A stretch of 63,915 nt of DNA, the filler included, from Dehalococcoidia bacterium (GTDB lineage Bacteria > Chloroflexota > Dehalococcoidia > DSTF01 > JACRBR01): the NCBI GenBank assembly GCA_041494685.1. It is 7 parts of 7 records of this genome, joined end to end, with 100 filler letters (N's around TTAATTAATTAA, not from the genome) between each part and the next. Parts side by side here need not be neighbours in the genome. Positions count along the whole stretch, not along the records: positions 32,484 to 42,514 come from JBGQBE010000069.1; 6 more parts are not named here. One strand, written 5' to 3'. This document shows, piece by piece, positions 1 through 63,915 of the stretch; position 1 is the stretch's first letter, and each line of letters opens with the position of its first letter. The notes beneath the pieces are model-generated. The model had not been told where the DNA came from, made no database searches, and saw only the letters and a list, made by a program, of their open reading frames with translations. The translations under genes and the position numbers were made by a program.

Positions 1-290
1 AGCTCCTCGTCGTCCAGCCCCCCATCGACGAACGCCTGCCGCACGATCTCGCGGAACGCGCCGTCCAGGTCCATGCGTCCTGAGTATGCCCGCGCCGGGT
101 CCGACCAGAACCACGTCCTGCGCGCGCGGATCAGCTCGTGCATGGGCCCCGGTGCGAACGACCCGTCGCAGTGCGCCTCGCACGCGGCCGCCCACGACTC
201 CTCCATCCCCGTCTGCCAGTCGAGGAGCGTGCCGTCCATGTCGAAGAAGATGGCGGCTGGCGCGGGCTGCGCGGCGTCGAGCAGGCTCAT
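1..290 (-). CDS. HAD-superfamily hydrolase (3' end outside window)
   Basis: Manual translation [25 protein letters not shown] carries HAD motif I (DxDGTL); ATG overlaps the upstream TGA (ATGA). Not in the ORF track. Confidence 0.85.
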   Translation of the reverse strand, partial: MSLLDAAQPAPAAIFFDMDGTLLDWQTGMEESWAAACEAHCDGSFAPGPMHELIRARRTWFWSDPARAYSGRMDLDGAFREIVRQAFVDGGLDDEE

Positions 291-750
291 GCGCGGCTCG
301 ACGCCAGCCAGCGCGCGATCTGGTCGATGTGCTCGCGGTAGTGGTCGTCGCTGTTCGCGCTCACCAGCTGCCACGTCGGCCAGCCGAAGCGCTTGTCGTC
401 CGCCAGCTCGGCCTCCGAGAGCGCCGACGCCGCATCCAGCATCGCCTGGTGCGAGTGACGGGACTCGCCGAGCACGTCCGGAAGCGGCCGCCCCTTCGCG
501 GCCTGGTAGTTGCGGGCGTTCGTACCGTCCACGTCCTGCACCTCGGGGCGCGCCGGCGTCTCGCCGCGCGCGGCCGCGGCCAGCCATTCGCAGCAGATGC
601 GCTCCCACATGCTGATGTGCGCCAGCGCGTCCTTCACCGACCAGCCGGCGTCCAGCGCGGGCTCGGTCAGGCGCGCCTCGTCGAGCGGGGCGATGAGCGC
701 CTCGAGGCGGGCGCGGTCGCCGCGGATGCTGGCGAGCAGTTCGTCCTTCG

Positions 751-754
<4 letters not shown>
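287..754 (-). CDS. DinB/ClbS-DfsB superfamily four-helix-bundle protein
   Basis: [10 protein letters not shown]...[14 protein letters not shown]...HYREH; start overlaps the uvrA stop; corresponds to the C-terminal part of ORF 287..2056. Confidence 0.8.
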
Positions 755-3852
<3,098 letters not shown>

Positions 3853-3928
3853 CGGGTCGGGCTCCTTGATGTCGGCAGTCAGAGGTTGCGGGTGGGGAGG
3901 CGCATGGCACCCGTGCGCTCCGCCACCC

Positions 3929-3947
3929 ATCATAGCACGGGTGTTCG
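3929..3947 (-). promoter_or_regulatory. Putative LexA (SOS) box abutting the -10 element of uvrA
   Basis: Minus strand reads cGAACacccGTGC-TATGAT, one mismatch to GAAC-N4-GTTC, directly upstream of uvrA. Confidence 0.65.
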
Positions 3948-4022
3948 CTCCCGCGATCGCGGATCGCAACGATGCTGACGCGGGGTGTCAGGAGGGATGT
4001 GAAACACTGTCACGGAGATCGT

Positions 4023-4049
4023 GTGAGGCTCCCTGCGTGGGAGCCTCAC
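4023..4049. terminator. GC-rich hairpin downstream of the secreted-protein gene (possible terminator)
   Basis: gtgaggctccc-tgcgt-gggagcctcac, perfect 11-bp stem; no clear U-tract. Confidence 0.45.
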
Positions 4050-4083
4050 TGAAATTTGCGCGCCTACTTGGCTGTGCGGGATC

Positions 4084-4776
4084 TCAACCGTCGCAGAGAG
4101 CAAGTCCCTCTGCATAGTCGATCTCGTGGAGGTAACGGTCGACGTCCCAAACGTTATAGATCGTCGTTCCCGACATCGACGAGTTCACGACCATGCAATC
4201 GACCAGCGTTCCTTGATGGACGTGGTAACCCACCCATGAGCAGCCGCCGTCGTTGTCGACCGTGGTGAAGCCTATGGTCGTCGTCGACTGGTAGCCGGGG
4301 TAGGGACCTGCGTACACGTTCGCCGCAACGCCGTCGCCTAGCGATCTGCCGGTGTGCAGCCACTGCAATTGACCGTGAAGGCCGTTCGCCACATCAATCA
4401 TGCCGATGTTCACAATGTCGCATCCCATCGAGGACACGCCCCCAGACGCATACGCTCTCAAGGTGAGGTGGTTACTCGTCCCGCCGAAACCCCAAGTGCG
4501 AAGTCGAGATTGAGAGGAGATGTCGCCCATGCACGGGGTCACCGTGCTATCTCCGAAAACGTCAATTGAACGGTTCGGCGGATGCACGGGCGGATTGTAT
4601 AACCCGGTGCACCACTGAAGAGGGCTGCCTTCACTTTGCGAAGCCATTGTGTATATGACGATGTGAGGTCCTGCGGCTTCCGTATCGCCCGGCGAGCGGC
4701 CGATCGCGGTGGTCGTAAGCACGAGCACGGCAGCGGAGAGCGCCAGTAAGGTTCGGAGAGAAAAGAGCTTGTTCAC
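4084..4776 (-). CDS. Secreted hypothetical protein, possible divergent M23-like metallopeptidase
   Basis: Signal peptide; H...D (HPPNRSID), WLH and IG...GYHVH occur in M23-like order. GTG start overlaps the upstream TGA. Confidence 0.6.
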
Positions 4777-5420
4777 GGCATGATCTCCTCGGCGTGCTTG
4801 ATGGCCGCTTCAGCGGAGGGGGCCATTTCGACGAAGACGGCAATGCCGGGTTTGTCGCCGTCGGGATACCGCTCGATCACGACGAGGTTCGCTTCCCCGT
4901 ACGGATATTCTGGAATAGGACGTTCGAGCAGCCCTGGGTGCCCCTCTACGGTCACGAGTTCCAGGCGATCGCGCGGCGCACTGCGCGCCACTGGCACAGG
5001 CACTGATTGGATGTAGCCACGCCCCAATGCAGAACCGTCGCTCCCCGACGGCGGTGCACCATCGGCCTCATTGTTGACGAGCACGACGCCCCGCCCGGAA
5101 CACGCCCATCCGATCCCGCCCTGCCCGAACGCGTCTGACCAGAGTTCTTCCGCCGAGAGTGCCTCGCTCGCTGCCACTGGCGTGCTCGCGCAGCGGAAGA
5201 TCTTAGCGTCGTCGGCGAGCGCGCCGGTACCGGAGACGACCACGAAGTCGCCGAGCCTGCCCGTGAACCGCGGCTTGGATGCCTCCTCATCCATCGCCCT
5301 TTGGATCTTCTCCGCGAGCGGTTCGCTGCCCTCCGACAACCTCTGCGCGACCAACCACCCAGACGCGGACAGCGCCGCAGCCGATATTACGACCAGCATC
5401 CATTTCCATCTTGCGCGCAT
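4773..5420 (-). CDS. Hypothetical protein with N-terminal signal/membrane anchor
   Basis: AAGGGAGGGG RBS before MRARWKWMLVVISAAAL; coupled to the downstream gene. Confidence 0.7.
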   Translation of the reverse strand: MRARWKWMLVVISAAALSASGWLVAQRLSEGSEPLAEKIQRAMDEEASKPRFTGRLGDFVVVSGTGALADDAKIFRCASTPVAASEALSAEELWSDAFGQGGIGWACSGRGVVLVNNEADGAPPSGSDGSALGRGYIQSVPVPVARSAPRDRLELVTVEGHPGLLERPIPEYPYGEANLVVIERYPDGDKPGIAVFVEMAPSAEAAIKHAEEIMP

Positions 5421-5507
5421 AACGCTCGCCCCTCCCTTGTCTATCGCTAGTTGCGGATCGTACGCCGGGGACGTTGCCACCTGAAGATGAGAATTGCCCG
5501 GGCATTT

Positions 5508-5756
5508 CTACTCGGGCGGTTCTTCCCTCGTGACGGGCGTTAGTCCTGCCGCGACAGCTTTCATCGCAGCCTCAGTCCGGTTCGCCGCATCGAGCTTCGT
5601 GAGAATGGTGGCGACGCAGTTGCTGACCGTGCTGGTCGCAAGCCCGAGTATCCGTGCGATCTCCTTGTCGGAGTGGCCCTTTCCGACCAGGGCAAGGACA
5701 CTGCGTTCACGAGGCGTAAGCGAGTGGCGATAGGAATGCATCGGGAACCTCAGCAT
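5508..5756 (-). CDS. Stand-alone LuxR/NarL-type helix-turn-helix regulator
   Basis: LTPRERSVLALVGKGHSDKEIARILGLATSTV...KLDAANRTEA; alternative start at 5741. Confidence 0.9.
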   Translation of the reverse strand: MLRFPMHSYRHSLTPRERSVLALVGKGHSDKEIARILGLATSTVSNCVATILTKLDAANRTEAAMKAVAAGLTPVTREEPPE

Positions 5757-5839
5757 GCATAGAGGATCCTCATACTATCCAGTATCATTGGAAGTCTCAA
5801 CGTGACCGCTCAGGTTCAGCCAGGCCCCACGCCACGGTG

Positions 5840-6508
5840 TCAAACCCCTTGGGAGACCGTGCGTGCGATGCCCTCGATCAGCACCGACCGCGGCGGCGCC
5901 CGGTGCGACAGCTTCTTCGCCCACGTCGTCTCGATCGCCGCGACCTCCTCCGGCTCCAGCGCGCGTGCCTCGGTGATCGTGATGCCGTGGCGCGCGAAGG
6001 CGGGCGCCAGCGTCTCGCGGACGTAGTCCGGCGTCACGTCGGGCAGGTCGCGCACCTCGATCGGGACGGGGTCGTCGAAGATGCGCAGGTTCAGCACGAT
6101 GCGCAGCGTCGCGCCGGGGCGGGCGAGCGAGGCGATGCCGCGCAGCACCGTCTCGTCGCCCAGCACGATGCCACGCATCAGGCTGCCCCACGGCAGCGTG
6201 ACGATGATCTCCGCCGCGACGTCGCGCAGCTCCTCCGGCGGATGTTCGATGCTGGCGACGACGTAGAGGGCGTTGGGCGCACCGCCGCGGTCGGGCTTGC
6301 GCGCGGCCTTCGCCGACAGCTCGCGCAGCGTCTCGCGCACCGGGTCGATGGCGACGACAAGGCGCTCCGGGTGCGCGAGGGCGTAGCGGTAGGCGAAGCG
6401 GCCGTCGCCCGCGCCCAGGTCGATCGTGACGGCGTCGTAGCGCGCGGCGAGCGCGGCGAACGCTGGTGCGTCGAGGGTGTCAGTCTGCTTGCCGCGCACG
6501 GTGATCAT
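5840..6508 (-). CDS. 16S rRNA (adenine(1408)-N1)-methyltransferase, KamB/NpmA family
   Basis: Family motifs IDLGAGDG, SAKAARKPDRGGAPNALY, LPWGSL and TTWAKKL, including the two conserved Trp residues; 222 aa. Confidence 0.88.
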   Translation of the reverse strand: MITVRGKQTDTLDAPAFAALAARYDAVTIDLGAGDGRFAYRYALAHPERLVVAIDPVRETLRELSAKAARKPDRGGAPNALYVVASIEHPPEELRDVAAEIIVTLPWGSLMRGIVLGDETVLRGIASLARPGATLRIVLNLRIFDDPVPIEVRDLPDVTPDYVRETLAPAFARHGITITEARALEPEEVAAIETTWAKKLSHRAPPRSVLIEGIARTVSQGV

Positions 6509-6540
6509 CGGCGCATTGTCGCAGGCGCGGCGCGTTATCC

Positions 6541-6700
6541 ACAGATGAGACGACGGTGGATCCGCAGATGACGCAGATGCTGGTGACGACGGGGGTTCGC
6601 AGATGGCACAGATGGGTACCGATGTTGGGTGGTGGAGACACCAAGAGAGGGGGCTCATGCCCCCTCTTCTTCATCCGTGTCCATCTGTGTCATCTGCGGA
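6541..6700. repeat. GCAGATG-based inverted-repeat element (MITE/REPIN-like), copy 1
   Basis: tccgcagatgacgcagatg (6561-6579) pairs with catctgtgtcatctgcgga (6682-6700); further units at 6596-6624; internal hairpin about 6645-6667. Confidence 0.75.
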
Positions 6701-6727
6701 CGAAATCGTCCGTGGACGGAACGCCCC

Positions 6728-7084
6728 TTACGCGGTGGCGGCGATGGCCTTCTGCGCGATCGTCGCGAAGGCGGCGGGCTGGAAGACGGCCAGGTCGGCG
6801 AGCATCTTGCGGTCGATGGCGATGCCGGCGCGGGCGAGGCCGTTGATCAGCCGGCTGTACGTGGTGCCGTTGATCCGGGCCGCAGCGTTGATGCGGGCGA
6901 TCCACAGCTTGCGGAAGTCGCCCTTCCGCTCGCGGCGGTGCTCGAAGGCGTACTGCAGCGAGTGCAGCACGGACTCGTTCGCGCGCCGGAAGACGCGGTG
7001 ACGCTGACCCTTATGCCCCTTGGCAAGGTCGATGATCTTCTTGTGTCGCGCCCGGGCGGTAACGCCCCGCTTCATCCTCGGCAT
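6728..7084 (-). CDS. rplT: 50S ribosomal protein bL20
   Basis: [16 protein letters not shown]...[14 protein letters not shown]...[10 protein letters not shown]. Confidence 0.98.
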
Positions 7085-7103
7085 GAGGTCCTCCGAAATG
7101 GAG

Positions 7104-7172
7104 AGAACCTAGAACTTAGAACCTGGAACCATCGCGCTCGGACAGGTTCTGGGTTCTGGGTTCCTGGTTCTC
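7104..7172. repeat. Inverted arrays of heptamer repeats (AGAACCT)n/(GGTTCTG)n
   Basis: agaacct agaactt agaacct ggaacca ... aggttct gggttct gggttcc tggttct, between rpmI and rplT. Confidence 0.8.
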
Positions 7173-7176
7173 GGAC

Positions 7177-7380
7177 TTACCGCTTCGCGTACGGCATCAG
7201 CTTGCGCAGGACCCGCTGGGCGGGCTTGCTGACGACGAACATCTCGTCGCCGGCGTGGTTGGCCGCGCTGGACTTCCGCGTCTTGCGGTGGCTGATGCTG
7301 CCCTTGCGGCGCGTGAACTTGCCCGTGCCGGTCACTTTGAACCGGCGGGCCGCGCCGCGGTGCGTCTTCATCTTTGGCAT
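7177..7380 (-). CDS. rpmI: 50S ribosomal protein bL35
   Basis: [21 protein letters not shown]. Confidence 0.97.
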
Positions 7381-7386
7381 GTCGTG

Positions 7387-8037
7387 CTACCCCTGCGCCT
7401 CGGCGGGCGCTGTCTCGACGCCGGCCTCCAGGAGGGCGGCTGCCATGGCGGATTCGTCCGGTTCGCCCGAGCCGCCTACGAATGCCGGCTTCGGCACGCG
7501 CGGCGTCCTGGGCTTCGGCGCCTGCTTTTGCGGCGCCGGGGACAGGTACATGTTCATGAAGCGGCCCTCCATCGAGGGCTGGCGCTCCACGACCGCTGCG
7601 CCTTCCAGGTTGCCGGCGATCCGCAGCAACAGCTCGCGGCCGATCTCCGGGTGGGTGATTTCCCGCCCGCGGAACATTACCGAAACCTTGACCTTGTCGC
7701 CACCTTCGAGCAGCTTCTTGACGACGCGCGTCTTGAAGTCGACGTCGTGGGTGCCGATCTTGGGCTTGAAGCGCACTTCGCGAAGCTGCACCTGCTTCTG
7801 GTTCTTGTGCGCCTCCCGCTCCTTCTTGGCCTGTTCGTACTTGAACTTGCCATAGTCCAGGACGCGGCAGACAGGTGGCGAAGCGTTCGGGGCGACCTCG
7901 ACCAGGTCGAGCCCGCGCTCTCGCGCCATCGCCAGTGCCTCATGGATAGGTGTGACGCCCAGCTTGTGGCCCTCATCGTCGATGATGAGCACTTCCCGGA
8001 CGCGAATCCGTTCGTTGATGCGGAGATCTCTGGCTAT
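7387..8037 (-). CDS. infC: Translation initiation factor IF-3 (non-canonical ATA start)
   Basis: The in-frame extension ATA-ARDLRINERIRVREV follows an AAGGGG RBS; LDLVEVAPNASPPVCRVLDYGKFKYE and FRGRE motifs. Confidence 0.95.
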   Translation of the reverse strand: MARDLRINERIRVREVLIIDDEGHKLGVTPIHEALAMARERGLDLVEVAPNASPPVCRVLDYGKFKYEQAKKEREAHKNQKQVQLREVRFKPKIGTHDVDFKTRVVKKLLEGGDKVKVSVMFRGREITHPEIGRELLLRIAGNLEGAAVVERQPSMEGRFMNMYLSPAPQKQAPKPRTPRVPKPAFVGGSGEPDESAMAAALLEAGVETAPAEAQG

Positions 8038-8113
8038 GCCGGGCCCCTTTTGCTGGGCTGAATGAGCCTGTTTGACGCGTTATCGTTCGCGCCTCAACCT
8101 GGATTGGAGCCTC

Positions 8114-8143
8114 ACTATACGGGAAAGCTCAAAGCCGCTGCAA
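8114..8143 (-). promoter_or_regulatory. Sigma70-type promoter of infC-rpmI-rplT
   Basis: TTGCAG-N18-TATAGT on the minus strand. Confidence 0.6.
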
Positions 8144-8158
8144 TGCTGCCGCCGGGAC

Positions 8159-8674
8159 TTACAGGAGTACCAGTAGGGGGGTCCCCTGGTCCACCCGCTG
8201 GCCGACGCTCACGTAGACGGCCTTCACGGTGCCGGCCCGGCGGGCGTGCAGCTCGTTCTGCATCTTCATCGCCTCGACGACGATGAGCACCTGGCCCTCC
8301 GTGACCTCATCATCGGCCGAGACGGCGATCTCCCGCACCACGCCGGCCATGGGCGACTTGAGCACCCATTCGCCGCCCGCGTCGACGTCCAGCGACTCGC
8401 CGCCCGCGCCGCTGCCGCGGCGGCCGGTCTGCGTGCCGACGGCGATGGTGCGGCCGCCCACGATGACGTGGTAGCCGGTCGGGCCCTCCTCGGCGAAGAC
8501 GTCGTATGTCTTGCCGTCGACGATCAGCGAGTAGCGGGCGGAGTCGTTGATGCGCTCGAGGCTCACGGTAGAGGTGCGCTCGTCGAGCGTCACGTGGAAG
8601 CCGCCGGCGTGGTCCGGCTCGACTTCAACCTCGTGGGTCTCCTTGCCCAGCTTCAGCCGGTACTTTGGCGCCAT
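8159..8674 (-). CDS. Biotin carboxyl carrier protein of an acyl-CoA carboxylase
   Basis: SPMAGVV...EAMKMQNEL biotinylation motif; start MAPKYRLKLG. Confidence 0.92.
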   Translation of the reverse strand: MAPKYRLKLGKETHEVEVEPDHAGGFHVTLDERTSTVSLERINDSARYSLIVDGKTYDVFAEEGPTGYHVIVGGRTIAVGTQTGRRGSGAGGESLDVDAGGEWVLKSPMAGVVREIAVSADDEVTEGQVLIVVEAMKMQNELHARRAGTVKAVYVSVGQRVDQGTPLLVLL

Positions 8675-10203
8675 CGGGCCCCCTGTTGCGACGCGCGCGC
8701 GCGCGCGGCCAGCTGCCGGTCCCGGCCGTTGTCGCGCCAGCCCGTCGCCGGCGTCGTGATGACGGCCGGCTGCGCGCCGTTGCGCGCGCGCCGGTGGTGC
8801 GACATCACCGCCGCGACCAGCAGCGCGACTCGCTCGTCGTCGACGTGCCCGTCGGCCTCGACCATCTTGAAGTCGTTGTCCACGAAGCCCGTGTGCACCT
8901 CGCCCGCGACGAAGCGCGGGTCGTCGAGCAGTTGCAGGTGGAACGGGATGTTCGTCTTGACGCCGACGACCACGTACTCGCGCAGCGCGCGCTTCATGCG
9001 CTTGATCGCCTGCGTGCGGTCGATGCCCCAGCAGATCAGCTTGGCGAGCATCGGGTCGTAGAAATACGGGATCTCGATGCCGCTGAAGATGGAGCTGTCG
9101 ACGCGGACGCCGGGGCCGCTCGGCTCGTTCACAAAGTCGATGCGGCCGAGCGACGGCAGGTAGTTGTTGAACGGATCCTCGGCGGCGATGCGGCACTCGA
9201 TCGCGGCGCCCCGCAGCTTCACGTCGTCCTGCGTGAAGCCCAGCGGCTCGCCCGCGGCGATACGGATCTGATCGCGGACGAGGTCGCGGCCGCAGAGCCA
9301 CTCGGTGACGGGGTGCTCGACCTGGAGGCGCGTGTTGACCTCGAGGAAGTAGAACTCGCGCGTGGCCGGGTCAAACAGGAACTCGACGGTGCCGGCGTTG
9401 TAGTAGCCGGAGGCCTTCGCCGCCGCCACGCCCGCCGCCATCATCTTCTCGCGCGTCGCCTGGTCCAGGACCGGCGACGGTGACTCTTCGAGCAGCTTCT
9501 GGTGGCGGCGCTGGACGGAGCACTCGCGCTCGCCCAGCGCGACGGCGTTGCCGTGCTTGTCGGCCAGCACCTGGATCTCGATGTGGCGCACCGGCGAGAG
9601 ATAGCGCTCCAGGAACACGCCGCCGTCGCCGAACGCCGACTGCGCCTCGCTCGACGCGACGCGCACGGCGCCTTCGACCTCTTCCTGCGACTTGACGAGC
9701 CGGATGCCCTTGCCGCCACCGCCCGCGGACGCCTTGATCAGCAGCGGGAAGCCGATGCCCGGCGCGGCCTTCAGCGCCTCGTCGGGCTCGACGCGGCCCT
9801 CAGTGCCCGGTACCACGGGTACGCCGGCGGCGATCATCGTGCGGCGGGCGTTCACCTTGTCGCCCAGCAGCTTGACGGAGTCGGTGCTGGGGCCGATGAA
9901 GGTGATGCCGGCGTCGGCGCACGCTTCGGCGAACTCCGTCCGCTCGCTCAGGAAACCGTAGCCGGGGTGTATGGCGTCGACGCCGGCCGCCTTCGCTACC
10001 TCAACGATCTTCGGATAGTTGAGGTAGCTCTCCAGCGGCGGTCCCTCGCCGATGTGGTACGCCTCGTCCGCGTACCGGACGTGGAGCATCGCCCGGTCGA
10101 CCGTCGAGTAGACGGCAACGGTGGCGATGCCCATCTCCCGGCACGTCCGCATGACGCGAAGGGCGATCTCGCCCCGGTTGGCGACCAGGATCTTCTTGAA
10201 CAA
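8653..10203 (-). CDS. accC: Biotin carboxylase subunit (acetyl/propionyl-CoA carboxylase)
   Basis: ILVANRGEIA, HPGYGFLSE, GGGGKG, RECSVQRRHQK, EVNTRLQVEHPVTE; TTG start. Confidence 0.93.
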   Translation of the reverse strand: MFKKILVANRGEIALRVMRTCREMGIATVAVYSTVDRAMLHVRYADEAYHIGEGPPLESYLNYPKIVEVAKAAGVDAIHPGYGFLSERTEFAEACADAGITFIGPSTDSVKLLGDKVNARRTMIAAGVPVVPGTEGRVEPDEALKAAPGIGFPLLIKASAGGGGKGIRLVKSQEEVEGAVRVASSEAQSAFGDGGVFLERYLSPVRHIEIQVLADKHGNAVALGERECSVQRRHQKLLEESPSPVLDQATREKMMAAGVAAAKASGYYNAGTVEFLFDPATREFYFLEVNTRLQVEHPVTEWLCGRDLVRDQIRIAAGEPLGFTQDDVKLRGAAIECRIAAEDPFNNYLPSLGRIDFVNEPSGPGVRVDSSIFSGIEIPYFYDPMLAKLICWGIDRTQAIKRMKRALREYVVVGVKTNIPFHLQLLDDPRFVAGEVHTGFVDNDFKMVEADGHVDDERVALLVAAVMSHHRRARNGAQPAVITTPATGWRDNGRDRQLAARARASQQGARWRQSTG

Positions 10204-10295
10204 TCAAAGCTCCCGCTGAAGTACGGGTGTTTCTATCACAGATGGCCGGTTCGGGGTAGGTTCCGGAGGCTGGAGGTAGGCTCCGGGGCCTAGCG

Positions 10296-10586
10296 CTACG
10301 TGGGGCGCGGGGTCGGCTGGACGGCGGCCTCCTGCGGCACGACTTCGAGCGCGTTGACGACCCGCTCGACGCGGTCGTGCCAGCGCACCAGGTCCTCGAC
10401 CGCGGTGGACTGGGCGGAGCTGGAGACGTGGCCGGTGAGCTGCGCGACGCCCGCGACGTAGGCGACCGTGACACTGCCGGATGACGGACGCAGCGAGCGG
10501 CCGACGTAGTCGTTCAGCGCGCGCTCGACATCCGTGTCAGGGACGCCCGCCAGCGCTGAGAGATCGGATTCGCGGCTAGACGGCAT
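10296..10586 (-). CDS. BON-domain protein
   Basis: VTVAYVAGVAQLTGHVSS...VERVVNALEV pattern. Confidence 0.7.
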   Translation of the reverse strand: MPSSRESDLSALAGVPDTDVERALNDYVGRSLRPSSGSVTVAYVAGVAQLTGHVSSSAQSTAVEDLVRWHDRVERVVNALEVVPQEAAVQPTPRPT

Positions 10587-10832
10587 GCATGTCTCCGGTG
10601 CTGCGGCGGACGCGTCCGCGCGAGGGCTTCGCTACGGTGCTCCACGATGGTTTCGAGAAAGGTGCTCGGCGGTAGCGAAACGCTCCGTACTGTTCATACC
10701 ACCCCGCGCGCCGCGATTCAACGCACGAAACGCGCCGGCCGGCCCGCCGCGAAGCTGGCACTGGACATCATCTGTGATTTCGTGGGGCTGAGGTTTGGTA
10801 GAGCCGCAGCCGATGGCGGCTACACTGGCGGC

Positions 10833-10961
10833 ATGGAGGCGTTCGTACACGACGCGGTGCTCGACATGCAGCACGCCCGCAACGACCTGCTGGCGGCGCT
10901 GGCCGAGGTCGGCGACGGCGACTGGGGCCGCTACGTGCCGTACGGCGAACGCACCCTCCAC
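10833..10961 (+). CDS. DinB-like protein, N-terminal fragment (contig end)
   Basis: MEAFVHDAVLDMQHARNDLLAALAEVGDGDWGRYVPYGERTLH; TACACT lies 6 nt before the ATG. Confidence 0.6.
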
Positions 10962-11061
10962 NNNNNNNNNNNNNNNNNNNNNNNNNNNNNNNNNNNNNNN
11001 NNNNNTTAATTAATTAANNNNNNNNNNNNNNNNNNNNNNNNNNNNNNNNNNNNNNNNNNNN
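10962..11061. other. Artificial contig linker
   Basis: N-run + TTAATTAATTAA (stops in six frames) + N-run. Confidence 0.99.
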
Positions 11062-11594
11062 CCCGCCCTGGCGATACGGATGATCGTCACGCCGATAAAG
11101 ATCAGCGTCCCCCAGACGACCGTGAGCAGTCCCATGATCAGCCATGAGTTCAGCCCGGGGATCTGGATGCCCGCCTTCTGCACGTACATCTGGGGCGCTG
11201 CGCCGTCAACAGCGATCGCGGCCGTGGTCTGTTCCACGGCGCTGCCGGCGGATCCGGTGTAGTCGACACGGATGTCGTGGGTGCCGCTCTCACGCGGCAC
11301 GAATGAGATCGCCGCGACGCCCGCGCTGTTGGTGACGGCCCGTCCGATCTCCATGAAACCGTCGACCCGGCCGAACGTCGCGTGCGCGTAGAACGTCACG
11401 CTCACTCCCGCGACCGGCGCGCCGGTGTCGGCGGACGTCACGGCCGCGTCGACCTCACTCGGCTGGCCAACCAGAGCGGTGGTCGGTTCGCTGACGTGCG
11501 TGAGCAGATGCGATGCGTGCGCGGTGGCCGCGGATCCGAGCGCGAGTACCGTGCACGTGAGAAGTCCTGCAGCTATCAACACCAACCGCTTCAT
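11062..11594 (-). CDS. Secreted Ig-like-domain protein with C-terminal membrane anchor (3' truncated)
   Basis: AGGAGG RBS; signal peptide ending AHA; GAPVAGVSVTF...TNSAGVA Ig-like pattern; hydrophobic C-terminal segment. Confidence 0.75.
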
Positions 11595-12163
11595 ACCGCA
11601 CCTCCTGGTAGCTCCGGGCCTTGGGCCCACGTACAGGATCGGTGAACGGGCCGAGGATGGCATCGGAGCATGCGGCAGATTCGGCTGGTGCGAAATACGC
11701 ATCGTGAGCAGGCGTGAATTGCGCGAAATACGTACCCGGCGTGCCGGTACAGGGCCGATCGGCCCCCGGCGTATCAGCGTCTCGGGATGGACCCGCAGAT
11801 ACCGAGCCCCGTCGTTCGTGGCTCCACGCAGCTCGGCGCGGCAATGTTCGCACGATAACGTTCGCGCGTACGCTCCGCCCACCACATCTGCTCGCACAAC
11901 GCATAGGCCCCGCGAGTTAGGAGCCCGCTGCTCGCTCCTCTGAGCCGCGGGGGCTTGGGCGACACTGTCGCTCGACGTCGAACGTCGGGGCCATGTACGG
12001 GCGAAGAGCTCGCGCGTGTCGCGCACCAGCGCGTCGGATGTAGCGCGTCGGCGTGTCGCGTCGCACGCGGTGAGCGTCAGCGTGTCATCGCCGGCGCGTC
12101 ACGCATCACAAAATGCGCGCGGGGGCTTGTGAGCCCGCCGCGATCGGCGTAGGATCGCGATCG

Positions 12164-12685
12164 ATGTCGACATCTGGAGTCAGTGGCATGCGGCCGGTGC
12201 CGGAGTACGACGCGAAGAGCTGGCTGCTCAAGGCGTTGCGTGAGACCGCGCACGCGATGGAGTCGCTGCTCTGGGATCTCGACGACGACGCGCTGGCGCG
12301 ATGCTCGTCGGACGAAGAGTGGTCCTGCGAGGAACTCGTCAGCCACATGTGCGAGATGGAGCGCCGCTACATCCAGCGGCTCGAGCGCATGGTCCGGCTC
12401 GACGAACCGCACATCGACGCCTTCGACGCCGACTCGGCCGCGCCGGACGAGCCCCTGGACGAGCAGCCGGTGTTCGACGTGATGGACGAGTTCGCCGTGC
12501 AGCGCCGCCAGCTCGTGTACCTGCTCTGGTCGCTAGACGACGCCGACTGGGAGCGCCGCGGCGTACACCCGTACCTCGGCCCGCTCACCGTCACCCAGGT
12601 CGCGCGCGAGATCAACGAGCACGACCTGGCGCACCTCTGGCAGCTCCGCCGCCTCTGCGACCGGTACCAGACCGCCTCCGTCTAG
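12164..12685 (+). CDS. DinB family protein
   Basis: EWSCEELVSHMCEME...WERRGVHP...EHDLAHLWQL; start 12164 or 12188. Confidence 0.85.
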   Translation: MSTSGVSGMRPVPEYDAKSWLLKALRETAHAMESLLWDLDDDALARCSSDEEWSCEELVSHMCEMERRYIQRLERMVRLDEPHIDAFDADSAAPDEPLDEQPVFDVMDEFAVQRRQLVYLLWSLDDADWERRGVHPYLGPLTVTQVAREINEHDLAHLWQLRRLCDRYQTASV

Positions 12686-12720
12686 CCGACGCCGTTCCGA
12701 GCCGGTAGGCTATAGCCGTT

Positions 12721-13242
12721 ATGGGCATCCTGCCGATCCGCATCGCTGGCGACCCCGTGCTCCGCGAGAAGGCGAAGCGCGTCAAGAAGATCGACGCGTC
12801 GATCCACCGGCTGATCGACGAGATGATCGACACGATGCGCGCGGCGCCCGGCGTCGGGCTGGCCGCGCCGCAGGTCGGCGTCTCCCTCCGCATCGTCGTC
12901 ATCGAGACGCCCGACGACGGGCTGCTCGAGCTGATCAACCCCGAGTTCGTGAAGAGATCCGGCGAGCGCCGCCTCACGGAGGGCTGCCTCTCCGTCCCCA
13001 ACTACCAGGCCGAAGTCACGCGCTCGCGGCAGGTGACCGTGAAGGCGCTGAACCGCGAGGGCAAGGAGGTCCGCCTGAAGGCGGTCGATACGCTGCTGGC
13101 GCAGGCGCTGGAGCACGAGATCGACCACACGAACGGCGTGCTCTACATCGATTACCTCGCCAGCGCCGACGAGCTGCGGCCGGTGCGCCGCTCCGTCGAC
13201 GAGGGCGAGGAGTCCGAAGAGGCGGAGGTCGCCGTCTCGTGA
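12721..13242 (+). CDS. def: Peptide deformylase
   Basis: GVGLAAPQVG, EGCLS and HEIDH motifs. Confidence 0.97.
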   Translation: MGILPIRIAGDPVLREKAKRVKKIDASIHRLIDEMIDTMRAAPGVGLAAPQVGVSLRIVVIETPDDGLLELINPEFVKRSGERRLTEGCLSVPNYQAEVTRSRQVTVKALNREGKEVRLKAVDTLLAQALEHEIDHTNGVLYIDYLASADELRPVRRSVDEGEESEEAEVAVS

Positions 13243-13270
13243 CGGCGCGCGCCGGCTGACCACGCGGACG

Positions 13271-13297
13271 ACGGGAGCGCGGGCTCCCGTTTCTTGT
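13271..13297 (+). terminator. Putative intrinsic terminator after def
   Basis: acgggagc-gcgg-gctcccgt followed by ttcttgtt. Confidence 0.55.
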
Positions 13298-13299
13298 TC

Positions 13300-14784
13300 A
13301 TGACAGCATTCAAGCCACCACCCGAATTGCAGCCCCTGCTCGACGCGCTGGCGGCGCTCGCGCGCGACGCCGGCGTCGACGCGTACGTCGTCGGCGGCAC
13401 CGTGCGCGACGTACTGCTCCGCCGCGCCTGCCACGACGTCGACCTCGCCGTGACGGGCGACGCGCTCGCCTGGTCGCGCGGCGTCGCGGCGTCGCTGGGC
13501 GGCCACTTCGTGCTGCTCGATGACGAGCACGACGTCGCCCGCATCGTGCTGCCCGCGGGACGCGCGGACGCGGTCGCGCACATCGACGTGGCGGCGCTGC
13601 AGGGCGATCTCGACGCGGACCTGCGCCGCCGCGACTTCACGGTCGACGCGCTGGCGGTCCCGACAGGCGGGACGGAGGTGATCGACCGCTGCGGCGGGCT
13701 CGCCGACCTCGACGCGCGCCTCGTCCGCATGACCGCGCCGGCGGTGCTGGACGCCGACCCGCTGCGCCTGCTGCGCGGCGCGCGCATCGCCGCCGAACTG
13801 CGCTTCGCCGTCGAGGCCGCGACCGCGGCCGCCATCCGCGCCCGCGCCGCGCGCGTGAACGAGGCCGCCGCCGAGCGCCGCCGCGACGAGCTGGCGCGCA
13901 TCTTCGCGCTGGACGACGCCTGCGGCGCGGTGCGGCTGTTGGGCGCGCTGGGCTTGCTCGACGCGCTGCTGCCGGAGGTGGGCGCCGGACGCGGCGTCGA
14001 GCAGAGCTGGCACGCCTATGACGTCTTCGAGCACGGCGTCCGCGCCGTCGAGGCGATGGACGTGCTGCTGGCGGCCGCGCGCCCGGCGCACGATGGCGCC
14101 TGGATGTGGGACGCCCTCTGGCGCATCCTTGCCTGGTGCGCGGACGATCTGCGCGCGTACCTGGCCGAGGAGATCAGCGAGGGCCGGAGCCGCGCGTCGC
14201 TGTTGAAGATCGCCGCGCTGCTGCACGACGTGGCGAAGCCGCAGACCCGCAGCGTCGATCCCGACGGCCGCACGCGCTTCTTCGGCCACGCCGACGCCGG
14301 CGCCGAGGTTGCCCGCAAGATCATGCGCCGCCTGCGCTTCTCGTCGCGTGAGGTGGCGTTCGTCGCGCTGCTGGTAGAGGAGCACCTGCGGCCCGTCCAG
14401 CTCGCGCAGGTGGGCGAGGCGCCGACGCGGCGCGCGCTCTACCACTTCCACCGCGACCTCGGCGATGCGGCGCCGGCGGTGCTGCTGCTGGCGCTCGCCG
14501 ACGCCGCCGCGGCGCGCGGGCCGGAGATGACGCGGGAAGGCTGGGCTGGACAGGCCATGTATATGAACAGCGTGCTCGTGCGTTCCAGAGAGGAGGAAGG
14601 TATACTCGCACCGCCTCGGCTCCTGACCGGACACGACATAATGTCCGCGCTGGGAATCGAAGGCGGCCCGGAAGTCGGGCGGTTGCTCGAAGCGCTGCGC
14701 GAGGCGCAGGCCGCCGGCGAGGTGCATGACCGCGATGAGGCGCTCGCGTTCGTCAAGAATGCGGCGGGGGAAGGACCGGCATGA
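13300..14784 (+). CDS. cca: CCA tRNA nucleotidyltransferase / poly(A) polymerase family protein with HD domain
   Basis: VVGGTVRD, DVD, RRDFT, DPLRLLR, LLHDVAKP. Confidence 0.88.
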   Translation: MTAFKPPPELQPLLDALAALARDAGVDAYVVGGTVRDVLLRRACHDVDLAVTGDALAWSRGVAASLGGHFVLLDDEHDVARIVLPAGRADAVAHIDVAALQGDLDADLRRRDFTVDALAVPTGGTEVIDRCGGLADLDARLVRMTAPAVLDADPLRLLRGARIAAELRFAVEAATAAAIRARAARVNEAAAERRRDELARIFALDDACGAVRLLGALGLLDALLPEVGAGRGVEQSWHAYDVFEHGVRAVEAMDVLLAAARPAHDGAWMWDALWRILAWCADDLRAYLAEEISEGRSRASLLKIAALLHDVAKPQTRSVDPDGRTRFFGHADAGAEVARKIMRRLRFSSREVAFVALLVEEHLRPVQLAQVGEAPTRRALYHFHRDLGDAAPAVLLLALADAAAARGPEMTREGWAGQAMYMNSVLVRSREEEGILAPPRLLTGHDIMSALGIEGGPEVGRLLEALREAQAAGEVHDRDEALAFVKNAAGEGPA

Positions 14785-15110
14785 ACGCGGCAGAGGTCGG
14801 ATTTGTCGCGATCCTCGGTATCGTGGTGGCGTTCTACCTGATCGTGCTGCGGCCGCAGCAGCAGGAGCAGAGCCGCCAGCAGAAGGACATCAAGGATCTC
14901 CAGGTGGGCGACGAAGTGCTGACCACGTCGGGCTTCCTGGGTACTGTCAAAGAGGTGTATATCCCGGAGTCGGGGCCCGTGCAGATCGTGATCGACTTTG
15001 GAAACGGCGTCGTGATGAACGCGCTGACCACGGCGATCTCGCAGCGGGTGGCTGCAGGGCAGACGCTGTTCTCGCGGAGCACGGCGAAGCCGGAGGAGAA
15101 GGGTAGCTAA
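14781..15110 (+). CDS. yajC: Preprotein translocase subunit YajC
   Basis: TM segment + LRPQ...LQVGDEVLTTSGFLGTV; upstream of secD. Confidence 0.93.
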   Translation: MNAAEVGFVAILGIVVAFYLIVLRPQQQEQSRQQKDIKDLQVGDEVLTTSGFLGTVKEVYIPESGPVQIVIDFGNGVVMNALTTAISQRVAAGQTLFSRSTAKPEEKGS

Positions 15111-16786
15111 TGCGCAGGTGGTGGAACCGGCTGCTGGTCGTCCTCATCTTCTTGATCGCCGCGGCCTCGATCTACGGCGTCTGGCCTGACCAGCCCGACC
15201 GCTACCTGCCCAGCGCGATCCCGTGGCCGTCCGGCCGCGGCATGCCGAGCAAGATCGGCCCCATCGAGCTGCCGTGCCACACGACCGACACGACCAGCAC
15301 GAACCCGGCCACCAACTGCCGCGGCATGATCCTCGGCCTCGACCTGCAGGGCGGCTCGCGCATCGTGCTGCAGGCCGACCTGTCCGGCCTCAAGCCACTC
15401 ACCGACGCGGAACTCAGCGATGGCCTGGACGGCGCGAAGACGATCATCGAGAAGCGCATCAACCCGTTCGGCGTGTCGGAATCGACGGTGCAGCGCTCCG
15501 GCAAGGATCGGCTCGTCGTGGAATTGCCCGGCGTCAGCGCCCAGACCGCGAAGGACGTCACGCGCCCGGCCGTGCTGATGTTCTGCGAGGGCCTGCAGCA
15601 CGGCGGCCAGAGCGGCGGCGCCGGCACTCCGCTGGCCGTCGTGCCGGACGGCAGCCAGATCGTCTATAAGGCCGGCACCTGCGACCCCGACGTCCAGCCT
15701 GACGGCACCATCGCCTACAAGGCGGCCGACGGCAGCGTGACGCGCTTCACGCCCTCGTTCACGACACAGCCCATCCTCAGCAACATCGTCTGGATACCCG
15801 CGAAGGGAGACCTGAACGGCGCCCAGGTCATCATGACCGGCTCGTACCTGAAGTCGAACAGCCAGGTCTCGTTTACCTCGCTCGGCGCGCCGCTGCTGAC
15901 GTTCAGCATGACCGGCGACGGGCAGAAGGTGTTCGGCTCGCTCTCGCAGCGGCTGATCGGCCTGCCCCTGGCGACGTTCCTGGACGGCGAGCCGGTCCGC
16001 GGCGCCGACGGCCGGATCATCGCTCCGACGATCAACTCGCAGATCACGGACTCCGGCCAGACCACCGGTCTGACGCTCGAAGACGCGAAGCGCCTGCGCA
16101 CGTTCCTCAACAACGGCGCGTTCCCCATCCCGCTCAAAGTCGTGCAGCAGCAGGACGTCGATGCGACGCTGGGCGATCAGGCGGTGCTGGACTCGGTGCA
16201 GGCCGGCCTTGTGGCGATGCTGCTGATCATGGCGTTCATGGTCCTCTACTACCGCCTGCCCGGCGTCCTCGCGAGCATGGCGCTGGTCGTCTACACCTCC
16301 GTCGTGCTGGCGATCTTCAAGATCGGCATTCCCGGCTCCGGCCCGGTGACGCTGACGTTAGCGGGCATCGCGGCGTTCGTCCTGTCCGTCGGCATGGCCG
16401 TGGACGCGAACATCCTGATCTTCGAACGCACGAAAGAGGAGCTGCGCAACGGGCGCAGCCTGGTCCCTGCGGTCGAGGCGGGCTTCGACCGCGCCTGGTC
16501 GTCGATCCGCGACAGCAACATCTCGACGCTGATCACCTGCGCCATCCTCTACTGGATGGGTAACGCCTTCGCGTCGAGCCTGATCAAGGGGTTCGCGCTG
16601 ACGCTGGCGATCGGTGTGATCGTCAGCCTCTTCTCCGCGATCACCGTGACGCGCACGTTCCTGCGGCTGGCCATCGCCACGCCGCTGGCGCGGCCGCTGT
16701 GGTTGTGGACGGACGACAAGCCCGACGTTGAAAACCCGATGTCGACGCGCCCGGTCGCGGGCATGGAGGGCGCGGAGAATGCTTAA
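15110..16786 (+). CDS. secD: Protein translocase subunit SecD
   Basis: LGLDLQGG, APTI, VDANILIFER, GFALTL. Confidence 0.97.
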   Translation: MRRWWNRLLVVLIFLIAAASIYGVWPDQPDRYLPSAIPWPSGRGMPSKIGPIELPCHTTDTTSTNPATNCRGMILGLDLQGGSRIVLQADLSGLKPLTDAELSDGLDGAKTIIEKRINPFGVSESTVQRSGKDRLVVELPGVSAQTAKDVTRPAVLMFCEGLQHGGQSGGAGTPLAVVPDGSQIVYKAGTCDPDVQPDGTIAYKAADGSVTRFTPSFTTQPILSNIVWIPAKGDLNGAQVIMTGSYLKSNSQVSFTSLGAPLLTFSMTGDGQKVFGSLSQRLIGLPLATFLDGEPVRGADGRIIAPTINSQITDSGQTTGLTLEDAKRLRTFLNNGAFPIPLKVVQQQDVDATLGDQAVLDSVQAGLVAMLLIMAFMVLYYRLPGVLASMALVVYTSVVLAIFKIGIPGSGPVTLTLAGIAAFVLSVGMAVDANILIFERTKEELRNGRSLVPAVEAGFDRAWSSIRDSNISTLITCAILYWMGNAFASSLIKGFALTLAIGVIVSLFSAITVTRTFLRLAIATPLARPLWLWTDDKPDVENPMSTRPVAGMEGAENA

Positions 16787-17795
16787 TCTCGTATCGAGGC
16801 GCAACTGGTTCTACCTGTTCTCGTTCCTGGTCGTCATCCCCGGCGTCATCTCGCTGATGATCTCGCCGCGCCTGAAGCCCGGCATCGAGTTCACGTCCGG
16901 CACGACGTTCTCGTTCCGCTACGCCGAGCAGGCCACCACCGACCAGGTGAAGAGCCTGCTCTCCGGCCTCGGCCACGCCGAGGCGCGCGTCCAGCGCACC
17001 GGCTCCAACGAGTTCCTCGTCCAGACCAGCGAGATCCAGGGTTCGTCCACGACGCCGCCGGTCGGCCCGACGCTGCCGTCGGACCGCGAGAAGATCGAGC
17101 TGGCGCTGAGCAAGGAACACGGCGGCTTCCTGGACACCACCGGCAAGCCGACGACGCAGTTCTCGGAGTTCTCGTCCGTCAGCGCCGCCGTATCGAAACA
17201 GATCGGCCGCGACGCCGCGATCGCCGTGCTCATGGCGTCCGTCGCCATTACCCTCTATATCTCGTACTCGTTCCGCAACGTGCCGAACTCGCTGCGCTAC
17301 GGCGTCTCCGCGATCGTGGCGCTGCTGCACGACGTCCTGCTCGTCGTCGGCGCCTTCTCCATCCTGGGCAAGTTCTTCGACGTCGAGGTCAACACGTTCT
17401 TCATCACCGGCCTCCTCACGGTCGTCGGCTTCTCGGTGCACGACTCGATCGTCGTCTTCGACCGCATCCGCGAGAACGTATCGCGCGGTGTCATCCGCAA
17501 CTTCTCCGACGCCGTGAACCACAGCTTGCTGCAGACGATGGGCCGGTCGTTCAACACGTCGCTGACGCTGATCTTCTCCATCCTGGCGCTGCTGTTGCTC
17601 GGCGGCGGCAGCATCCGCGACTTCCTGCTGGTGCTGCTGATCGGCGTCTCGACCGGGACGTACAGCTCGGTGTTCATCGCCAGCATGTTCCTGGTGACGT
17701 GGCAGCAGGGCGACATCCCGCGCGCTTGGCGCCGCTTCCGCGGCCAGTCGCCGGCGCCGCAGGCGCCGGAGTTGACCGTCGAGAGCCCACAGTAG
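16779..17795 (+). CDS. secF: Protein translocase subunit SecF
   Basis: GIEFTSG, SVHDSIVVFDRIRE, GTYSS; start MLNLVSRRNW. Confidence 0.97.
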   Translation: MLNLVSRRNWFYLFSFLVVIPGVISLMISPRLKPGIEFTSGTTFSFRYAEQATTDQVKSLLSGLGHAEARVQRTGSNEFLVQTSEIQGSSTTPPVGPTLPSDREKIELALSKEHGGFLDTTGKPTTQFSEFSSVSAAVSKQIGRDAAIAVLMASVAITLYISYSFRNVPNSLRYGVSAIVALLHDVLLVVGAFSILGKFFDVEVNTFFITGLLTVVGFSVHDSIVVFDRIRENVSRGVIRNFSDAVNHSLLQTMGRSFNTSLTLIFSILALLLLGGGSIRDFLLVLLIGVSTGTYSSVFIASMFLVTWQQGDIPRAWRRFRGQSPAPQAPELTVESPQ

Positions 17796-17913
17796 GACAT
17801 AGGGTGCGGTCTCTCATCGCCGAACCATCACAGAGGGCCGCGCGAGCGGCCCTTCGCGTTGGAACGTACTCGTCCCGCCGTCGGCCCGTACCGTGAACCG
17901 TGAACGGCAAACC

Positions 17914-18951
17914 GTGAGCGCTACTCCCATCGGCTTCGTCTACGACCCCATCTTCCTCGAGCATGAGACCGGCGCGCACCCGGAGAACCCCGACCGCATG
18001 CGCGCCACGCTCGCCCTGCTCGGCGAGTGCGGCCTGCTCGCGCGTCTCGCCCGCATCGACGCGCGCGACGCCACCCCCGACGACCTGGCGCTGGTACACG
18101 ACCCGCGATACGTCGCTGCCGTGCACCAGGCCGCGCGCGACGGCGGCGGCTGGGCGGACCCCGACACGCTGATCACGCCGCGCTCGTACGACGTCGCCGC
18201 GCGCGTCGTCGGCGGCACGATGGCCGCGGTCGATGCGGTGCTGGCCGGCGACGTCGCCTCGGCGTTCTGCCTGGTGCGTCCCCCCGGGCACCACGCCACG
18301 GCCGTGCAGGCGATGGGCTTCTGCCTGTTCAACCACGTCGCCGTCGCCGCGCAGCACGCCCGCCGCCGCCACAACATGGAGCGCGTCGCCATCGTCGACT
18401 TCGACGTGCACCACGGCAACGGCACGCAGGACGCGTTCTACGCCGACCCCGGCGTGCTCTACGTCTCGACGCACGAGTATCCGTTCTACCCCGGCACCGG
18501 CCCCGCGACCGAGACCGGCGCCGGCGAGGGCCGCGGCGCCACGATCAACATCCCGATGCCGCACCGCTCTGGCGACGCGGAGCACAGACGCGCGTTCGAA
18601 GAGGTCGTCGTGCCCGCGCTGCGCCGCTTCCGCCCCCAGCTCGTGCTCGTCTCGGCCGGCTACGACGCGCACCACGCCGACGACATCGCGGACCAGCAGC
18701 TCAGCGTCGACGGCTACGGCGCGCTCGTGTCGATGATCAAGGACGCCGCCGCGGAGCTGTGCGACGGCCGCGTCGTCTTCGCGCTCGAAGGCGGCTACCA
18801 CCTCGTCGCGCTGCCCTGGTGCGTCCGCCGCACGGTCGAACTCCTCCTCGGCGAAGCCCCCACCCGCGACCCCCTCGGCCCCGCCGCCCCGCGCACGCCC
18901 CCCGGCTTCAACGAAATGCTGGCGCAGGTAAAGGCGCTGCATGGCCTGTGA
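17914..18951 (+). CDS. Histone deacetylase family (AcuC/acetylpolyamine amidohydrolase-like) protein
   Basis: HPE, RPPGHHA, GFC, DFDVHHGNGTQ, SAGYD, LEGGY; start 17893 or 17914. Confidence 0.93.
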   Translation: MSATPIGFVYDPIFLEHETGAHPENPDRMRATLALLGECGLLARLARIDARDATPDDLALVHDPRYVAAVHQAARDGGGWADPDTLITPRSYDVAARVVGGTMAAVDAVLAGDVASAFCLVRPPGHHATAVQAMGFCLFNHVAVAAQHARRRHNMERVAIVDFDVHHGNGTQDAFYADPGVLYVSTHEYPFYPGTGPATETGAGEGRGATINIPMPHRSGDAEHRRAFEEVVVPALRRFRPQLVLVSAGYDAHHADDIADQQLSVDGYGALVSMIKDAAAELCDGRVVFALEGGYHLVALPWCVRRTVELLLGEAPTRDPLGPAAPRTPPGFNEMLAQVKALHGL

Positions 18952-19174
18952 GCAGTATGGCGGTGAGCTGCTAGTGGCTAGTCGCCGGCAGGCACCGTGC
19001 TCGGCGACCCGCCGACCATCACCAAGCAGTATCGCACGTTCGGCCGCGTGACCGCCGAGCGTAAGACAACGGGCGCTACGAGCACCGCACGATACTAGCG
19101 TCGCGGCCACCAGACGGCGCGGCGCTGCCCTCGCGTTTGGCGCACCCTGCCTGCCGTGCTAGGATCCCCCTGTT

Positions 19175-19213
19175 CGAGGCGTAGCGCAGCCCGGTAGCGC
19201 ACCTGACTGGGGG
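19175..19213 (+). pseudogene. 5' half of tRNA-Pro(GGG), ending at the anticodon loop
   Basis: cgaggcgtagcgcagcccggtagcgcacctgactggggg; 37/39 identical to 21202-21240. Confidence 0.85.
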
Positions 19214-19331
19214 CTACCCCAGCGCTAACGCTGTCCTCGTGTATCTGCGTCCCCACGCTAACATCGTCAAGCTATCTGCGGTTCGCGCGCTCGACGATTA
19301 GCACCCTATTGGGCTATCGTACTAAACGCAT

Positions 19332-19910
19332 ATGGAGATATCGTCTTCTAAATTCGCAATTGCCCTTCTCGTCGGGATAGCGGCGCTCGTTGTCGAGTCG
19401 CTCATTCTGCACTATGTTGATCTGCTCGTCTACGCGCTCAACATCGGCAACGTCCGGGCGCCACAACGCCTCGACCGCGCGCTCGTCGCGGGCGTCTCAA
19501 GGATGCCCGGCTTGGGCCTCATGCTCGCGGGGCTCGCTCTAGCCGCCGCAACCGTCGCTGACGCCGACCACCAGATACGAGTCTCAAGCTTCTGTGGGCT
19601 GGAGGGACATCAAGCCATAGCGATGGGAACCCTTGTCGCCGTCGTAGTTGTCGTCGTTTGCGGAGCTCTCTTGACCCCAGTAGTACTCTTGTTCGAGCGC
19701 GGCGAGAGGACGCGATTCCTTGACGAATGGGCCCCATCTCGCGACGGGCCGGAAGATGTAGCTGAAACAACCGCGGAAGACATCTTAGCCAGACTCATTG
19801 CCAGCCGATCGGCTATGATAAGATCTCTGGGAATGTCTTCTCAGCTGTTGGGTGCCTTGGCTGTGGTGCTTCCTCTCCTGGTGACGAGCCTGAGAACCGC
19901 CCACCCATGA
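19332..19910 (+). CDS. Hypothetical membrane protein (about 4 TM segments)
   Basis: Several hydrophobic segments; lies in a lower-GC islet. Confidence 0.6.
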   Translation: MEISSSKFAIALLVGIAALVVESLILHYVDLLVYALNIGNVRAPQRLDRALVAGVSRMPGLGLMLAGLALAAATVADADHQIRVSSFCGLEGHQAIAMGTLVAVVVVVVCGALLTPVVLLFERGERTRFLDEWAPSRDGPEDVAETTAEDILARLIASRSAMIRSLGMSSQLLGALAVVLPLLVTSLRTAHP

Positions 19911-19932
19911 CGCCGAGTTTGTCAGGATAACC

Positions 19933-20361
19933 ATGGCTTGGTATTGGGCACTCGTGTTCATAGTTCTCGCGCTGACAGGCGCAATCTTCGTTCTGGATCG
20001 GCTCGACGCCGTTGTGCGAGCTAGACTCTCCAGGCGCCGGCCGCAGCCGCACGCGCTCCGCATTGAGCCAAACGACGCCGCAGCTCAACTCCAAGCGTCT
20101 AGCATTTCGGTCAGCGGAGGCCTTTCCCCCACTTTTTCTCAGATGTTTGAATCTCACCGTCGGCGGCTCGCCCAAGAGTACAGTCAGGCCTATCGTATTG
20201 ACGTCTCGTTACTCGCTCTAAGGTACCGGGCGTTGAGCAATTCTCAGGTTGGGCAAGCATCTGAAACAGTCGACAGTACCACCCGCGATCGGCGGCTCCT
20301 TTCTTCGCCAGAGCTCAATCCGCCGCGCGAACTGCGGTCGGCAGGAGCCACGGGGAATTGA
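19933..20361 (+). CDS. Hypothetical protein with N-terminal TM helix
   Basis: AGGA RBS; MAWYWALVFIVLALTGAIFVL; stop overlaps the next start. Confidence 0.55.
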   Translation: MAWYWALVFIVLALTGAIFVLDRLDAVVRARLSRRRPQPHALRIEPNDAAAQLQASSISVSGGLSPTFSQMFESHRRRLAQEYSQAYRIDVSLLALRYRALSNSQVGQASETVDSTTRDRRLLSSPELNPPRELRSAGATGN

Positions 20362-21008
20362 CCACCGACGCCGAAGCCGAGCAGGCGGCTGAGCGCGCCT
20401 TCGCCACCGACCTGGCCGGAGCGCTACCTCGTGCGCCGTCGTATGACTCACTCCTCCGCGAAATCTTGGCTCAGGATTTCGCCGGCCGTGCAGACGTTCG
20501 GCGAATTGCTGAACTATTGGACGACGCAACATTCTTCACACTCGCCAACGCGCTCACCTACGACCCAATGCCCACCTCCCCGGTGATCGTCGAAGTGCTT
20601 GACTCAGCGTGGGCCCAGTTCGAGGAATTCTACTCGCGATTCAGTCCGATCCGATCTCTCTTGGTCGCCGCAATCGAGATGCGGTTGTACGGCATCGAAA
20701 ATAGCTGGACGAACCTCAACGCGCAACCGCTATACAGCCCAGAGGACAATGAGATCCTCATGCGCGTTCAATTGAGATATGGCACAGCCACTGTTTACCG
20801 TTCGACGGACCGACTTGACGATTTCCTACGACTCGCCAGTACCCTCCTCTTCAACTGCCAGCAGACACTTCAGTACGTCGGGACCAAGAACCTTGAGCTG
20901 ACTCCGAAACAACGGCAGAAGATTCGCGAGGCGATAGATAACATCGTTGAGAACGCAAACACGCTAGATCAGTTCAAACAACCCATAGCCGAAGCCTCTG
21001 AGACCTAG
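20358..21008 (+). CDS. Hypothetical protein
   Basis: 216-aa ORF with protein-like composition; TTG start overlapping the upstream TGA. Confidence 0.65.
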   Translation: MTTDAEAEQAAERAFATDLAGALPRAPSYDSLLREILAQDFAGRADVRRIAELLDDATFFTLANALTYDPMPTSPVIVEVLDSAWAQFEEFYSRFSPIRSLLVAAIEMRLYGIENSWTNLNAQPLYSPEDNEILMRVQLRYGTATVYRSTDRLDDFLRLASTLLFNCQQTLQYVGTKNLELTPKQRQKIREAIDNIVENANTLDQFKQPIAEASET

Positions 21009-21201
21009 GCTCGGCGACACCGACAAGCGTTCCCTCCTGTGGTCGGCAAGCGTGCCACGAACTTTCCCGAAAACTCTGAACGCGGGCTCCCTTCACACGC
21101 CACGCCGCAGAGTAGGACCACACACGACGCCCGGCCCCCCACCCCGCGTGACCCGCCACGTTTGGCGCGGCCCCTCGCGCCCGTACGATGCTCCCCCCGT
21201 T

Positions 21202-21277
21202 CGGGGCGTAGCGCAGCCCGGTAGCGCACCTGCCTGGGGGTCAGGAGGTCGCAGTTCGAACCCTGTCGCCCCGCCCA
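21202..21277 (+). tRNA. tRNA-Pro(GGG), apparently degenerate
   Basis: Acceptor stem cggggcg/cgccccg, D arm and GGG anticodon are present. However there is a C-U mismatch in the anticodon stem, the T stem is one base short (gcag ttcgaac cctgt) and the discriminator is C. Confidence 0.75.
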
Positions 21278-21289
21278 CCTTCCGAACCT

Positions 21290-21317
21290 GAAACCGCTCC
21301 CCAGGGAGCGGTCTTCC
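21290..21317 (+). terminator. Hairpin after tRNA-Pro
   Basis: accgctccc-ca-gggagcggt followed by cttc. Confidence 0.55.
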
Positions 21318-21367
21318 GTTGGATGCGGGGCCGGCGCCGCCGCCGGGCCGTTGCCCGTTCCGCGTGT

Positions 21368-21588
21368 ATGATGGTCGGACGCGCCCTCCAGGCTGTCCCG
21401 CCCGCGGAGCTTGCCCGGGAGGTCGCGAAAGCCGTGACGAGCGTCCGCGCTGAGCGCCGGGCGCCGGCGAAGCGCCGGGCGCGGTCGGCGTGATTCGGGC
21501 GGTCGTCGCCACCAACGTCCTGGTGTCGGGCATCGTCAGCCAGCGCCCACCTTGCGCAGTGTGCGTTCAATATGTCTGGAACTTCTAG
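21368..21588 (+). pseudogene. Remnant antitoxin + PIN toxin pair
   Basis: [18 protein letters not shown]...* overlaps [16 protein letters not shown] (PIN N-terminal VxDTNVLVS with Asp to Ala), which stops after 32 codons. Confidence 0.55.
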
Positions 21589-21597
21589 GATGAGAAC

Positions 21598-21995
21598 ATG
21601 AAAAAGTCGGACGCAAGCCAGGGCCAGTTGGCAGCGGAGCTCATCTCGAAAAGAATCGCCGAACTCGGGGACTGGCGCGGGGAAACCCTCAGCAGAATGC
21701 GCAAGCTCATCAAGGAAGCAGACCCGGACGTCGTCGAGGAGTGGAAGTGGATGGGCACTCCGATTTGGTCGCACGACGGCATCATCTGCACTGGCGAATC
21801 CTACAAGAATGTCGTGAAGCTTACGTTCGCCAAGGGCGCGTCTCTGAAGGATCCGGCCCGTCTCTTCAACTCGAGTCTCGACGGAAACGCACGCCGCGCG
21901 ATCGACATCCACGAAGGAGAAGAAGTTGACGAGTCCGCCTTCAAGGCGCTCGTTCGCCAAGCGGTCGCCCTCAACAGTTCTGGCAAGTCGAAACC
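21598..21995 (+). CDS. DUF1801/YdhG-like protein (3' truncated)
   Basis: [37 protein letters not shown]...[10 protein letters not shown]. Confidence 0.9.
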
Positions 21996-22095
21996 NNNNN
22001 NNNNNNNNNNNNNNNNNNNNNNNNNNNNNNNNNNNNNNNTTAATTAATTAANNNNNNNNNNNNNNNNNNNNNNNNNNNNNNNNNNNNNNNNNNNN
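21996..22095. other. Artificial contig linker
   Basis: N-run + TTAATTAATTAA + N-run. Confidence 0.99.
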
Positions 22096-22211
22096 CCGGT
22101 CGCGTCAAGATCGACGACGAGGCCGTCCGCGACCTCAACCGCGTCCACACCCGGCCGCGAGTTCAGGTCGATGTAGAGCGAATCGGTCTCGGGGTAGTAG
22201 TGCAGCTTCAT
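22096..22211 (-). CDS. DUF2283-domain protein (3' truncated)
   Basis: MKLHYYPETDSLYIDL...EVADGLVVDLD. Confidence 0.8.
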
Positions 22212-22233
22212 AGCGCCTCGCGGGCGAACAGAC

Positions 22234-22491
22234 CTACCCCACCACCAGCGGCGCACTATCGTCGTACAGCCGCAGCACCCGCACCGCGCCCTTCGGACCC
22301 ACGTCCAGGCACAGGGCGCACAAAATGCACTCGTCGAGATTCTTCTCCACGATCGCCACGCCCGCGTCGCTCGCCGCGAAGATGTCCACCGGGCATACGC
22401 CCGCCAGCTTCTTCGCCAGCTCGCCGTCCGACGCCGCCGGCTCATCGACCTCGACGCGGATGAACATCCCCGAACCGTTTGCTTGCGACAT
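22234..22491 (-). CDS. Small 4Fe-4S ferredoxin-like protein
   Basis: VCPVDIF...ECILCALC; start overlaps the upstream stop. Confidence 0.85.
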   Translation of the reverse strand: MSQANGSGMFIRVEVDEPAASDGELAKKLAGVCPVDIFAASDAGVAIVEKNLDECILCALCLDVGPKGAVRVLRLYDDSAPLVVG

Positions 22492-23399
22492 CAGGAACCC
22501 ACCTTCGCCAGTCGCTGCTTTACCAGCCCCGGAATGTCCGCGATCTCTTCCGCCACCGAGATGCCCGCGTCCTTCATCCGCGCGATCTTCTCCGACGTCG
22601 TGTCCGCTTTCCCTTCCACGATCGTCCCCGCGTGCCCGAAGCGCATGCCCGGCATCTCGTCCATGAAGCGCCCCGCCATGAACGCCACGATCGGCAACCG
22701 CGACTTCGTCTCTTTCACGTACTTCGCCAGTTGCGCCTCCATCGGCCCGCCCGGCTCCGAGTAGATCACGATCGCCTTCGTCTCCGCGTCCGCCTCGAAC
22801 AGCGGCATCAGCTCCGCGTACGTGCTCCCCACGATCGCGTCGCCGCCGATGCTCACCGCCGTGCTCTGCCCCAGCCCCGACGCCGTCAGCGCGTTCGCGA
22901 TCTCCGTCGTCATCCCGCCGGAGCGCGACATGATGCCGATCGGCCCCGGCTGGTACGCCCGCCGCGCCGCCACCGCCGACCCGCCCATGCCGCCCACGCG
23001 CGTCTTGCCCGGCGACATCACCCCCAGGCAGTTCGGCCCGATCAGTCGTGCGCCGTATCGATTCGCCAGCTCCACGATCTGCGCCACTTCCAGCCGCGGG
23101 ATGCGCTCCGTCACGATCACCAGCAGCTTCACGCCGTTCTCGATCGCCTCGAACGCCGCGTCGCGGATCCCCGCGGGCGGCACCGTCAGCACCGACGCGT
23201 CGACGTGCCCCTTCGACGTGGCCTCCTTCACGGTGTCGTACACCGGCACCCCGTGCACGTCGCGTCCGCCGCGGCCCGGCGTCACGCCGCCCACGACCTT
23301 CGCGCCGTAGTCCAGGCACTCGCGCGTCATGCTCACCGCCTCGCGCCCGGTGATCCCCTGGATGATGAACGTCGTGTTCTCGTCGACCAGGATCGACAT
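22491..23399 (-). CDS. Succinyl-CoA-synthetase-family CoA ligase, alpha subunit (SucD/MtkB-like)
   Basis: QGITG, GVTPG, IGPNCLG, SRSGG, FGHAG phospho-His motif. Confidence 0.9.
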   Translation of the reverse strand: MSILVDENTTFIIQGITGREAVSMTRECLDYGAKVVGGVTPGRGGRDVHGVPVYDTVKEATSKGHVDASVLTVPPAGIRDAAFEAIENGVKLLVIVTERIPRLEVAQIVELANRYGARLIGPNCLGVMSPGKTRVGGMGGSAVAARRAYQPGPIGIMSRSGGMTTEIANALTASGLGQSTAVSIGGDAIVGSTYAELMPLFEADAETKAIVIYSEPGGPMEAQLAKYVKETKSRLPIVAFMAGRFMDEMPGMRFGHAGTIVEGKADTTSEKIARMKDAGISVAEEIADIPGLVKQRLAKVGS

Positions 23400-24608
23400 C
23401 TAAGCCCTCGCCTTCACCTTCTCGACGGCGCGCCGCGCGGCCTCCGACATCGGCACCGTGCGGTCCGCGTACTCCACGCCGTACTTCTCCAGGATCTTGT
23501 ACCCCTCATCCTCCCACGAGCCCGGGATGCGGAAGATCGCGATCTTCTCCGCCGGGTCGTACCCCGACTCCACCACGCCCTTGATCACGCCCCGCGCGAC
23601 GATGTCCACGCGCGTGTTGCTCACGACGTTCATGATCACGCAGATCTTCTCGACGCCCGGCTTGCTCAGGATCAGCTTCGTCAGCTCGCACGCCTTGCGC
23701 ACGCTCGGGTTGCCGCCGATCTCGCAGTAATTCGCCGGGTTGCCGCCGTGCTTCCGCAGCGCGTCGAAGATCGTCAGGCTGCCGCCGCCCGCGCCGATCA
23801 CGCAGCCCAGGTTGCCGTCGAACTCCACCACCCGCCCCGCGACGCCGCGGTGGTCCGACGCGTCCACTTGCGCGCCGCGGATCTCGAACTCCGTCGGCGG
23901 GCGCGCCTGCCGCGTCTCGTCCGGCGAGATCTGTAGCTCGTCCAGCACCGCCTTCTGCTGCTCGCGCGCCTCTTCCTCCATGTCGCAATGCGCGTCCAGC
24001 GCGATGATCGTGCCGTCGTCCAGCTGCGCCAGCGGGTTGATCTCCGCCAGCGTCAGCCCGTACTGCAGGAACGCCGCCGCCAGCCGCGAGATGATCCGCG
24101 AGATCTGGTTCAGCTCGTTGCCGGAGATGCCCAGCGACGACACCAGCTCCTTGAACTTGAACTCCTGCAGCGGCTGGAACGTGCTGAAGTGCACCCGCGC
24201 CACGTGCTGCGGGTGCTTCTCCGCCACCTCTTCGATGTCGATGCCGCCCATGTCGCTGAAGATCGCCACCGGCAGCTTCGCGACCGCGTCGTAGATGACG
24301 CCCGCGTAGTACTCCTTCTTCACCGGCGACTTCGACTCGATCAGCACGCAGCGCGGCAGCTGGCCGCCGATCTCCAGCTTCAGGATGCGCTCCGCGTGCG
24401 CCCGCGCCTCATCCGCCGTCTTCGCGAACTGCACGCCGCCCGCCTTCATGCGGCCGCCGCTCAGCACCTGCGACTTCAGCACAACCTCGCCGCCCACCTC
24501 CGCCGCGATCCGCGCGGCTTCGTCGGCCGTCGTGGCGGTGCCGCCCTTCGACGTCGGGACGCCCCGCCTTCGCAGCAGCGCCTTCGCCTCGAACTCGTAG
24601 AACCTCAT
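23400..24608 (-). CDS. Succinyl-CoA-synthetase-family CoA ligase, beta subunit (atypical substrate loop)
   Basis: YEFEAK, KSQVLSGGRMKAGGV, GGIDIEEVA, EINPL; GAGGGSL and PANYCEIGGNP replace canonical NGAGL/PANFLD. Confidence 0.88.
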   Translation of the reverse strand: MRFYEFEAKALLRRRGVPTSKGGTATTADEAARIAAEVGGEVVLKSQVLSGGRMKAGGVQFAKTADEARAHAERILKLEIGGQLPRCVLIESKSPVKKEYYAGVIYDAVAKLPVAIFSDMGGIDIEEVAEKHPQHVARVHFSTFQPLQEFKFKELVSSLGISGNELNQISRIISRLAAAFLQYGLTLAEINPLAQLDDGTIIALDAHCDMEEEAREQQKAVLDELQISPDETRQARPPTEFEIRGAQVDASDHRGVAGRVVEFDGNLGCVIGAGGGSLTIFDALRKHGGNPANYCEIGGNPSVRKACELTKLILSKPGVEKICVIMNVVSNTRVDIVARGVIKGVVESGYDPAEKIAIFRIPGSWEDEGYKILEKYGVEYADRTVPMSEAARRAVEKVKARA

Positions 24609-25069
24609 TCGTGTCCCTCCGGGTTGTCGACGGCCGTGCCGAGCGCGAAAGCCGCATCTCGCAGGCGCCGATCCGCTGCCACCAGCACGCCGCTCTCGGA
24701 CGCGGCCTGCCGCGCCAGTATGAATGACCTCTGCGCAGTCGCAAGATGAATCGCGTCCAACGTTCGCAGCCCGGCGCTGGGCGGGTCGCGCAGAAGGATC
24801 GCGGCCGCATCATCGATCACCTCGGGAGAGACTCCCATGACCTGAAAACGGTCCGTGTGTGCCAGGAACGTATCGAACAACCGCTTGCGTTGGCCTGCGT
24901 CAATCGTGCCCTCCCGAACGCGGCGCGACAACGCCGAGGCGACTTCCGAGACCGTCAGCATAGAGATGGCAATCGTCCCTGAAACGACGAGTTCCTCGAT
25001 CCAAGCGGAACCCTTCTCCGGCAGATATGCCTTGATCAGCGCACTCGAATCGAGATAGTAGAGGGGCAA
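24605..25069 (-). CDS. vapC: VapC/PIN-domain toxin
   Basis: YLDSSALIKAY.PEKGS, SEVASAL, LRTLDAIHLA, ADRRL. Confidence 0.92.
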   Translation of the reverse strand: MPLYYLDSSALIKAYLPEKGSAWIEELVVSGTIAISMLTVSEVASALSRRVREGTIDAGQRKRLFDTFLAHTDRFQVMGVSPEVIDDAAAILLRDPPSAGLRTLDAIHLATAQRSFILARQAASESGVLVAADRRLRDAAFALGTAVDNPEGHE

Positions 25070-25070
25070 C

Positions 25071-25388
25071 TCAGTAGTCGTACGATTCGCGTTCGTCGAT
25101 GATCGTTTGCGAGAGGGGAGGCTCGAGCACAGGCAACGACGCCCGGAACGCCGCCAGATCGAAGTCCTCGGGAAGCGGCTTCAGCCCCCACTTAACGAGA
25201 TCGACCTTCACGGTGATCGGCGCCAGCGCCCGGCGAACGCGCTCGCGGCGGTCCCCCGCGTCATCGTGCGGGTGCCGCCGCCCCAGGCCCAACGCCTGCC
25301 GCAGGCCCGACACGATCGCACCAGCACCCCCGGCAAGGAGCGCGAGCACGCCGAGCGCGACAGCCAGGCCGACAGTGTTTCGTCTCAT
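25071..25388 (-). CDS. Putative antitoxin with hydrophobic N-terminus
   Basis: Ends PPLSQTIIDER (antitoxin-like) 1 nt before vapC; begins with VGLAVALGVLALLAGGAGAIV. Confidence 0.65.
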   Translation of the reverse strand: MRRNTVGLAVALGVLALLAGGAGAIVSGLRQALGLGRRHPHDDAGDRRERVRRALAPITVKVDLVKWGLKPLPEDFDLAAFRASLPVLEPPLSQTIIDERESYDY

Positions 25389-25470
25389 AACCCTAATATC
25401 GTACCGAATCCACGATCTCGAACCCGCCCGACGAGGCACCGCCCCCTTCAAACCACCGCTACGCCCGCCT

Positions 25471-25501
25471 CTTTGCTGTTTGCTCTTTGCTGTTTGCTGT
25501 A
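25471..25501. repeat. Heptamer tandem repeat (TTTGCTG)4
   Basis: tttgctg tttgctc tttgctg tttgctg. Confidence 0.75.
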
Positions 25502-25518
25502 GGCGCGCGCCAGCGCGC

Positions 25519-26547
25519 CTACGCCACCCGCCCCATCACCTCGAGGATGTCGTACCCCGACACTTCCTTCGACTTCGCCGATAGCTCCGCCAGGTACTCC
25601 GCCGATACCTTCCCGGCCTGCACCGCCTTCGCCAGGTCCATCAGCATGCCCTTCGTCGTCGCCTCGTCGTAGAACTCCCCCGTCTCCGGGTCCGCGATCG
25701 AGCCGCCGCCCAGCCGGTGATACACCTCCAGCGACCGCTTCGTCTTCTCGATCTGCGCGTCGTCCGGCGTGAAGCACTCGTTCGCGATCTCCGCCTGCTG
25801 CGGGTGGATCACCCACGTCCCGTCCATCCCCAGGTCGCGCGAGCCGATGTTCTTCTCGCGCAGCTGCTCCTTGATCACCGCCGCCTCCTCGGGCGACGTG
25901 TCCGGCCGGATCAGCCGCAGAAACGCGTTGTCGATCGCGTGCAGCGCCGCCGCCTTCGCCGCCACCGCCGTCGCCTGCTTCGCGTAATGGAAGTTGCGGT
26001 TCTGGTTGTCGATCATCTCCCGCACGCCCATCGTCGAGCTGAAGTCCGCGATGCCGAAGATCAGCCCCGCCATCCGCGGCGACGCCTTCGCGATCTGATA
26101 CGCGTTCACCACCGCCAGCGGCGTCTCGATCAGCGCCTCGATCTGCACGTGCGTCGTCCAGCCGCCCTGCTCCTCCAGCGCGTCCAGCAGCCGCGACAGG
26201 TGCACGATGTCGTCCGGCGTCTCCGTCTTCGGCAGGATGATGCCGTGGAACTTGTCCGGCGCCCCCAGCATGATCGCCGTCACGTCCCCCAGGAAGTACT
26301 TCGACCGGATGTTGTTCGGCCGGATCGCCACCACCTTCGTGCCGTAGTCGATCGTGTTCAGCGCCTCGACCAGCACCTTCCGCGACGCGTCGCCCTTGAA
26401 CTCGTACGGGCACGCATCCTCGAAGTCCGGCATCACGTGGTCCACCGCCGCCTTCGCCGCGTTCTGGTTCATCTTCAGCGTGTGGCACGGATACGTCAGC
26501 TCCGTCCGCGGAATGACGATCCGCCCCTGCTTCTGCATGATGTACAT
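25519..26547 (-). CDS. mcl: CitE-superfamily CoA-ester lyase, likely malyl-CoA/beta-methylmalyl-CoA lyase
   Basis: RTELTYP, DFEDA, ILPK, LIETP, FGIADF, WVIHPQQ; AAGGGAG RBS; next to mcd and mch. Confidence 0.75.
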   Translation of the reverse strand: MYIMQKQGRIVIPRTELTYPCHTLKMNQNAAKAAVDHVMPDFEDACPYEFKGDASRKVLVEALNTIDYGTKVVAIRPNNIRSKYFLGDVTAIMLGAPDKFHGIILPKTETPDDIVHLSRLLDALEEQGGWTTHVQIEALIETPLAVVNAYQIAKASPRMAGLIFGIADFSSTMGVREMIDNQNRNFHYAKQATAVAAKAAALHAIDNAFLRLIRPDTSPEEAAVIKEQLREKNIGSRDLGMDGTWVIHPQQAEIANECFTPDDAQIEKTKRSLEVYHRLGGGSIADPETGEFYDEATTKGMLMDLAKAVQAGKVSAEYLAELSAKSKEVSGYDILEVMGRVA

Positions 26548-26566
26548 CGTTGCTCCCTTCGGTCGC

Positions 26567-26638
26567 AGAACCAAGAACCAAGAACCGACGACGAAACAAG
26601 CTCAGGTTCTAGGTTCTAGGTTCTGGGTTCTGGCTTCT
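26567..26638. repeat. Inverted heptamer arrays (AGAACCA)n/(GGTTCTA)n overlapping the mcd 3' end
   Basis: agaacca agaacca agaacc ... aggttct aggttct aggttct gggttct ggcttct. Confidence 0.8.
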
Positions 26639-28297
26639 CCCGCCCGCCACCAGCGCCCGCGCGATCACCTTCAGCTCCAGCGTCGCCTTCACGCCCTCGA
26701 AGATCGGCAGCACCTGCGCGTCCGCCACGTACCGGCTGATCCGGTCCTCCTCCGCGTAGCCCCAGCCGCCGTGCAGCAGCTGCGCCTCCTGCGTCGCCCA
26801 CACCGCCACGTCCGACGCGAACAGCTTCGCCATCGCCGGCCCCAGCGGCGCCCGCGCCTTCGGGTCCGTCTCGCGCGCCACGTCGTACGTCAGCTGCCGC
26901 GCCGCCGCGATCCGCGTCGCCATCAGCCCGATCTTGTACTGCGTTAGCTGGTACTGCGCGATCGGCTTGCCGAACTGCACGCGCTGCGTCACGTACGCGC
27001 ACGCCTTCTCCAGCCCCGCCTGCGCCACGCCCAGCGCCCGCCCGCCCGTCTGCAGCCGCCCGATCGCGAAGCCCCCGAGCGTCAGATAGAAGCCGCGCCC
27101 GACACCCTTCGCCTCGCCGACCAGGTTCTCCGACGGCACGAACACGTCCTCCAGGTTCAGGACGTACGAATGCATGCCGCGGTAGCCCGGCGTCGGGATC
27201 GCCTCCCCCGTCAGCACGCCGCCCGTCGGCTGCCGGTACTCGAACTTGTGCCCGTCGAACGTATCCTTCGGCACGATGAACAGCGACAGCCCCGCGTAGC
27301 CCTTGCTCGCGTCCGGGTCCGTGCGCGCCAGCAGCGCCAGCACGTTCGCGCGCCCCGCGAACGTGCACCACGCCTTCGCGCCGTTGAGCAGCCAGCCCCG
27401 CTTGCCGCCGACTTCCGCCGGCGTCGCCTTGCACTGCACCGACGCCACGTCCGACCCCACGTCCGGCTCCGTCACCGAGATGCCGACCAGCACCTCGCCC
27501 GTCGCCAGCCGCGGCAGCCACGTCCGCTTCTGCTCCTCCGTGCCGCCCTCGAGCAGCGCCCGCGTCAGGATCTCCGACCGCGTCAGCAGGCTCCCCGCGA
27601 TCAGCGACGCCGCCGACAGCTCCTCCGTCAGCACGATCATCGTCAGGTAGCCCATCTCCGTGCCGCCGAACTCGTCCGGCACCGAGCTGCCGAAGAACCC
27701 CAGCTCCGCGAACTGCTTGATCAGCGACTCCGGCACCAGCAGGTCCTCGCGGTGGATGCGGTCCGCCAGCGCCACGCCGTCCTCCTCGCGCAGCACCTCC
27801 TGCTTCGCGAACTGCCGCGCGAACGCCCGCGTCGACGCCGCGTCCTCGTTGTCCAGCTCCACGCCGTTGACGCCGCGCCCTTCGATCACCTGCGCACCGA
27901 TGCGCCGCAGCCGCGCGTCGTCGAGCCCGCCGCGGATCAGCGCGCGTGTCTCCTCGCTCACCGCCGGCAGGTCCGCGAAGTCGCCCGGGTGCGCCTCGCG
28001 GATCGCGATCGTCTTGTGCGCGACCTCCGCCGCGTACGCGTACGCCTCGTCCTCGCTCACCGCGTCCGCGCGGCCCGATGCCGCCAGCCGCTCGGCGTAG
28101 CCGGCCAGCGACCGCGCGGCGCGCGCCTCCGTCGCCAGCACCGCCAGCCGCTCGCACAGCACCTGGTGGTCGTCGATCTTCGCCCCCCCCTCCGTCAGCT
28201 CCGCCGCCCGCGCGATGGCTGCGGCGGCCATCGCCTCCGCCTCGCCCGCAAGCCGGTGCGCCGCGACGAGCGCGCTGGTCGTAGCCTCGGTGGTCAT
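26609..28297 (-). CDS. mcd: Acyl-CoA dehydrogenase, likely (2S)-methylsuccinyl-CoA dehydrogenase
   Basis: 562 aa with N-terminal extension; GSLLTRSEI, TEPDVGSD, GYRGM, RLQTGGRA, HGGWGYA, IFEG; context with mch and mcl. Confidence 0.8.
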   Translation of the reverse strand: MTTEATTSALVAAHRLAGEAEAMAAAAIARAAELTEGGAKIDDHQVLCERLAVLATEARAARSLAGYAERLAASGRADAVSEDEAYAYAAEVAHKTIAIREAHPGDFADLPAVSEETRALIRGGLDDARLRRIGAQVIEGRGVNGVELDNEDAASTRAFARQFAKQEVLREEDGVALADRIHREDLLVPESLIKQFAELGFFGSSVPDEFGGTEMGYLTMIVLTEELSAASLIAGSLLTRSEILTRALLEGGTEEQKRTWLPRLATGEVLVGISVTEPDVGSDVASVQCKATPAEVGGKRGWLLNGAKAWCTFAGRANVLALLARTDPDASKGYAGLSLFIVPKDTFDGHKFEYRQPTGGVLTGEAIPTPGYRGMHSYVLNLEDVFVPSENLVGEAKGVGRGFYLTLGGFAIGRLQTGGRALGVAQAGLEKACAYVTQRVQFGKPIAQYQLTQYKIGLMATRIAAARQLTYDVARETDPKARAPLGPAMAKLFASDVAVWATQEAQLLHGGWGYAEEDRISRYVADAQVLPIFEGVKATLELKVIARALVAGGRSQNPEPRT

Positions 28298-28391
28298 GCT
28301 CTATCCCCTCGATCGCAGATACCCGCGCGACGCGCGCAGCGCCCCATTCTACGCGTCCGCCCGCTTACGCTCACGCTCGCCGGCCGGGAAC

Positions 28392-28565
28392 CCGCAGATG
28401 ACGAAGATGGCCGCAGATGAAGAGGAAGGGCTCCACCGATGTCCCTCGGTTAGGCGTTGCGGTTAGGCTGTCGCAGATTCACCCGCCCACAAAATAGGCG
28501 CCCATCGGCGCCATCGGCGGGTCACCCCGCCCCAACCCATCTGCGTCCATCTGCGTCATCTGCGG
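28392..28565. repeat. GCAGATG-based inverted-repeat element, copy 2
   Basis: ccgcagatgacgaagatggccgcagatg versus the reverse complement of catctgcgtccatctgcgtcatctgcgg: 26/28 match. Confidence 0.8.
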
Positions 28566-28569
28566 ATAG

Positions 28570-29652
28570 TCACCCCGCCGCGATAGCCCGCCGAGGGATC
28601 AGCGCCACGTAGTCCAGGTCCAGCACCACGTTCGCGTCGTACCGCTCCCGCCCGTCCTCGCCTGCCACCTTCAGCGACACCTCTTCGCGCGACGGATCGA
28701 CGTTCTTCACCGCCACCAGCCGCAGCCGCAGCGCCCCAACGTCCGCGCGCCCCAGGTCGATGCGACCCAGCACGTCCGTCCACGCGAACAGCGTGTCCCC
28801 CGCGAACGTCGGGTTCGTGTGCGAGCCGCCGTTCCACGCCGCGATCCCCACCACGTTCTCCAGCCCGTCGTACGAAAGCGCGTGCGCCACCGAGATCACG
28901 TGCCCGCCGTAGACGATCCGCCGCCCGTGCCGCGATGCCTGCTGCTGGTGCTGGTTGAAGTGCACCCGCGCCGTGTTCTGGTACAGCCGCGTCGCCAGCT
29001 GGTGCTCCGCTTCCTCCAGCGTCATCCCCTGCGGATGCGACAGCCGCTGCCCGGCCTCGTAGTCCTCCCAGAACAGCCCGCCGCCCGTCGCCCGCGCGTC
29101 GAACCGCGTCATCGCCGGCCACGCGATCTGCTCCAGCGACGCCTCCGCCGGCATCTCGGGCGCGCTGTCCGCGCCCGTCGGCGTGCCCGGGTCGCGCTTG
29201 TTCACCATCACCCAGCGATAGAACTGCAGCACCCGCTCGTCGCGCTGGTTGTACCCCACCGTCCGCACCCAGACGACGCCCGTGTCGCCCTTCGACGTCT
29301 CCCGCCAGCCCAGCGTCTCCGTCTCCGCCCGCAGCGTGTCGCCCGTGAACACGGGCCGCAGGAACCGCAGGTCCGCGTACCCCAGGTTCCCCGGCGAGTT
29401 CAGCGATATCTCGCCCACCGTCCGCCCGAACACGATGTGGAACACCAGCAGGTCGTGTACCGGCGCCCGCTCGAACCCCACGCTGCGCGCGAACTCGTCC
29501 GAGCAGCGCGTCGGGTTCCGGTCGCCCGTCAGCGCGATGTACAGCGCCGTATCCCCGTCCGTGATCGTCCGCGGCACCGGGTTGATCAGCCGCTGCCCCG
29601 GCCCCAGATCCTCAAAGAAGTTCCCGCCAAGCTTCATGGATTTACCAGTCAC
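28570..29652 (-). CDS. mch: Double-MaoC hydratase, mesaconyl-C1-CoA hydratase
   Basis: GNFFED, VPRTIT, SDEFAR, FHIVFGRTV.EISLN..NLGYA, VHFN, YGGHVIS; start uncertain (29637/29652/29670). Confidence 0.85.
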   Translation of the reverse strand: MTGKSMKLGGNFFEDLGPGQRLINPVPRTITDGDTALYIALTGDRNPTRCSDEFARSVGFERAPVHDLLVFHIVFGRTVGEISLNSPGNLGYADLRFLRPVFTGDTLRAETETLGWRETSKGDTGVVWVRTVGYNQRDERVLQFYRWVMVNKRDPGTPTGADSAPEMPAEASLEQIAWPAMTRFDARATGGGLFWEDYEAGQRLSHPQGMTLEEAEHQLATRLYQNTARVHFNQHQQQASRHGRRIVYGGHVISVAHALSYDGLENVVGIAAWNGGSHTNPTFAGDTLFAWTDVLGRIDLGRADVGALRLRLVAVKNVDPSREEVSLKVAGEDGRERYDANVVLDLDYVALIPRRAIAAG

Positions 29653-29713
29653 CACATCAAAGACGCGCACCTTCGGTGCGCGTCGAATGACAGCCTTCTG
29701 CGAACCTCAGAGA

Positions 29714-29920
29714 CTAAGACACGGGCTGTATCCATGCCTCCGGAATCGTGATCTCATCACTCTCGGGAGTCTGAACGATCCCCTTCACTTGATATGAGCC
29801 ATCTCGGTTTCGGCGAGAGATCTCAACGCCGTTGAAGGTGTTGTTTGACAGCGTTAGGCCGCCGACGTATATCGTGCCCTTCTGCACTACCTTCACCTTG
29901 TCTCCGGGCTTAAATTCCAT
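29714..29920 (-). CDS. Small hypothetical protein, possible SH3/KOW-like barrel
   Basis: GGAGG RBS; MEFKPGDKVKVV...IPEAWIQPV. Confidence 0.65.
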   Translation of the reverse strand: MEFKPGDKVKVVQKGTIYVGGLTLSNNTFNGVEISRRNRDGSYQVKGIVQTPESDEITIPEAWIQPVS

Positions 29921-30009
29921 GACCAGGCCTCCTGGCTCAGTATACTCTCTCAGGTCTGCGTTTGGATCCCGTGTCGGACGGTCGGACTCACGCTAGATGG
30001 AGCAGCACT

Positions 30010-30717
30010 GTGGCCAACGTCCAACGCTATGTCTCCGATGAGTTGACTCATTTCTTGGGTAGCGGAAAGACCGCGGCGGAGCAATACGAGCTGCTGAAGG
30101 CCATCCTTCATGAAGGTCGCCTGGCTCAGCCTTCATTCGCTTTCGATCGGCCACCCGAACTGACTGTCAACTACGCGGGCAGCATCTGCAATGACGACAT
30201 GTTCAGCCCGCAGATCATTTGCTTCTGCGACATTCCGGTGGCCGACCTAGACATCCACATGCGAAAGTACAGTCGCTTCGGCGTCTCCTTCAGGAAAGAA
30301 TTCCTTGTGCCTCTTGGAGCTACGCCTGTCTTCTACGTTGCGAAGAACGCTCTCGCGCCGCCGGAGACAAGATGCGACTACTTTGATCGAATGCTCAAGG
30401 ACAGTGAAGACTTACTGGCAATGTTCCAACGATGGATCAGTTCTTCGCGGATCGACGAAGCTCCAGATCTCACGCGTCGACTTGTCGAGTTTCGCCGTTT
30501 CTTGGACTTCGGCGTATTCAGCTTCGTCAAGTTCTTCGACGATACATATCCGGAAGATCATGAGGAGAACTTCTACATGGAACGAGAGTGGCGGCTTCTC
30601 GGCGGAGTAGGCTTTGCCCTCGACAACATTGCAAGGATCATCATCCCACGGGACTACGCGAAGCGCTTTCGCAGCGAGGTTCCGAACTATTTCGGTCAAC
30701 TGACTTTCGTCGACTGA
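30010..30717 (+). CDS. AbiGi-family (abortive infection) protein
   Basis: YVSDELTHF, ICFCDIP, HMRKYSRFGVSF, GATPVFY, FYMEREWR; lower GC; opposite strand to the operon. Confidence 0.8.
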   Translation: MANVQRYVSDELTHFLGSGKTAAEQYELLKAILHEGRLAQPSFAFDRPPELTVNYAGSICNDDMFSPQIICFCDIPVADLDIHMRKYSRFGVSFRKEFLVPLGATPVFYVAKNALAPPETRCDYFDRMLKDSEDLLAMFQRWISSSRIDEAPDLTRRLVEFRRFLDFGVFSFVKFFDDTYPEDHEENFYMEREWRLLGGVGFALDNIARIIIPRDYAKRFRSEVPNYFGQLTFVD

Positions 30718-30724
30718 ACCGGTT

Positions 30725-30880
30725 TCTCAACACTACCGCGTCCGCGCGCCGCTTGAGATTCACCAGTAACGCGCGCGTCATGATGAACGCCGGCGGGGCC
30801 ACCAGCCACGGCACCACCGCGCGCTGCACCGGCGACGCGATGCCGACGCGGCTGCGCGACACCACCAGCATCGCGCCCCA
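30725..30880 (-). pseudogene. Possible C-terminal gene remnant (SRPBCC-like)
   Basis: High-GC3 stretch reading LVVSRSR...PPAFIMTRALLVNLKRRAD with no convincing start. Confidence 0.3.
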
Positions 30881-30928
30881 CCGCTCACGGCGCAGCCCGC
30901 GTCGCTACGCGCGGCCACGCACCGCTGC

Positions 30929-30998
30929 CTGACACGCCCCGCTAGGAGATCCGCCCCGCCATCCCCTACGATCGCCGCCGGTGGAGTGCGCCCGGCGC
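30929..30998. repeat. 70-bp direct repeat, left copy
   Basis: 63/70 identical to 31993-32062 (ctgaca...gctaggagatccgccccg...gagtgcgcccggcgc). Confidence 0.9.
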
Positions 30999-31009
30999 TG
31001 GCGCGGAAG

Positions 31010-31867
31010 TTAACCGAACTCCGGCCGGAAACTCTCGACAATCTCAGAAACGTGGTCCGCAATACGGCGGAGCGTAATAAGGATTGGGCGTCGATAGACC
31101 GCAGCGCATCCTTCATAGAACGCTATCGAAGGGATGACGTCCGACTGCACATGCACGCGCGGACTGATCTCTATAACCTTTGCGCCATCTTCAAGCATCT
31201 TGATGAAGGGCCACTTAGCGTCCTCGTAGATGGCGTTCAGGGCGCTGATATCGGGGAACGCGGTTTCGTCGTCAGCCTTTCCCCAGATGTATCCATGCGG
31301 CTTCACACCGATGACCTGAAGCAGCCGATGCTTGTCCGCATTGTTGATTTCGCTGAGAAGGTAGAGCGGGCTAGATGCATGCCCACCACCGCGCTTGTAT
31401 GGCTGCAACAGCTCAATAGCTGCCTGATGTTTCGCCAACAAAAGGCCAATCCACTTCATGCCGAGACAGTTGAAGTGGCGGGGGTCGGCGCACATGGTTT
31501 TGCCTCTTCGCCCCGTTGCCAGCCGCCGCTTACACCCGGACGGTGTGCCGCTGAGAAAGATGGGGAACTGTGTCCCTGTAGGCGCGTCACCAGCACCAGG
31601 ATTCAGGCGGGCGAGTTGATAGATCAGACCGTCAAGAGCGGAGCGCAAGTTGTGGGCGATCTCGCCTATCAAGACGCCCAGGTCCGGCGGAGGAAGAACG
31701 TTCACGAGCACTCGGTAGACATCATCTCGCGTCTTCGGATTGTGCTCAGCACGGATGAGCTTGTAGTCGGCTTCGTCTTGGAACTCGTCCTCCAGCCTGG
31801 CCAGACGCTCGATTTCACGTTTTGCACACCGGACTTTGAAATCCGGGCCATCAAGGGGGTGCGTCAT
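31010..31867 (-). CDS. Hypothetical protein, possible HEPN-like nuclease
   Basis: GGAGG RBS; GEIAHNLRSALD, QFPIF, LQPY, LSEINNADKHR; lower GC. Confidence 0.7.
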   Translation of the reverse strand: MTHPLDGPDFKVRCAKREIERLARLEDEFQDEADYKLIRAEHNPKTRDDVYRVLVNVLPPPDLGVLIGEIAHNLRSALDGLIYQLARLNPGAGDAPTGTQFPIFLSGTPSGCKRRLATGRRGKTMCADPRHFNCLGMKWIGLLLAKHQAAIELLQPYKRGGGHASSPLYLLSEINNADKHRLLQVIGVKPHGYIWGKADDETAFPDISALNAIYEDAKWPFIKMLEDGAKVIEISPRVHVQSDVIPSIAFYEGCAAVYRRPILITLRRIADHVSEIVESFRPEFG

Positions 31868-31992
31868 GGGTACCTCCGAGCATGAAGGGCAATCCCGCCC
31901 AGACCCAGACGCAGTCCAAGGGCTACGAGATACCTGTGCCCAAGGCCAAATTTCGGGCTGGTGCCCTTAGCATAGCTCGCCCCGTCTCCCGA

Positions 31993-32062
31993 CTGACATC
32001 CGCCGCTAGGAGATCCGCCCCGCGATCCCCTACCATCGCCGCCGGACGAGTGCGCCCGGCGC
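31993..32062. repeat. 70-bp direct repeat, right copy
   Basis: See 30929-30998. Confidence 0.9.
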
Positions 32063-32246
32063 GCACGCCGTCCGCCCGTGCCCGGCGCGGCAGTTCAGAG
32101 GAGGGGCCACGTGCAAGACGAAATCGGTCCTGCCAGCCTCGGAGCCGCCGCGAAACACCGAAAAGTGCCAAGCAAACTCCGGGCGCGCAGCCCGGCCGGC
32201 GATCTGCTGTCTGATTGTCTGTTGTTTGTTCTGCGCGCGAAGCGCG

Positions 32247-32383
32247 CTACAGCGCCATCGTCTCGCGCTGCTCGCCCCAGACGCCGCGCAGCGTCTTGCA
32301 GATCTCGCCCAGCGTCACGTACTGCTCCACCGCCTCGATGAGCAGCGGCATCATGTTGTCGTCGCCCCGCGCCGCCGTCTCCA
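32247..32383 (-). CDS. Acyl-CoA (methylmalonyl/ethylmalonyl-CoA) mutase large subunit, C-terminal fragment
   Basis: Manual translation ETAARGDDNMMPLLIEAVEQYVTLGEICKTLRGVWGEQRETMAL*. Confidence 0.85.
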
Positions 32384-32483
32384 NNNNNNNNNNNNNNNNN
32401 NNNNNNNNNNNNNNNNNNNNNNNNNNNTTAATTAATTAANNNNNNNNNNNNNNNNNNNNNNNNNNNNNNNNNNNNNNNNNNNN
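32384..32483. other. Artificial contig linker
   Basis: N-run + TTAATTAATTAA + N-run. Confidence 0.99.
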
Positions 32484-33374
32484 CTCGGCATGCCGCGCGA
32501 CATCATCGACGAGGCGCGCGCCTCCATCGGCCCCGAGCAGCTGCAGGTCGAGGAACTGCTGTCCGACATCCGCCGCGAGCGCGAGGGTGCGGCCGACGCC
32601 CGCCGCGCCGAAGAACTGGCGCGCCGCGAAGCGGAAGAGATCCGCGGCCGTCTCGCCGAGCGCCTGGACGCCGCCGAGGCGGAGCGCGAAAAGCTGATCG
32701 CGAAGGCGCGCGAAGAGATAGATCGCGACGTCGAGCGCGCGCGGAAGGCGCTGGGCGAGGCCGAGCGCGAGGTCGAACAGCAGCGGCTCGCCGCCGCGCA
32801 GCAGAAGCTGATCGAGGCCGCCGAGGCCGCCGCACGGCTCGCATCCCGCGCCGCGCCGAAGCCCGCGCGCCGCCGCCCGGAGCCGCGCCCCGCGAGCGTG
32901 CCGGCGGGCCCGCCGCCGTCCGATATCCGCGAGGGCGATATGGTCTGGCTGCGCGGCATGGACGGTTGGGGCGAGGCGCTCTCCGAGCCCGACGCGAAAG
33001 GCGAGGTAGAGCTGCGCCTGGGCGCGCTGCGCAGCCGCGTCAAGCTCGCGCAGGTGGAGCGCGTGCAGCGCCCCGGCCCGGCGCAGTCGCAGGGCTACAC
33101 CGTCACGAACATCGCCCCGGCGCGCGAAGTCGCGCCCGAGATCGAGGTGCGCGGCCAGACGATCGACGAGGCGATGCCGACCGTGGAGCAGTACATCGAC
33201 GAAGCGTTCCGCGCCGGACTGGCGCGGGCGCGCATCATCCACGGCAAGGGCACCGGCACGCTGCGCCGCCAGGTGCGAGACTTCCTCGCGAAGCACCCGC
33301 TCGTCAAGTCGTACGAGCAGGCCCGCCCCGAGGAAGGCGGCGAAGGCGTCACCATCGTGCACCTGGCCCTGTAG
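32484..33374 (+). CDS. mutS2: MutS2 endonuclease, C-terminal part (coiled coil, KOW, Smr)
   Basis: LGMPRDIIDEAR, coiled coil, EIEVRGQTIDEA, IIHGKGTGTLR, EGGEGVTIV. Confidence 0.92.
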   Translation, partial: LGMPRDIIDEARASIGPEQLQVEELLSDIRREREGAADARRAEELARREAEEIRGRLAERLDAAEAEREKLIAKAREEIDRDVERARKALGEAEREVEQQRLAAAQQKLIEAAEAAARLASRAAPKPARRRPEPRPASVPAGPPPSDIREGDMVWLRGMDGWGEALSEPDAKGEVELRLGALRSRVKLAQVERVQRPGPAQSQGYTVTNIAPAREVAPEIEVRGQTIDEAMPTVEQYIDEAFRAGLARARIIHGKGTGTLRRQVRDFLAKHPLVKSYEQARPEEGGEGVTIVHLAL

Positions 33375-33505
33375 TGGGCGTCCCGTTTCAACAGCGAAAC
33401 GTCTGGTACGATCGAAGCCGCAGCCCGGGTAGCAATGACCACCGGCGACGCCTATATGCGGAGGGACAGCACTATCGGATTCGCTGAGCCAGCGAAGGTG
33501 TGCGC

Positions 33506-34432
33506 ATGAACGTCACCGTCCTCGCTGGCGGCGTCGGCGCGGCGCGCTTTCTCGAAGGCCTCGTCCAGGCCGTCCCGCAGGAATCGATCACCGTGATCTC
33601 CAACACCGGCGACGACGACGAGTTCTGGGGGCTGCGCGTCTCGCCCGACATCGATATCGTCATCTACACGCTCGCCGGCGCCGTCGACCCGGAGAAGGGA
33701 TGGGGGCTCACCGGCGAGACGTTCCACGCGCTCGAATCGCTCCGCCGCTTCGGCTACGACACCTGGTTCAACCTCGGCGACGGCGACATGGCCACCTGCG
33801 CGCACCGCACCGCCCTGCTGCGCGAGGGCGCCACGCTCAGCGACGCCACGCGGTCGATCGCCGGGGCGTTCGGCCTGCGGCTGCGCCTGCTCCCCGTCTC
33901 GGACGACCGCATCCGCACGCTCGTGGACACTGATCACGGTACGCTCGCGTTCCAGGCGTACTTCGTGCAGCGCCGCACCGCCGACGACGTGCTCGCCGTC
34001 CGCTTCGACGGCATCGACACTGCGGTGCCCGCGCCCGGCGTGCTCGACGCTATCCGCGACGCCGACGTCGTCGCGATCGCGCCGAGCAACCCCGTCGTCA
34101 GCATCGGTCCGCTGCTCGCCGTGCCCGGCGTGCGCGCCGCCCTGCGCGAGACGCGCGCGAAGGTCGTCGGCGTCAGCCCGATCATCGGCGGCAAGACGAT
34201 CAAGGGCCCCGCCGACCGCATGATGGCGTCGCTCGGCATGATGCCCACCGCCGCCGGCGTCGCGCGCGCCTACGCCGACTTCCTCGACGTGCTCGTGATC
34301 GACGAGCAGGACCGCGGCCTGGCGGCGGAGGTTGAGGCGGCGGGCGTGCGGTGCATCGTGGCGCAGACGATCATGCGCGGCCCGGCGGAGAAGCGCGCGC
34401 TGGCCGAGATCTGCCTGCGCGCGGCAGGGTGA
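33506..34432 (+). CDS. cofD: 2-phospho-L-lactate/PEP transferase (F420 biosynthesis)
   Basis: LAGGVGAARF, NTGDD, VSPDID, WFNLGD, PSNPVVSIGP, KGPA. Confidence 0.95.
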   Translation: MNVTVLAGGVGAARFLEGLVQAVPQESITVISNTGDDDEFWGLRVSPDIDIVIYTLAGAVDPEKGWGLTGETFHALESLRRFGYDTWFNLGDGDMATCAHRTALLREGATLSDATRSIAGAFGLRLRLLPVSDDRIRTLVDTDHGTLAFQAYFVQRRTADDVLAVRFDGIDTAVPAPGVLDAIRDADVVAIAPSNPVVSIGPLLAVPGVRAALRETRAKVVGVSPIIGGKTIKGPADRMMASLGMMPTAAGVARAYADFLDVLVIDEQDRGLAAEVEAAGVRCIVAQTIMRGPAEKRALAEICLRAAG

Positions 34433-34436
34433 CTCG

Positions 34437-35090
34437 ATGCGTGCCGCGCTGATCCCCATGAAAGAGCTGGCGCAGGCCAAGATGCGCCTGGCCGGCGAGC
34501 TGGACGCCGCGCAGCGCGCCGAGCTGGCGCTCGCCATGCTCACCGACGTCCTCGCCGCGTGCACCGAGAGCGGCTGCTTCGACGTCATCAGCGTCATCAG
34601 CAACGACAGCGAGGTCTTCTGGCACGTCCGCGAGCGGGGCGCGAAGCCGCTCGCCGAACCCGCGACCCTCTCCGGGCTCAACGAGAGCCTGACGTTCGGC
34701 CAGCGCTACCTGGCCCGCCGTATTGCGGTGGACGAGCTGGTCGTTCTGCCCGCCGACATCCCGCTCGCGCGCGCCGAGGACATCCGCGCCGTCGTCGACG
34801 CGCTCGGTACGGGCGCGGGGCCGCGCGCTGTGCTCGTCCGCTCGCGCGATAACGGTACCAACGCGCTCGCCATGCGCCCGCCGGAAGGGGTATCGATGCA
34901 CTACGGCCGCGACAGCGCCGACGCCCACCGCGCCGCCGCCGAGGCGGCCGGCATCGAGGTGATCGAGATCGAGAACGACCGCCTGGCGTACGACATCGAC
35001 GCGCCCGAGGACCTCGCGGAGCTGCCGGCGCTGGCCGTCGGCGCCGCCACGCGCGGCTGGCTCGAAGCCAGGTCAGCGTTTAGCGTGTAG
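34437..35090 (+). CDS. cofC: 2-phospho-L-lactate/PEP guanylyltransferase
   Basis: IPMKELAQAKMRL, GLN, PADIP, GTNAL, DIDAPEDL. Confidence 0.92.
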   Translation: MRAALIPMKELAQAKMRLAGELDAAQRAELALAMLTDVLAACTESGCFDVISVISNDSEVFWHVRERGAKPLAEPATLSGLNESLTFGQRYLARRIAVDELVVLPADIPLARAEDIRAVVDALGTGAGPRAVLVRSRDNGTNALAMRPPEGVSMHYGRDSADAHRAAAEAAGIEVIEIENDRLAYDIDAPEDLAELPALAVGAATRGWLEARSAFSV

Positions 35091-35092
35091 CG

Positions 35093-35713
35093 ATGAGCAC
35101 GGACCAGCCGATCGACGCCCTCACCGCCATCCGCACGCGCCGCTCGCTGCGCCAGCTCGCACCGCGCCTCGTGCCGCGCGCGCTCGTCGACGAGGCGCTG
35201 GCGCTCGGGGTGTTGGCGCCGGCGCCGCACCACACGCGCCCGTGGCGCTACGTCGTCGTCTCACCGCAGCGCCGCGAAGCGCTCGCCGTTGCGATGGGCG
35301 CGGTGTGGCGCGCCGACCTGGAGCGCGACGGTCATCCGCCCGAGCTGATCGAGAGGCTGCTGCGGAGGTCGCGCCGCCAGATCACCGGGGCGCCCGCGCT
35401 GATCCTCGCCTGCCTCACACATGAGGGCCTGCGCGACTGGGCGGACGACCGCCGCGCTCGCAACGAGTGGGCGATGGCGCAGCAGTCCGTCGGCGCGGGC
35501 ATGCAGAACATCATGCTCGCGGCGCACGCGCTCGGCCTGGCGTCGTACTGGATCTCGGCGCCGCTCTTCGCGCCCGAAGCGGTGCGCGAGGCGCTCGACC
35601 TGCCGTCGGATTATGTCGCGCAGGCGTTCGTCGTGCTCGGCTACCCCGCCAATGGCGCGGCCCCGAAGCCACGCCCGCCGGCCGACACATCGTCGCTGAT
35701 CATCGAGCGATAG
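35093..35713 (+). CDS. Nitroreductase-family protein resembling the FbiB C-terminal domain (FbiE-like dehydro-F420 reductase)
   Basis: RRSLR, APAPHHTRPWRY, GAGMQNIMLA; operon with cofD-cofC. Confidence 0.8.
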   Translation: MSTDQPIDALTAIRTRRSLRQLAPRLVPRALVDEALALGVLAPAPHHTRPWRYVVVSPQRREALAVAMGAVWRADLERDGHPPELIERLLRRSRRQITGAPALILACLTHEGLRDWADDRRARNEWAMAQQSVGAGMQNIMLAAHALGLASYWISAPLFAPEAVREALDLPSDYVAQAFVVLGYPANGAAPKPRPPADTSSLIIER

Positions 35714-35720
35714 CCGCCCG

Positions 35721-36662
35721 CTACTCGCCGATCAGCAAGTCCGCCGCCGAGTGCGGGTCGATCTCGCGGCGCGCGACCTGGTCCGCCAGCGCGTCGATGC
35801 GGCCGTCCGCGCCGTGCCGCGCTACCAGCCGGTCGATCAGCCGTTGCCGCGCCAGCGTCAGCACCTGGTGCCGCGCCTGCTCGTGCCGGTGCGACTCCCT
35901 CACGTCCGTCGTCGCGATGTACGCGCGGTGTTCCTCCAGCGCGTCCAGCAGCTCGCCCACCCCCTCGCCGAGCGCGCCGGCCGTCTTGATGATCGGCGTC
36001 TTGCGCGCGTGCGGCGACGCGTCCATCATCGCGCTCAGCTGCCGCGCGATCAGATCCGCGTTCGGCAGGTCGCACTTGTTGACGACCAGGATGTCGGCGA
36101 TCTCCATGATCCCCGCCTTCATCGCCTGCACGTCGTCGCCGAAGCCGGGCGTCAGCACCACCACGGTGGTGTCCGCCATCGCCGCCACTTCGACCTCGTC
36201 CTGCCCCGCGCCGACGGTCTCCACCAGCACGACGTCCTTGCCGAACGCGTCCAGCGCCGTCACGACGCCCGCGGTGCTCGGCGCCAGCCCGCCCAGGTTG
36301 CCGCGCGTCGCCATGCTTCGCACGTACACGCCAGTATCCGACGTCAGATCCTGCATGCGGATGCGGTCGCCCAGCAGCGCTCCCTGGCTGAACGGCGACG
36401 TCGGGTCGATCGCCACGATGCCCAGCGTGCGCCCGCGCCGCCGCGTCTCCCGCGCGATCGCGCCCGAGAGCGTGCTCTTCCCCGCGCCCGCGGAACCCGT
36501 CAGGCCGATCGTGTGCGCGCGCCCGGACTTCGGGTACAGCAGTCGCAGCGCGCGGCGCCCCTCCGGCGTGTCGTTCTCGATCAGCGTGAGCAGGCGCGAC
36601 AGCGCGCGGCGGTTGCCGGCCAGCAGCCCGTCGACCAGCTCCTCTACGGTTGGCGGCGGCAT
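35721..36662 (-). CDS. meaB: Methylmalonyl-CoA mutase-associated GTPase
   Basis: GSAGAGKST, DPTSPFSQGALLGDRIRM, ETVGAGQ, NKCD. Confidence 0.95.
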   Translation of the reverse strand: MPPPTVEELVDGLLAGNRRALSRLLTLIENDTPEGRRALRLLYPKSGRAHTIGLTGSAGAGKSTLSGAIARETRRRGRTLGIVAIDPTSPFSQGALLGDRIRMQDLTSDTGVYVRSMATRGNLGGLAPSTAGVVTALDAFGKDVVLVETVGAGQDEVEVAAMADTTVVVLTPGFGDDVQAMKAGIMEIADILVVNKCDLPNADLIARQLSAMMDASPHARKTPIIKTAGALGEGVGELLDALEEHRAYIATTDVRESHRHEQARHQVLTLARQRLIDRLVARHGADGRIDALADQVARREIDPHSAADLLIGE

Positions 36663-36669
36663 GGGTGGA

Positions 36670-37092
36670 TCAGGTGGCGCGCGCCGGGCGCTTGGCGGCC
36701 CAGTCGCGCACGAAGGCGATGATGTCCTCGGTGGACGTACCCGGGCCGAAGATCGCCTGGAAACCCGTCCCTTTCAGCGGCTCGATGTCCGCGTCCGGGA
36801 TGATGCCGCCGGCGAAGAGCAGCACCTCGTCCGGCTTGATCTCGCGGTCGCGTAGCGCCTTCACGACGCGCGGAAACAGCTCCATGTGGGCGCCCGACAG
36901 AATGCTCAGCCCGATGACGTCCACGTCTTCCTGCAGCGCCGCCTCGGCGATCATCTCCGGCGTCTGGCGGATGCCCGTGTAGATGACCTCCATGCCGGCG
37001 TCGCGCAGCGCGCGGGCCACCACCTTGGCGCCGCGGTCGTGTCCGTCCAGCCCCGGCTTCGCGATCAGCACCCGTATCTTGTCGTCTGCCAT
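36670..37092 (-). CDS. Cobalamin-binding small subunit of an acyl-CoA mutase
   Basis: [31 protein letters not shown] upstream. Confidence 0.95.
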
Positions 37093-37219
37093 AGCGCCCG
37101 GATTATATGGATTCGAGACGGTTATGGAAACCGCCATGTGTCAACGCGCATCCAGAGCGATGAGGTGGCCGCGCACCATCCCCGATCGTCGTCCGTGCCT
37201 CAGCCGTGCAACCCAGCCG

Positions 37220-38575
37220 TCAGCCGGACTTCTGCAGCAGCTGCACCGACACGCCGTTCGCCGCGTCCTTGTGCACGCGCGCAACGCGGGTGCCCGGCCA
37301 GACGCCCGGCTCCGGATCGCCCACCTCCACGCCCTTCGCGCGCAGGTCACGCACGGCCGCGTCGATGTCGTCCACCTCGAGCGAGATCGAGAACATCCCC
37401 TGGCCGCGCTCCGCGATCCGCTGCGCGACGCGATGGTCCGGCGTCAGCGGCTGCAACAGCTCCACGTACGCGTTGCCCGCCGGCAGCTTGGCGATCCGCA
37501 GGTGCGAACCCGCCGGCTCGATCGTCTCCGACGCGTACAGCTCCAGCGTCGACGACCACTTCGCCAGCGTCTGCTCGATGTCCGCGGTCGAGACCACTAC
37601 ATGATCTAGCCCCTTCACCGCGAAGGCGCGGCGCTCCGGCGCGTTGTCGAAGGCCTGCCCGTGCGGCACGCGCGACTCCGCCTTGAACGAGTCCGGCGTG
37701 TGCTCGATCAGCAGCGTCGCCACGCCGTGTGTCGCCGCGCCCTTCGCGGTCGCCACCAGCGTGCCCGGCTTGATCCCCGGCCGCGGCCCGCTGACCTCGA
37801 TGCCGGCCGCGATGAGCCGCGCGCACGTCGCCGCCAGGTTGTCGACGCCCCACGCCAGACCCCAGTAGCGGTCCGGCTTGCCGACGCCCTCCTTGGGCTG
37901 CGACGCGCCGCCGCTGATCTCGATCGTGATGTCGCCCAGGCGAAAGAACAGGATGCGCGTGTTGCGCTCCGGGAACGTGCGGTCCAGCGCCAGCCGCGCG
38001 CCCAGCGCGTGGCCCCACAGCCGGCGCGCGGCCTCCATGTCCGGCGAAAGCACCACCGCATGGTCCATCCGGGTCACGCAGGAGCCGTCCAACGCCACAA
38101 GTTCGGACGGCGGCAGCACGCCCGGCAGCGTCTTGTGCTGGATGAAGAAGATGCGCGTCCCATGCGTCGATTTGGGCGAAACCATTGCGTTGCGCCAGTG
38201 GCGCCGCGCGCCGCTGACCGCGTCCACGCCATCGCCGTCCGACGGGTCGAGCACGTCCAGTCCCTGGTGCCGCGCCTCGCGCGCCGTCGCGTCGACATCC
38301 TGCGTGCCCAGCGCCAGCGCGTACACGCCCTCGCCCCGCGACTCCAGGTGCCGCGACAGTTCGCCCGACCAGCGCGCGTCGCCACCGCCGCCGCCCAGCG
38401 CCAGCAGTTCGATATAGGTGTTGTCGATCTTGAACAGCGTGTTGCGCGTGCCGTAGCGCGGGTGGTCGCCGCGCCACGACGGCTGCCGCCCCAGCAGCGC
38501 CGTGTAGTCCGCCGTCGCCGTGTCCAGGTCGCGCACGGCGATGATGACATGATCGAGTGTCAGGTCGTCGCTCAT
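37220..38575 (-). CDS. Protein with three tandem VOC (glyoxalase-fold) domains
   Basis: Three DH[V/A]...E[L/I] modules (LDHVII, MDHAVV, LDHVVV). Confidence 0.8.
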   Translation of the reverse strand: MSDDLTLDHVIIAVRDLDTATADYTALLGRQPSWRGDHPRYGTRNTLFKIDNTYIELLALGGGGGDARWSGELSRHLESRGEGVYALALGTQDVDATAREARHQGLDVLDPSDGDGVDAVSGARRHWRNAMVSPKSTHGTRIFFIQHKTLPGVLPPSELVALDGSCVTRMDHAVVLSPDMEAARRLWGHALGARLALDRTFPERNTRILFFRLGDITIEISGGASQPKEGVGKPDRYWGLAWGVDNLAATCARLIAAGIEVSGPRPGIKPGTLVATAKGAATHGVATLLIEHTPDSFKAESRVPHGQAFDNAPERRAFAVKGLDHVVVSTADIEQTLAKWSSTLELYASETIEPAGSHLRIAKLPAGNAYVELLQPLTPDHRVAQRIAERGQGMFSISLEVDDIDAAVRDLRAKGVEVGDPEPGVWPGTRVARVHKDAANGVSVQLLQKSG

Positions 38576-39003
38576 GCGTCCCCTGCCGTGGCCGGCGCCG
38601 CTTCATCGATCGGCTCGCACAGCTCGACCAGCGCGCCATCCATCGCGTTCGGGTGCAGGAAGCAGATGCGCCCGGCGAGGCCGATGCGCGGCTGCTGGTC
38701 GATCAGCTCCACGCCCTTCACCTTCAGGGCTTCCAGGTCGGCGTCCACGCTATCGACCTGGAAGCAAATGTGGTGCAGACCTTCGCCCTTCCGCTCCAGG
38801 TAGCGCGCCACGCCTGTGTCGGGCATGACCGGCTCCAGCAGCTCGATCTCGCTGTCGCCGAGTGTCAGCAGCGCCGCCTTCACGCCCTGCTCCTGGATCG
38901 TCTCGATCTTGTGGACGTGCAGCCCCAGCGTGTCGCGATAGAAGCGCATCGCCTGCTCCATATCGCGCACGACGATGCCCACGTGGTGCACGTTCGTGAT
39001 CAT
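38572..39003 (-). CDS. mce: Methylmalonyl-CoA epimerase
   Basis: HHVGIVV, EQGV, EIELLEP, GEGLHHICF, FLHP, LVELCE. Confidence 0.92.
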   Translation of the reverse strand: MITNVHHVGIVVRDMEQAMRFYRDTLGLHVHKIETIQEQGVKAALLTLGDSEIELLEPVMPDTGVARYLERKGEGLHHICFQVDSVDADLEALKVKGVELIDQQPRIGLAGRICFLHPNAMDGALVELCEPIDEAAPATAGDA

Positions 39004-39064
39004 GCGGCGAGTGTAGCGCCCCCCGCGCCAGCGCGGAATGCCCGCCAAACGCAGGCTCGTGCCG

Positions 39065-39523
39065 TCACGGCGCGAGCTGCTTGCGGTACTCCAGGATCGC
39101 CGGCAGATGCTCGCGGTAGTGGCCGTAGCCGCTTGTCTCGAGCAGCCGGTTGATCGTCTTGCCTTCGCCGAAGCGGTCCGCCGGCAGCGCCTTCGCTGCT
39201 CGCAGGTAGTTCGCGTACGACTGCTGCAAGTCCGCCACGACCGTCGTCGCGTTCTGCGCGTGCATCGCCGCCGCGAACCGCGAGTTCCACGCGTCGGAGT
39301 CGCTGTAGTCCACGCCCTCCGGCGTCGGCTTTTCGCCACGCGCCATCCGCTCCATCGCGGCCGTCATCGTGTGCTGCCATCCAGCGATGTGCGCCAGGAT
39401 GTCTTTCACGCCCCAGGTGCCATAGAAGACCCGGCTCATCGCGCCTTCGTCCAGCCCCTGCACCGCCGCCAGCAGATCGTCGAACCCTCGCTGCAGTTCG
39501 CCCAGCACCGTCTGCTTGTCCAT
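39065..39523 (-). CDS. DinB/ClbS-DfsB family protein
   Basis: WGVKDILAHIAGW...GHYREH; AGGAGGGAG RBS. Confidence 0.85.
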   Translation of the reverse strand: MDKQTVLGELQRGFDDLLAAVQGLDEGAMSRVFYGTWGVKDILAHIAGWQHTMTAAMERMARGEKPTPEGVDYSDSDAWNSRFAAAMHAQNATTVVADLQQSYANYLRAAKALPADRFGEGKTINRLLETSGYGHYREHLPAILEYRKQLAP

Positions 39524-39689
39524 GCGCGCAACTCCCTCCTGCTGCTCGCTATCGCCCCGCGCGCGTCATCGCCGCGGGCGATCGGAGTGTAGGCACGTGC
39601 GGTAGCCCGGTCAACGAACGGGATGCGTGATCCCATGCGGCATGCGTCGGGCCAGATGGGAACGCGGAGCAGGTCCCCTGTCCGTCGCC

Positions 39690-40967
39690 CTACGCCGCCA
39701 GCGGCAGTCCACCCGCGGGGTGTCCGTCCTCGTCGTGGCCCTGACCCCGCATCGCGTCGTCCAGGTCGCGCAGAAGGTTTGTGTCGTACAGGTGCACGAA
39801 CGCCTCGACGATGGCCGGATCCAGATGGCTGCCGCTCATCCGTTTGATCTCGGCGATCGCCTCGTGCGCCGGCCATGCCGCCTTGTACGGCCGCTCGCTG
39901 ATCAGCGCGTCGTAGACGTCGGCCACCGCGACGATGCGCGCCGCCAGGGGAATCTCCTCGCCGGCGAGGCGGTCGGGGTAGCCCGTCCCGTCCCACTTCT
40001 CGTGGTGCGATCGCGCCACTTCGCGCGCCGCGCGGAACTCGTCGCTCTCGGAGAGCAGGTCGTCCCCCCACAACGTATGCTTCTGGATCTCGCGCCGCTC
40101 CGGCTGCGTCAGCGCGCCCGGCTTCTTCAGGATCGCGTCCGGCACCTGGGCCTTGCCCACGTCGTGGATCATCGCAGCGTACGCGACCTCGCGCGCTTCC
40201 TGCTCGCCCATGCCCAACCGCAGCGCCAGCGCGAGCGAGTAGTACTGGATGTGCCGCAGGTGCATACCGGCGTCGGTATCGCGCGCCTCGACGATCGTCG
40301 CCAGCATCGTCAGCGTCTGCCGCGTCTTCTGCTCCAGCCCCTCGCGACGCCGCCGCAGCTCCGTGGAGAGCGAGACCGCGACGAAGCTCGTCAGCACGAA
40401 GAACACCAGCCGCACCGGCAGTTCGCGTCTGAAGTACGTATCAGTGTCGAAGAAGCCCAGCGACACGCCGACGAACAGCCCCGTCCACAGCGCCGCCCAG
40501 AACAGCGAGCCCACCGGCCCGTACACCAGGCTGTTGGACACGATCAGCGTGATGTAGATCAGCCAGATGTCCGACTCGTACCCGGCCTGCCCCATCTTCA
40601 TGAACACGTACAGCGACGCGCCGATGATGATCGCGTTGTCCAGCACGATCGACACCACGCGCTGGAGGCGCTTGCGCCCCTGGAAGATCAGCGCGGCCAT
40701 GCCGAAGTTCGCGACGATCGCGCTGCCGCACGCCGCCAGCACGCCCTCGCGCCCCGGCAGCGCCGTGCCCTGCAGCAGCACCGCGAGCGCCACGAGCAGC
40801 GCGATCGCCGGCCGCACGATCAGGAACATCCGCTCAAGCTCCATATTCCCGCTGCCCAGGAACGAGTCGACCGGGTGCCAGAGGCGCGAACGCAGCGTCC
40901 GCTCAGGCCCAAGCCGCCTGGCGGTACGCAACGGGATATCGAACGATATGGGAGCCCGCACGTCCAT
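39690..40967 (-). CDS. Membrane-bound HD-GYP cyclic-dinucleotide phosphodiesterase
   Basis: About 6 TM segments, then EARD, HDVGK, HHEKWDGTGYP; start uncertain. Confidence 0.9.
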   Translation of the reverse strand: MDVRAPISFDIPLRTARRLGPERTLRSRLWHPVDSFLGSGNMELERMFLIVRPAIALLVALAVLLQGTALPGREGVLAACGSAIVANFGMAALIFQGRKRLQRVVSIVLDNAIIIGASLYVFMKMGQAGYESDIWLIYITLIVSNSLVYGPVGSLFWAALWTGLFVGVSLGFFDTDTYFRRELPVRLVFFVLTSFVAVSLSTELRRRREGLEQKTRQTLTMLATIVEARDTDAGMHLRHIQYYSLALALRLGMGEQEAREVAYAAMIHDVGKAQVPDAILKKPGALTQPERREIQKHTLWGDDLLSESDEFRAAREVARSHHEKWDGTGYPDRLAGEEIPLAARIVAVADVYDALISERPYKAAWPAHEAIAEIKRMSGSHLDPAIVEAFVHLYDTNLLRDLDDAMRGQGHDEDGHPAGGLPLAA

Positions 40968-41125
40968 ACTGCTTAATCGTCGGTTCATTCGATACCGAGT
41001 TGATCGCTGCCCCGGCCCAATTCGCGGCCAGGTTCCGGATCCGCGGACATGGCGCGGCGCTTGCCTCGCCTGAGAGGGGGCCGCTAGCATGCACCGCCGC
41101 CCGCACGGGCCGGCTCCCGCATCGC

Positions 41126-41202
41126 GGGCGATTAGCTCAGTTGGTTAGAGCGTCTCGCTTACACCGAGAAGGTCGCAGGTTCGAGCCCTGCATCGCCCAC
41201 CA
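41126..41202 (+). tRNA. tRNA-Val(TAC)
   Basis: Full cloverleaf gggcgat/atcgccc, anticodon arm tctcg-cttacac-cgaga, GTTCGAG, encoded CCA. Confidence 0.97.
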
Positions 41203-41243
41203 CCCTACCCACACAGCCCCGATCCTCAACTTGTTAAAAATCG

Positions 41244-41593
41244 GCCAAGAATCATGGGGAAAACCCCTACGGGCTTCCCTAGGAATGCCGAACCTCTAGG
41301 TGACAGCGACGGAACGGGGCAACGAGCCACCTCCTAATCGCTGGCGTCCGTCTCGAGGGCCGGGCGCCGCCTCCGCAGGGTGATGCGGGGGAAGTCACCG
41401 CAAGCCAGACCCCGGTGGCCCTCGGCCGGGGAGCCGTAGTCATTCACCACAAGGGGGAATAGGTATGATCAAGAATCTGGCTCTGCGTGTGCTCGTGGCC
41501 CTCCAGGGACTCGAGTCGAAGGTTCAGGATGAGGAAGGCCAGACGCTGGCCGAGTACGGCCTGATCATGGCCGTCATCGCCGTCGCGGTCATC
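41244..41593 (+). repeat. About 350-bp duplicated unit (promoter + leader + pilin 5' end), copy 1
   Basis: Near-identical to 42161-42514. Confidence 0.92.
41299..41446 (+). ncRNA. Candidate structured leader RNA upstream of Flp pilin, copy 1
   Basis: Multiple helices shared with copy 2; I could not match it to a riboswitch family. Confidence 0.5.
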
Positions 41594-41674
41594 GCGACCG
41601 CCGTCATCGTCTTCCGTGGCGCGATTATCAGCGCGTTCAGCGGCGCCACGAAGTGCCTCAGCGGCTCCTGCTAA
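41465..41674 (+). CDS. flp: Flp family type IVb pilin
   Basis: EEG|QTLAEYGLI prepilin motif + hydrophobic helix; AAGGGGG RBS. Confidence 0.93.
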   Translation: MIKNLALRVLVALQGLESKVQDEEGQTLAEYGLIMAVIAVAVIATAVIVFRGAIISAFSGATKCLSGSC

Positions 41675-41787
41675 GGGGCGTCGAGGTCGATCGGTCTACG
41701 TAGTGGGGAGGGGCGTCCCGGCGGTCGCCGGCGCGCCCCTCTCTCACTCTCATCCGCAGCCACGACGTATCGACAGGGGGGTACACA

Positions 41788-41997
41788 ATGCTCACAGGTG
41801 TGGCCCTGCGGCTGTTTCTCGCCATCCAGTGCATTGGGGTCAGGGCCGACGATGAATCCGGCCAGACGCTCGCCGAATACGGCCTGATCATCAGTATCAT
41901 GGTCGTGGCGATCCTCGTGATCGCGGTGACCGTCTTCAGAGACGTGCTCCCGGCGGCCTTCAACAGTGCGCTGCCGTGCCTCACGGGTTCCTGCTGA
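41788..41997 (+). CDS. flp: Flp family type IVb pilin (divergent paralogue)
   Basis: ESG|QTLAEYGLI; C-terminal CLTGSC. Confidence 0.9.
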   Translation: MLTGVALRLFLAIQCIGVRADDESGQTLAEYGLIISIMVVAILVIAVTVFRDVLPAAFNSALPCLTGSC

Positions 41998-42026
41998 GGC
42001 AAGCGCCGGGCATCTGCATCGAAGCG

Positions 42027-42058
42027 AAAGGGCACAGCCGCTGGCTGTGCCCTTTCTC
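42027..42058 (+). terminator. Intrinsic terminator after the second pilin
   Basis: aaagggcacagcc-gct-ggctgtgcccttt followed by tct. Confidence 0.8.
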
Positions 42059-42216
42059 ATACCGCCGCCGCAACCAGCGACGGGGCGCCGCCGGCCAGGC
42101 AGGCGACGCATGGTCATCCGCGCTGCGTCGCCTGCCTGGCTGCCCCGCTCTCACAAGTCCGCCAGGAATCATAGGGACAACCCCTACAGACTCCCCCTAG
42201 GAATACCGAAGCTCTA

Positions 42217-42365
42217 AGTGACGGCGACGGAGCGGGGCAACGAGCCACCTCCTAACCGCTGGCGTCCGTCTCGAGGGCCGGGCACCGCCTCCGCAGGGTG
42301 ATGCGGAGGAGATCACCGCAAGCCAGACCCCGGGGGCCCTCGGCCGGGGAGCAGCCGTAGTCATT
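42217..42365 (+). ncRNA. Candidate structured leader RNA upstream of Flp pilin, copy 2
   Basis: Helices gacgga/tccgtc, agcgg/ccgct, cgagggcc/ggccctcg, ctccgca/tgcggag, acggc/gccgt. Confidence 0.5.
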
Positions 42366-42385
42366 CGCTACAAGGGGGAACAGGT

Positions 42386-42514
42386 ATGATCAAGAATCTG
42401 GCTCTGCGTGTGCTCGTGGCCTTCCAGGGACTCGAGTCGAAGGTTCAGGATGAGGAAGGCCAGACGCTGGCCGAGTACGGCCTGATCATGGCCGTCATCG
42501 CCGTCGCGGTCATC
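42386..42514 (+). CDS. flp: Flp pilin, third copy (truncated by contig end)
   Basis: MIKNLALRVLVAFQGLESKVQDEEGQTLAEYGLIMAVIAVAVI. Confidence 0.9.
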
Positions 42515-42614
42515 NNNNNNNNNNNNNNNNNNNNNNNNNNNNNNNNNNNNNNNNNNNNTTAATTAATTAANNNNNNNNNNNNNNNNNNNNNNNNNNNNNN
42601 NNNNNNNNNNNNNN
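42515..42614. other. Artificial contig linker
   Basis: N-run + TTAATTAATTAA + N-run. Confidence 0.99.
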
Positions 42615-42784
42615 GACGCACCTGCCCCGTATCTCCGCCATATCTCCGTCTTCTCCTGCACCGTCAACGCTGATCGGACCATCATTACCACCCCATCCTT
42701 CACGAGCAGTCTTAGCCCGTTCGACGGGGTGGTGCGATCACCGCTTGAGACCGCCCCTCATGGTGCGCGATCAGCTTCTCGGTG

Positions 42785-44893
42785 CTAGGCCGCCATCCGA
42801 AGATGATCGATCCGGTCCGGGAGCGCGCCACGGTGGTACAGGCGCACGAGAGCGTCCACCACGGCGGGATTGAACTGGATGCCGCGACACTCGACGATCT
42901 CGGCCAGCGCTTCCTCTACGGGGCGGGCCGCGCGATATGGTCGCTCGCTCACCATCGCGTCAAACGCGTCCGCCACTGTGACGATCGTCACCTCTTCGGG
43001 GATCTGCTCGCCGGCGATCCCGTCGGGGTAGCCCCTTCCATCCCAGCGCTCGTGGTGCCAGCGGGCGACCTTCGCGGCCAGCGCGAACTCAGGCCGCATC
43101 TCCAGGAACTCGGCTCCCCAGATGCTGTGCTGCTTCATGACTTCCCAGACCCTGGCGACTTCCCAATCGTCACTGTCGAAGCGGATCAGGCTCGCAAGGA
43201 TGTTGTCGGGCACCCTGATCTTGCCGATGTCGTGCAGCGTTGCGGCCAGGCCAAGATCCCGCACGGCATCCTCTGCGTAGCCCATTTCGCGCGCAATCGC
43301 TTCCGCGAATGCCCGAACGCTCTCTAGATGGATCCCGGTGGTGTGATCGTGAGCCTCAGCGGCGGCGGCCAGCATCATGACCGTCTGGGCCTGCGCGTCC
43401 GAGAGGCGCTCCGTTGCGCTCTGCAACCCGTCAACGAGACTTGCCATCCGCACGATGGCCGTCACCTGGTTTGCGACCGCGGCCAGGAACTCCGCGTCGC
43501 GAGGATCGAACGCGGCCTTCCGCTTGCTGGCCACCGCGACGGTTCCGGCGAGTTCGTCGTCCCACAGCATGGGCGCGATGACGGCGGATCGCAGCCCGGC
43601 CTGCGCAAGGAGCGCGCGTTCGACGGACGTGAGACGGTCATCGGACGAGAGGTCTTCGAGGATGACCGGACGCCTGGTCTTGGCCAGGATGACGTTGATC
43701 GCGCGCTGCCGGATGTCGGCGTGCGCTTGTTGCTGGGCACGCCAACCCTGCGCGAGCGCGTCGTCCACGCCCTGGCGCAGCGTGCCCCCCGCCTGCCGGC
43801 CGTGCGAGCGAAAGATCTGGCAATCGACGGCGTCATAGCCTGTTTCGGCCGACAGGCGCGATCCTACGAGCTTGAGCTTCTCGTCGAGGTCTCCAGGGGA
43901 CGTCAGAAGCGGGACGAGGTCCGCGATCATGGCGGAGACGCGGTCGTCGCGACGCCGAACGACCTCGCCGTTCTCAAGCGCGCGGCTCCTCTTCGCCGCA
44001 TACATGGCGCGGTCCGCCGCCTTGATCAACTCGACGAGCGTGGCAGCCTCGTCCGGGAAGATCGCTATCCCGATGCTCGCTGGCAAGCGAATGATAGCGC
44101 CCGTCTCTTCGTCCGTTACCTTGGTCTCCCGTATCTCGGAGACCGCGCGACGGACGTACGCGTCGGCGCGGCCGCGGTCGGCTCCTGCGAGCACCACTAA
44201 GAACTCATCTCCTCCGTAACGGCCCACGACCGCGTCGTCGCTGGCTAGTGCGCCGGCGACCGTTTGCAGCACGGCGTCGCCAGATAGATGCCCGTACGTG
44301 TCATTGACCGCCTTCATTCCGTCGACGTCGATCATTGCCACTGCCACGTGTTCGAGGTCGGCACGCTCCAGCTGTTCCGCCAAGTACCCGGTGATGGCAC
44401 CGTGGTTGAGGACTCCGGTAAGCGAATCGCGTCGGGCGTGCTCCATCAGCCGTTCGAGCGCCTGCGCCCGCTCGGTCACGTCGGTGGCGACGCCGACCAC
44501 TCCTGCGACCCGGCCGCGCCGGTCTAGGATGGGGGCGTAATACGTCTCGTAGACCAGCTCTCCGACCTCGGAGGTGCTGATGACGGTCTCCCCGGCCAGT
44601 GCCCGTCGGACGCCGTGGATGATCGCGTGCGTGTAGAGGTCGAATACCGACTGGCCGACGACCTCACCTGGAGTCAGTCCAAGACGTGCAAGGCCCTTCC
44701 CTTCGGAGAGCGTGAACGTTCCCGAACTGTCAGTGGCGAACAGGATGACGGGGGCGTTCGATACGACCGCGCGAAGGCGCGCTTCACTTGTCAGGATCGC
44801 CTGGGGGGAGCGGCGCCGCGGCCGCGCGGGGCCATGACCGGAGCGAGGGGCTTGGCCAGCGGGTTCGGACGGAAGTTGACGCCCACGGGCCAT
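42785..44893 (-). CDS. PAS-GGDEF-GAF-HD-GYP c-di-GMP signalling protein
   Basis: PAS (NAPVILFATD), DSLTG, RYGGDEF, GAF (SAVIAPM), LHDIGK, HHERWDGRGYP. Confidence 0.93.
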   Translation of the reverse strand: MARGRQLPSEPAGQAPRSGHGPARPRRRSPQAILTSEARLRAVVSNAPVILFATDSSGTFTLSEGKGLARLGLTPGEVVGQSVFDLYTHAIIHGVRRALAGETVISTSEVGELVYETYYAPILDRRGRVAGVVGVATDVTERAQALERLMEHARRDSLTGVLNHGAITGYLAEQLERADLEHVAVAMIDVDGMKAVNDTYGHLSGDAVLQTVAGALASDDAVVGRYGGDEFLVVLAGADRGRADAYVRRAVSEIRETKVTDEETGAIIRLPASIGIAIFPDEAATLVELIKAADRAMYAAKRSRALENGEVVRRRDDRVSAMIADLVPLLTSPGDLDEKLKLVGSRLSAETGYDAVDCQIFRSHGRQAGGTLRQGVDDALAQGWRAQQQAHADIRQRAINVILAKTRRPVILEDLSSDDRLTSVERALLAQAGLRSAVIAPMLWDDELAGTVAVASKRKAAFDPRDAEFLAAVANQVTAIVRMASLVDGLQSATERLSDAQAQTVMMLAAAAEAHDHTTGIHLESVRAFAEAIAREMGYAEDAVRDLGLAATLHDIGKIRVPDNILASLIRFDSDDWEVARVWEVMKQHSIWGAEFLEMRPEFALAAKVARWHHERWDGRGYPDGIAGEQIPEEVTIVTVADAFDAMVSERPYRAARPVEEALAEIVECRGIQFNPAVVDALVRLYHRGALPDRIDHLRMAA

Positions 44894-45129
44894 CGTTGCA
44901 GCTCCGCACTCCAGGGATCGCGTATCCGCCTAAGTATCGGCGATATTGCGGCTCTTCCGCAGATACGTGTCGAACATCAAGGAGCTATCCGTAGGGGAAC
45001 ACACTCAGGGCGACGGGCGATTGCACGGGAGTTTGCACCAGCACGATGACCTCTCTGGTGCTGGGTCGCACGCGCGCGCTCGCAGCCTGTGGCGCCAAGG
45101 ACGGCACGCGCGCCGCGTTGCGTGAAGGC

Positions 45130-45360
45130 TTATGCCCGGTGGGAGGTGTCGCCGACGGTGTTGCGGCGCTCGAGGTCGTCGAGCCTGCCCTCGATGCGCT
45201 TCAGGCTGCGCCACATGGCCACGTGCATGCAGAGGGGCACCATCATCATGATCGGCATCATCAGCAGTGCGCGCCGGCGGTGGAGCCGCCCGCGCATGTG
45301 GCCTCTTCGGCCGGATTCGTCCATGCGCTGACACTGCTCCGCGCTCTTCGTCTCTTGCAT
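45130..45360 (-). CDS. Small Met-rich single-TM hypothetical protein
   Basis: AAAGGACAGG RBS; LLMMPIMMMVPLCMHVAMW hydrophobic stretch. Confidence 0.5.
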   Translation of the reverse strand: MQETKSAEQCQRMDESGRRGHMRGRLHRRRALLMMPIMMMVPLCMHVAMWRSLKRIEGRLDDLERRNTVGDTSHRA

Positions 45361-45493
45361 GTCACCTGTCCTTTCCCGGGTCGTGCATCAACGCTACGCG
45401 CCCACTACCAGCATGCGCCGCCGGCGGGGGCATCGTAAGAGCCGACCGGACGCCTATCGGAAGGTCGATTGCGGGGGCCAGATGGCACCGACA

Positions 45494-46882
45494 TCACGCC
45501 GTACCCGCAGCGCGCCTCGTTGCCACACTGGCGGCGAGGAGCAGCGCCACGAACGCGATCGCGCTGACCGCCGCGATTTCAAAGGCCTTTCGTGAAGAAG
45601 GTCGACTCTGTACCGCTGCGGACGGCGACGTCGCGATGTCCCGCAGCACGCGATCGAGCGCCGGCGCCGGGTAGAACGGCGGCACGGCGTCCCCGAAGGT
45701 GCCGTTGAGCACGGCGCCCACCTGTGTCTGTACGAGCACGCCACGGCCGGAGCCGGAGGCATCACCGCGGTAGTAGAGGTAGCGCGCAGGCCGAACCGCC
45801 TCCGGAAACGGGTCGATACCACCGTACTGTTCCTCGACGACCAGGGGATCGCCGGAGAACGGTTCGACGGGGAGCGGCGCCGCGCAGCCCGCAGCCGGAA
45901 CGCAGTTGCCGTCGAACAGCGCGGCGGAGATTTCCTGGGGTCCGCCGCCGTCGCGCCGCACCTCGACGTGCGCCACGTCGCCGACGTCGTTGTGCTGCGC
46001 CTGGAGCAATGGCACGACGCGGGTCTCAACGATCCCTGACGTTGCTGTGCCGGCGATGCCCAGGTCGGACATCAGCGCGTCGAACTCCGCCGGAACGGTG
46101 TAGGCGATCTGAGAGTAGCCCGGCGGGTCGATGAGCGTCGTGTACTGCCAGTTGTTGGCACGCGCGGGGTCAAAGAGCAGCCCGAAGGGCGCAACGATTC
46201 CTGGCCGGACGTAGCGAAACGTCAGCGAGCCGCCGCCCAGCTCTACGCGCAGCTCCGTCCCCGCCGTGTCGCGTTGTCCGATCTGGTAGCCCCGCACGCC
46301 GAAGTCCACGGGTTCGACCGCTTGGAGGAGCGCCAAGATGCGGCTCGCCTGATCGTCCGAGAGGTCCCTACCGCCGAGGCGGACGCGGGATGGTAGGTGC
46401 TGGTCCGCGGCCGCGATCGCTTGGGCGAAGGTGGGATGCTCCGGCAGCGCGCCCTGACGCGCGAGGACGATATAGCGGTCGAGCACGTCACGGACCGCGA
46501 CGCTTGGCACTGCCCAGTCGTCGTACTGGAGCGGGACCTGACTGCTGATCAATGATCGGCTGCCAAGCACGTACAGTTGCGCGGTTCCAGGCATGACGGC
46601 ATCAAGGTCGTCCGCCGGCACGGGTTCGATGCGGTAGCGCATCACGGATGGGTCAGATTGCTCGTATGCGGAAGCGGCGCTCGTGAACCCGCTCGTTGCG
46701 CTGACTGCCTCCACAAGGGAGACGGTCACGGGGTGTGGCAAGTCGCCACCGGAGATGCGGTAGGTGAACATGACGCCGCCCTTCGCATCTGCGGTTGGCG
46801 CCGAGAATGACCCGAGCCCCCACGCGCAGAGCACTGCGGCTCCGAGCGCGAGTCGAACTGTAGATCCACGATGCCTCATCAT
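45494..46882 (-). CDS. Secreted protein with C-terminal membrane anchor
   Basis: Signal peptide ending ADA|KGG; C-terminal hydrophobic helix followed by RR; GGAG RBS. Confidence 0.75.
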   Translation of the reverse strand: MMRHRGSTVRLALGAAVLCAWGLGSFSAPTADAKGGVMFTYRISGGDLPHPVTVSLVEAVSATSGFTSAASAYEQSDPSVMRYRIEPVPADDLDAVMPGTAQLYVLGSRSLISSQVPLQYDDWAVPSVAVRDVLDRYIVLARQGALPEHPTFAQAIAAADQHLPSRVRLGGRDLSDDQASRILALLQAVEPVDFGVRGYQIGQRDTAGTELRVELGGGSLTFRYVRPGIVAPFGLLFDPARANNWQYTTLIDPPGYSQIAYTVPAEFDALMSDLGIAGTATSGIVETRVVPLLQAQHNDVGDVAHVEVRRDGGGPQEISAALFDGNCVPAAGCAAPLPVEPFSGDPLVVEEQYGGIDPFPEAVRPARYLYYRGDASGSGRGVLVQTQVGAVLNGTFGDAVPPFYPAPALDRVLRDIATSPSAAVQSRPSSRKAFEIAAVSAIAFVALLLAASVATRRAAGTA

Positions 46883-46896
46883 GACGCTCCAGGACG

Positions 46897-48189
46897 TTAG
46901 TTGGTCGTCACGACGTCTCCGATTGGATAGGCCGGCCGCCGCGCGACGATCTGCATCGAGTCGACATCGATCACGACCAGGTCGAGCAACAGGAACGCGT
47001 ATAACCGCTTGCCATCACGACTGAAGCGCATCTGTCTGTATCCGTAGCCGAGATCGTCGGGCAGGGGCACGTCCCGGACGATCTCCATCGTCTTCGCGTC
47101 GATCACCTGCATCGAGATGGGCTCGGACGCGGTAGGGCTGCTGTCGTCACACGACAACGTCGGCGCAGATGTCCACGTCCGGACGAAGAACGAACCGTCG
47201 GGAGACAGCAGCGCGCCGCCAGAGAGCACGGCGCCTCCCTTCGCGTCGGCGTCTGCTGCAAACCAACCCAGCATATGTCCGAGGCGCGATTGCGGGCGAC
47301 TGATCGTGCGCGTCTCAAGCTTTTTCATGTGCACGGGATCGACGATCAAGACTTCTTCCGTGCCGGGCAGAAAGACGTAGAATCGCGACCCGTTTGGCGA
47401 CAAGGCGCCGCCGGCGACGTACGTGGCGGAACAACTGGTTCCAGCGGCGTCCGTGACGGGTTGGTGACCGAAAGGAACGTCGTCGAGCGTCATGTCGCGC
47501 AGCACCGCGCCGGACGCGACATCGACGGCGATCAGACGGGTTGGAAGAGCGCGGTCGTAATGCCACTCGTTGCCAAAGAGGTACAGCGTGCCGCCGTCGT
47601 CTGACACGAAGGCCGTCGCCGAGAATGGCAGACTTGACCGGCGAACGATGTTCGACTGATCGACGTCAATCGTCACCAACTCGGAGTGGTACGACTCGCA
47701 GACGGAGACGCTCGCGCTACAGTCAGGGTCATTCGTGACGATGAGTAGCGTTCTGTTGTCCGGCTTCCAGAAGGCCTTCAATGCTTGCGCCTTGAGTTCT
47801 GGTGTCGGGAGCGGCTTCCAATGCGCCAGGTCGAACAGCGACAATCCGTGAAGGCCGTTGCCGTCGCCTGGTTCGTACGTGAAGGCGATCTTCGTGCCGT
47901 CCGGCGATGACGCCCATCCGCCGTCATGGCCGAGACGGAATGGCGGAAACCCAGCAACGTCCTGGCCAGTGAGAGGATCGATCGCCTTCAGCTGGAGCCC
48001 ACGCGGGTCGTAATTGCCCCATGTGTCGTCGAGCGTACTGATCAAGTAGGCGCTGCTTGTGCCTCGGCCAACTTGCGTGCCGTCGGTGCTCGTTTCGGCC
48101 GGAGGAGGCGTTCGGCTTGCTGCTCTACCGCTACAAGCGGTGAGCGCCAGACCAACGGCGACGAACGCGAGGAACCGACGAGCGTGCAT
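46897..48189 (-). CDS. Lipoprotein with beta-propeller repeats (YncE/WD40-like)
   Basis: Lipobox LTAC; repeated SPDG/SPNG/SRDG blades. Confidence 0.8.
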   Translation of the reverse strand: MHARRFLAFVAVGLALTACSGRAASRTPPPAETSTDGTQVGRGTSSAYLISTLDDTWGNYDPRGLQLKAIDPLTGQDVAGFPPFRLGHDGGWASSPDGTKIAFTYEPGDGNGLHGLSLFDLAHWKPLPTPELKAQALKAFWKPDNRTLLIVTNDPDCSASVSVCESYHSELVTIDVDQSNIVRRSSLPFSATAFVSDDGGTLYLFGNEWHYDRALPTRLIAVDVASGAVLRDMTLDDVPFGHQPVTDAAGTSCSATYVAGGALSPNGSRFYVFLPGTEEVLIVDPVHMKKLETRTISRPQSRLGHMLGWFAADADAKGGAVLSGGALLSPDGSFFVRTWTSAPTLSCDDSSPTASEPISMQVIDAKTMEIVRDVPLPDDLGYGYRQMRFSRDGKRLYAFLLLDLVVIDVDSMQIVARRPAYPIGDVVTTN

Positions 48190-48419
48190 GGCTTGGATGG
48201 TACACCCATAGATAGCGGACGGTTCCGGACGCTTGGGCTACGGTCGACCTACGCTCAACCGACGGATGAATGGAACACGATGGCACAATCGTGCATCGAC
48301 TGGCGGGGCGTCCGTGTGGCCGCGCCATGGCGGCGGAGGACGCCAGCCAAACCCGCCGCGGACGTGACGAGCGCTCGGCCGTGTACGAGCGCGGCACGAT
48401 AGATCGGCGCGGGTTCGAG

Positions 48420-49103
48420 TTAGTGCTCGGTGAGCGTGCCGTCTTCGATGGTCAAACGACGACCTGCATACTCGGCCATCCGCATGTCGTGGGTGACCAT
48501 CAGCGCTGCCTTGTTTCGCTGGCCGACCTCGGAGGCGAGCATCTCGACCACCTGCTTGCCTCGGGCAGTGTCGAGGTTCGCTGTCGGTTCGTCGACGAGG
48601 ATAAGCGATGGGTCGTTCATGAGTGCGCGGCCGATGGCGACCCGCTGGCGCTCGCCGCCGGACATCTCGGCCGGGTACGCATTGGCGCGCTCGGTGAGCC
48701 CGAGCTCTTCGAGGAGCCGATCTGCGCGTCCGCGGGCTGCGGCGCGGGCCAGTCCGCCGATCTGCGCGATCGCCAGCAGGTTCTTTCGGGCCGAGAGGTA
48801 CGGCAGCAGGTTGAAACCCTGGAACACGAATCCCACCTTCTGGCGCCTGAAGCGCGCGAGTTGGTCACTGCCAAGCGACATGAGCTCGACGCCGCCGACG
48901 CTGACGTGTCCGGACGTTGGTGTCAGCAGTCCGCCCAGCATGGCCAGCAGCGTTGTCTTCCCGGACCCACTGGGCCCGACGATCGCGAGAAACTCGCCCG
49001 CATGGGCGGAGAACGTCGCATCGCGGACCGCATGCACCGAGCGCTCACCGCTACCGTAGATCTTGTTCAGGTCACGGACCTCGACCGTTAGCTCCGCGCT
49101 CAT
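48420..49103 (-). CDS. ABC transporter ATP-binding protein (LolD/MacB-type)
   Basis: GPSGSGKTT, GFVFQ, MSGGERQR, DEPTANLD, VTHD. Confidence 0.95.
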   Translation of the reverse strand: MSAELTVEVRDLNKIYGSGERSVHAVRDATFSAHAGEFLAIVGPSGSGKTTLLAMLGGLLTPTSGHVSVGGVELMSLGSDQLARFRRQKVGFVFQGFNLLPYLSARKNLLAIAQIGGLARAAARGRADRLLEELGLTERANAYPAEMSGGERQRVAIGRALMNDPSLILVDEPTANLDTARGKQVVEMLASEVGQRNKAALMVTHDMRMAEYAGRRLTIEDGTLTEH

Positions 49104-50206
49104 TGTTGCTGACCAAGCGCGATCAGCGCGTCGATGGACGCGATCTTGCGCCCGGAGAATGCCACTCCGACTATCGCGGTCACGAGGATCAGAGCCATGC
49201 TCATAACCACGCCCCGCTGTTCCAGCAGAAGTGGCACGTTGCCGGGCAGGAATCTGAGCGTCAGGATTGCGGCCGGGAGGGCGAGTCCAAGTCCGAGCAG
49301 GGAGACAATGAGCACCTGCACTAGGAGCTGTGTGAAGATGAACCATGACGATGCCCCGAGGGCCTTGAGCACGCCGATCTGTCCGACCTTCTGCAGCGTG
49401 AGCACGTAGAAGAACACGCCGATCACGAGGGCACCGATCACGAGCCCGAAGCCCTGGATCGAATTCGCCGTGCTGCGTTGCGCCGTCACACCGGGGATCT
49501 TCTCGAACACCTGATCGGGCGTCGCCGCTTCGATGTCGGCAACCTCTCGCTCTAACGAGTTGCGCACCGCCTCGGAGCCCTGGACCATCACTAGCGTGGC
49601 CACCGGCGCGTCGGGTGACCCATCGCCGTATTTCAGTGCGCGCCAATCGTCGATGTTGCCCCACATTGGCGCCTGGAAGAAGAATGATCCCTGGTCGACT
49701 TCGCCAACGATCTTAAACGCGTGCGTCGTGCCGCGGCTGATCACCTCGACCGTGTCGCCAATCTTCGCGCCATGGCGGTCTAGGTACGAAGTGTCGGCGA
49801 GCACGGCACCGCGCTCGCCGGGCTCGAGCGCGCGCCCCGCGCGTATCTTCGGCGCGGAGATTGTGCCCGGTTCAAAGCCGATGAAGGCCGCCGGGCCGAT
49901 CTCCGGCTTGAGGATCGGCTGGACCGAAACGTAGCCAAGGCGAGCGGCTGCGCTTACGGCGGACGCTGACCGAATGCCGTCGACAGTTGGCTGCCCGAGT
50001 TCGCTCTGTTGCAGGCTCAGATTCGCCCTCGCACGAAAGACCAGCGTGTCCGCATCGAGGCGTTTGACGGCGCTGCCGGCGAGGTCCAACAGCCCTGCAC
50101 CGAGCGCCCCCATCATCACGACGAGGTAGGCGATCATCGTGACAATCAGCATGATCAGGACGAATTGGCCGCGCCGATGCCAGAGTTCCTCGAAAGCAAG
50201 CATCAT
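49100..50206 (-). CDS. ABC transporter permease (FtsX/MacB, HrtB-like)
   Basis: One TM + extracytoplasmic domain + three TM; FFYVLTLQK...IGVLKALGAS. Confidence 0.92.
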   Translation of the reverse strand: MMLAFEELWHRRGQFVLIMLIVTMIAYLVVMMGALGAGLLDLAGSAVKRLDADTLVFRARANLSLQQSELGQPTVDGIRSASAVSAAARLGYVSVQPILKPEIGPAAFIGFEPGTISAPKIRAGRALEPGERGAVLADTSYLDRHGAKIGDTVEVISRGTTHAFKIVGEVDQGSFFFQAPMWGNIDDWRALKYGDGSPDAPVATLVMVQGSEAVRNSLEREVADIEAATPDQVFEKIPGVTAQRSTANSIQGFGLVIGALVIGVFFYVLTLQKVGQIGVLKALGASSWFIFTQLLVQVLIVSLLGLGLALPAAILTLRFLPGNVPLLLEQRGVVMSMALILVTAIVGVAFSGRKIASIDALIALGQQQ

Positions 50207-50346
50207 CGCCTCCTGCGGTGTCGGACGTTGAGGGGATCATGGGCACGAGGCGTACGCCGCCCACTCAGAATAGCGCACCACCGACGATCACCCCATCGCG
50301 GCTGAGATGAACGGCGCAAGGGTTCGCCAAGCCGTTGCCAGCCGAT

Positions 50347-50373
50347 GGTAGTGGGTCAGACTGACCCACTACC
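50347..50373. promoter_or_regulatory. Perfect palindromic operator candidate between divergent genes
   Basis: GGTAGTGGGTCAG-A-CTGACCCACTACC (13-bp arms, 1-nt spacer). Confidence 0.7.
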
Positions 50374-50435
50374 CAGCCGATCCGACCACACCATCGCAGA
50401 ATAGTGTGCTTGACCACTAGGCGTATGATCACGTC

Positions 50436-51824
50436 ATGGTCGGACGCTTCATCTTCCCGGTCATGGCGGCAGGGGTCGCGTTGATCGCCGGGTGCGGCGG
50501 GTCTGCGACCAAAGCAACGACGCCGACCGCACCGGCAACGACGCCGACGGCTTCTGTCGTGGAAGCGCCCATGCCCCGCCACGTGATCTTCGCGCCGGGC
50601 GAAACGATCCGCGCCGACGGGCAGGCTGGGATCTTCTTCCTTGACCCCGTGACCGGCGCCGCTGAGGCATGGCTGGTGTCTGCGGCGACGTTCCAAGATG
50701 CAGGCCCTCTGCCGTTCAGCTTCACGGTGGGCGGGTTCTCGGCGGACGGCAGGAAGGTGGTCTACACCTGCATGGAGCCGAAAGTGAACTCCGGCCCCGT
50801 ACCGTGCGGCGGCGCTACGGACAACACCTGGTACTTGCTCGATACGAAGAGCGGCCAGCGAACGCGACTGACGGCGTTCACGGGCCCGTTCGCGAGCATT
50901 TCGCCTGACGGCAAGACGCTGCTCGGCGCGACGGCGGATAGTTTCGCCCTGGCGAATGCTGAACCGCCCGGAGCGCCGCGCCCGATCGCCTCGACAGCGG
51001 GTAGCGAAGTGGCGTACACCCACGCCGAGTGGAGTGCCGACGGCGGCCGCCTCGTGCTGACGGTGTCTACGCCGCCGGCCAGCGGCAGTACCGTGAGCAC
51101 GTTCCTTGTTGACACGACCAATGGACGCGTTACCGCGCTGGACGGCGGCGGCGCGTGGTCACCGGACGGTGCGCGCCTGATCTCCTGGAAGCAGATGTCC
51201 GATGAGGAGGGCGAGCTGCGCATGCTCGACCGGGACGGGCGTCTGGTTTGGTCGAAGCGCTCGACCGGCGCGGCGGGCGGCTGGTCGGCGGACGGGAGCC
51301 TGCTCTACGCGCAGGTGTTGGACCAGCCACGCGTCTCCACGGCGTACGGGCCGCTCGAACGCGTGGAGGTTATCGACAGCAACACAGGCGCGACGGCATT
51401 TCGCATCAGGGGCGGCTTGTGCCCGGTGGGATGGGTCGCCGGAACGCACCGGCTGCTCACCGAGTCTTACGGGTTTGGGGAAGCGCTCGTCGACCTCGAA
51501 GCCCGGGGCCTCAGGCTCATCGACGCCTACGCGCGGCCGACGCCGCTCGACGCGAACACGGCGATCATCTTCGATGGTAGCGATTTCCGATCGTACGATC
51601 TGGCGACGGGCGCGACGAAGTTGATCGTGCACACGACGGTGACGCCGGCGTGGGACCCGAACCACGGCGCGCTGTTCGCCGGCGATCGGCTGGTGTTTAC
51701 GGCGTTGCACGGCGGCCACGGCGGCTGCGGCGAAGGCGCAGGCCCGCAGAATCCGCCGCGACCGGAGCTGCTCGTTGGCCCGTTCGCGGACGACGCGCCG
51801 GTGACGGCCGGGCCGGGGCAATAG
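50436..51824 (+). CDS. Lipoprotein with TolB/WD40-like beta-propeller
   Basis: Lipobox LIAGC, Thr/Pro linker, repeated [FW]S[AP]DG blades. Confidence 0.82.
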   Translation: MVGRFIFPVMAAGVALIAGCGGSATKATTPTAPATTPTASVVEAPMPRHVIFAPGETIRADGQAGIFFLDPVTGAAEAWLVSAATFQDAGPLPFSFTVGGFSADGRKVVYTCMEPKVNSGPVPCGGATDNTWYLLDTKSGQRTRLTAFTGPFASISPDGKTLLGATADSFALANAEPPGAPRPIASTAGSEVAYTHAEWSADGGRLVLTVSTPPASGSTVSTFLVDTTNGRVTALDGGGAWSPDGARLISWKQMSDEEGELRMLDRDGRLVWSKRSTGAAGGWSADGSLLYAQVLDQPRVSTAYGPLERVEVIDSNTGATAFRIRGGLCPVGWVAGTHRLLTESYGFGEALVDLEARGLRLIDAYARPTPLDANTAIIFDGSDFRSYDLATGATKLIVHTTVTPAWDPNHGALFAGDRLVFTALHGGHGGCGEGAGPQNPPRPELLVGPFADDAPVTAGPGQ

Positions 51825-51918
51825 GGCGGCAGCACCGCCTCGCGCATGAATCCGGCTTCACCAGCACAGTCGCCCTGATCCAGAGAGTCCACACGATCGG
51901 TTCATGGTGGCCGCTAGT

Positions 51919-52059
51919 TGTAGTTCCCACCAAGGTTGTTGACACAAAGAGAGTGCTCGAGTCGGCTGTGGGTGTTGAAAGCCTGCAGTCGAAAGGAGCA
52001 CTCTCTTGGCACATGGTAACGCGCGGCTGACCACCTACGGCAGACTCCAGATCGTCCGC
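51919..52059 (+). mobile_element. IS481-family insertion sequence, left end and transposase N-terminus
   Basis: 5'-TGTAGTTCCCACCAAGGTTGTTGACAC terminal repeat; AAGGAG RBS; TTG at 52006 gives MAHGNARLTTYGRLQIVR (the IS481 HxNARLT motif); the contig breaks inside. Confidence 0.85.
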
Positions 52060-52159
52060 NNNNNNNNNNNNNNNNNNNNNNNNNNNNNNNNNNNNNNNNN
52101 NNNTTAATTAATTAANNNNNNNNNNNNNNNNNNNNNNNNNNNNNNNNNNNNNNNNNNNN
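52060..52159. other. Artificial contig linker
   Basis: N-run + TTAATTAATTAA + N-run. Confidence 0.99.
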
Positions 52160-52196
52160 ATGTCGATGATGCGGCAGCTTCCGGTATGGTGCGCGC

Positions 52197-54287
52197 ATGG
52201 CTGATGACGCACCGCAGCATCCCGAAGGGCCGCGCACGTTCGCTACGGCGCTGCGCGACGCTTCGCCGCTGGCGCCGGAGCTGCTCGAGCGGATGCTCGC
52301 ACTGGAATCCGGCCGCCACCCGGAGCTCTCGGCGCTCCGCGTGGCGCTCGGGCTCGACCTGGACCTGCGCGGCGCCACGGCGGCGGCGGATGAGGCGCGG
52401 TCGCTGCTTGACGCGACCTCGACCGACGCGGAGGTCGCGCGCGTCATCGACGCCATGCACGCCGCCGTTCGGTCCAGCCGGCTGGTCCGCGTCGCCGTCA
52501 GCGACGCCGGCGTCGCACCCTCGCGCGACGCCGGCCCGATCGTGCTGCGCGACGGCGAACCCCTCGCGCTCTACATCCTGGCGGAGAACAGCACCGCCGA
52601 CGGCCTGCCCTTCTCGTGCGAGGCGCACGGCGAGGGCATCGGCGGCTTCGTCGAGCCACAGCGCGCCGGTTCGTCGATCTTCAGGCTCGACGCGATCCAC
52701 ACCGGCTCGTACCTGCTGCCGCTGCTCGTCACCGCCGGCGGCCGCCCCGCGCACATCGACCTGCCGATCGAATGCCGTGCCGCCGGCACGCTCGCCGTCC
52801 GTATCGTCGACGACGAGACGGGCGAGCCGGTGGCGGCGCGCGTCTACCTCGCCGACGACGCGGGGCCGACGTGGCCCGGCGGCGCGCCGATCCGCCGCGA
52901 CGGGCGCGGCGACGCCTGGTTCCACGCGGACGGCGCCTTCGAGGCGATCGTCTCCGGCACGGCGCACCTGCGCGTCGCGCGCGGCATCGAGTACGAGCCG
53001 GCGACGGCGACCGCGGCGGTGCGCCCGGACGGCCGCGCCGAGGTCACCGTGCGGCTGCGCCGCTGGTCGCACATGGCGGCCGACGGCTGGCACAGCGGCG
53101 ACGTACACGTGCACCTGCACTACGGCGGCGAGTATGAACTGTCGCCCGAGGACGCGTCGCTGGCGCAGCGCGCCGAGGACGCCCGTTTCCTGAACATGAT
53201 GGTGGCGAACCAGGGCAGCGGCTGGGTGCACGACGCCACGCTCTTCTCCGGCGCTCAGCACCCGCTCAGCACCGCCGGCCACGTCCTGCAGTGGGGCGAG
53301 GAGTACCGCAACGACTTCTACGGCCACCTCTGCATGTACGGGCTGCGCGAACTGGTGCCGCCCGTGTACAGCGGCTTCGCCCGCACCGACCACCCCCACG
53401 ACGTGCCGGCGAACGCCGTCGCCGCGCGCCACTGCCACAGTGTCGGCGGCACGCTCAGCTACGCGCACCCGCTGTTCGATTCCGGCGACCTCGACCGCGT
53501 CTTCAGCGAGAAGATTGCCTACGAGGCGAAGGAATTGCCGGTCGACGCGGCGCTCGGCCTGGTCGATGCGATCGACATCATGTCGTACCCGGCGGACAGC
53601 GTGGAGACGGCGCGGCTCTGGTACCGGCTGCTGAACTGCGGATTGCGCCTGGCGGCCACCGCCGGCAGCGACACCTTCATGAACACCTGCGACTGGGGCA
53701 AGTTCAGCAACCCGCCGGCCGGCGTGCGCGCCTTCGTGCGCGTCGATGGCGCGCTGAGCACGGAGGCGTGGTGCGCGGGCGTCCGCGCCGGGCGCAGCTT
53801 CGTCACCAACGCGCCGATGCTCCGGCTCGAGATCGGCGAGCACGGCATCGGCGACGAGATCGCGGCCGCACCGGGCGACGTGCTGCGCGTCGAAGCGGAG
53901 GCCGGATCGTACGCGCCGATGGACCGCATCGAGCTGATCGTCGATGGCGAGGTCGTCGTCTCGGCCGCGGCGGACGAGGGCGGCCGCCATGCGATGCTCA
54001 GCCACGATCTGCGCGTCGAACGCGGCTGCTGGATCGCGCTGCGCGCGACCGGTCCCGAGCACGAGTACGTGCTGGGCGGCGCGCTCTTCGCGCACACCAG
54101 CCCGATCTACGTCAGCGTGCCGGGCGCGCCCATTGTGTCGGCCGCCGACGCCGCGTACTTCGTCGCGTGGATCGATCGCCTCGTCGCGATGTGCGAGCGC
54201 GAGGGCAGCTACGCCTCCGCCGCCGACCGCGGCGCCGTGGTGGCCGTCTTCCGGCAGGCGCAGCGGTACTACGTCACGAGGGCGTAG
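52197..54287 (+). CDS. CehA/McbA-like PHP-fold metallohydrolase
   Basis: RGIEY, GWHSGDVHVH, GEEYR...GHL, YAHP, WYRLLNCG, AGSD, GRSFVTNAP, FAHTSPIYV. Confidence 0.85.
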   Translation: MADDAPQHPEGPRTFATALRDASPLAPELLERMLALESGRHPELSALRVALGLDLDLRGATAAADEARSLLDATSTDAEVARVIDAMHAAVRSSRLVRVAVSDAGVAPSRDAGPIVLRDGEPLALYILAENSTADGLPFSCEAHGEGIGGFVEPQRAGSSIFRLDAIHTGSYLLPLLVTAGGRPAHIDLPIECRAAGTLAVRIVDDETGEPVAARVYLADDAGPTWPGGAPIRRDGRGDAWFHADGAFEAIVSGTAHLRVARGIEYEPATATAAVRPDGRAEVTVRLRRWSHMAADGWHSGDVHVHLHYGGEYELSPEDASLAQRAEDARFLNMMVANQGSGWVHDATLFSGAQHPLSTAGHVLQWGEEYRNDFYGHLCMYGLRELVPPVYSGFARTDHPHDVPANAVAARHCHSVGGTLSYAHPLFDSGDLDRVFSEKIAYEAKELPVDAALGLVDAIDIMSYPADSVETARLWYRLLNCGLRLAATAGSDTFMNTCDWGKFSNPPAGVRAFVRVDGALSTEAWCAGVRAGRSFVTNAPMLRLEIGEHGIGDEIAAAPGDVLRVEAEAGSYAPMDRIELIVDGEVVVSAAADEGGRHAMLSHDLRVERGCWIALRATGPEHEYVLGGALFAHTSPIYVSVPGAPIVSAADAAYFVAWIDRLVAMCEREGSYASAADRGAVVAVFRQAQRYYVTRA

Positions 54288-54462
54288 GGGCGCGGTGCGC
54301 CGGGCGCGGGCGCAGCAGGCTGCGCCCCTACGACGCGTGGCATCCGCCCCCGGCGGGCGCAGCGGCGCCCGTACGACGCGTGGCATCGCCCCCGGCGGGC
54401 GCAGCGGCGCCCGTACGACGCGTGGCATCGCCCCCGGCGGGCGCAGCAGGCTGCGCCCCTAC
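54284..54462. repeat. REP cluster (GTAG-type) with about 42-bp tandem units
   Basis: gggcgcagcaggctgcgcccctac at 54308-54331 and 54439-54462; gacgcgtggcatc(c)gcccccggcgggcgcagc occurs three times. Confidence 0.88.
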
Positions 54463-54519
54463 GCCATCGAGATCCGCATCGCCGGGGCCGTCGGAAGAGC
54501 GCTCATCGCAGTCGGCGGC

Positions 54520-55079
54520 CTATTGCCGCCAGAACGCGATCTCTGCGGCATCGGGGACACCCTCGGGGTTGTCGCCATCGAAGGCCCAGCGCGCGGGATT
54601 GTCCACGATGTACTGCCGCATCGCCTGGAGGCCGTGCTCGTCACGGATGATCCGCTCGTAGTAGTTGCGCTGCCAGACCGCCGCACCGGGCGTCCCTCGA
54701 TGCGCATTGATCTCGCGGCTCGCGCGAGACTTGAACGAGCGGACGACCGCGCCGAGCGATCCGGCGTCGACGCGTAATCGACGGGGTAGGGGCGCAGCCT
54801 GCTGCGCCCGCGCTCCGCCCCGGGTGCCGTCCGGATCTTCGATGAACAGGATCCCGTGCACGTGGTTCGGCATGACCACGAACTCATCGAGCACAACGTC
54901 GCGGTGGTGCGCCGGCAGGTCGAGCCACGCGGAGCGAACGATGGCCGCGACGGCGGCATCGTCAAAGATGCGTGCGCGATCGGCCACGCAGATGGTGATG
55001 AAATAGGTTCCCGCGCCGGCGTAGTCCCAAGTCGCCAGCCGGATCGATCGCCGCGTGGGACGCGCGTCGCGGCATGCAT
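54520..55079 (-). mobile_element. REP-associated tyrosine transposase (RAYT/TnpA-REP), apparent 5' frameshift
   Basis: RRSIRLATWDY, YFITIC, VMPNHVH (HUH), WQRNYYERIIR, YIVDNP. Neither ATG after the GAGGA RBS is in frame. Confidence 0.85.
54786..54809 (+). repeat. REP copy inside the RAYT coding region
   Basis: GTAG-GGGCGCAGC-CT-GCTGCGCCC; translated as RAQQAAPL on the coding strand. Confidence 0.85.
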
Positions 55080-55130
55080 GGGCGTTCGTCCTCGTTTCCG
55101 AACCCCGCGTGCCGGTGGCGCAGCGTTAGC

Positions 55131-55154
55131 GGGCGCAGCAGGCTGCGCCCCTAC
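55131..55154 (-). repeat. REP copy upstream of RAYT
   Basis: gggcgcagcaggctgcgcccctac. Confidence 0.88.
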
Positions 55155-55170
55155 GGGTGTGGCGGGACCG

Positions 55171-56250
55171 CTACGGCATTAGCGCGCGCTCGATCGCCGC
55201 GCCCATCTGGCGCGTGGTGACCAGCGTGCCGCCGGCCGCGGCGATGTCCGGCGTGCGCAGGCCGCCCGCCAGCGCCGCCCGCACCGCCGCTTCGATCGCC
55301 GCGGCCTCCGCTTCGAGCTTGAACGACAGCCGCAGCATCATCGCGGCGCTCAGGATCATCGCCACCGGGTTCGCCTTGCCCGCGCCCGCGATGTCCGGCG
55401 CGGAGCCGTGGATCGGCTCGTACATGCCGAAGCCCTGCGCGTTCAGGCTGGCCGAGCCCAGCATGCCCAGCGACCCGGCCAGCACGCTCGCCTCGTCGCT
55501 CAGGATGTCGCCGAAGATGTTGTTGGTGAGCATCACGTCGAACTGCCGCGGGTTCGTGACGATCTGCATCGCCGCGTTGTCCACGTGCAGGTAGTCGTGC
55601 GCGACGTCCGGGTACTCCGGCGCGATCGTCGCCAGCACGTCGCGCCACAGCACGCTGCTGCGCAGTACGTTCGACTTTGCGACGAGCGTCACGTGCTTGC
55701 GCCGCCCGCGGGCGATCTGGAACGCGCCGTGCGTGATCCGCGCGATCTCGCCCTCGGTGTACGACTCCGTGTCCCACACCTGGCGCTGGCCGTCCACCAT
55801 CCGCTCGCCGCGCTCGCCGAAGTAGATGCCGCCCGTCAGCTCGCGCACGATCAGCATGTCCGCGCCCTCGACGATCTCGGGCCGCAGCGGCGACAGGGAG
55901 AGCATCTCCGGGTACACCGTCACGGGGCGCAGGTTCATGAACAGGTCGAACTCGCGCCGCAGCCCCAGGATCGCCGTCGTCTCGACGCCGCTCCACTTCG
56001 GGTGGTGCGCCTCGTTCGTCGGCCCGCCGAAGGGCCCCTTCAAGATCGCGTCCGCGTTGCGGCACGTCTCGATCGTGACGGCCGGCAGGTGCTCGCCGAA
56101 GCGCTCCCATGCCTCGCCGCCCGCGTACGCCTCCACGAACTCGAACTCGTGGCCGAAGCGGCCGCCTGCGGCGCGCAGCACGCGCAGCGCCTCGTCCACG
56201 ATCTCCGGCCCGATGCCGTCGCCCCGGAGCAGTGCGATACGGAAGTTCAT
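55171..56250 (-). CDS. leuB: 3-isopropylmalate dehydrogenase
   Basis: GDGIGPEI, NLRP, VRELTGGIYFG, KSNVL, NIFGDILSDEAS, EPIHGSAPDIAG. Confidence 0.96.
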   Translation of the reverse strand: MNFRIALLRGDGIGPEIVDEALRVLRAAGGRFGHEFEFVEAYAGGEAWERFGEHLPAVTIETCRNADAILKGPFGGPTNEAHHPKWSGVETTAILGLRREFDLFMNLRPVTVYPEMLSLSPLRPEIVEGADMLIVRELTGGIYFGERGERMVDGQRQVWDTESYTEGEIARITHGAFQIARGRRKHVTLVAKSNVLRSSVLWRDVLATIAPEYPDVAHDYLHVDNAAMQIVTNPRQFDVMLTNNIFGDILSDEASVLAGSLGMLGSASLNAQGFGMYEPIHGSAPDIAGAGKANPVAMILSAAMMLRLSFKLEAEAAAIEAAVRAALAGGLRTPDIAAAGGTLVTTRQMGAAIERALMP

Positions 56251-56323
56251 GTGATCGCTCCTCTCGGGGGATCGTACCGAATCGGCCGGACAGCAGATAG
56301 CGATGCCATTGCCCCGCAGGCGT

Positions 56324-56386
56324 CTTTGCTGTTTGCTGTCTATCTGCTGTCTATCTGCTGTCTATCTGCTGTCTGTCTGTTGTCTG
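56324..56386. repeat. Short tandem repeats (TTTGCTG)2 + (TCTATCTGCTG)3
   Basis: Directly visible between leuB and the EEP gene. Confidence 0.8.
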
Positions 56387-56401
56387 GAAGGGACCTACCC
56401 C

Positions 56402-57163
56402 ATGGCCACCGTGAAGCTCGCGACGCTCAACATCTTCAACCGCATGGGGCAGTGGGGCATGCGCGCGCCGCTCCTCATCGACCAGCTCGAAGAGCTGAAG
56501 CCCGACGTGCTGGGCCTGCAGGAAGTGGACCTGGTGATGGACCAGGGCATCTGGATCAGCAAGCAGATCAACAAGCGCGTCCCCGGCGAGCCGCACTACC
56601 GCGTCAAGCACGCCACTAACCCCGACACGCGCGCCAGCTTCCACGCCATCGCCACGATGTCGCGCATCGGCTTCGAGGCGCACGACATCCTCGACCTCAT
56701 GACGTTCGAGCGCGTGGCGCAGCGCTTCGTGTTCCGCTGCGGCGATCAGCCCTTCGTCTTCGTCAACACGCACCTGCACTTCCCGCCGGAAGGCACGCAG
56801 GAGCGCGTCGATCAGCTCAACTACCTGCTGGCGTGGCTCGACAAAGACGACCGCCGCCTGCCGACGGTCATCCTCGGCGACTTCAACGCCTACGCCGTCC
56901 CGCCCGAGCCCGCCGTCACGCTCATGAAGTCGCGCTTCCGCTCCGCCTACGAGACGGTGCACGGCCGCGAGCCGGAGAAGACGTGGACCACGCCGGTCAA
57001 CACCTACGACCCGGCGCCGCACGGCACGCTCGACTACATCTTCGTCTCGCCGGAGTGGAAGGTCCGCGACGCCGGCCTCTGCTTCGACAAGCCGTCGCCG
57101 TACGACGCCAACCTCTACCCGTCCGACCACATCGGCGTCTACGCGGAGTTGGAGTTGGGGTAG
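56402..57163 (+). CDS. Endonuclease/exonuclease/phosphatase (EEP) family protein
   Basis: ATLNI, LQEV, NTHL, GDFN, LDYIF, PSDH. Confidence 0.92.
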   Translation: MATVKLATLNIFNRMGQWGMRAPLLIDQLEELKPDVLGLQEVDLVMDQGIWISKQINKRVPGEPHYRVKHATNPDTRASFHAIATMSRIGFEAHDILDLMTFERVAQRFVFRCGDQPFVFVNTHLHFPPEGTQERVDQLNYLLAWLDKDDRRLPTVILGDFNAYAVPPEPAVTLMKSRFRSAYETVHGREPEKTWTTPVNTYDPAPHGTLDYIFVSPEWKVRDAGLCFDKPSPYDANLYPSDHIGVYAELELG

Positions 57164-57193
57164 GGTGGATGGTTGGTAGTTGGGAGTGGGTAG

Positions 57194-58207
57194 TTAGGGG
57201 TTGGCGGTTAGCCACGCCGTCACGGCGTCTTCGATGAGTTGCTGGACGACGGGCGAATCGTCGAGCGTCTTGTGGCTGACGAGCGCCGGGCCGCCGCCGC
57301 CGTCGCTTGGCGCGATCGGCGCCTGTTCCTTCGATGCGTCGAAGTTCGTCGCGTTCGCCAGGTCCAGCTTCTCGCCGTGCCAGCCCTCGTTCGTCTGGAA
57401 GATATTCAGCAGAGGCGTGCGCGACGGGTACTCGGCTGCCGGACGGTCGTAGAGCGCCGTCGTGCGGTCGATCAGCACGCCGAACAGCCGCGCCGCGTAG
57501 GCGCCGTCCAGCGCGGCCGTCACCGACGTCACCGTGACGGCGCCGTGGCTATGCCCGATCATCACCGCGCGCAGGCAGGGCAGCGCGTCGAGCCGCGCCC
57601 GCAGGTCGTGTTCCAGCCACTGCTCCATGCGCGTCTGCGGCTGATCCGCGCCGAACACAGCCGACGTTGCCAGCACCGTGTCCGTGGCGATGCCCTCGGC
57701 CGCCGCGCGGTCCTGCAACGCCGCGACGATCTGCAGTTCGCCCGGGCTCTCGCCGCTGCTCGTGTCGAGCAACTCGCTGCCGGCGCTGCCCACCGCCACG
57801 ATCAGCAGAGGTCGCTTCACCGCTACGCACGAGTATGCCGCACTGTCGGACGGCGGCCCGGCGTAGAAATCGCGATGGTGCTGCGGGTCGTTGCATGCCT
57901 TGCCGGCCACCAGCGGGATGCTCAGCCCGGCCAGCTCGGCGGAGTCGGCACCGTCCAGGCGGCCGTCGCCGTTGTGATCCAGGCATGAGATGAGGATCGC
58001 CTCCGCGCCGCGCGACGCGTGCAGCGCCGCCGACCACTCGTGCGGGAAGGGCGTTGGGGTGGCCGAGACCGGTGCGGGCGAGGGTGTGCGGGTCGGGATC
58101 AGCGCGGTCGCGCCGCCCGGACTGCTGCTGTTGGCGAAGACGAGATAGATGACAAGCGCGGAGCCGGCAGCGAGCAGCAGCGCCGCGGAGAGGGCCCCAA
58201 CCTTCAT
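57194..58207 (-). CDS. Membrane-anchored alpha/beta-hydrolase-like protein with EF-hand-like loop
   Basis: N-terminal TM, Pro/Thr linker, DHNGDGRLDGAD, nucleophile elbow GHSHG, C-terminal His (VSHK). Confidence 0.65.
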   Translation of the reverse strand: MKVGALSAALLLAAGSALVIYLVFANSSSPGGATALIPTRTPSPAPVSATPTPFPHEWSAALHASRGAEAILISCLDHNGDGRLDGADSAELAGLSIPLVAGKACNDPQHHRDFYAGPPSDSAAYSCVAVKRPLLIVAVGSAGSELLDTSSGESPGELQIVAALQDRAAAEGIATDTVLATSAVFGADQPQTRMEQWLEHDLRARLDALPCLRAVMIGHSHGAVTVTSVTAALDGAYAARLFGVLIDRTTALYDRPAAEYPSRTPLLNIFQTNEGWHGEKLDLANATNFDASKEQAPIAPSDGGGGPALVSHKTLDDSPVVQQLIEDAVTAWLTANP

Positions 58208-58608
58208 CCTGCCGCCCGGCGCGTCCCCTCGAGTTGTGGCCGCGGCCGCGCCACGCGGTGAAGCCGCATGATCGCCCTGCTCCAGCCCGCCTCGCGGCGG
58301 CCCAGCAGTCCGGCGAGCCCCGCGCCCGTGCTCGGTAGCTCCAGCGTGACATCGCCGCTGTGCGCGAAGACGAAGAGGCGGTTGCGTCCGGCGCGGGCCG
58401 CTTGCACGACGTCATCCAGCCAGAACGCGGCGTCGTGGACGAGCGGGCTCTCCACGTTCGGCAGGAAGAACAGCCGATCCGTGGTGAGGATCAGGTGGCC
58501 GGCCCACCAGTGCGGCGGCGCGGCGATCTGCAGACGGGCGGGGCCGGTACGGACGAGGCGCTCACCGGGGAGCAGCTTGTCCGCATCGAACCACGTGCGG
58601 GGTCCCAT
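58204..58608 (-). CDS. Small PH/GRAM-like domain protein
   Basis: LLPGERLV...AGHLILTTDRLFFLP pattern; TATACT lies 7 nt upstream. Confidence 0.6.
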   Translation of the reverse strand: MGPRTWFDADKLLPGERLVRTGPARLQIAAPPHWWAGHLILTTDRLFFLPNVESPLVHDAAFWLDDVVQAARAGRNRLFVFAHSGDVTLELPSTGAGLAGLLGRREAGWSRAIMRLHRVARPRPQLEGTRRAAG

Positions 58609-58689
58609 AGCGGGCAGTATAGGCCGAATCGCCCTGCCCGTGCGCAAGTCTTACCATCACAAACGCGTCACGCGCGTTGGTACGCCGGG

Positions 58690-59544
58690 CTACGGAAGCG
58701 CGTAGGGCGTCTTCTTGCGATCCACAAATGTGACGGCTTCGTCGTAACCAGCGCGCCGCGCCCACGCGACGAGATCGCCGAACCCGTGGCCCACGTGCTC
58801 CGGCCTGTGCGCGTCCGACGCGAGCGTGATCGGCAGCCCCAGGGCGCGCGCCCGCTCGACCAGCGGCAGCGCGGGGAAGATCTCGCCGCAGCGGCGCAGG
58901 CCGTTGCTGTTCAGCTCCACCGCCGTGCCGTTCACCGCCGCGCCGGCCAGGATCAGGTCGTGCAGCGGCGTCTCGTCCGCCGGGCGGTGCCCGAACTTCT
59001 TCACCACGTCCGGGTGCGTGAGCGCGTCCACGAGCCCGCTCTCCGCCAGCTCCTTCATCAGCACGCCGTAGTCCGACCACGCCCGCGCCACGTCGCGCCT
59101 CTCCCACTCGAAGAGGAACGCGTCGTCATCGATGCCCCAAGCACCCACGTAGTGCACCGACCCCAGCACGATGTCCCAGTCGTACGGCGACAGGAACTCG
59201 CGCAGCGCGTCCTCGCGGCCGTGGATCCAGTCCATCTCCAGCCCGAGCAACACCGGCACGCCCGCGCTCTTCGCCGCCTCCACCACGCGCACGTAGTCCG
59301 CGACGCTGCCGGAGACGTGGTCCTTCCAGTAGTTCGCGCACAGGCCGGCCAGCACCGGGTCCGGATCCTCGTCCCACCAGCCGTACAGCAGCTTGTACGC
59401 CTCCTCGAAGCGGAAGAGGTGCTCTGTGATGCAGATCGCCGTCACGCCGCGCTCGGCGCCGGCGCGCACGTACTCGTCGATGCGCTCGCGCGTCATCGGC
59501 GGCTGCTCGCCGTGCGGCTGCAGGTGCGTGTGACAATCGATCAC
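58690..59544 (-). CDS. Histidinol-phosphatase, PHP/HisJ family
   Basis: IDCHTH, ITEH, GLEMD, LGSVHY, THPDVVKK, ELNSNG, ASDAH; GTG start. Confidence 0.88.
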   Translation of the reverse strand: MIDCHTHLQPHGEQPPMTRERIDEYVRAGAERGVTAICITEHLFRFEEAYKLLYGWWDEDPDPVLAGLCANYWKDHVSGSVADYVRVVEAAKSAGVPVLLGLEMDWIHGREDALREFLSPYDWDIVLGSVHYVGAWGIDDDAFLFEWERRDVARAWSDYGVLMKELAESGLVDALTHPDVVKKFGHRPADETPLHDLILAGAAVNGTAVELNSNGLRRCGEIFPALPLVERARALGLPITLASDAHRPEHVGHGFGDLVAWARRAGYDEAVTFVDRKKTPYALP

Positions 59545-60032
59545 TGGCGCAGCTCCATCTCGTCGAGGATCGGCTCCATGCCGCGGATCAGCGCCGCCAC
59601 GCGCGCCGCGGCCTCGGCCGCCAGCTCCGGCGTCAGCACGTCCGCCGGGAACGCGCGGTGCAGCCGCGTCCACGACTCCGTCCACTCCTCCAGTTCGTAC
59701 TCGCGGCCGATCCGCTTCTCGATGTCCGGCGCGCGCATCGCCAGCAACTCGGCCGCGGCGTAGTTGCGCTCGCGCGGCCCCTCGAAGTGCAGGCCGATCT
59801 CCACGCGCCGCGTCTTGCGCTGCGCCCACACCTCGTAGTGGATCTCCGGCGAGCCGCGATAGTACTGCAGGTAGCCGAAGCGGGTGCGCGTCTCGAAGCC
59901 CGCCAGCCGCTTGCCCATGCGCTGCGCCACGCCCTCCTGCACCAGCGCCAGGAAGTCGCGGATCGTCAGCGACGACGGGCGGGGGCCGCTGCTGCGGCCG
60001 TCGGCGGCGATGCGTACGCGTCGAGGAGGCAT
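59541..60032 (-). CDS. Hypothetical protein
   Basis: IHYEVW...VEIGLHFEG...WTRLH; coupled to the downstream gene. Confidence 0.7.
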   Translation of the reverse strand: MPPRRVRIAADGRSSGPRPSSLTIRDFLALVQEGVAQRMGKRLAGFETRTRFGYLQYYRGSPEIHYEVWAQRKTRRVEIGLHFEGPRERNYAAAELLAMRAPDIEKRIGREYELEEWTESWTRLHRAFPADVLTPELAAEAAARVAALIRGMEPILDEMELRQ

Positions 60033-60153
60033 GCTGTGTCGCCTGGCTGCTGGTGGCTGGCCGCTGGTGGGATCTTAGGCGAAGCGCCGGATGCGGGCCA
60101 CCGCTTGGCGCCGCGCCGCAAGGCGCAGGATGATTCGTGCTGGAGACCAGCAC

Positions 60154-60372
60154 ATGCCGAAGGCACCCAAGCTACTCGCCAAGGCTATCGCCAGGAACAA
60201 CAATCTGCGCTTCGCCGAATTGGCCGCGCTTGCCGAGGCGTTCGGTTTCGAGCTGGATCGCGTCAGCGGGAGCCATCACATCTACGTGCACCGCGGCGCA
60301 GGTGCCGTGCTCAACCTCCAGCCCATCGACGGCAACGCGAAGCCCTACCAGGCCGTCAACCCCTTTCAATGA
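60154..60372 (+). CDS. hicA: HicA-family toxin, probable 3' frameshift
   Basis: LRFAEL, FGF, GSHHIY, LNLQP, AKPYQ; the expected C-terminal helix RQPLSMIELHNL is in another frame. Confidence 0.85.
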   Translation: MPKAPKLLAKAIARNNNLRFAELAALAEAFGFELDRVSGSHHIYVHRGAGAVLNLQPIDGNAKPYQAVNPFQ

Positions 60373-60405
60373 TTGAGCTACATAATCTAGAACCAGGGCA
60401 CCCAC

Positions 60406-60518
60406 ATGAAGCGCGACTACCACATCAACGTCTTCTACAGCGCCGAGGATCGCGGCTACATCGCCGATATCCCCGACCTGGTCTCCTGTTCGGCCTTCGG
60501 CAAGACGGCCGAGGAAGC
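60406..60518 (+). CDS. hicB: HicB-family antitoxin (truncated by contig end)
   Basis: MKRDYHINVFYSAEDRGYIADIPDLVSCSAFGKTAEEA. Confidence 0.9.
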
Positions 60519-60618
60519 NNNNNNNNNNNNNNNNNNNNNNNNNNNNNNNNNNNNNNNNNNNNTTAATTAATTAANNNNNNNNNNNNNNNNNNNNNNNNNN
60601 NNNNNNNNNNNNNNNNNN
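60519..60618. other. Artificial contig linker
   Basis: N-run + TTAATTAATTAA + N-run. Confidence 0.99.
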
Positions 60619-60619
60619 A

Positions 60620-60860
60620 ATACGACAGCCCTCCGTCCAACAGGGACGGAGGGCTGTAAGCTCCGCGGTACCACCCTGATTCCCCGCCGGGGCGGGGCAT
60701 CTCGGTTGCGGCTGTAACGGGCGCACCCGTCGGCGGCTAGGCCGGGAAAGGCATCACCGCCGCCGCTCACCGGCGAGTTCCGCGCTGGTTGCCGGCTTGC
60801 ACCGCCCCGGCTCGCTGCGTCGCGCGCGTACTGCTCCGGATCGAAGCGTTTCGATTCGTG
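60620..60860 (-). promoter_or_regulatory. T-box riboswitch, leucine specifier (CUC)
   Basis: TATAAT at 60866-60871; stem I with AGTA, GCGAG/GGTGCAA loops and GAA-CTC specifier (60775-60777); T-box AGGGTGGTACCGCG; terminator acagccctccgtcc/ggacggagggctgt. Confidence 0.92.
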
Positions 60861-61026
60861 CCGGAATTATATGTGATCGGAGACAAGGCGCGGCAAGCAG
60901 GGAATTCCCGCATAGGGTCGGGCGCTCGGCGACGGACGAGGGACACGGAGGAGGCGCCACGCAGCGGCGCTCCGGCCGGCCGGGGCAGCCATCTCCCCCG
61001 ACGGCTACTAGACGCCGCTCGTGACC

Positions 61027-62286
61027 TCAGAGCTCGCGGATGCGGCGGGTGCCGACGCCGGCGAACAGCGCGCAGACCATCGCCGCGGCCGTGAAGAGCG
61101 CGATGGCGTGCGGCGTCCCCAGCACCTCCGCAAGCGCTCCGAGGAACAGGCTGCCGAACGGGTTCAGCCCCTGCACCATCGTAAAGAGCGACAGCACGCG
61201 GGCGCGGTACTCGTCGTCGAGGTTGAGTTGCAGCAGGCTCTGGTTGAACGTGCTGAACACGACCAGGTTCATGCCGCCGACGACCAGCAGACCGAACGAC
61301 AGGGCGAAGTCGCGGGAGAACGAGAAGGCGAAGATGGTCAGGATGTACGCCATCAACGCCAGGCACATGACGCGGCCCTTGTTGGGCGCGCTCGAGAAGC
61401 CGGCGACGACGAGCGTCATCACGATCGAGCCGACGCCCACCCCGGTCTGGAGGAAGCCGAAGCCGCGCGGACCGACGTGCAGGTAGTCGGCGGCCATGGA
61501 TGGCATCAGCTGCAGGTATGGGTACACGAGCAGCGTCGGCACGGCCTGCAGCAGCACGATGCGGCTGAGGACGGGATCGCTGCGCAGGAACGAGACGCCG
61601 AGCCGCATGCTCCGCAGGATCGACTCCGTGCCGCGACGCTCGACCTGGCGCAGTCGGAGCTGGAAGAGCGTGAGGCAGGCGGCGCCGAAGAACATCGCCT
61701 CCGCGAAGAACGATGACTCGACGCCGAAGAAGCCAATCATCGCACCGCTGACGTTCGGCGCGACGACGCGCGCCATGTTGTTGGCGCCGGCGTTGAGGGC
61801 GATCGCGTTGGTCAGCGACTCGGGACCGACGGAGCTGTACACCAGGTACTGGCGCACGGGGTTGTACGTGCTGCTGGCAAGCCCGCCGATGAACGCCGTC
61901 ACGTACAGGTGCCAAAGTTCGATGCCGCCCGTGGCGACGAGCACGCCCACGGCGAGCGCGTTGCCGGCGTTCACGGCGGTGGCGATGCCGGCGAGCTTCT
62001 TCTGGTCGACGCGCTCGGCGACGGCGCCGACGACCGGCGACGCGAAAAGGATGCTGAACCCGCGCAGGAACTGGACGAGACCAAGCTGGAACGGCGAATG
62101 GGTCAGCTCGTGCACGAGCCAGCCCTGGCCGATCTGCTCCATCCACTGGCCGAAGCCGGTCGCCAGCGATCCCGCTATGAGTACGCGGAAGTTGGCGATC
62201 GCCAGGGACGCGAAGGCGCCGCCGCGATGCGCGGCTGACGCGGCATCCTCATCGGCGGAATCCTTATTGGTAACAGGCAATGACAT
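61027..62286 (-). CDS. MFS transporter (DHA3/YfiS-like)
   Basis: About 12 TM; GQWMEQIGQGWLVHELTHSP, GAVAERVD, NAIALN, YRARVLS. Confidence 0.92.
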   Translation of the reverse strand: MSLPVTNKDSADEDAASAAHRGGAFASLAIANFRVLIAGSLATGFGQWMEQIGQGWLVHELTHSPFQLGLVQFLRGFSILFASPVVGAVAERVDQKKLAGIATAVNAGNALAVGVLVATGGIELWHLYVTAFIGGLASSTYNPVRQYLVYSSVGPESLTNAIALNAGANNMARVVAPNVSGAMIGFFGVESSFFAEAMFFGAACLTLFQLRLRQVERRGTESILRSMRLGVSFLRSDPVLSRIVLLQAVPTLLVYPYLQLMPSMAADYLHVGPRGFGFLQTGVGVGSIVMTLVVAGFSSAPNKGRVMCLALMAYILTIFAFSFSRDFALSFGLLVVGGMNLVVFSTFNQSLLQLNLDDEYRARVLSLFTMVQGLNPFGSLFLGALAEVLGTPHAIALFTAAAMVCALFAGVGTRRIREL

Positions 62287-62518
62287 GGCGTGCGGCATCG
62301 TAGCGCCTGCGCCCGCAGGCGGCTACGCGGGGCGGTGCCTGATGCCCGGCGCCAGCTACGGACATGGACGAAGGGGAGACTCTACCGAAACCGTTTTGAG
62401 ACGCGAATGCGCTCGGGATAAGACTGCGTAAGTGGCCCGACACAGTCCGAATGGCGGTTGCGGCGCCGTTGAGACGGGTGTCTAATCTCACTGAGGCTTC
62501 GCATCGCTGGAGCGGTAC

Positions 62519-63915
62519 ATGCGCGCTGCGTCTTCCGCCATCGCCCTGATCGCGCTGGCCATGCTCGGACCGTACGGCATCGCTAATGGCGCAGCGGCTG
62601 CGTCCGGTGCCGTTGCATTCTCGCCGAGCGTGTCCGTCGCCATCTCCGACGACGCGCCCGGCAGTCACCCTGACATCACGACGACGATCGAGGCGAGCAC
62701 GGGCGCGTTCCTGTCAACGGTGCGCGTGCTGACGCCGGCCGGCGGTGGCATCGCGAGCGACGGCGACATCTACGACAACGTCGGCGTCGGCTGGATCACC
62801 GGTTTCACGACGATCCCGGCGGGAGACGGCACTTGCTCACAGCGGTACACGTTCGAGGTGCCGCTCGAGAAGGAGACGGCCGACGCGCGCGGCTTCCCTC
62901 CGTTCCTGCAGCAACTCGCGCCCGGGCCGCACCGCATCCGGTTTGCCGCCGACGTTGCCGGCACGCCGGTGAACATCATCGTGGACGATGTGCAGGTCGG
63001 CGGCGAAGCGCGGCTACAGACCACGACCTACATCGGCGACCCGGCGCACCTGGCGCCGAACTGCGCGCCGTATCGCTCGCGTGTCATCCTCGACGGCACG
63101 GCTGGCACGTTCCCACCGATCACGACGGCGCCGCCAACGCCCGGCCCGCGCGTCTATGACTTCACGCTCACGTCACGCGATGGCCAGATCGTCGAGCGAA
63201 CCGTGACGGCTGCTGTACAGCCCGGACTGCGACCCGGTCTCGACGGCGACGCACTGCGATGGGACGCCGTGCCGGGCGTGGCGACGTACAAAACGCGAGG
63301 AGACATCTTCTACGCCACAGACTGCGAACTCACACGCAGGCTGGTGATCCGGCAGGACAGCCGCCGCTTCTTTACGCAGGCCGGGGGAGATGCGACGAGC
63401 GTGCCGCTTCCCGCCTCACCGGGACCGGAGTACGAGGTCGTCGGCTCGACGGCCGACGTGAGCGCGTACGACGCCGAGGGCGTGCTGCTGGCACGCGAGC
63501 CGCTGCGGTACACGCGGGACTTCGCGTCGTGCTGGTACGCGCCCGGACAGGAGCCCTTGCTGTCTGTCGAACCGGAGTCGGGCGGATGCACCGGCTCGGT
63601 CACCTTCCGCGGCAGCCGCTTCCCGGCCGGCGTCAATGCCGAGATCACCATGCCGCCCTATGGCGGGGACGCGCCGGGCGAGCGAGTCGCCGTGGCGCCA
63701 GTCGCGCCTGACGGCACATTCTCGGTGGCGACGGCGCTGCCCGAGCGCTCGTGCTACATCGCCTCGTTCTATCCCGACGGACGCATGGTCTTCTTCGCGT
63801 ACAACGCCGACGAACCGAAGGGGCTGACGGTTTTCGCGGGTGCGCGCTATACCGCCGCCGTCCCGCCGGGCGCCAGGGTGACGGCCGCGCCAAACACGGG
63901 CTCGGGGCCCGTCCG
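62519..63915 (+). CDS. Secreted protein with putative sortase-type motif (3' end outside window)
   Basis: GGAG RBS; signal peptide MRAASSAIALIALAML; frame appears open to the window end; APNTG at 63887-63901. Not in the ORF track because there is no stop. Confidence 0.75.
   Translation, partial: MRAASSAIALIALAMLGPYGIANGAAAASGAVAFSPSVSVAISDDAPGSHPDITTTIEASTGAFLSTVRVLTPAGGGIASDGDIYDNVGVGWITGFTTIPAGDGTCSQRYTFEVPLEKETADARGFPPFLQQLAPGPHRIRFAADVAGTPVNIIVDDVQVGGEARLQTTTYIGDPAHLAPNCAPYRSRVILDGTAGTFPPITTAPPTPGPRVYDFTLTSRDGQIVERTVTAAVQPGLRPGLDGDALRWDAVPGVATYKTRGDIFYATDCELTRRLVIRQDSRRFFTQAGGDATSVPLPASPGPEYEVVGSTADVSAYDAEGVLLAREPLRYTRDFASCWYAPGQEPLLSVEPESGGCTGSVTFRGSRFPAGVNAEITMPPYGGDAPGERVAVAPVAPDGTFSVATALPERSCYIASFYPDGRMVFFAYNADEPKGLTVFAGARYTAAVPPGARVTAAPNTGSGPV

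Follow-up and report, generated by a model that had tools for sequence, protein, structure and literature searches.

A candidate leader RNA with complementary hairpin loops before the Flp pilin genes of one Chloroflexota family

The flagellin gene hag of Bacillus subtilis has a sigma-D promoter and a leader with a 5' stem-loop, CsrA sites and a strong Shine-Dalgarno (SD) sequence, and CsrA controls flagellin translation via a site in the 5' hairpin and another at the SD. Intramolecular kissing loops are known from leaders as well, namely L5-L13 of cobalamin riboswitches and L2-L3 of purine riboswitches. For a pilin gene there is the precedent of Cdi-2-4, which the relevant sections of one report describe as a c-di-GMP-II riboswitch upstream of pilA1, a type IV pilin gene of Clostridioides difficile (PMC6366702). 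As to promoters, the parts of a second report that deal with WhiG give its consensus as T(A/C)AA-N16-GCCGATAA and CTCA-N16-17-GCCGAACT, list sites predicted within the type IV pilus clusters of Actinomycetota, and place WhiG-type sigmas of that phylum under the control of c-di-GMP via RsiG (PMC12871210).

The window that we analysed is a stretch of 63,915 nucleotides in which contigs of a Dehalococcoidia bacterium (GCA_041494685.1) are concatenated, hence the last pilin gene of the present locus, flp3, is cut at a contig end. A repeat of about 220 nt (41240-41464 versus 42162-42385, 89% identity) precedes flp1 and flp3, just as the initial annotation had noticed a leader repeated before pilin copies 1 and 3; the flp coding sequence 3' of both repeat copies is near-identical until the contig ends at 42514. 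Our covariance model of the leader, R1, finds these two copies only in the genome. We read the repeat as two parts, a putative promoter in the first ~60 nt and a 5'UTR of ~165 nt, in which a 5'-terminal stem P0, the conserved hairpins C and B with the variable hairpin H2 between them, and a strong SD can be distinguished:

41126..41202, + strand: tRNA-Val(tac) (ARAGORN; Rfam tRNA, 73.9 bits), the upstream neighbour, outside the element.
41231..41252, + strand: upstream conserved boxes TTGTTAAAAA ... CCAAGAAT, from a MAFFT alignment of 22 flp upstream regions.
41264..41272, + strand: -35-like box CCCCTACGG of copy 1 (family consensus AAACCCCTA[C/A]AG).
41287..41292, + strand: -10-like box GCCGAA of copy 1, of sigma-28/WhiG-type GCCGA with central CGA.
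41302..41344, + strand: 5'-terminal stem P0, GACAGCGA (41302-41309) with TCGCTGG (41338-41344), closing a variable insert.
41343..41368, + strand: hairpin C, GGCGUCCG (41343-50) with CGGGCGCC (41361-68); its loop holds segment A, UCGAGGGC (41353-60).
41370..41391, + strand: hairpin H2, CCUCCGCA with UGCGGGGG, variable.
41410..41431, + strand: hairpin B, CCCCGG (41410-15) with CCGGGG (41426-31); its loop holds segment A', GCCCUCGG (41418-25), complementary to A.
41451..41467, + strand: SD AAGGGGGAA (41451-59) and flp1 start codon (41465); the G-run and the ATG are invariant in the alignment.
41465..41674, + strand: flp1, an open reading frame for a 69-aa Flp-type prepilin (Pfam Flp_Fap, E=1.4e-6, 28.4 bits, below the 32.2 cut-off).
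41788..41997, + strand: flp2, a paralogue that has diverged to 48% identity; its short upstream region is without the element.
42030..42059, + strand: terminator-like hairpin GGGCACAGC/GCUGUGCCC followed by UUUCU, 3' of flp2, read directly from the sequence.
42162..42210, + strand: copy 2 promoter region, with box CCAGGAAT (42162-69), -35 CCCCTACAG (42181-89) and -10 ACCGAA (42205-10), spacing 15.
42220..42388, + strand: copy 2 5'UTR (R1 match, 75.8 bits).
42220-27/42256-62 and 42261-68/42279-86, + strand: P0 and hairpin C of copy 2, with A at 42271-78.
42288-95/42302-09 and 42328-33/42344-49, + strand: H2 and hairpin B of copy 2, with A' at 42336-43.
42372-80 and 42386, + strand: SD and ATG of copy 2.
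42386..42514, + strand: first 43 codons of flp3, cut by the end of the contig (C69); an N-linker (42515-42635) comes next.

The hairpin at 42030..42059 after flp2 is not flagged by the stricter T-run rule for terminators.

The likeness to hag lies in a major filament subunit that appears to be expressed from a sigma-28-type promoter, in a structured 5'UTR extending from a 5'-terminal stem to a strong SD, and in the presence of CsrA homologues in the genome. However, the hairpin loops of the flp leader have no conserved GGA, and the loop-loop complementarity that is conserved here is absent in hag. As in the cobalamin and purine riboswitches, two loops of one leader would pair, and the pairing is kept by covariation, but here the predicted loop-loop helix is long (7-8 bp, G+C-rich) and the most conserved part of the RNA, and there is no ligand-binding core. 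With Cdi-2-4 the flp leader shares its place directly before a major pilin gene and, as predicted, a pseudoknot-type tertiary pairing, whereas the termination of transcription by which Cdi-2-4 works, according to the sections of the report concerned, has no counterpart in the flp leader, where no terminator is found by the T-run rule (PMC6366702). It differs from Cdi-2-4 also in having neither conserved unpaired pocket nucleotides nor a match to RF01786, RF01051 or any other Rfam model. Our literature search on flp/tad leader RNAs, kissing-loop pilin leaders and Chloroflexi structured RNAs found no paper on the flp leader.

The element was found in one family of Chloroflexota only, a family of uncultured soil and sediment bacteria. 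R1 has matches in 27 of the 35 other genomes of this family, one or two per genome, in none of 57 genomes of sister families and in none of 146 elsewhere in the class; order-wide, the 28 genomes with a match (out of 93) all belong to the one family. Without exception, the matches end at the ATG of an flp gene. A BLAST-type DNA search in relatives gave weak partial matches only and was replaced by the comparison of flp upstream regions and by the covariance model; of 57 upstream regions taken from 30 family loci, 22 have a homologous leader in front of flp, and flp1 itself has relatives in 34 of 36 family genomes. Among the metagenome loci, 18/58 carry the element. The bare promoter pattern, when used for scanning, returned at least 120 loci, mostly chance matches in unrelated phyla, and among the matches listed the RNA is carried by L041, L069, L104 and L066 only. 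A pattern specific to the RNA returned 13 loci, of which the six labelled Dehalococcoidia are true matches and six others have no R1 match. A locus of Myxococcota (L225, 24.4 bits) was rejected as a homologue, lying inside a coding region and being a chance match.

The argument for a folded RNA is based on 46 distinct homologues, in which 25 of the 30 proposed pairs show compensatory changes against a mean of 15.9 after shuffling; none of 500 shuffles reach 25. Paired cells amount to 88.4% versus 76.5% shuffled (again 0/500 reach it), a comparison to be read with the reservation that the aligned sequences are related, so that cell counts overstate the number of independent events. Sliding the partners by 1-3 columns leaves 36-52% paired. 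The covariation alignments, the 46-sequence set included, were fitted to the nested helices but not to A/A'; in a MAFFT alignment that was not fitted to structure, 84.0% of cells are paired versus 76.3% shuffled, and 16 of 29 pairs are compensatory. Homologues with covariation are thus present in related genomes, as the initial annotation had asked to be checked. Folding of single sequences gives no significant signal (z = -1.6 and +0.38); at 68% G+C this test is uninformative.

Hairpin C, which in the family has the form GGCGUCCG/CGGGCRCC and presents CGAGGGC in its loop, has 8 pairs, 7 of them compensatory, and is 89.4% paired across the 46 sequences. In H2 all 8 pairs are compensatory (83% paired), yet the hairpin is missing from L188 and L275 and vestigial in L178:1015. 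The stem of B has compensatory changes in 5 of 6 pairs. P0 is seen in pairing energies, cognate 5' and 3' segments having a mean of -22.1 kcal/mol versus -15.5 for non-cognate ones, with the cognate partner among the top 3 for 21/42; its exact register is uncertain. The 8-nt loop segments A and A' of hairpins C and B are complementary (CGAGGGC/GCCCUCG), and this helix, although absent from the search model, is 95.9% paired in the alignment, with 5 of its 8 pairs compensatory. Where the segments vary they stay complementary: CGGGGGC/GCCCCCG, CGAGAGC/GCUCUCG, CGAAGGC/GCCUUCG, CGGGAGC/CUUCCG in L066 and CGGAGGGC/GCCCUCCG in L240. Complementarity of two loops, kept by changes on both sides, is what would be expected of an intramolecular kissing loop. 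The linkers on the 5' side measure 2-6 nt in loop C and 1-4 nt in loop B. On the 3' side, A' borders directly on the stem of B (linker of 0 nt) in 45/46, and A abuts C' by construction; this geometry fits stacking of the loop-loop helix.

Several helices of the initial annotation can be recognised in this structure. Its cgagggcc/ggccctcg is A/A' and its ctccgca/tgcggag is H2, both conserved with compensatory changes in the 46 homologues, and it was correct that the difference tgcggag/tgcgggg between the copies preserves pairing through G-U. It had taken ccccgg/ccgggg for a competing alternative; the pairing is indeed conserved, as B/B', but since it is kept with compensatory changes in the 46 homologues it is a real hairpin rather than a mere alternative. 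By contrast, the family alignments preserve neither acggc/gccgt, ggtgat/atcacc and ctggc/gccag nor gacgga/tccgtc and agcgg/ccgct, the last two being located in the P0/insert region, which is lineage-specific. The faint echoes of c-di-GMP-I that had been pointed out (GGGCAA, GCAAGCC, CAGCCG) are not conserved in the family, GCAAGCC occurring in a subset only. Hairpin C and stem P0 had not been described. Taken together, the fixed position before one gene family and the compensatory pairs are those of a conserved cis-regulatory structured RNA motif, as far as sequence comparison can tell, and the helices of the 5'UTR are supported by covariation in the same sense.

The leader proposed at the outset, some 150 nt long, does not seem to be RNA throughout. 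It holds up as leader after ~41300, but its first ~60 nt (41244-41300) are most likely promoter DNA. The family pattern there is AAACCCCTA(C/A)AG-N14/15-GCCGA, of sigma-28/FliA/WhiG type. In the 22 flp leaders the -35 reads CTACAG in 13, CTACGG in 5 and CTAAAG in 4; the -10 is GCCGA in 18/22 with CGA in 22/22; and 18 leaders have a spacing of 14 nt, the other 4 one of 15 nt. The present genome deviates by one base in each copy, with CTACGG in copy 1 and ACCGA in copy 2 (spacing 15). The same site, aligned with the flp-derived matrix, is found before the tad-linked ECF sigma gene at 29/29 family loci, where 16 of the 29 upstream regions score above the maximum of 580 shuffles, and an alignment of archaellin orthologues has GCCGA upstream in 15/15 and CTAAAG in 12/15. 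A strict regular expression had found the site before 5/46 archaellin genes, wrongly demanding the C-run of the flp box. Further upstream, the conserved boxes at 41231..41252 (family consensus TTGTAAAA-N~8-CTAAGAAT) are probably DNA-level sites, activator or UP-like, a function that we only infer. No sigma-70-type promoter was found within 41100-42514, and a reading as an ECF-type promoter (AAC -35, CGA -10) was rejected, its spacing of ~24 nt being too long for the ECF consensus. Contigs from public RNA runs covered only tRNA and flp coding parts of relatives.

Compared with the WhiG/FliA promoters in the portions of the published account that describe them, the flp site has a -10 GCCGA with invariant CGA, a -35 resembling T(A/C)AA/CTCA where the published spacing is N15-17, and a position before pilus genes at less than 200 bp from the start codon, the -10 of copy 1 being 173 nt before the ATG and so within the 200-bp limit of the WhiG site definition (PMC12871210). 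It differs, within the same limits of the source, in the phylum, Chloroflexota here, and in the -35, which is TACA or TACG in 18 leaders and TAAA in 4, the 18 being one base off the published WhiG form and TACA one base off both published forms (PMC12871210). Here the boxes are found upstream of archaellin genes and of an ECF sigma gene as well. The genome encodes two FliA/WhiG-family sigmas (TIGR02479, 190.7 bits against a cut-off of 189.6, and 181.5 bits), and no flagellin was found in it. The boxes, their position and the encoded sigmas point to a promoter of sigma-28/FliA/WhiG type, whose candidate cognate sigma is either FliA/WhiG-like or the tad-linked ECF sigma.

In our opinion, with a probability of roughly 0.6, each copy is a self-contained expression module for the major Flp pilin, a promoter followed by a kissing-loop 5'UTR that acts in cis. 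The alternative-sigma promoter (CTA[C/A]AG-N14/15-GCCGA) would start the transcript at ~41300 in copy 1, a predicted 6-9 nt 3' of GCCGAACC, and at ~42218 in copy 2; being of a type common to archaellin genes and the tad-linked ECF sigma gene, it would put the pilin in a surface-filament regulon. The 5'UTR would fold into P0, C, a dispensable H2 and B, and the 3' portions of loops C and B (CGAGGGC, GCCCUCG) would pair, so that all helices probably form together in an intramolecular kissing-loop (double pseudoknot-like) fold before an exposed strong SD. Such a compact fold could act in cis on the flp mRNA by shielding its 5' end from decay and by fixing the context of the ribosome-binding site, giving a very abundant small protein at a set rate, and it may also be a docking site for a trans-acting regulator. 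Judged by analogy, the leader probably acts on mRNA stability or translation, tuning the amount of pilin.

That there is no functional RNA here at all, only chance pairing in DNA of 68% G+C or an inverted repeat serving as an operator, we find scarcely credible. High G+C does produce many spurious helices, and the single-sequence z-scores agree with that, but neither the excess of compensatory pairs over shuffled alignments nor the collapse of pairing in the slid controls would follow from it; the excess of G-U over A-C cells (81 versus 41, or 2:1) favours RNA of the + strand, and the A/A' arms, 57-58 nt apart in this genome, and a spacing between hairpins C and B that varies by 30 nt across the family are unlike an operator. 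The opposite extreme, in which the whole ~220-nt repeat is RNA that starts near 41240 or by read-through from tRNA-Val, AAACCCCTACAG and GCCGA then being RNA elements, could appeal to boxes as conserved as the RNA helices, to a transcript start that is only inferred and to a same-strand tRNA directly upstream in 11/27 loci. We grant it a slim chance, as the other 16 loci have no upstream tRNA, the covariation-supported structure begins only 3' of the boxes, at P0, and the same boxes with the same spacing precede unrelated genes with different leaders (ECF sigma 29/29, archaellin 15/15). The boxes also match the sigma-factor consensus in the published excerpts on WhiG (PMC12871210). The suggestion of a riboswitch-like RNA, or distant c-di-GMP-type variant, fares little better. 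A multi-helix 5'UTR with a conserved tertiary-type pairing, an HD-GYP gene as divergent neighbour and the pilin precedent described for Cdi-2-4 in the passages cited above (PMC6366702) would suit a new small-molecule class, or a very distant cyclic-dinucleotide class, that gates flp translation. Against it, Rfam 15 gave no match for the leader at the gathering score in the window, none to any riboswitch model (c-di-GMP-I, c-di-GMP-II and c-di-AMP among them) when 41000-42514 was scanned at E<=10, and nothing but tRNAs at E<=1 over 19 homologous loci, with neither c-di-GMP-I (GEMM-I, RF01051) nor c-di-GMP-II (RF01786) appearing in any of the three scans; a known family is thereby ruled out. There are 26 columns conserved to at least 90%, and the unpaired ones among them are the SD Gs and the ATG only, all others lying inside helices, which leaves no pocket-like conserved unpaired nucleotides. 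neither H2 nor any of the junctions is constant in length or sequence, and H2 may be absent; no terminator-like site and no consistently predicted SD-sequestering helix were found; a range of one family is unusual for a metabolite sensor; and the synteny with tRNA-Val and the HD-GYP gene, which had been offered as support, is weak evidence, being found in only 11/27 loci. We therefore give a small-molecule riboswitch little credence. The lack of an Rfam match, of conserved unpaired nucleotides and of a terminator speaks for a new cis-acting leader RNA, as had also been proposed, and its conservation before flp in one family and its covariation agree with this. A link to c-di-GMP, if there is any, could lie at the level of the sigma factor.

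More weight belongs to a two-state RNA switch, which we nevertheless consider rather unlikely. It would alternate between the three-hairpin form (C, H2, B) and a nested A:A' form, and a trans factor would shift the balance and so change flp translation or decay; candidate triggers are a CsrA homologue, a small RNA or temperature. Both helix sets are under selection, and the conformers are close in predicted energy: by nearest-neighbour energies, which lack a kissing term, the nested long-range A:A' conformer is the more stable in 36/46 and the three-hairpin state in 10/46, with a median difference of -6.1 kcal/mol. As the nested conformer is often the more stable, the data agree with such a switch no less than with a static kissing fold. 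The genome moreover has two CsrA homologues (68.9 and 68.5 bits), one of them 3.5 kb from a FliA/WhiG-like sigma gene. However, the loop sequences vary by compensation and keep no GGA, which leaves no evident CsrA site in loop C; with A blocked, only ~11/46 sequences are predicted to pair A' with the SD (median probability 0.01), and A' as an anti-SD was set aside as not consistently predicted; neither the sequence nor the length of the linker between B' and the SD is constant; and the asymmetry of the loop linkers fits simultaneous loop-loop stacking. One may also imagine, as an improbable elaboration, a new switch, riboswitch-like or gated by a factor, that has the kissing-loop leader as its sensor domain and in which a signal makes or breaks the pairing of the C and B loops and so gates Tad pilin translation. 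It would be a second layer under a sigma-28-type promoter, re-used for archaellin and pilin genes by a lineage with an archaellum and no flagellum. The signal might be a second messenger, given the neighbouring HD-GYP c-di-GMP phosphodiesterase, or a pilin-assembly checkpoint protein, and the same low probability covers the sensor together with these signals.

The flp leader lies outside all catalogued RNA families and is a candidate for a new one, with unusually clean comparative support and a simple, testable architecture of two hairpins with pairing loops before the gene for the principal Tad pilin. In a bacterium with an archaellum and without flagellin, a promoter of sigma-28/WhiG type appears to be common to the pilin, archaellin and tad-linked ECF sigma genes, and this offers a concrete hypothesis for how a horizontally acquired archaeal motility filament may have been wired into bacterial regulation.

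The leader lies on contig C69, where it stands twice among Flp pilin genes (copy 1 before flp1, copy 2 before flp3):

39690–41090, minus strand: HD-GYP gene (ORF list, reading of 40600–43200)
41126–41202: tRNA-Val(tac) (ARAGORN tRNA list)
between tRNA-Val and flp1: non-coding stretch of 262 nt
41465–41674: flp1 (ORF list)
41788–41997: flp2, 48% identical to flp1, with a short upstream region
42030–42059: hairpin followed by UUUCU, between flp2 and the second non-coding copy
between this hairpin and flp3: second copy of the non-coding stretch
42386–42514: flp3, which breaks off at 42514 because the contig ends
42515–42635: N-run with a ttaattaatta linker, joining contigs

The repeated leader described in the initial annotation is real: the two copies align from about 41240 and 42160 up to the ATG at 89% identity. 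The linker at 42515–42635 marks the window, whose positions 1–10961 are given as contig C66, as a concatenation of contigs; gene neighbourhoods that span such linkers are not real; this includes the GGDEF/GAF/HD-GYP gene at 42785–44893, which belongs to another contig than the leader. Since a tRNA-Val precedes the leader in only 11 of 27 loci, the HD-GYP/tRNA-Val neighbourhood is not its constant companion. ARAGORN also calls a 96-nt tRNA-Asp(gtc) at 52463–52558, which the Rfam tRNA model does not match at gathering score; either the call is wrong, perhaps, or the tRNA is an unusual one with an intron or insert.

At gathering score, Rfam 15 finds only tRNAs in the window, and the leader has no match in 41000–42514 even at E<=10. 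In 19 homologous leaders of other genomic or metagenomic origin, too, only the upstream tRNA is found at E<=1. Literature searches on Flp pilin and tad leaders, ECF sigma factors, kissing loops and structured RNAs of Chloroflexi returned nothing on this leader. Folding of the single sequences is not better than that of shuffles (z = -1.6 and +0.38), therefore the case for an RNA fold rests on comparison. Genes for Flp are present in 34 of the 36 genomes of the GTDB family, and 30 loci gave 57 flp upstream regions, 22 of which match the leader by nhmmer. The alignment of these 22 leaders has three zones: the 5' boxes are strongly conserved, the middle varies, and the 3' part, which ends in AAGGGGGAA-N5-6-ATG, is again conserved.

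It is the 3' zone that covariation shows to be a folded RNA. RNAalifold called two hairpins on the plain MAFFT alignment; the helices defined for the test are the hairpins C, H2 and B, together with A/A', in which the loop of C pairs with that of B. In the unfitted MAFFT alignment of 21 sequences 84.0% of the cells are paired, against 76.3% after shuffling, with compensatory change in 16 of 29 pairs. Further copies were gathered and aligned with R1, a covariance model restricted to the nested helices. Among 58 metagenome loci picked by promoter pattern, without reference to RNA, 18 match R1, and 40 with the flp-type promoter pattern do not at E<=0.001 and may be chance matches or promoters of other genes; one of the 18 (L276) has its 3' end cut and was left out. 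The alignment has 31 rows from family loci, and 50 rows (46 distinct) once these 17 loci and one further locus, L066, are added. In the 46 sequences 88.4% of the cells are paired, versus 76.5% after shuffling (0 of 500 shuffles reach 88.4%) and 36–52% in slid controls. Changes on both sides occur in 25 of 30 pairs (7/8 in C, 8/8 in H2, 5/6 in B, 5/8 in A/A'). An excess of G-U cells over A-C cells (81 versus 41) favours the sense strand as the RNA.

The loop–loop pairing deserves separate comment. A/A' is 95.9% paired across the 46 sequences and, since it is outside the R1 model, its support is not an artefact of the alignment. Its variants remain complementary (CGGGGGC/GCCCCCG, CGAGAGC/GCUCUCG, CGAAGGC/GCCUUCG and, in L066, CGGGAGC/CUUCCG), and in locus L240 both sides carry matching insertions, CGGAGGGC/GCCCUCCG. 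In C as in B, the segment that pairs occupies the 3' end of its loop, with 5' linkers of 2–6 nt in loop C and 1–4 nt in loop B; A' directly adjoins the 3' strand of its stem (linker of 0 nt) in 45 of 46 sequences, and A abuts C' by construction. In pseudoknots, such a geometry lets the loop–loop helix stack on the stems while short 5' linkers cross the deep groove. Selection acts on C/C', B/B' and A/A' alike, so their joint formation is the simplest model. The leader might instead alternate between the three-hairpin form and a long-range form with A:A' nested; by nearest-neighbour energies, calculated without a kissing term, the latter is the more stable conformer for 36 of the 46 sequences (median -6.1 kcal/mol). 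As these energies do not confirm the joint fold, the two-state switch is a serious rival to simultaneous pairing.

The initial annotation suggested a riboswitch-like element, perhaps a distant c-di-GMP-type variant. The precedent it relied on is sound, as pilA1 of C. difficile is under c-di-GMP-II riboswitch control (PMC6366702); the membership of this leader is not, as no cyclic-dinucleotide or other riboswitch model scores on it in the Rfam 15 scans. All columns conserved in at least 90% of the sequences are in helices, except for the Shine-Dalgarno sequence (SD) and the start codon, while both sequence and length are variable in the junctions, in H2 and in the linker to the SD, and two members lack H2. 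With no Rfam model, no conserved unpaired nucleotides outside SD and start codon, no terminator found in the leader region and a range of one family among the genomes searched, a riboswitch is unlikely, and by the Rfam models the leader is not a c-di-GMP riboswitch. Predictions do not consistently bear out another idea, that A' acts as an anti-SD which A releases: with A blocked the median probability is 0.01, and the probability exceeds 0.5 in about 11 of 46 sequences.

The 5' zone reads differently. All 22 leaders have AAACCCCTA(C/A)(A/G)G, a spacer of 14 nt (18 leaders) or 15 nt (4), and a GCCGA-type box, with GCCGA itself in 18/22 and CGA in 22/22; each copy in this genome deviates once from the family boxes. 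PMC12871210 gives the WhiG-type consensus as T(A/C)AA-N16-GCCGATAA and CTCA-N16-17-GCCGAACT, stresses CGA as invariant and predicts sites in type IV pilus clusters; the flp -35 box (TACA) is one base off the forms published there. No sigma-70-type promoter is seen in 41100–42514. From this likeness we infer a promoter of the sigma-28/FliA/WhiG form, therefore the predicted transcript most likely starts near 41300 in copy 1 and 42218 in copy 2. Thus the extent of the leader in the initial annotation holds for the folded part, whereas 41244–41300 would be DNA signals. The 5'-terminal stem P0, in which 28 nt beginning 6 nt past the -10 box pair with 24 nt just before hairpin C, begins close to the predicted +1, in keeping with the promoter reading. 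In 42 of the 46 sequences (in four the promoter regex did not find the boxes) its cognate segments average -22.1 kcal/mol versus -15.5 for non-cognate ones, and the cognate partner is in the top three for 21/42.

Similar boxes are found elsewhere in this genome, outside C69, where the genes of interest are as follows:

C9:21844–23601: ECF-type sigma gene (r2+r4), directly upstream of cpaB/rcpC (L161/L193)
C19:37277–37715: promoter-like boxes CCCTAAGG-N15-GCCGAT, between a FlaI/T2SSE-type ATPase gene and an acidic ORF (L163)
C27:10408–11131: archaellin gene, outside the window (PF01917, 86.9 bits; L294/L300)
C4:79162–79839 and C52:10552–11223: two FliA/WhiG-family sigma genes
C4:75466–75615 and C28:2352–2507: two CsrA homologues, with 3.5 kb between one of the CsrA genes and one sigma gene

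A matrix built from the boxes of the 22 leaders exceeds 14 bits at only five places in the whole 3.29-Mb genome: the two flp leaders, one site directly before the ECF-type sigma gene with cpaB/rcpC next, one after the FlaI/T2SSE-type ATPase gene, and one unclear site. The acidic ORF (114–132 aa) has no Pfam family. The ECF sigma is closest to the BldN family among NCBIfam models, though below the cut-off; it is 82–92% identical across most of the family, but 71–79% in genus g9. Upstream of its gene, all 29 family loci have (A)CCCCTCAAG-N15-GCCGAT (alias ACCCCTCAAG-N15-GCCGAT) at the aligned place, and with the flp matrix 16 of the 29 exceed the maximum of 580 shuffles; the gene has a conserved leader stretch of its own, TGGGA..TAAGGGA..CCCGTAAGGGA. 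In g9 (three genomes) the sigma gene is directly upstream of flp, which ties it to the pilin as well; the RNA element was not found there.

A looser scan reached the archaellin gene, with a canonical sigma-28-type site, CCCTAAAG-N14-GCCGACAATC, about 120 nt upstream. The site precedes all 15 closest orthologues in the family (GCCGA 15/15, CTAAAG 12/15), and a genome of this family can hold up to 7 archaellin paralogues. Here a gene for an archaeal-type filament seems to be under a sigma promoter of the bacterial flagellar type; no flagellin match was found in this genome (97.6% completeness). Archaella in Chloroflexota as such are already published (PMC12488501). We also note direct-repeat-like boxes, TTGTAAAA and CTAAGAAT, about 10 bp apart upstream of the flp -35 (41231–41252), (T)CCCCTA repeated within the spacer of about half of the flp promoters (41273–41286 in the window), a GTAAGA(A/G) box ahead of the promoter of the sigma gene, and TGTCAAAC ahead of several archaellin promoters. 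These may be sites of a shared DNA-binding regulator.

Of 35 other genomes in the family, 27 have the element (26 of 34 if the unpublished G021 is left out). It was not found in 57 genomes sampled from four sister families of the order or in 146 sampled from 62 other families of the class; among the genomes searched it is confined to one family. Public contigs with the element are labelled as 'Dehalococcoidia bacterium' or 'Chloroflexi bacterium' MAGs. One MAG binned as Gemmatimonadaceae has the complete module of boxes, folded leader and flp on a 5.5-kb contig (L066, DASSBZ010000024.1), its loops changed in sequence with complementarity kept; the contig probably belongs to Chloroflexota and was mis-binned, with horizontal transfer as the less likely explanation.

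The fold is restricted to flp genes, with the promoter boxes on its 5' side and the SD on its 3' side, and it would act in cis on their mRNA. The 5' end would be protected, and the context of the SD fixed, by P0 together with the proposed compact kissing fold, which would set the production rate for the very abundant 69-aa Flp protein. A regulator may dock on the fold, with CsrA as a candidate; this remains speculation because the hairpin loops have no conserved GGA. The initial annotation's alternative of a new cis-regulatory RNA is the one that the covariation and the lack of an Rfam match bear out, its function being our reading. Structured 5'UTR motifs are a known kind, and this one is new among them: by sequence comparison the leader is real and conserved, a predicted cis-acting RNA that is not catalogued, of simple loop–loop architecture, behind a predicted sigma-28-type promoter.
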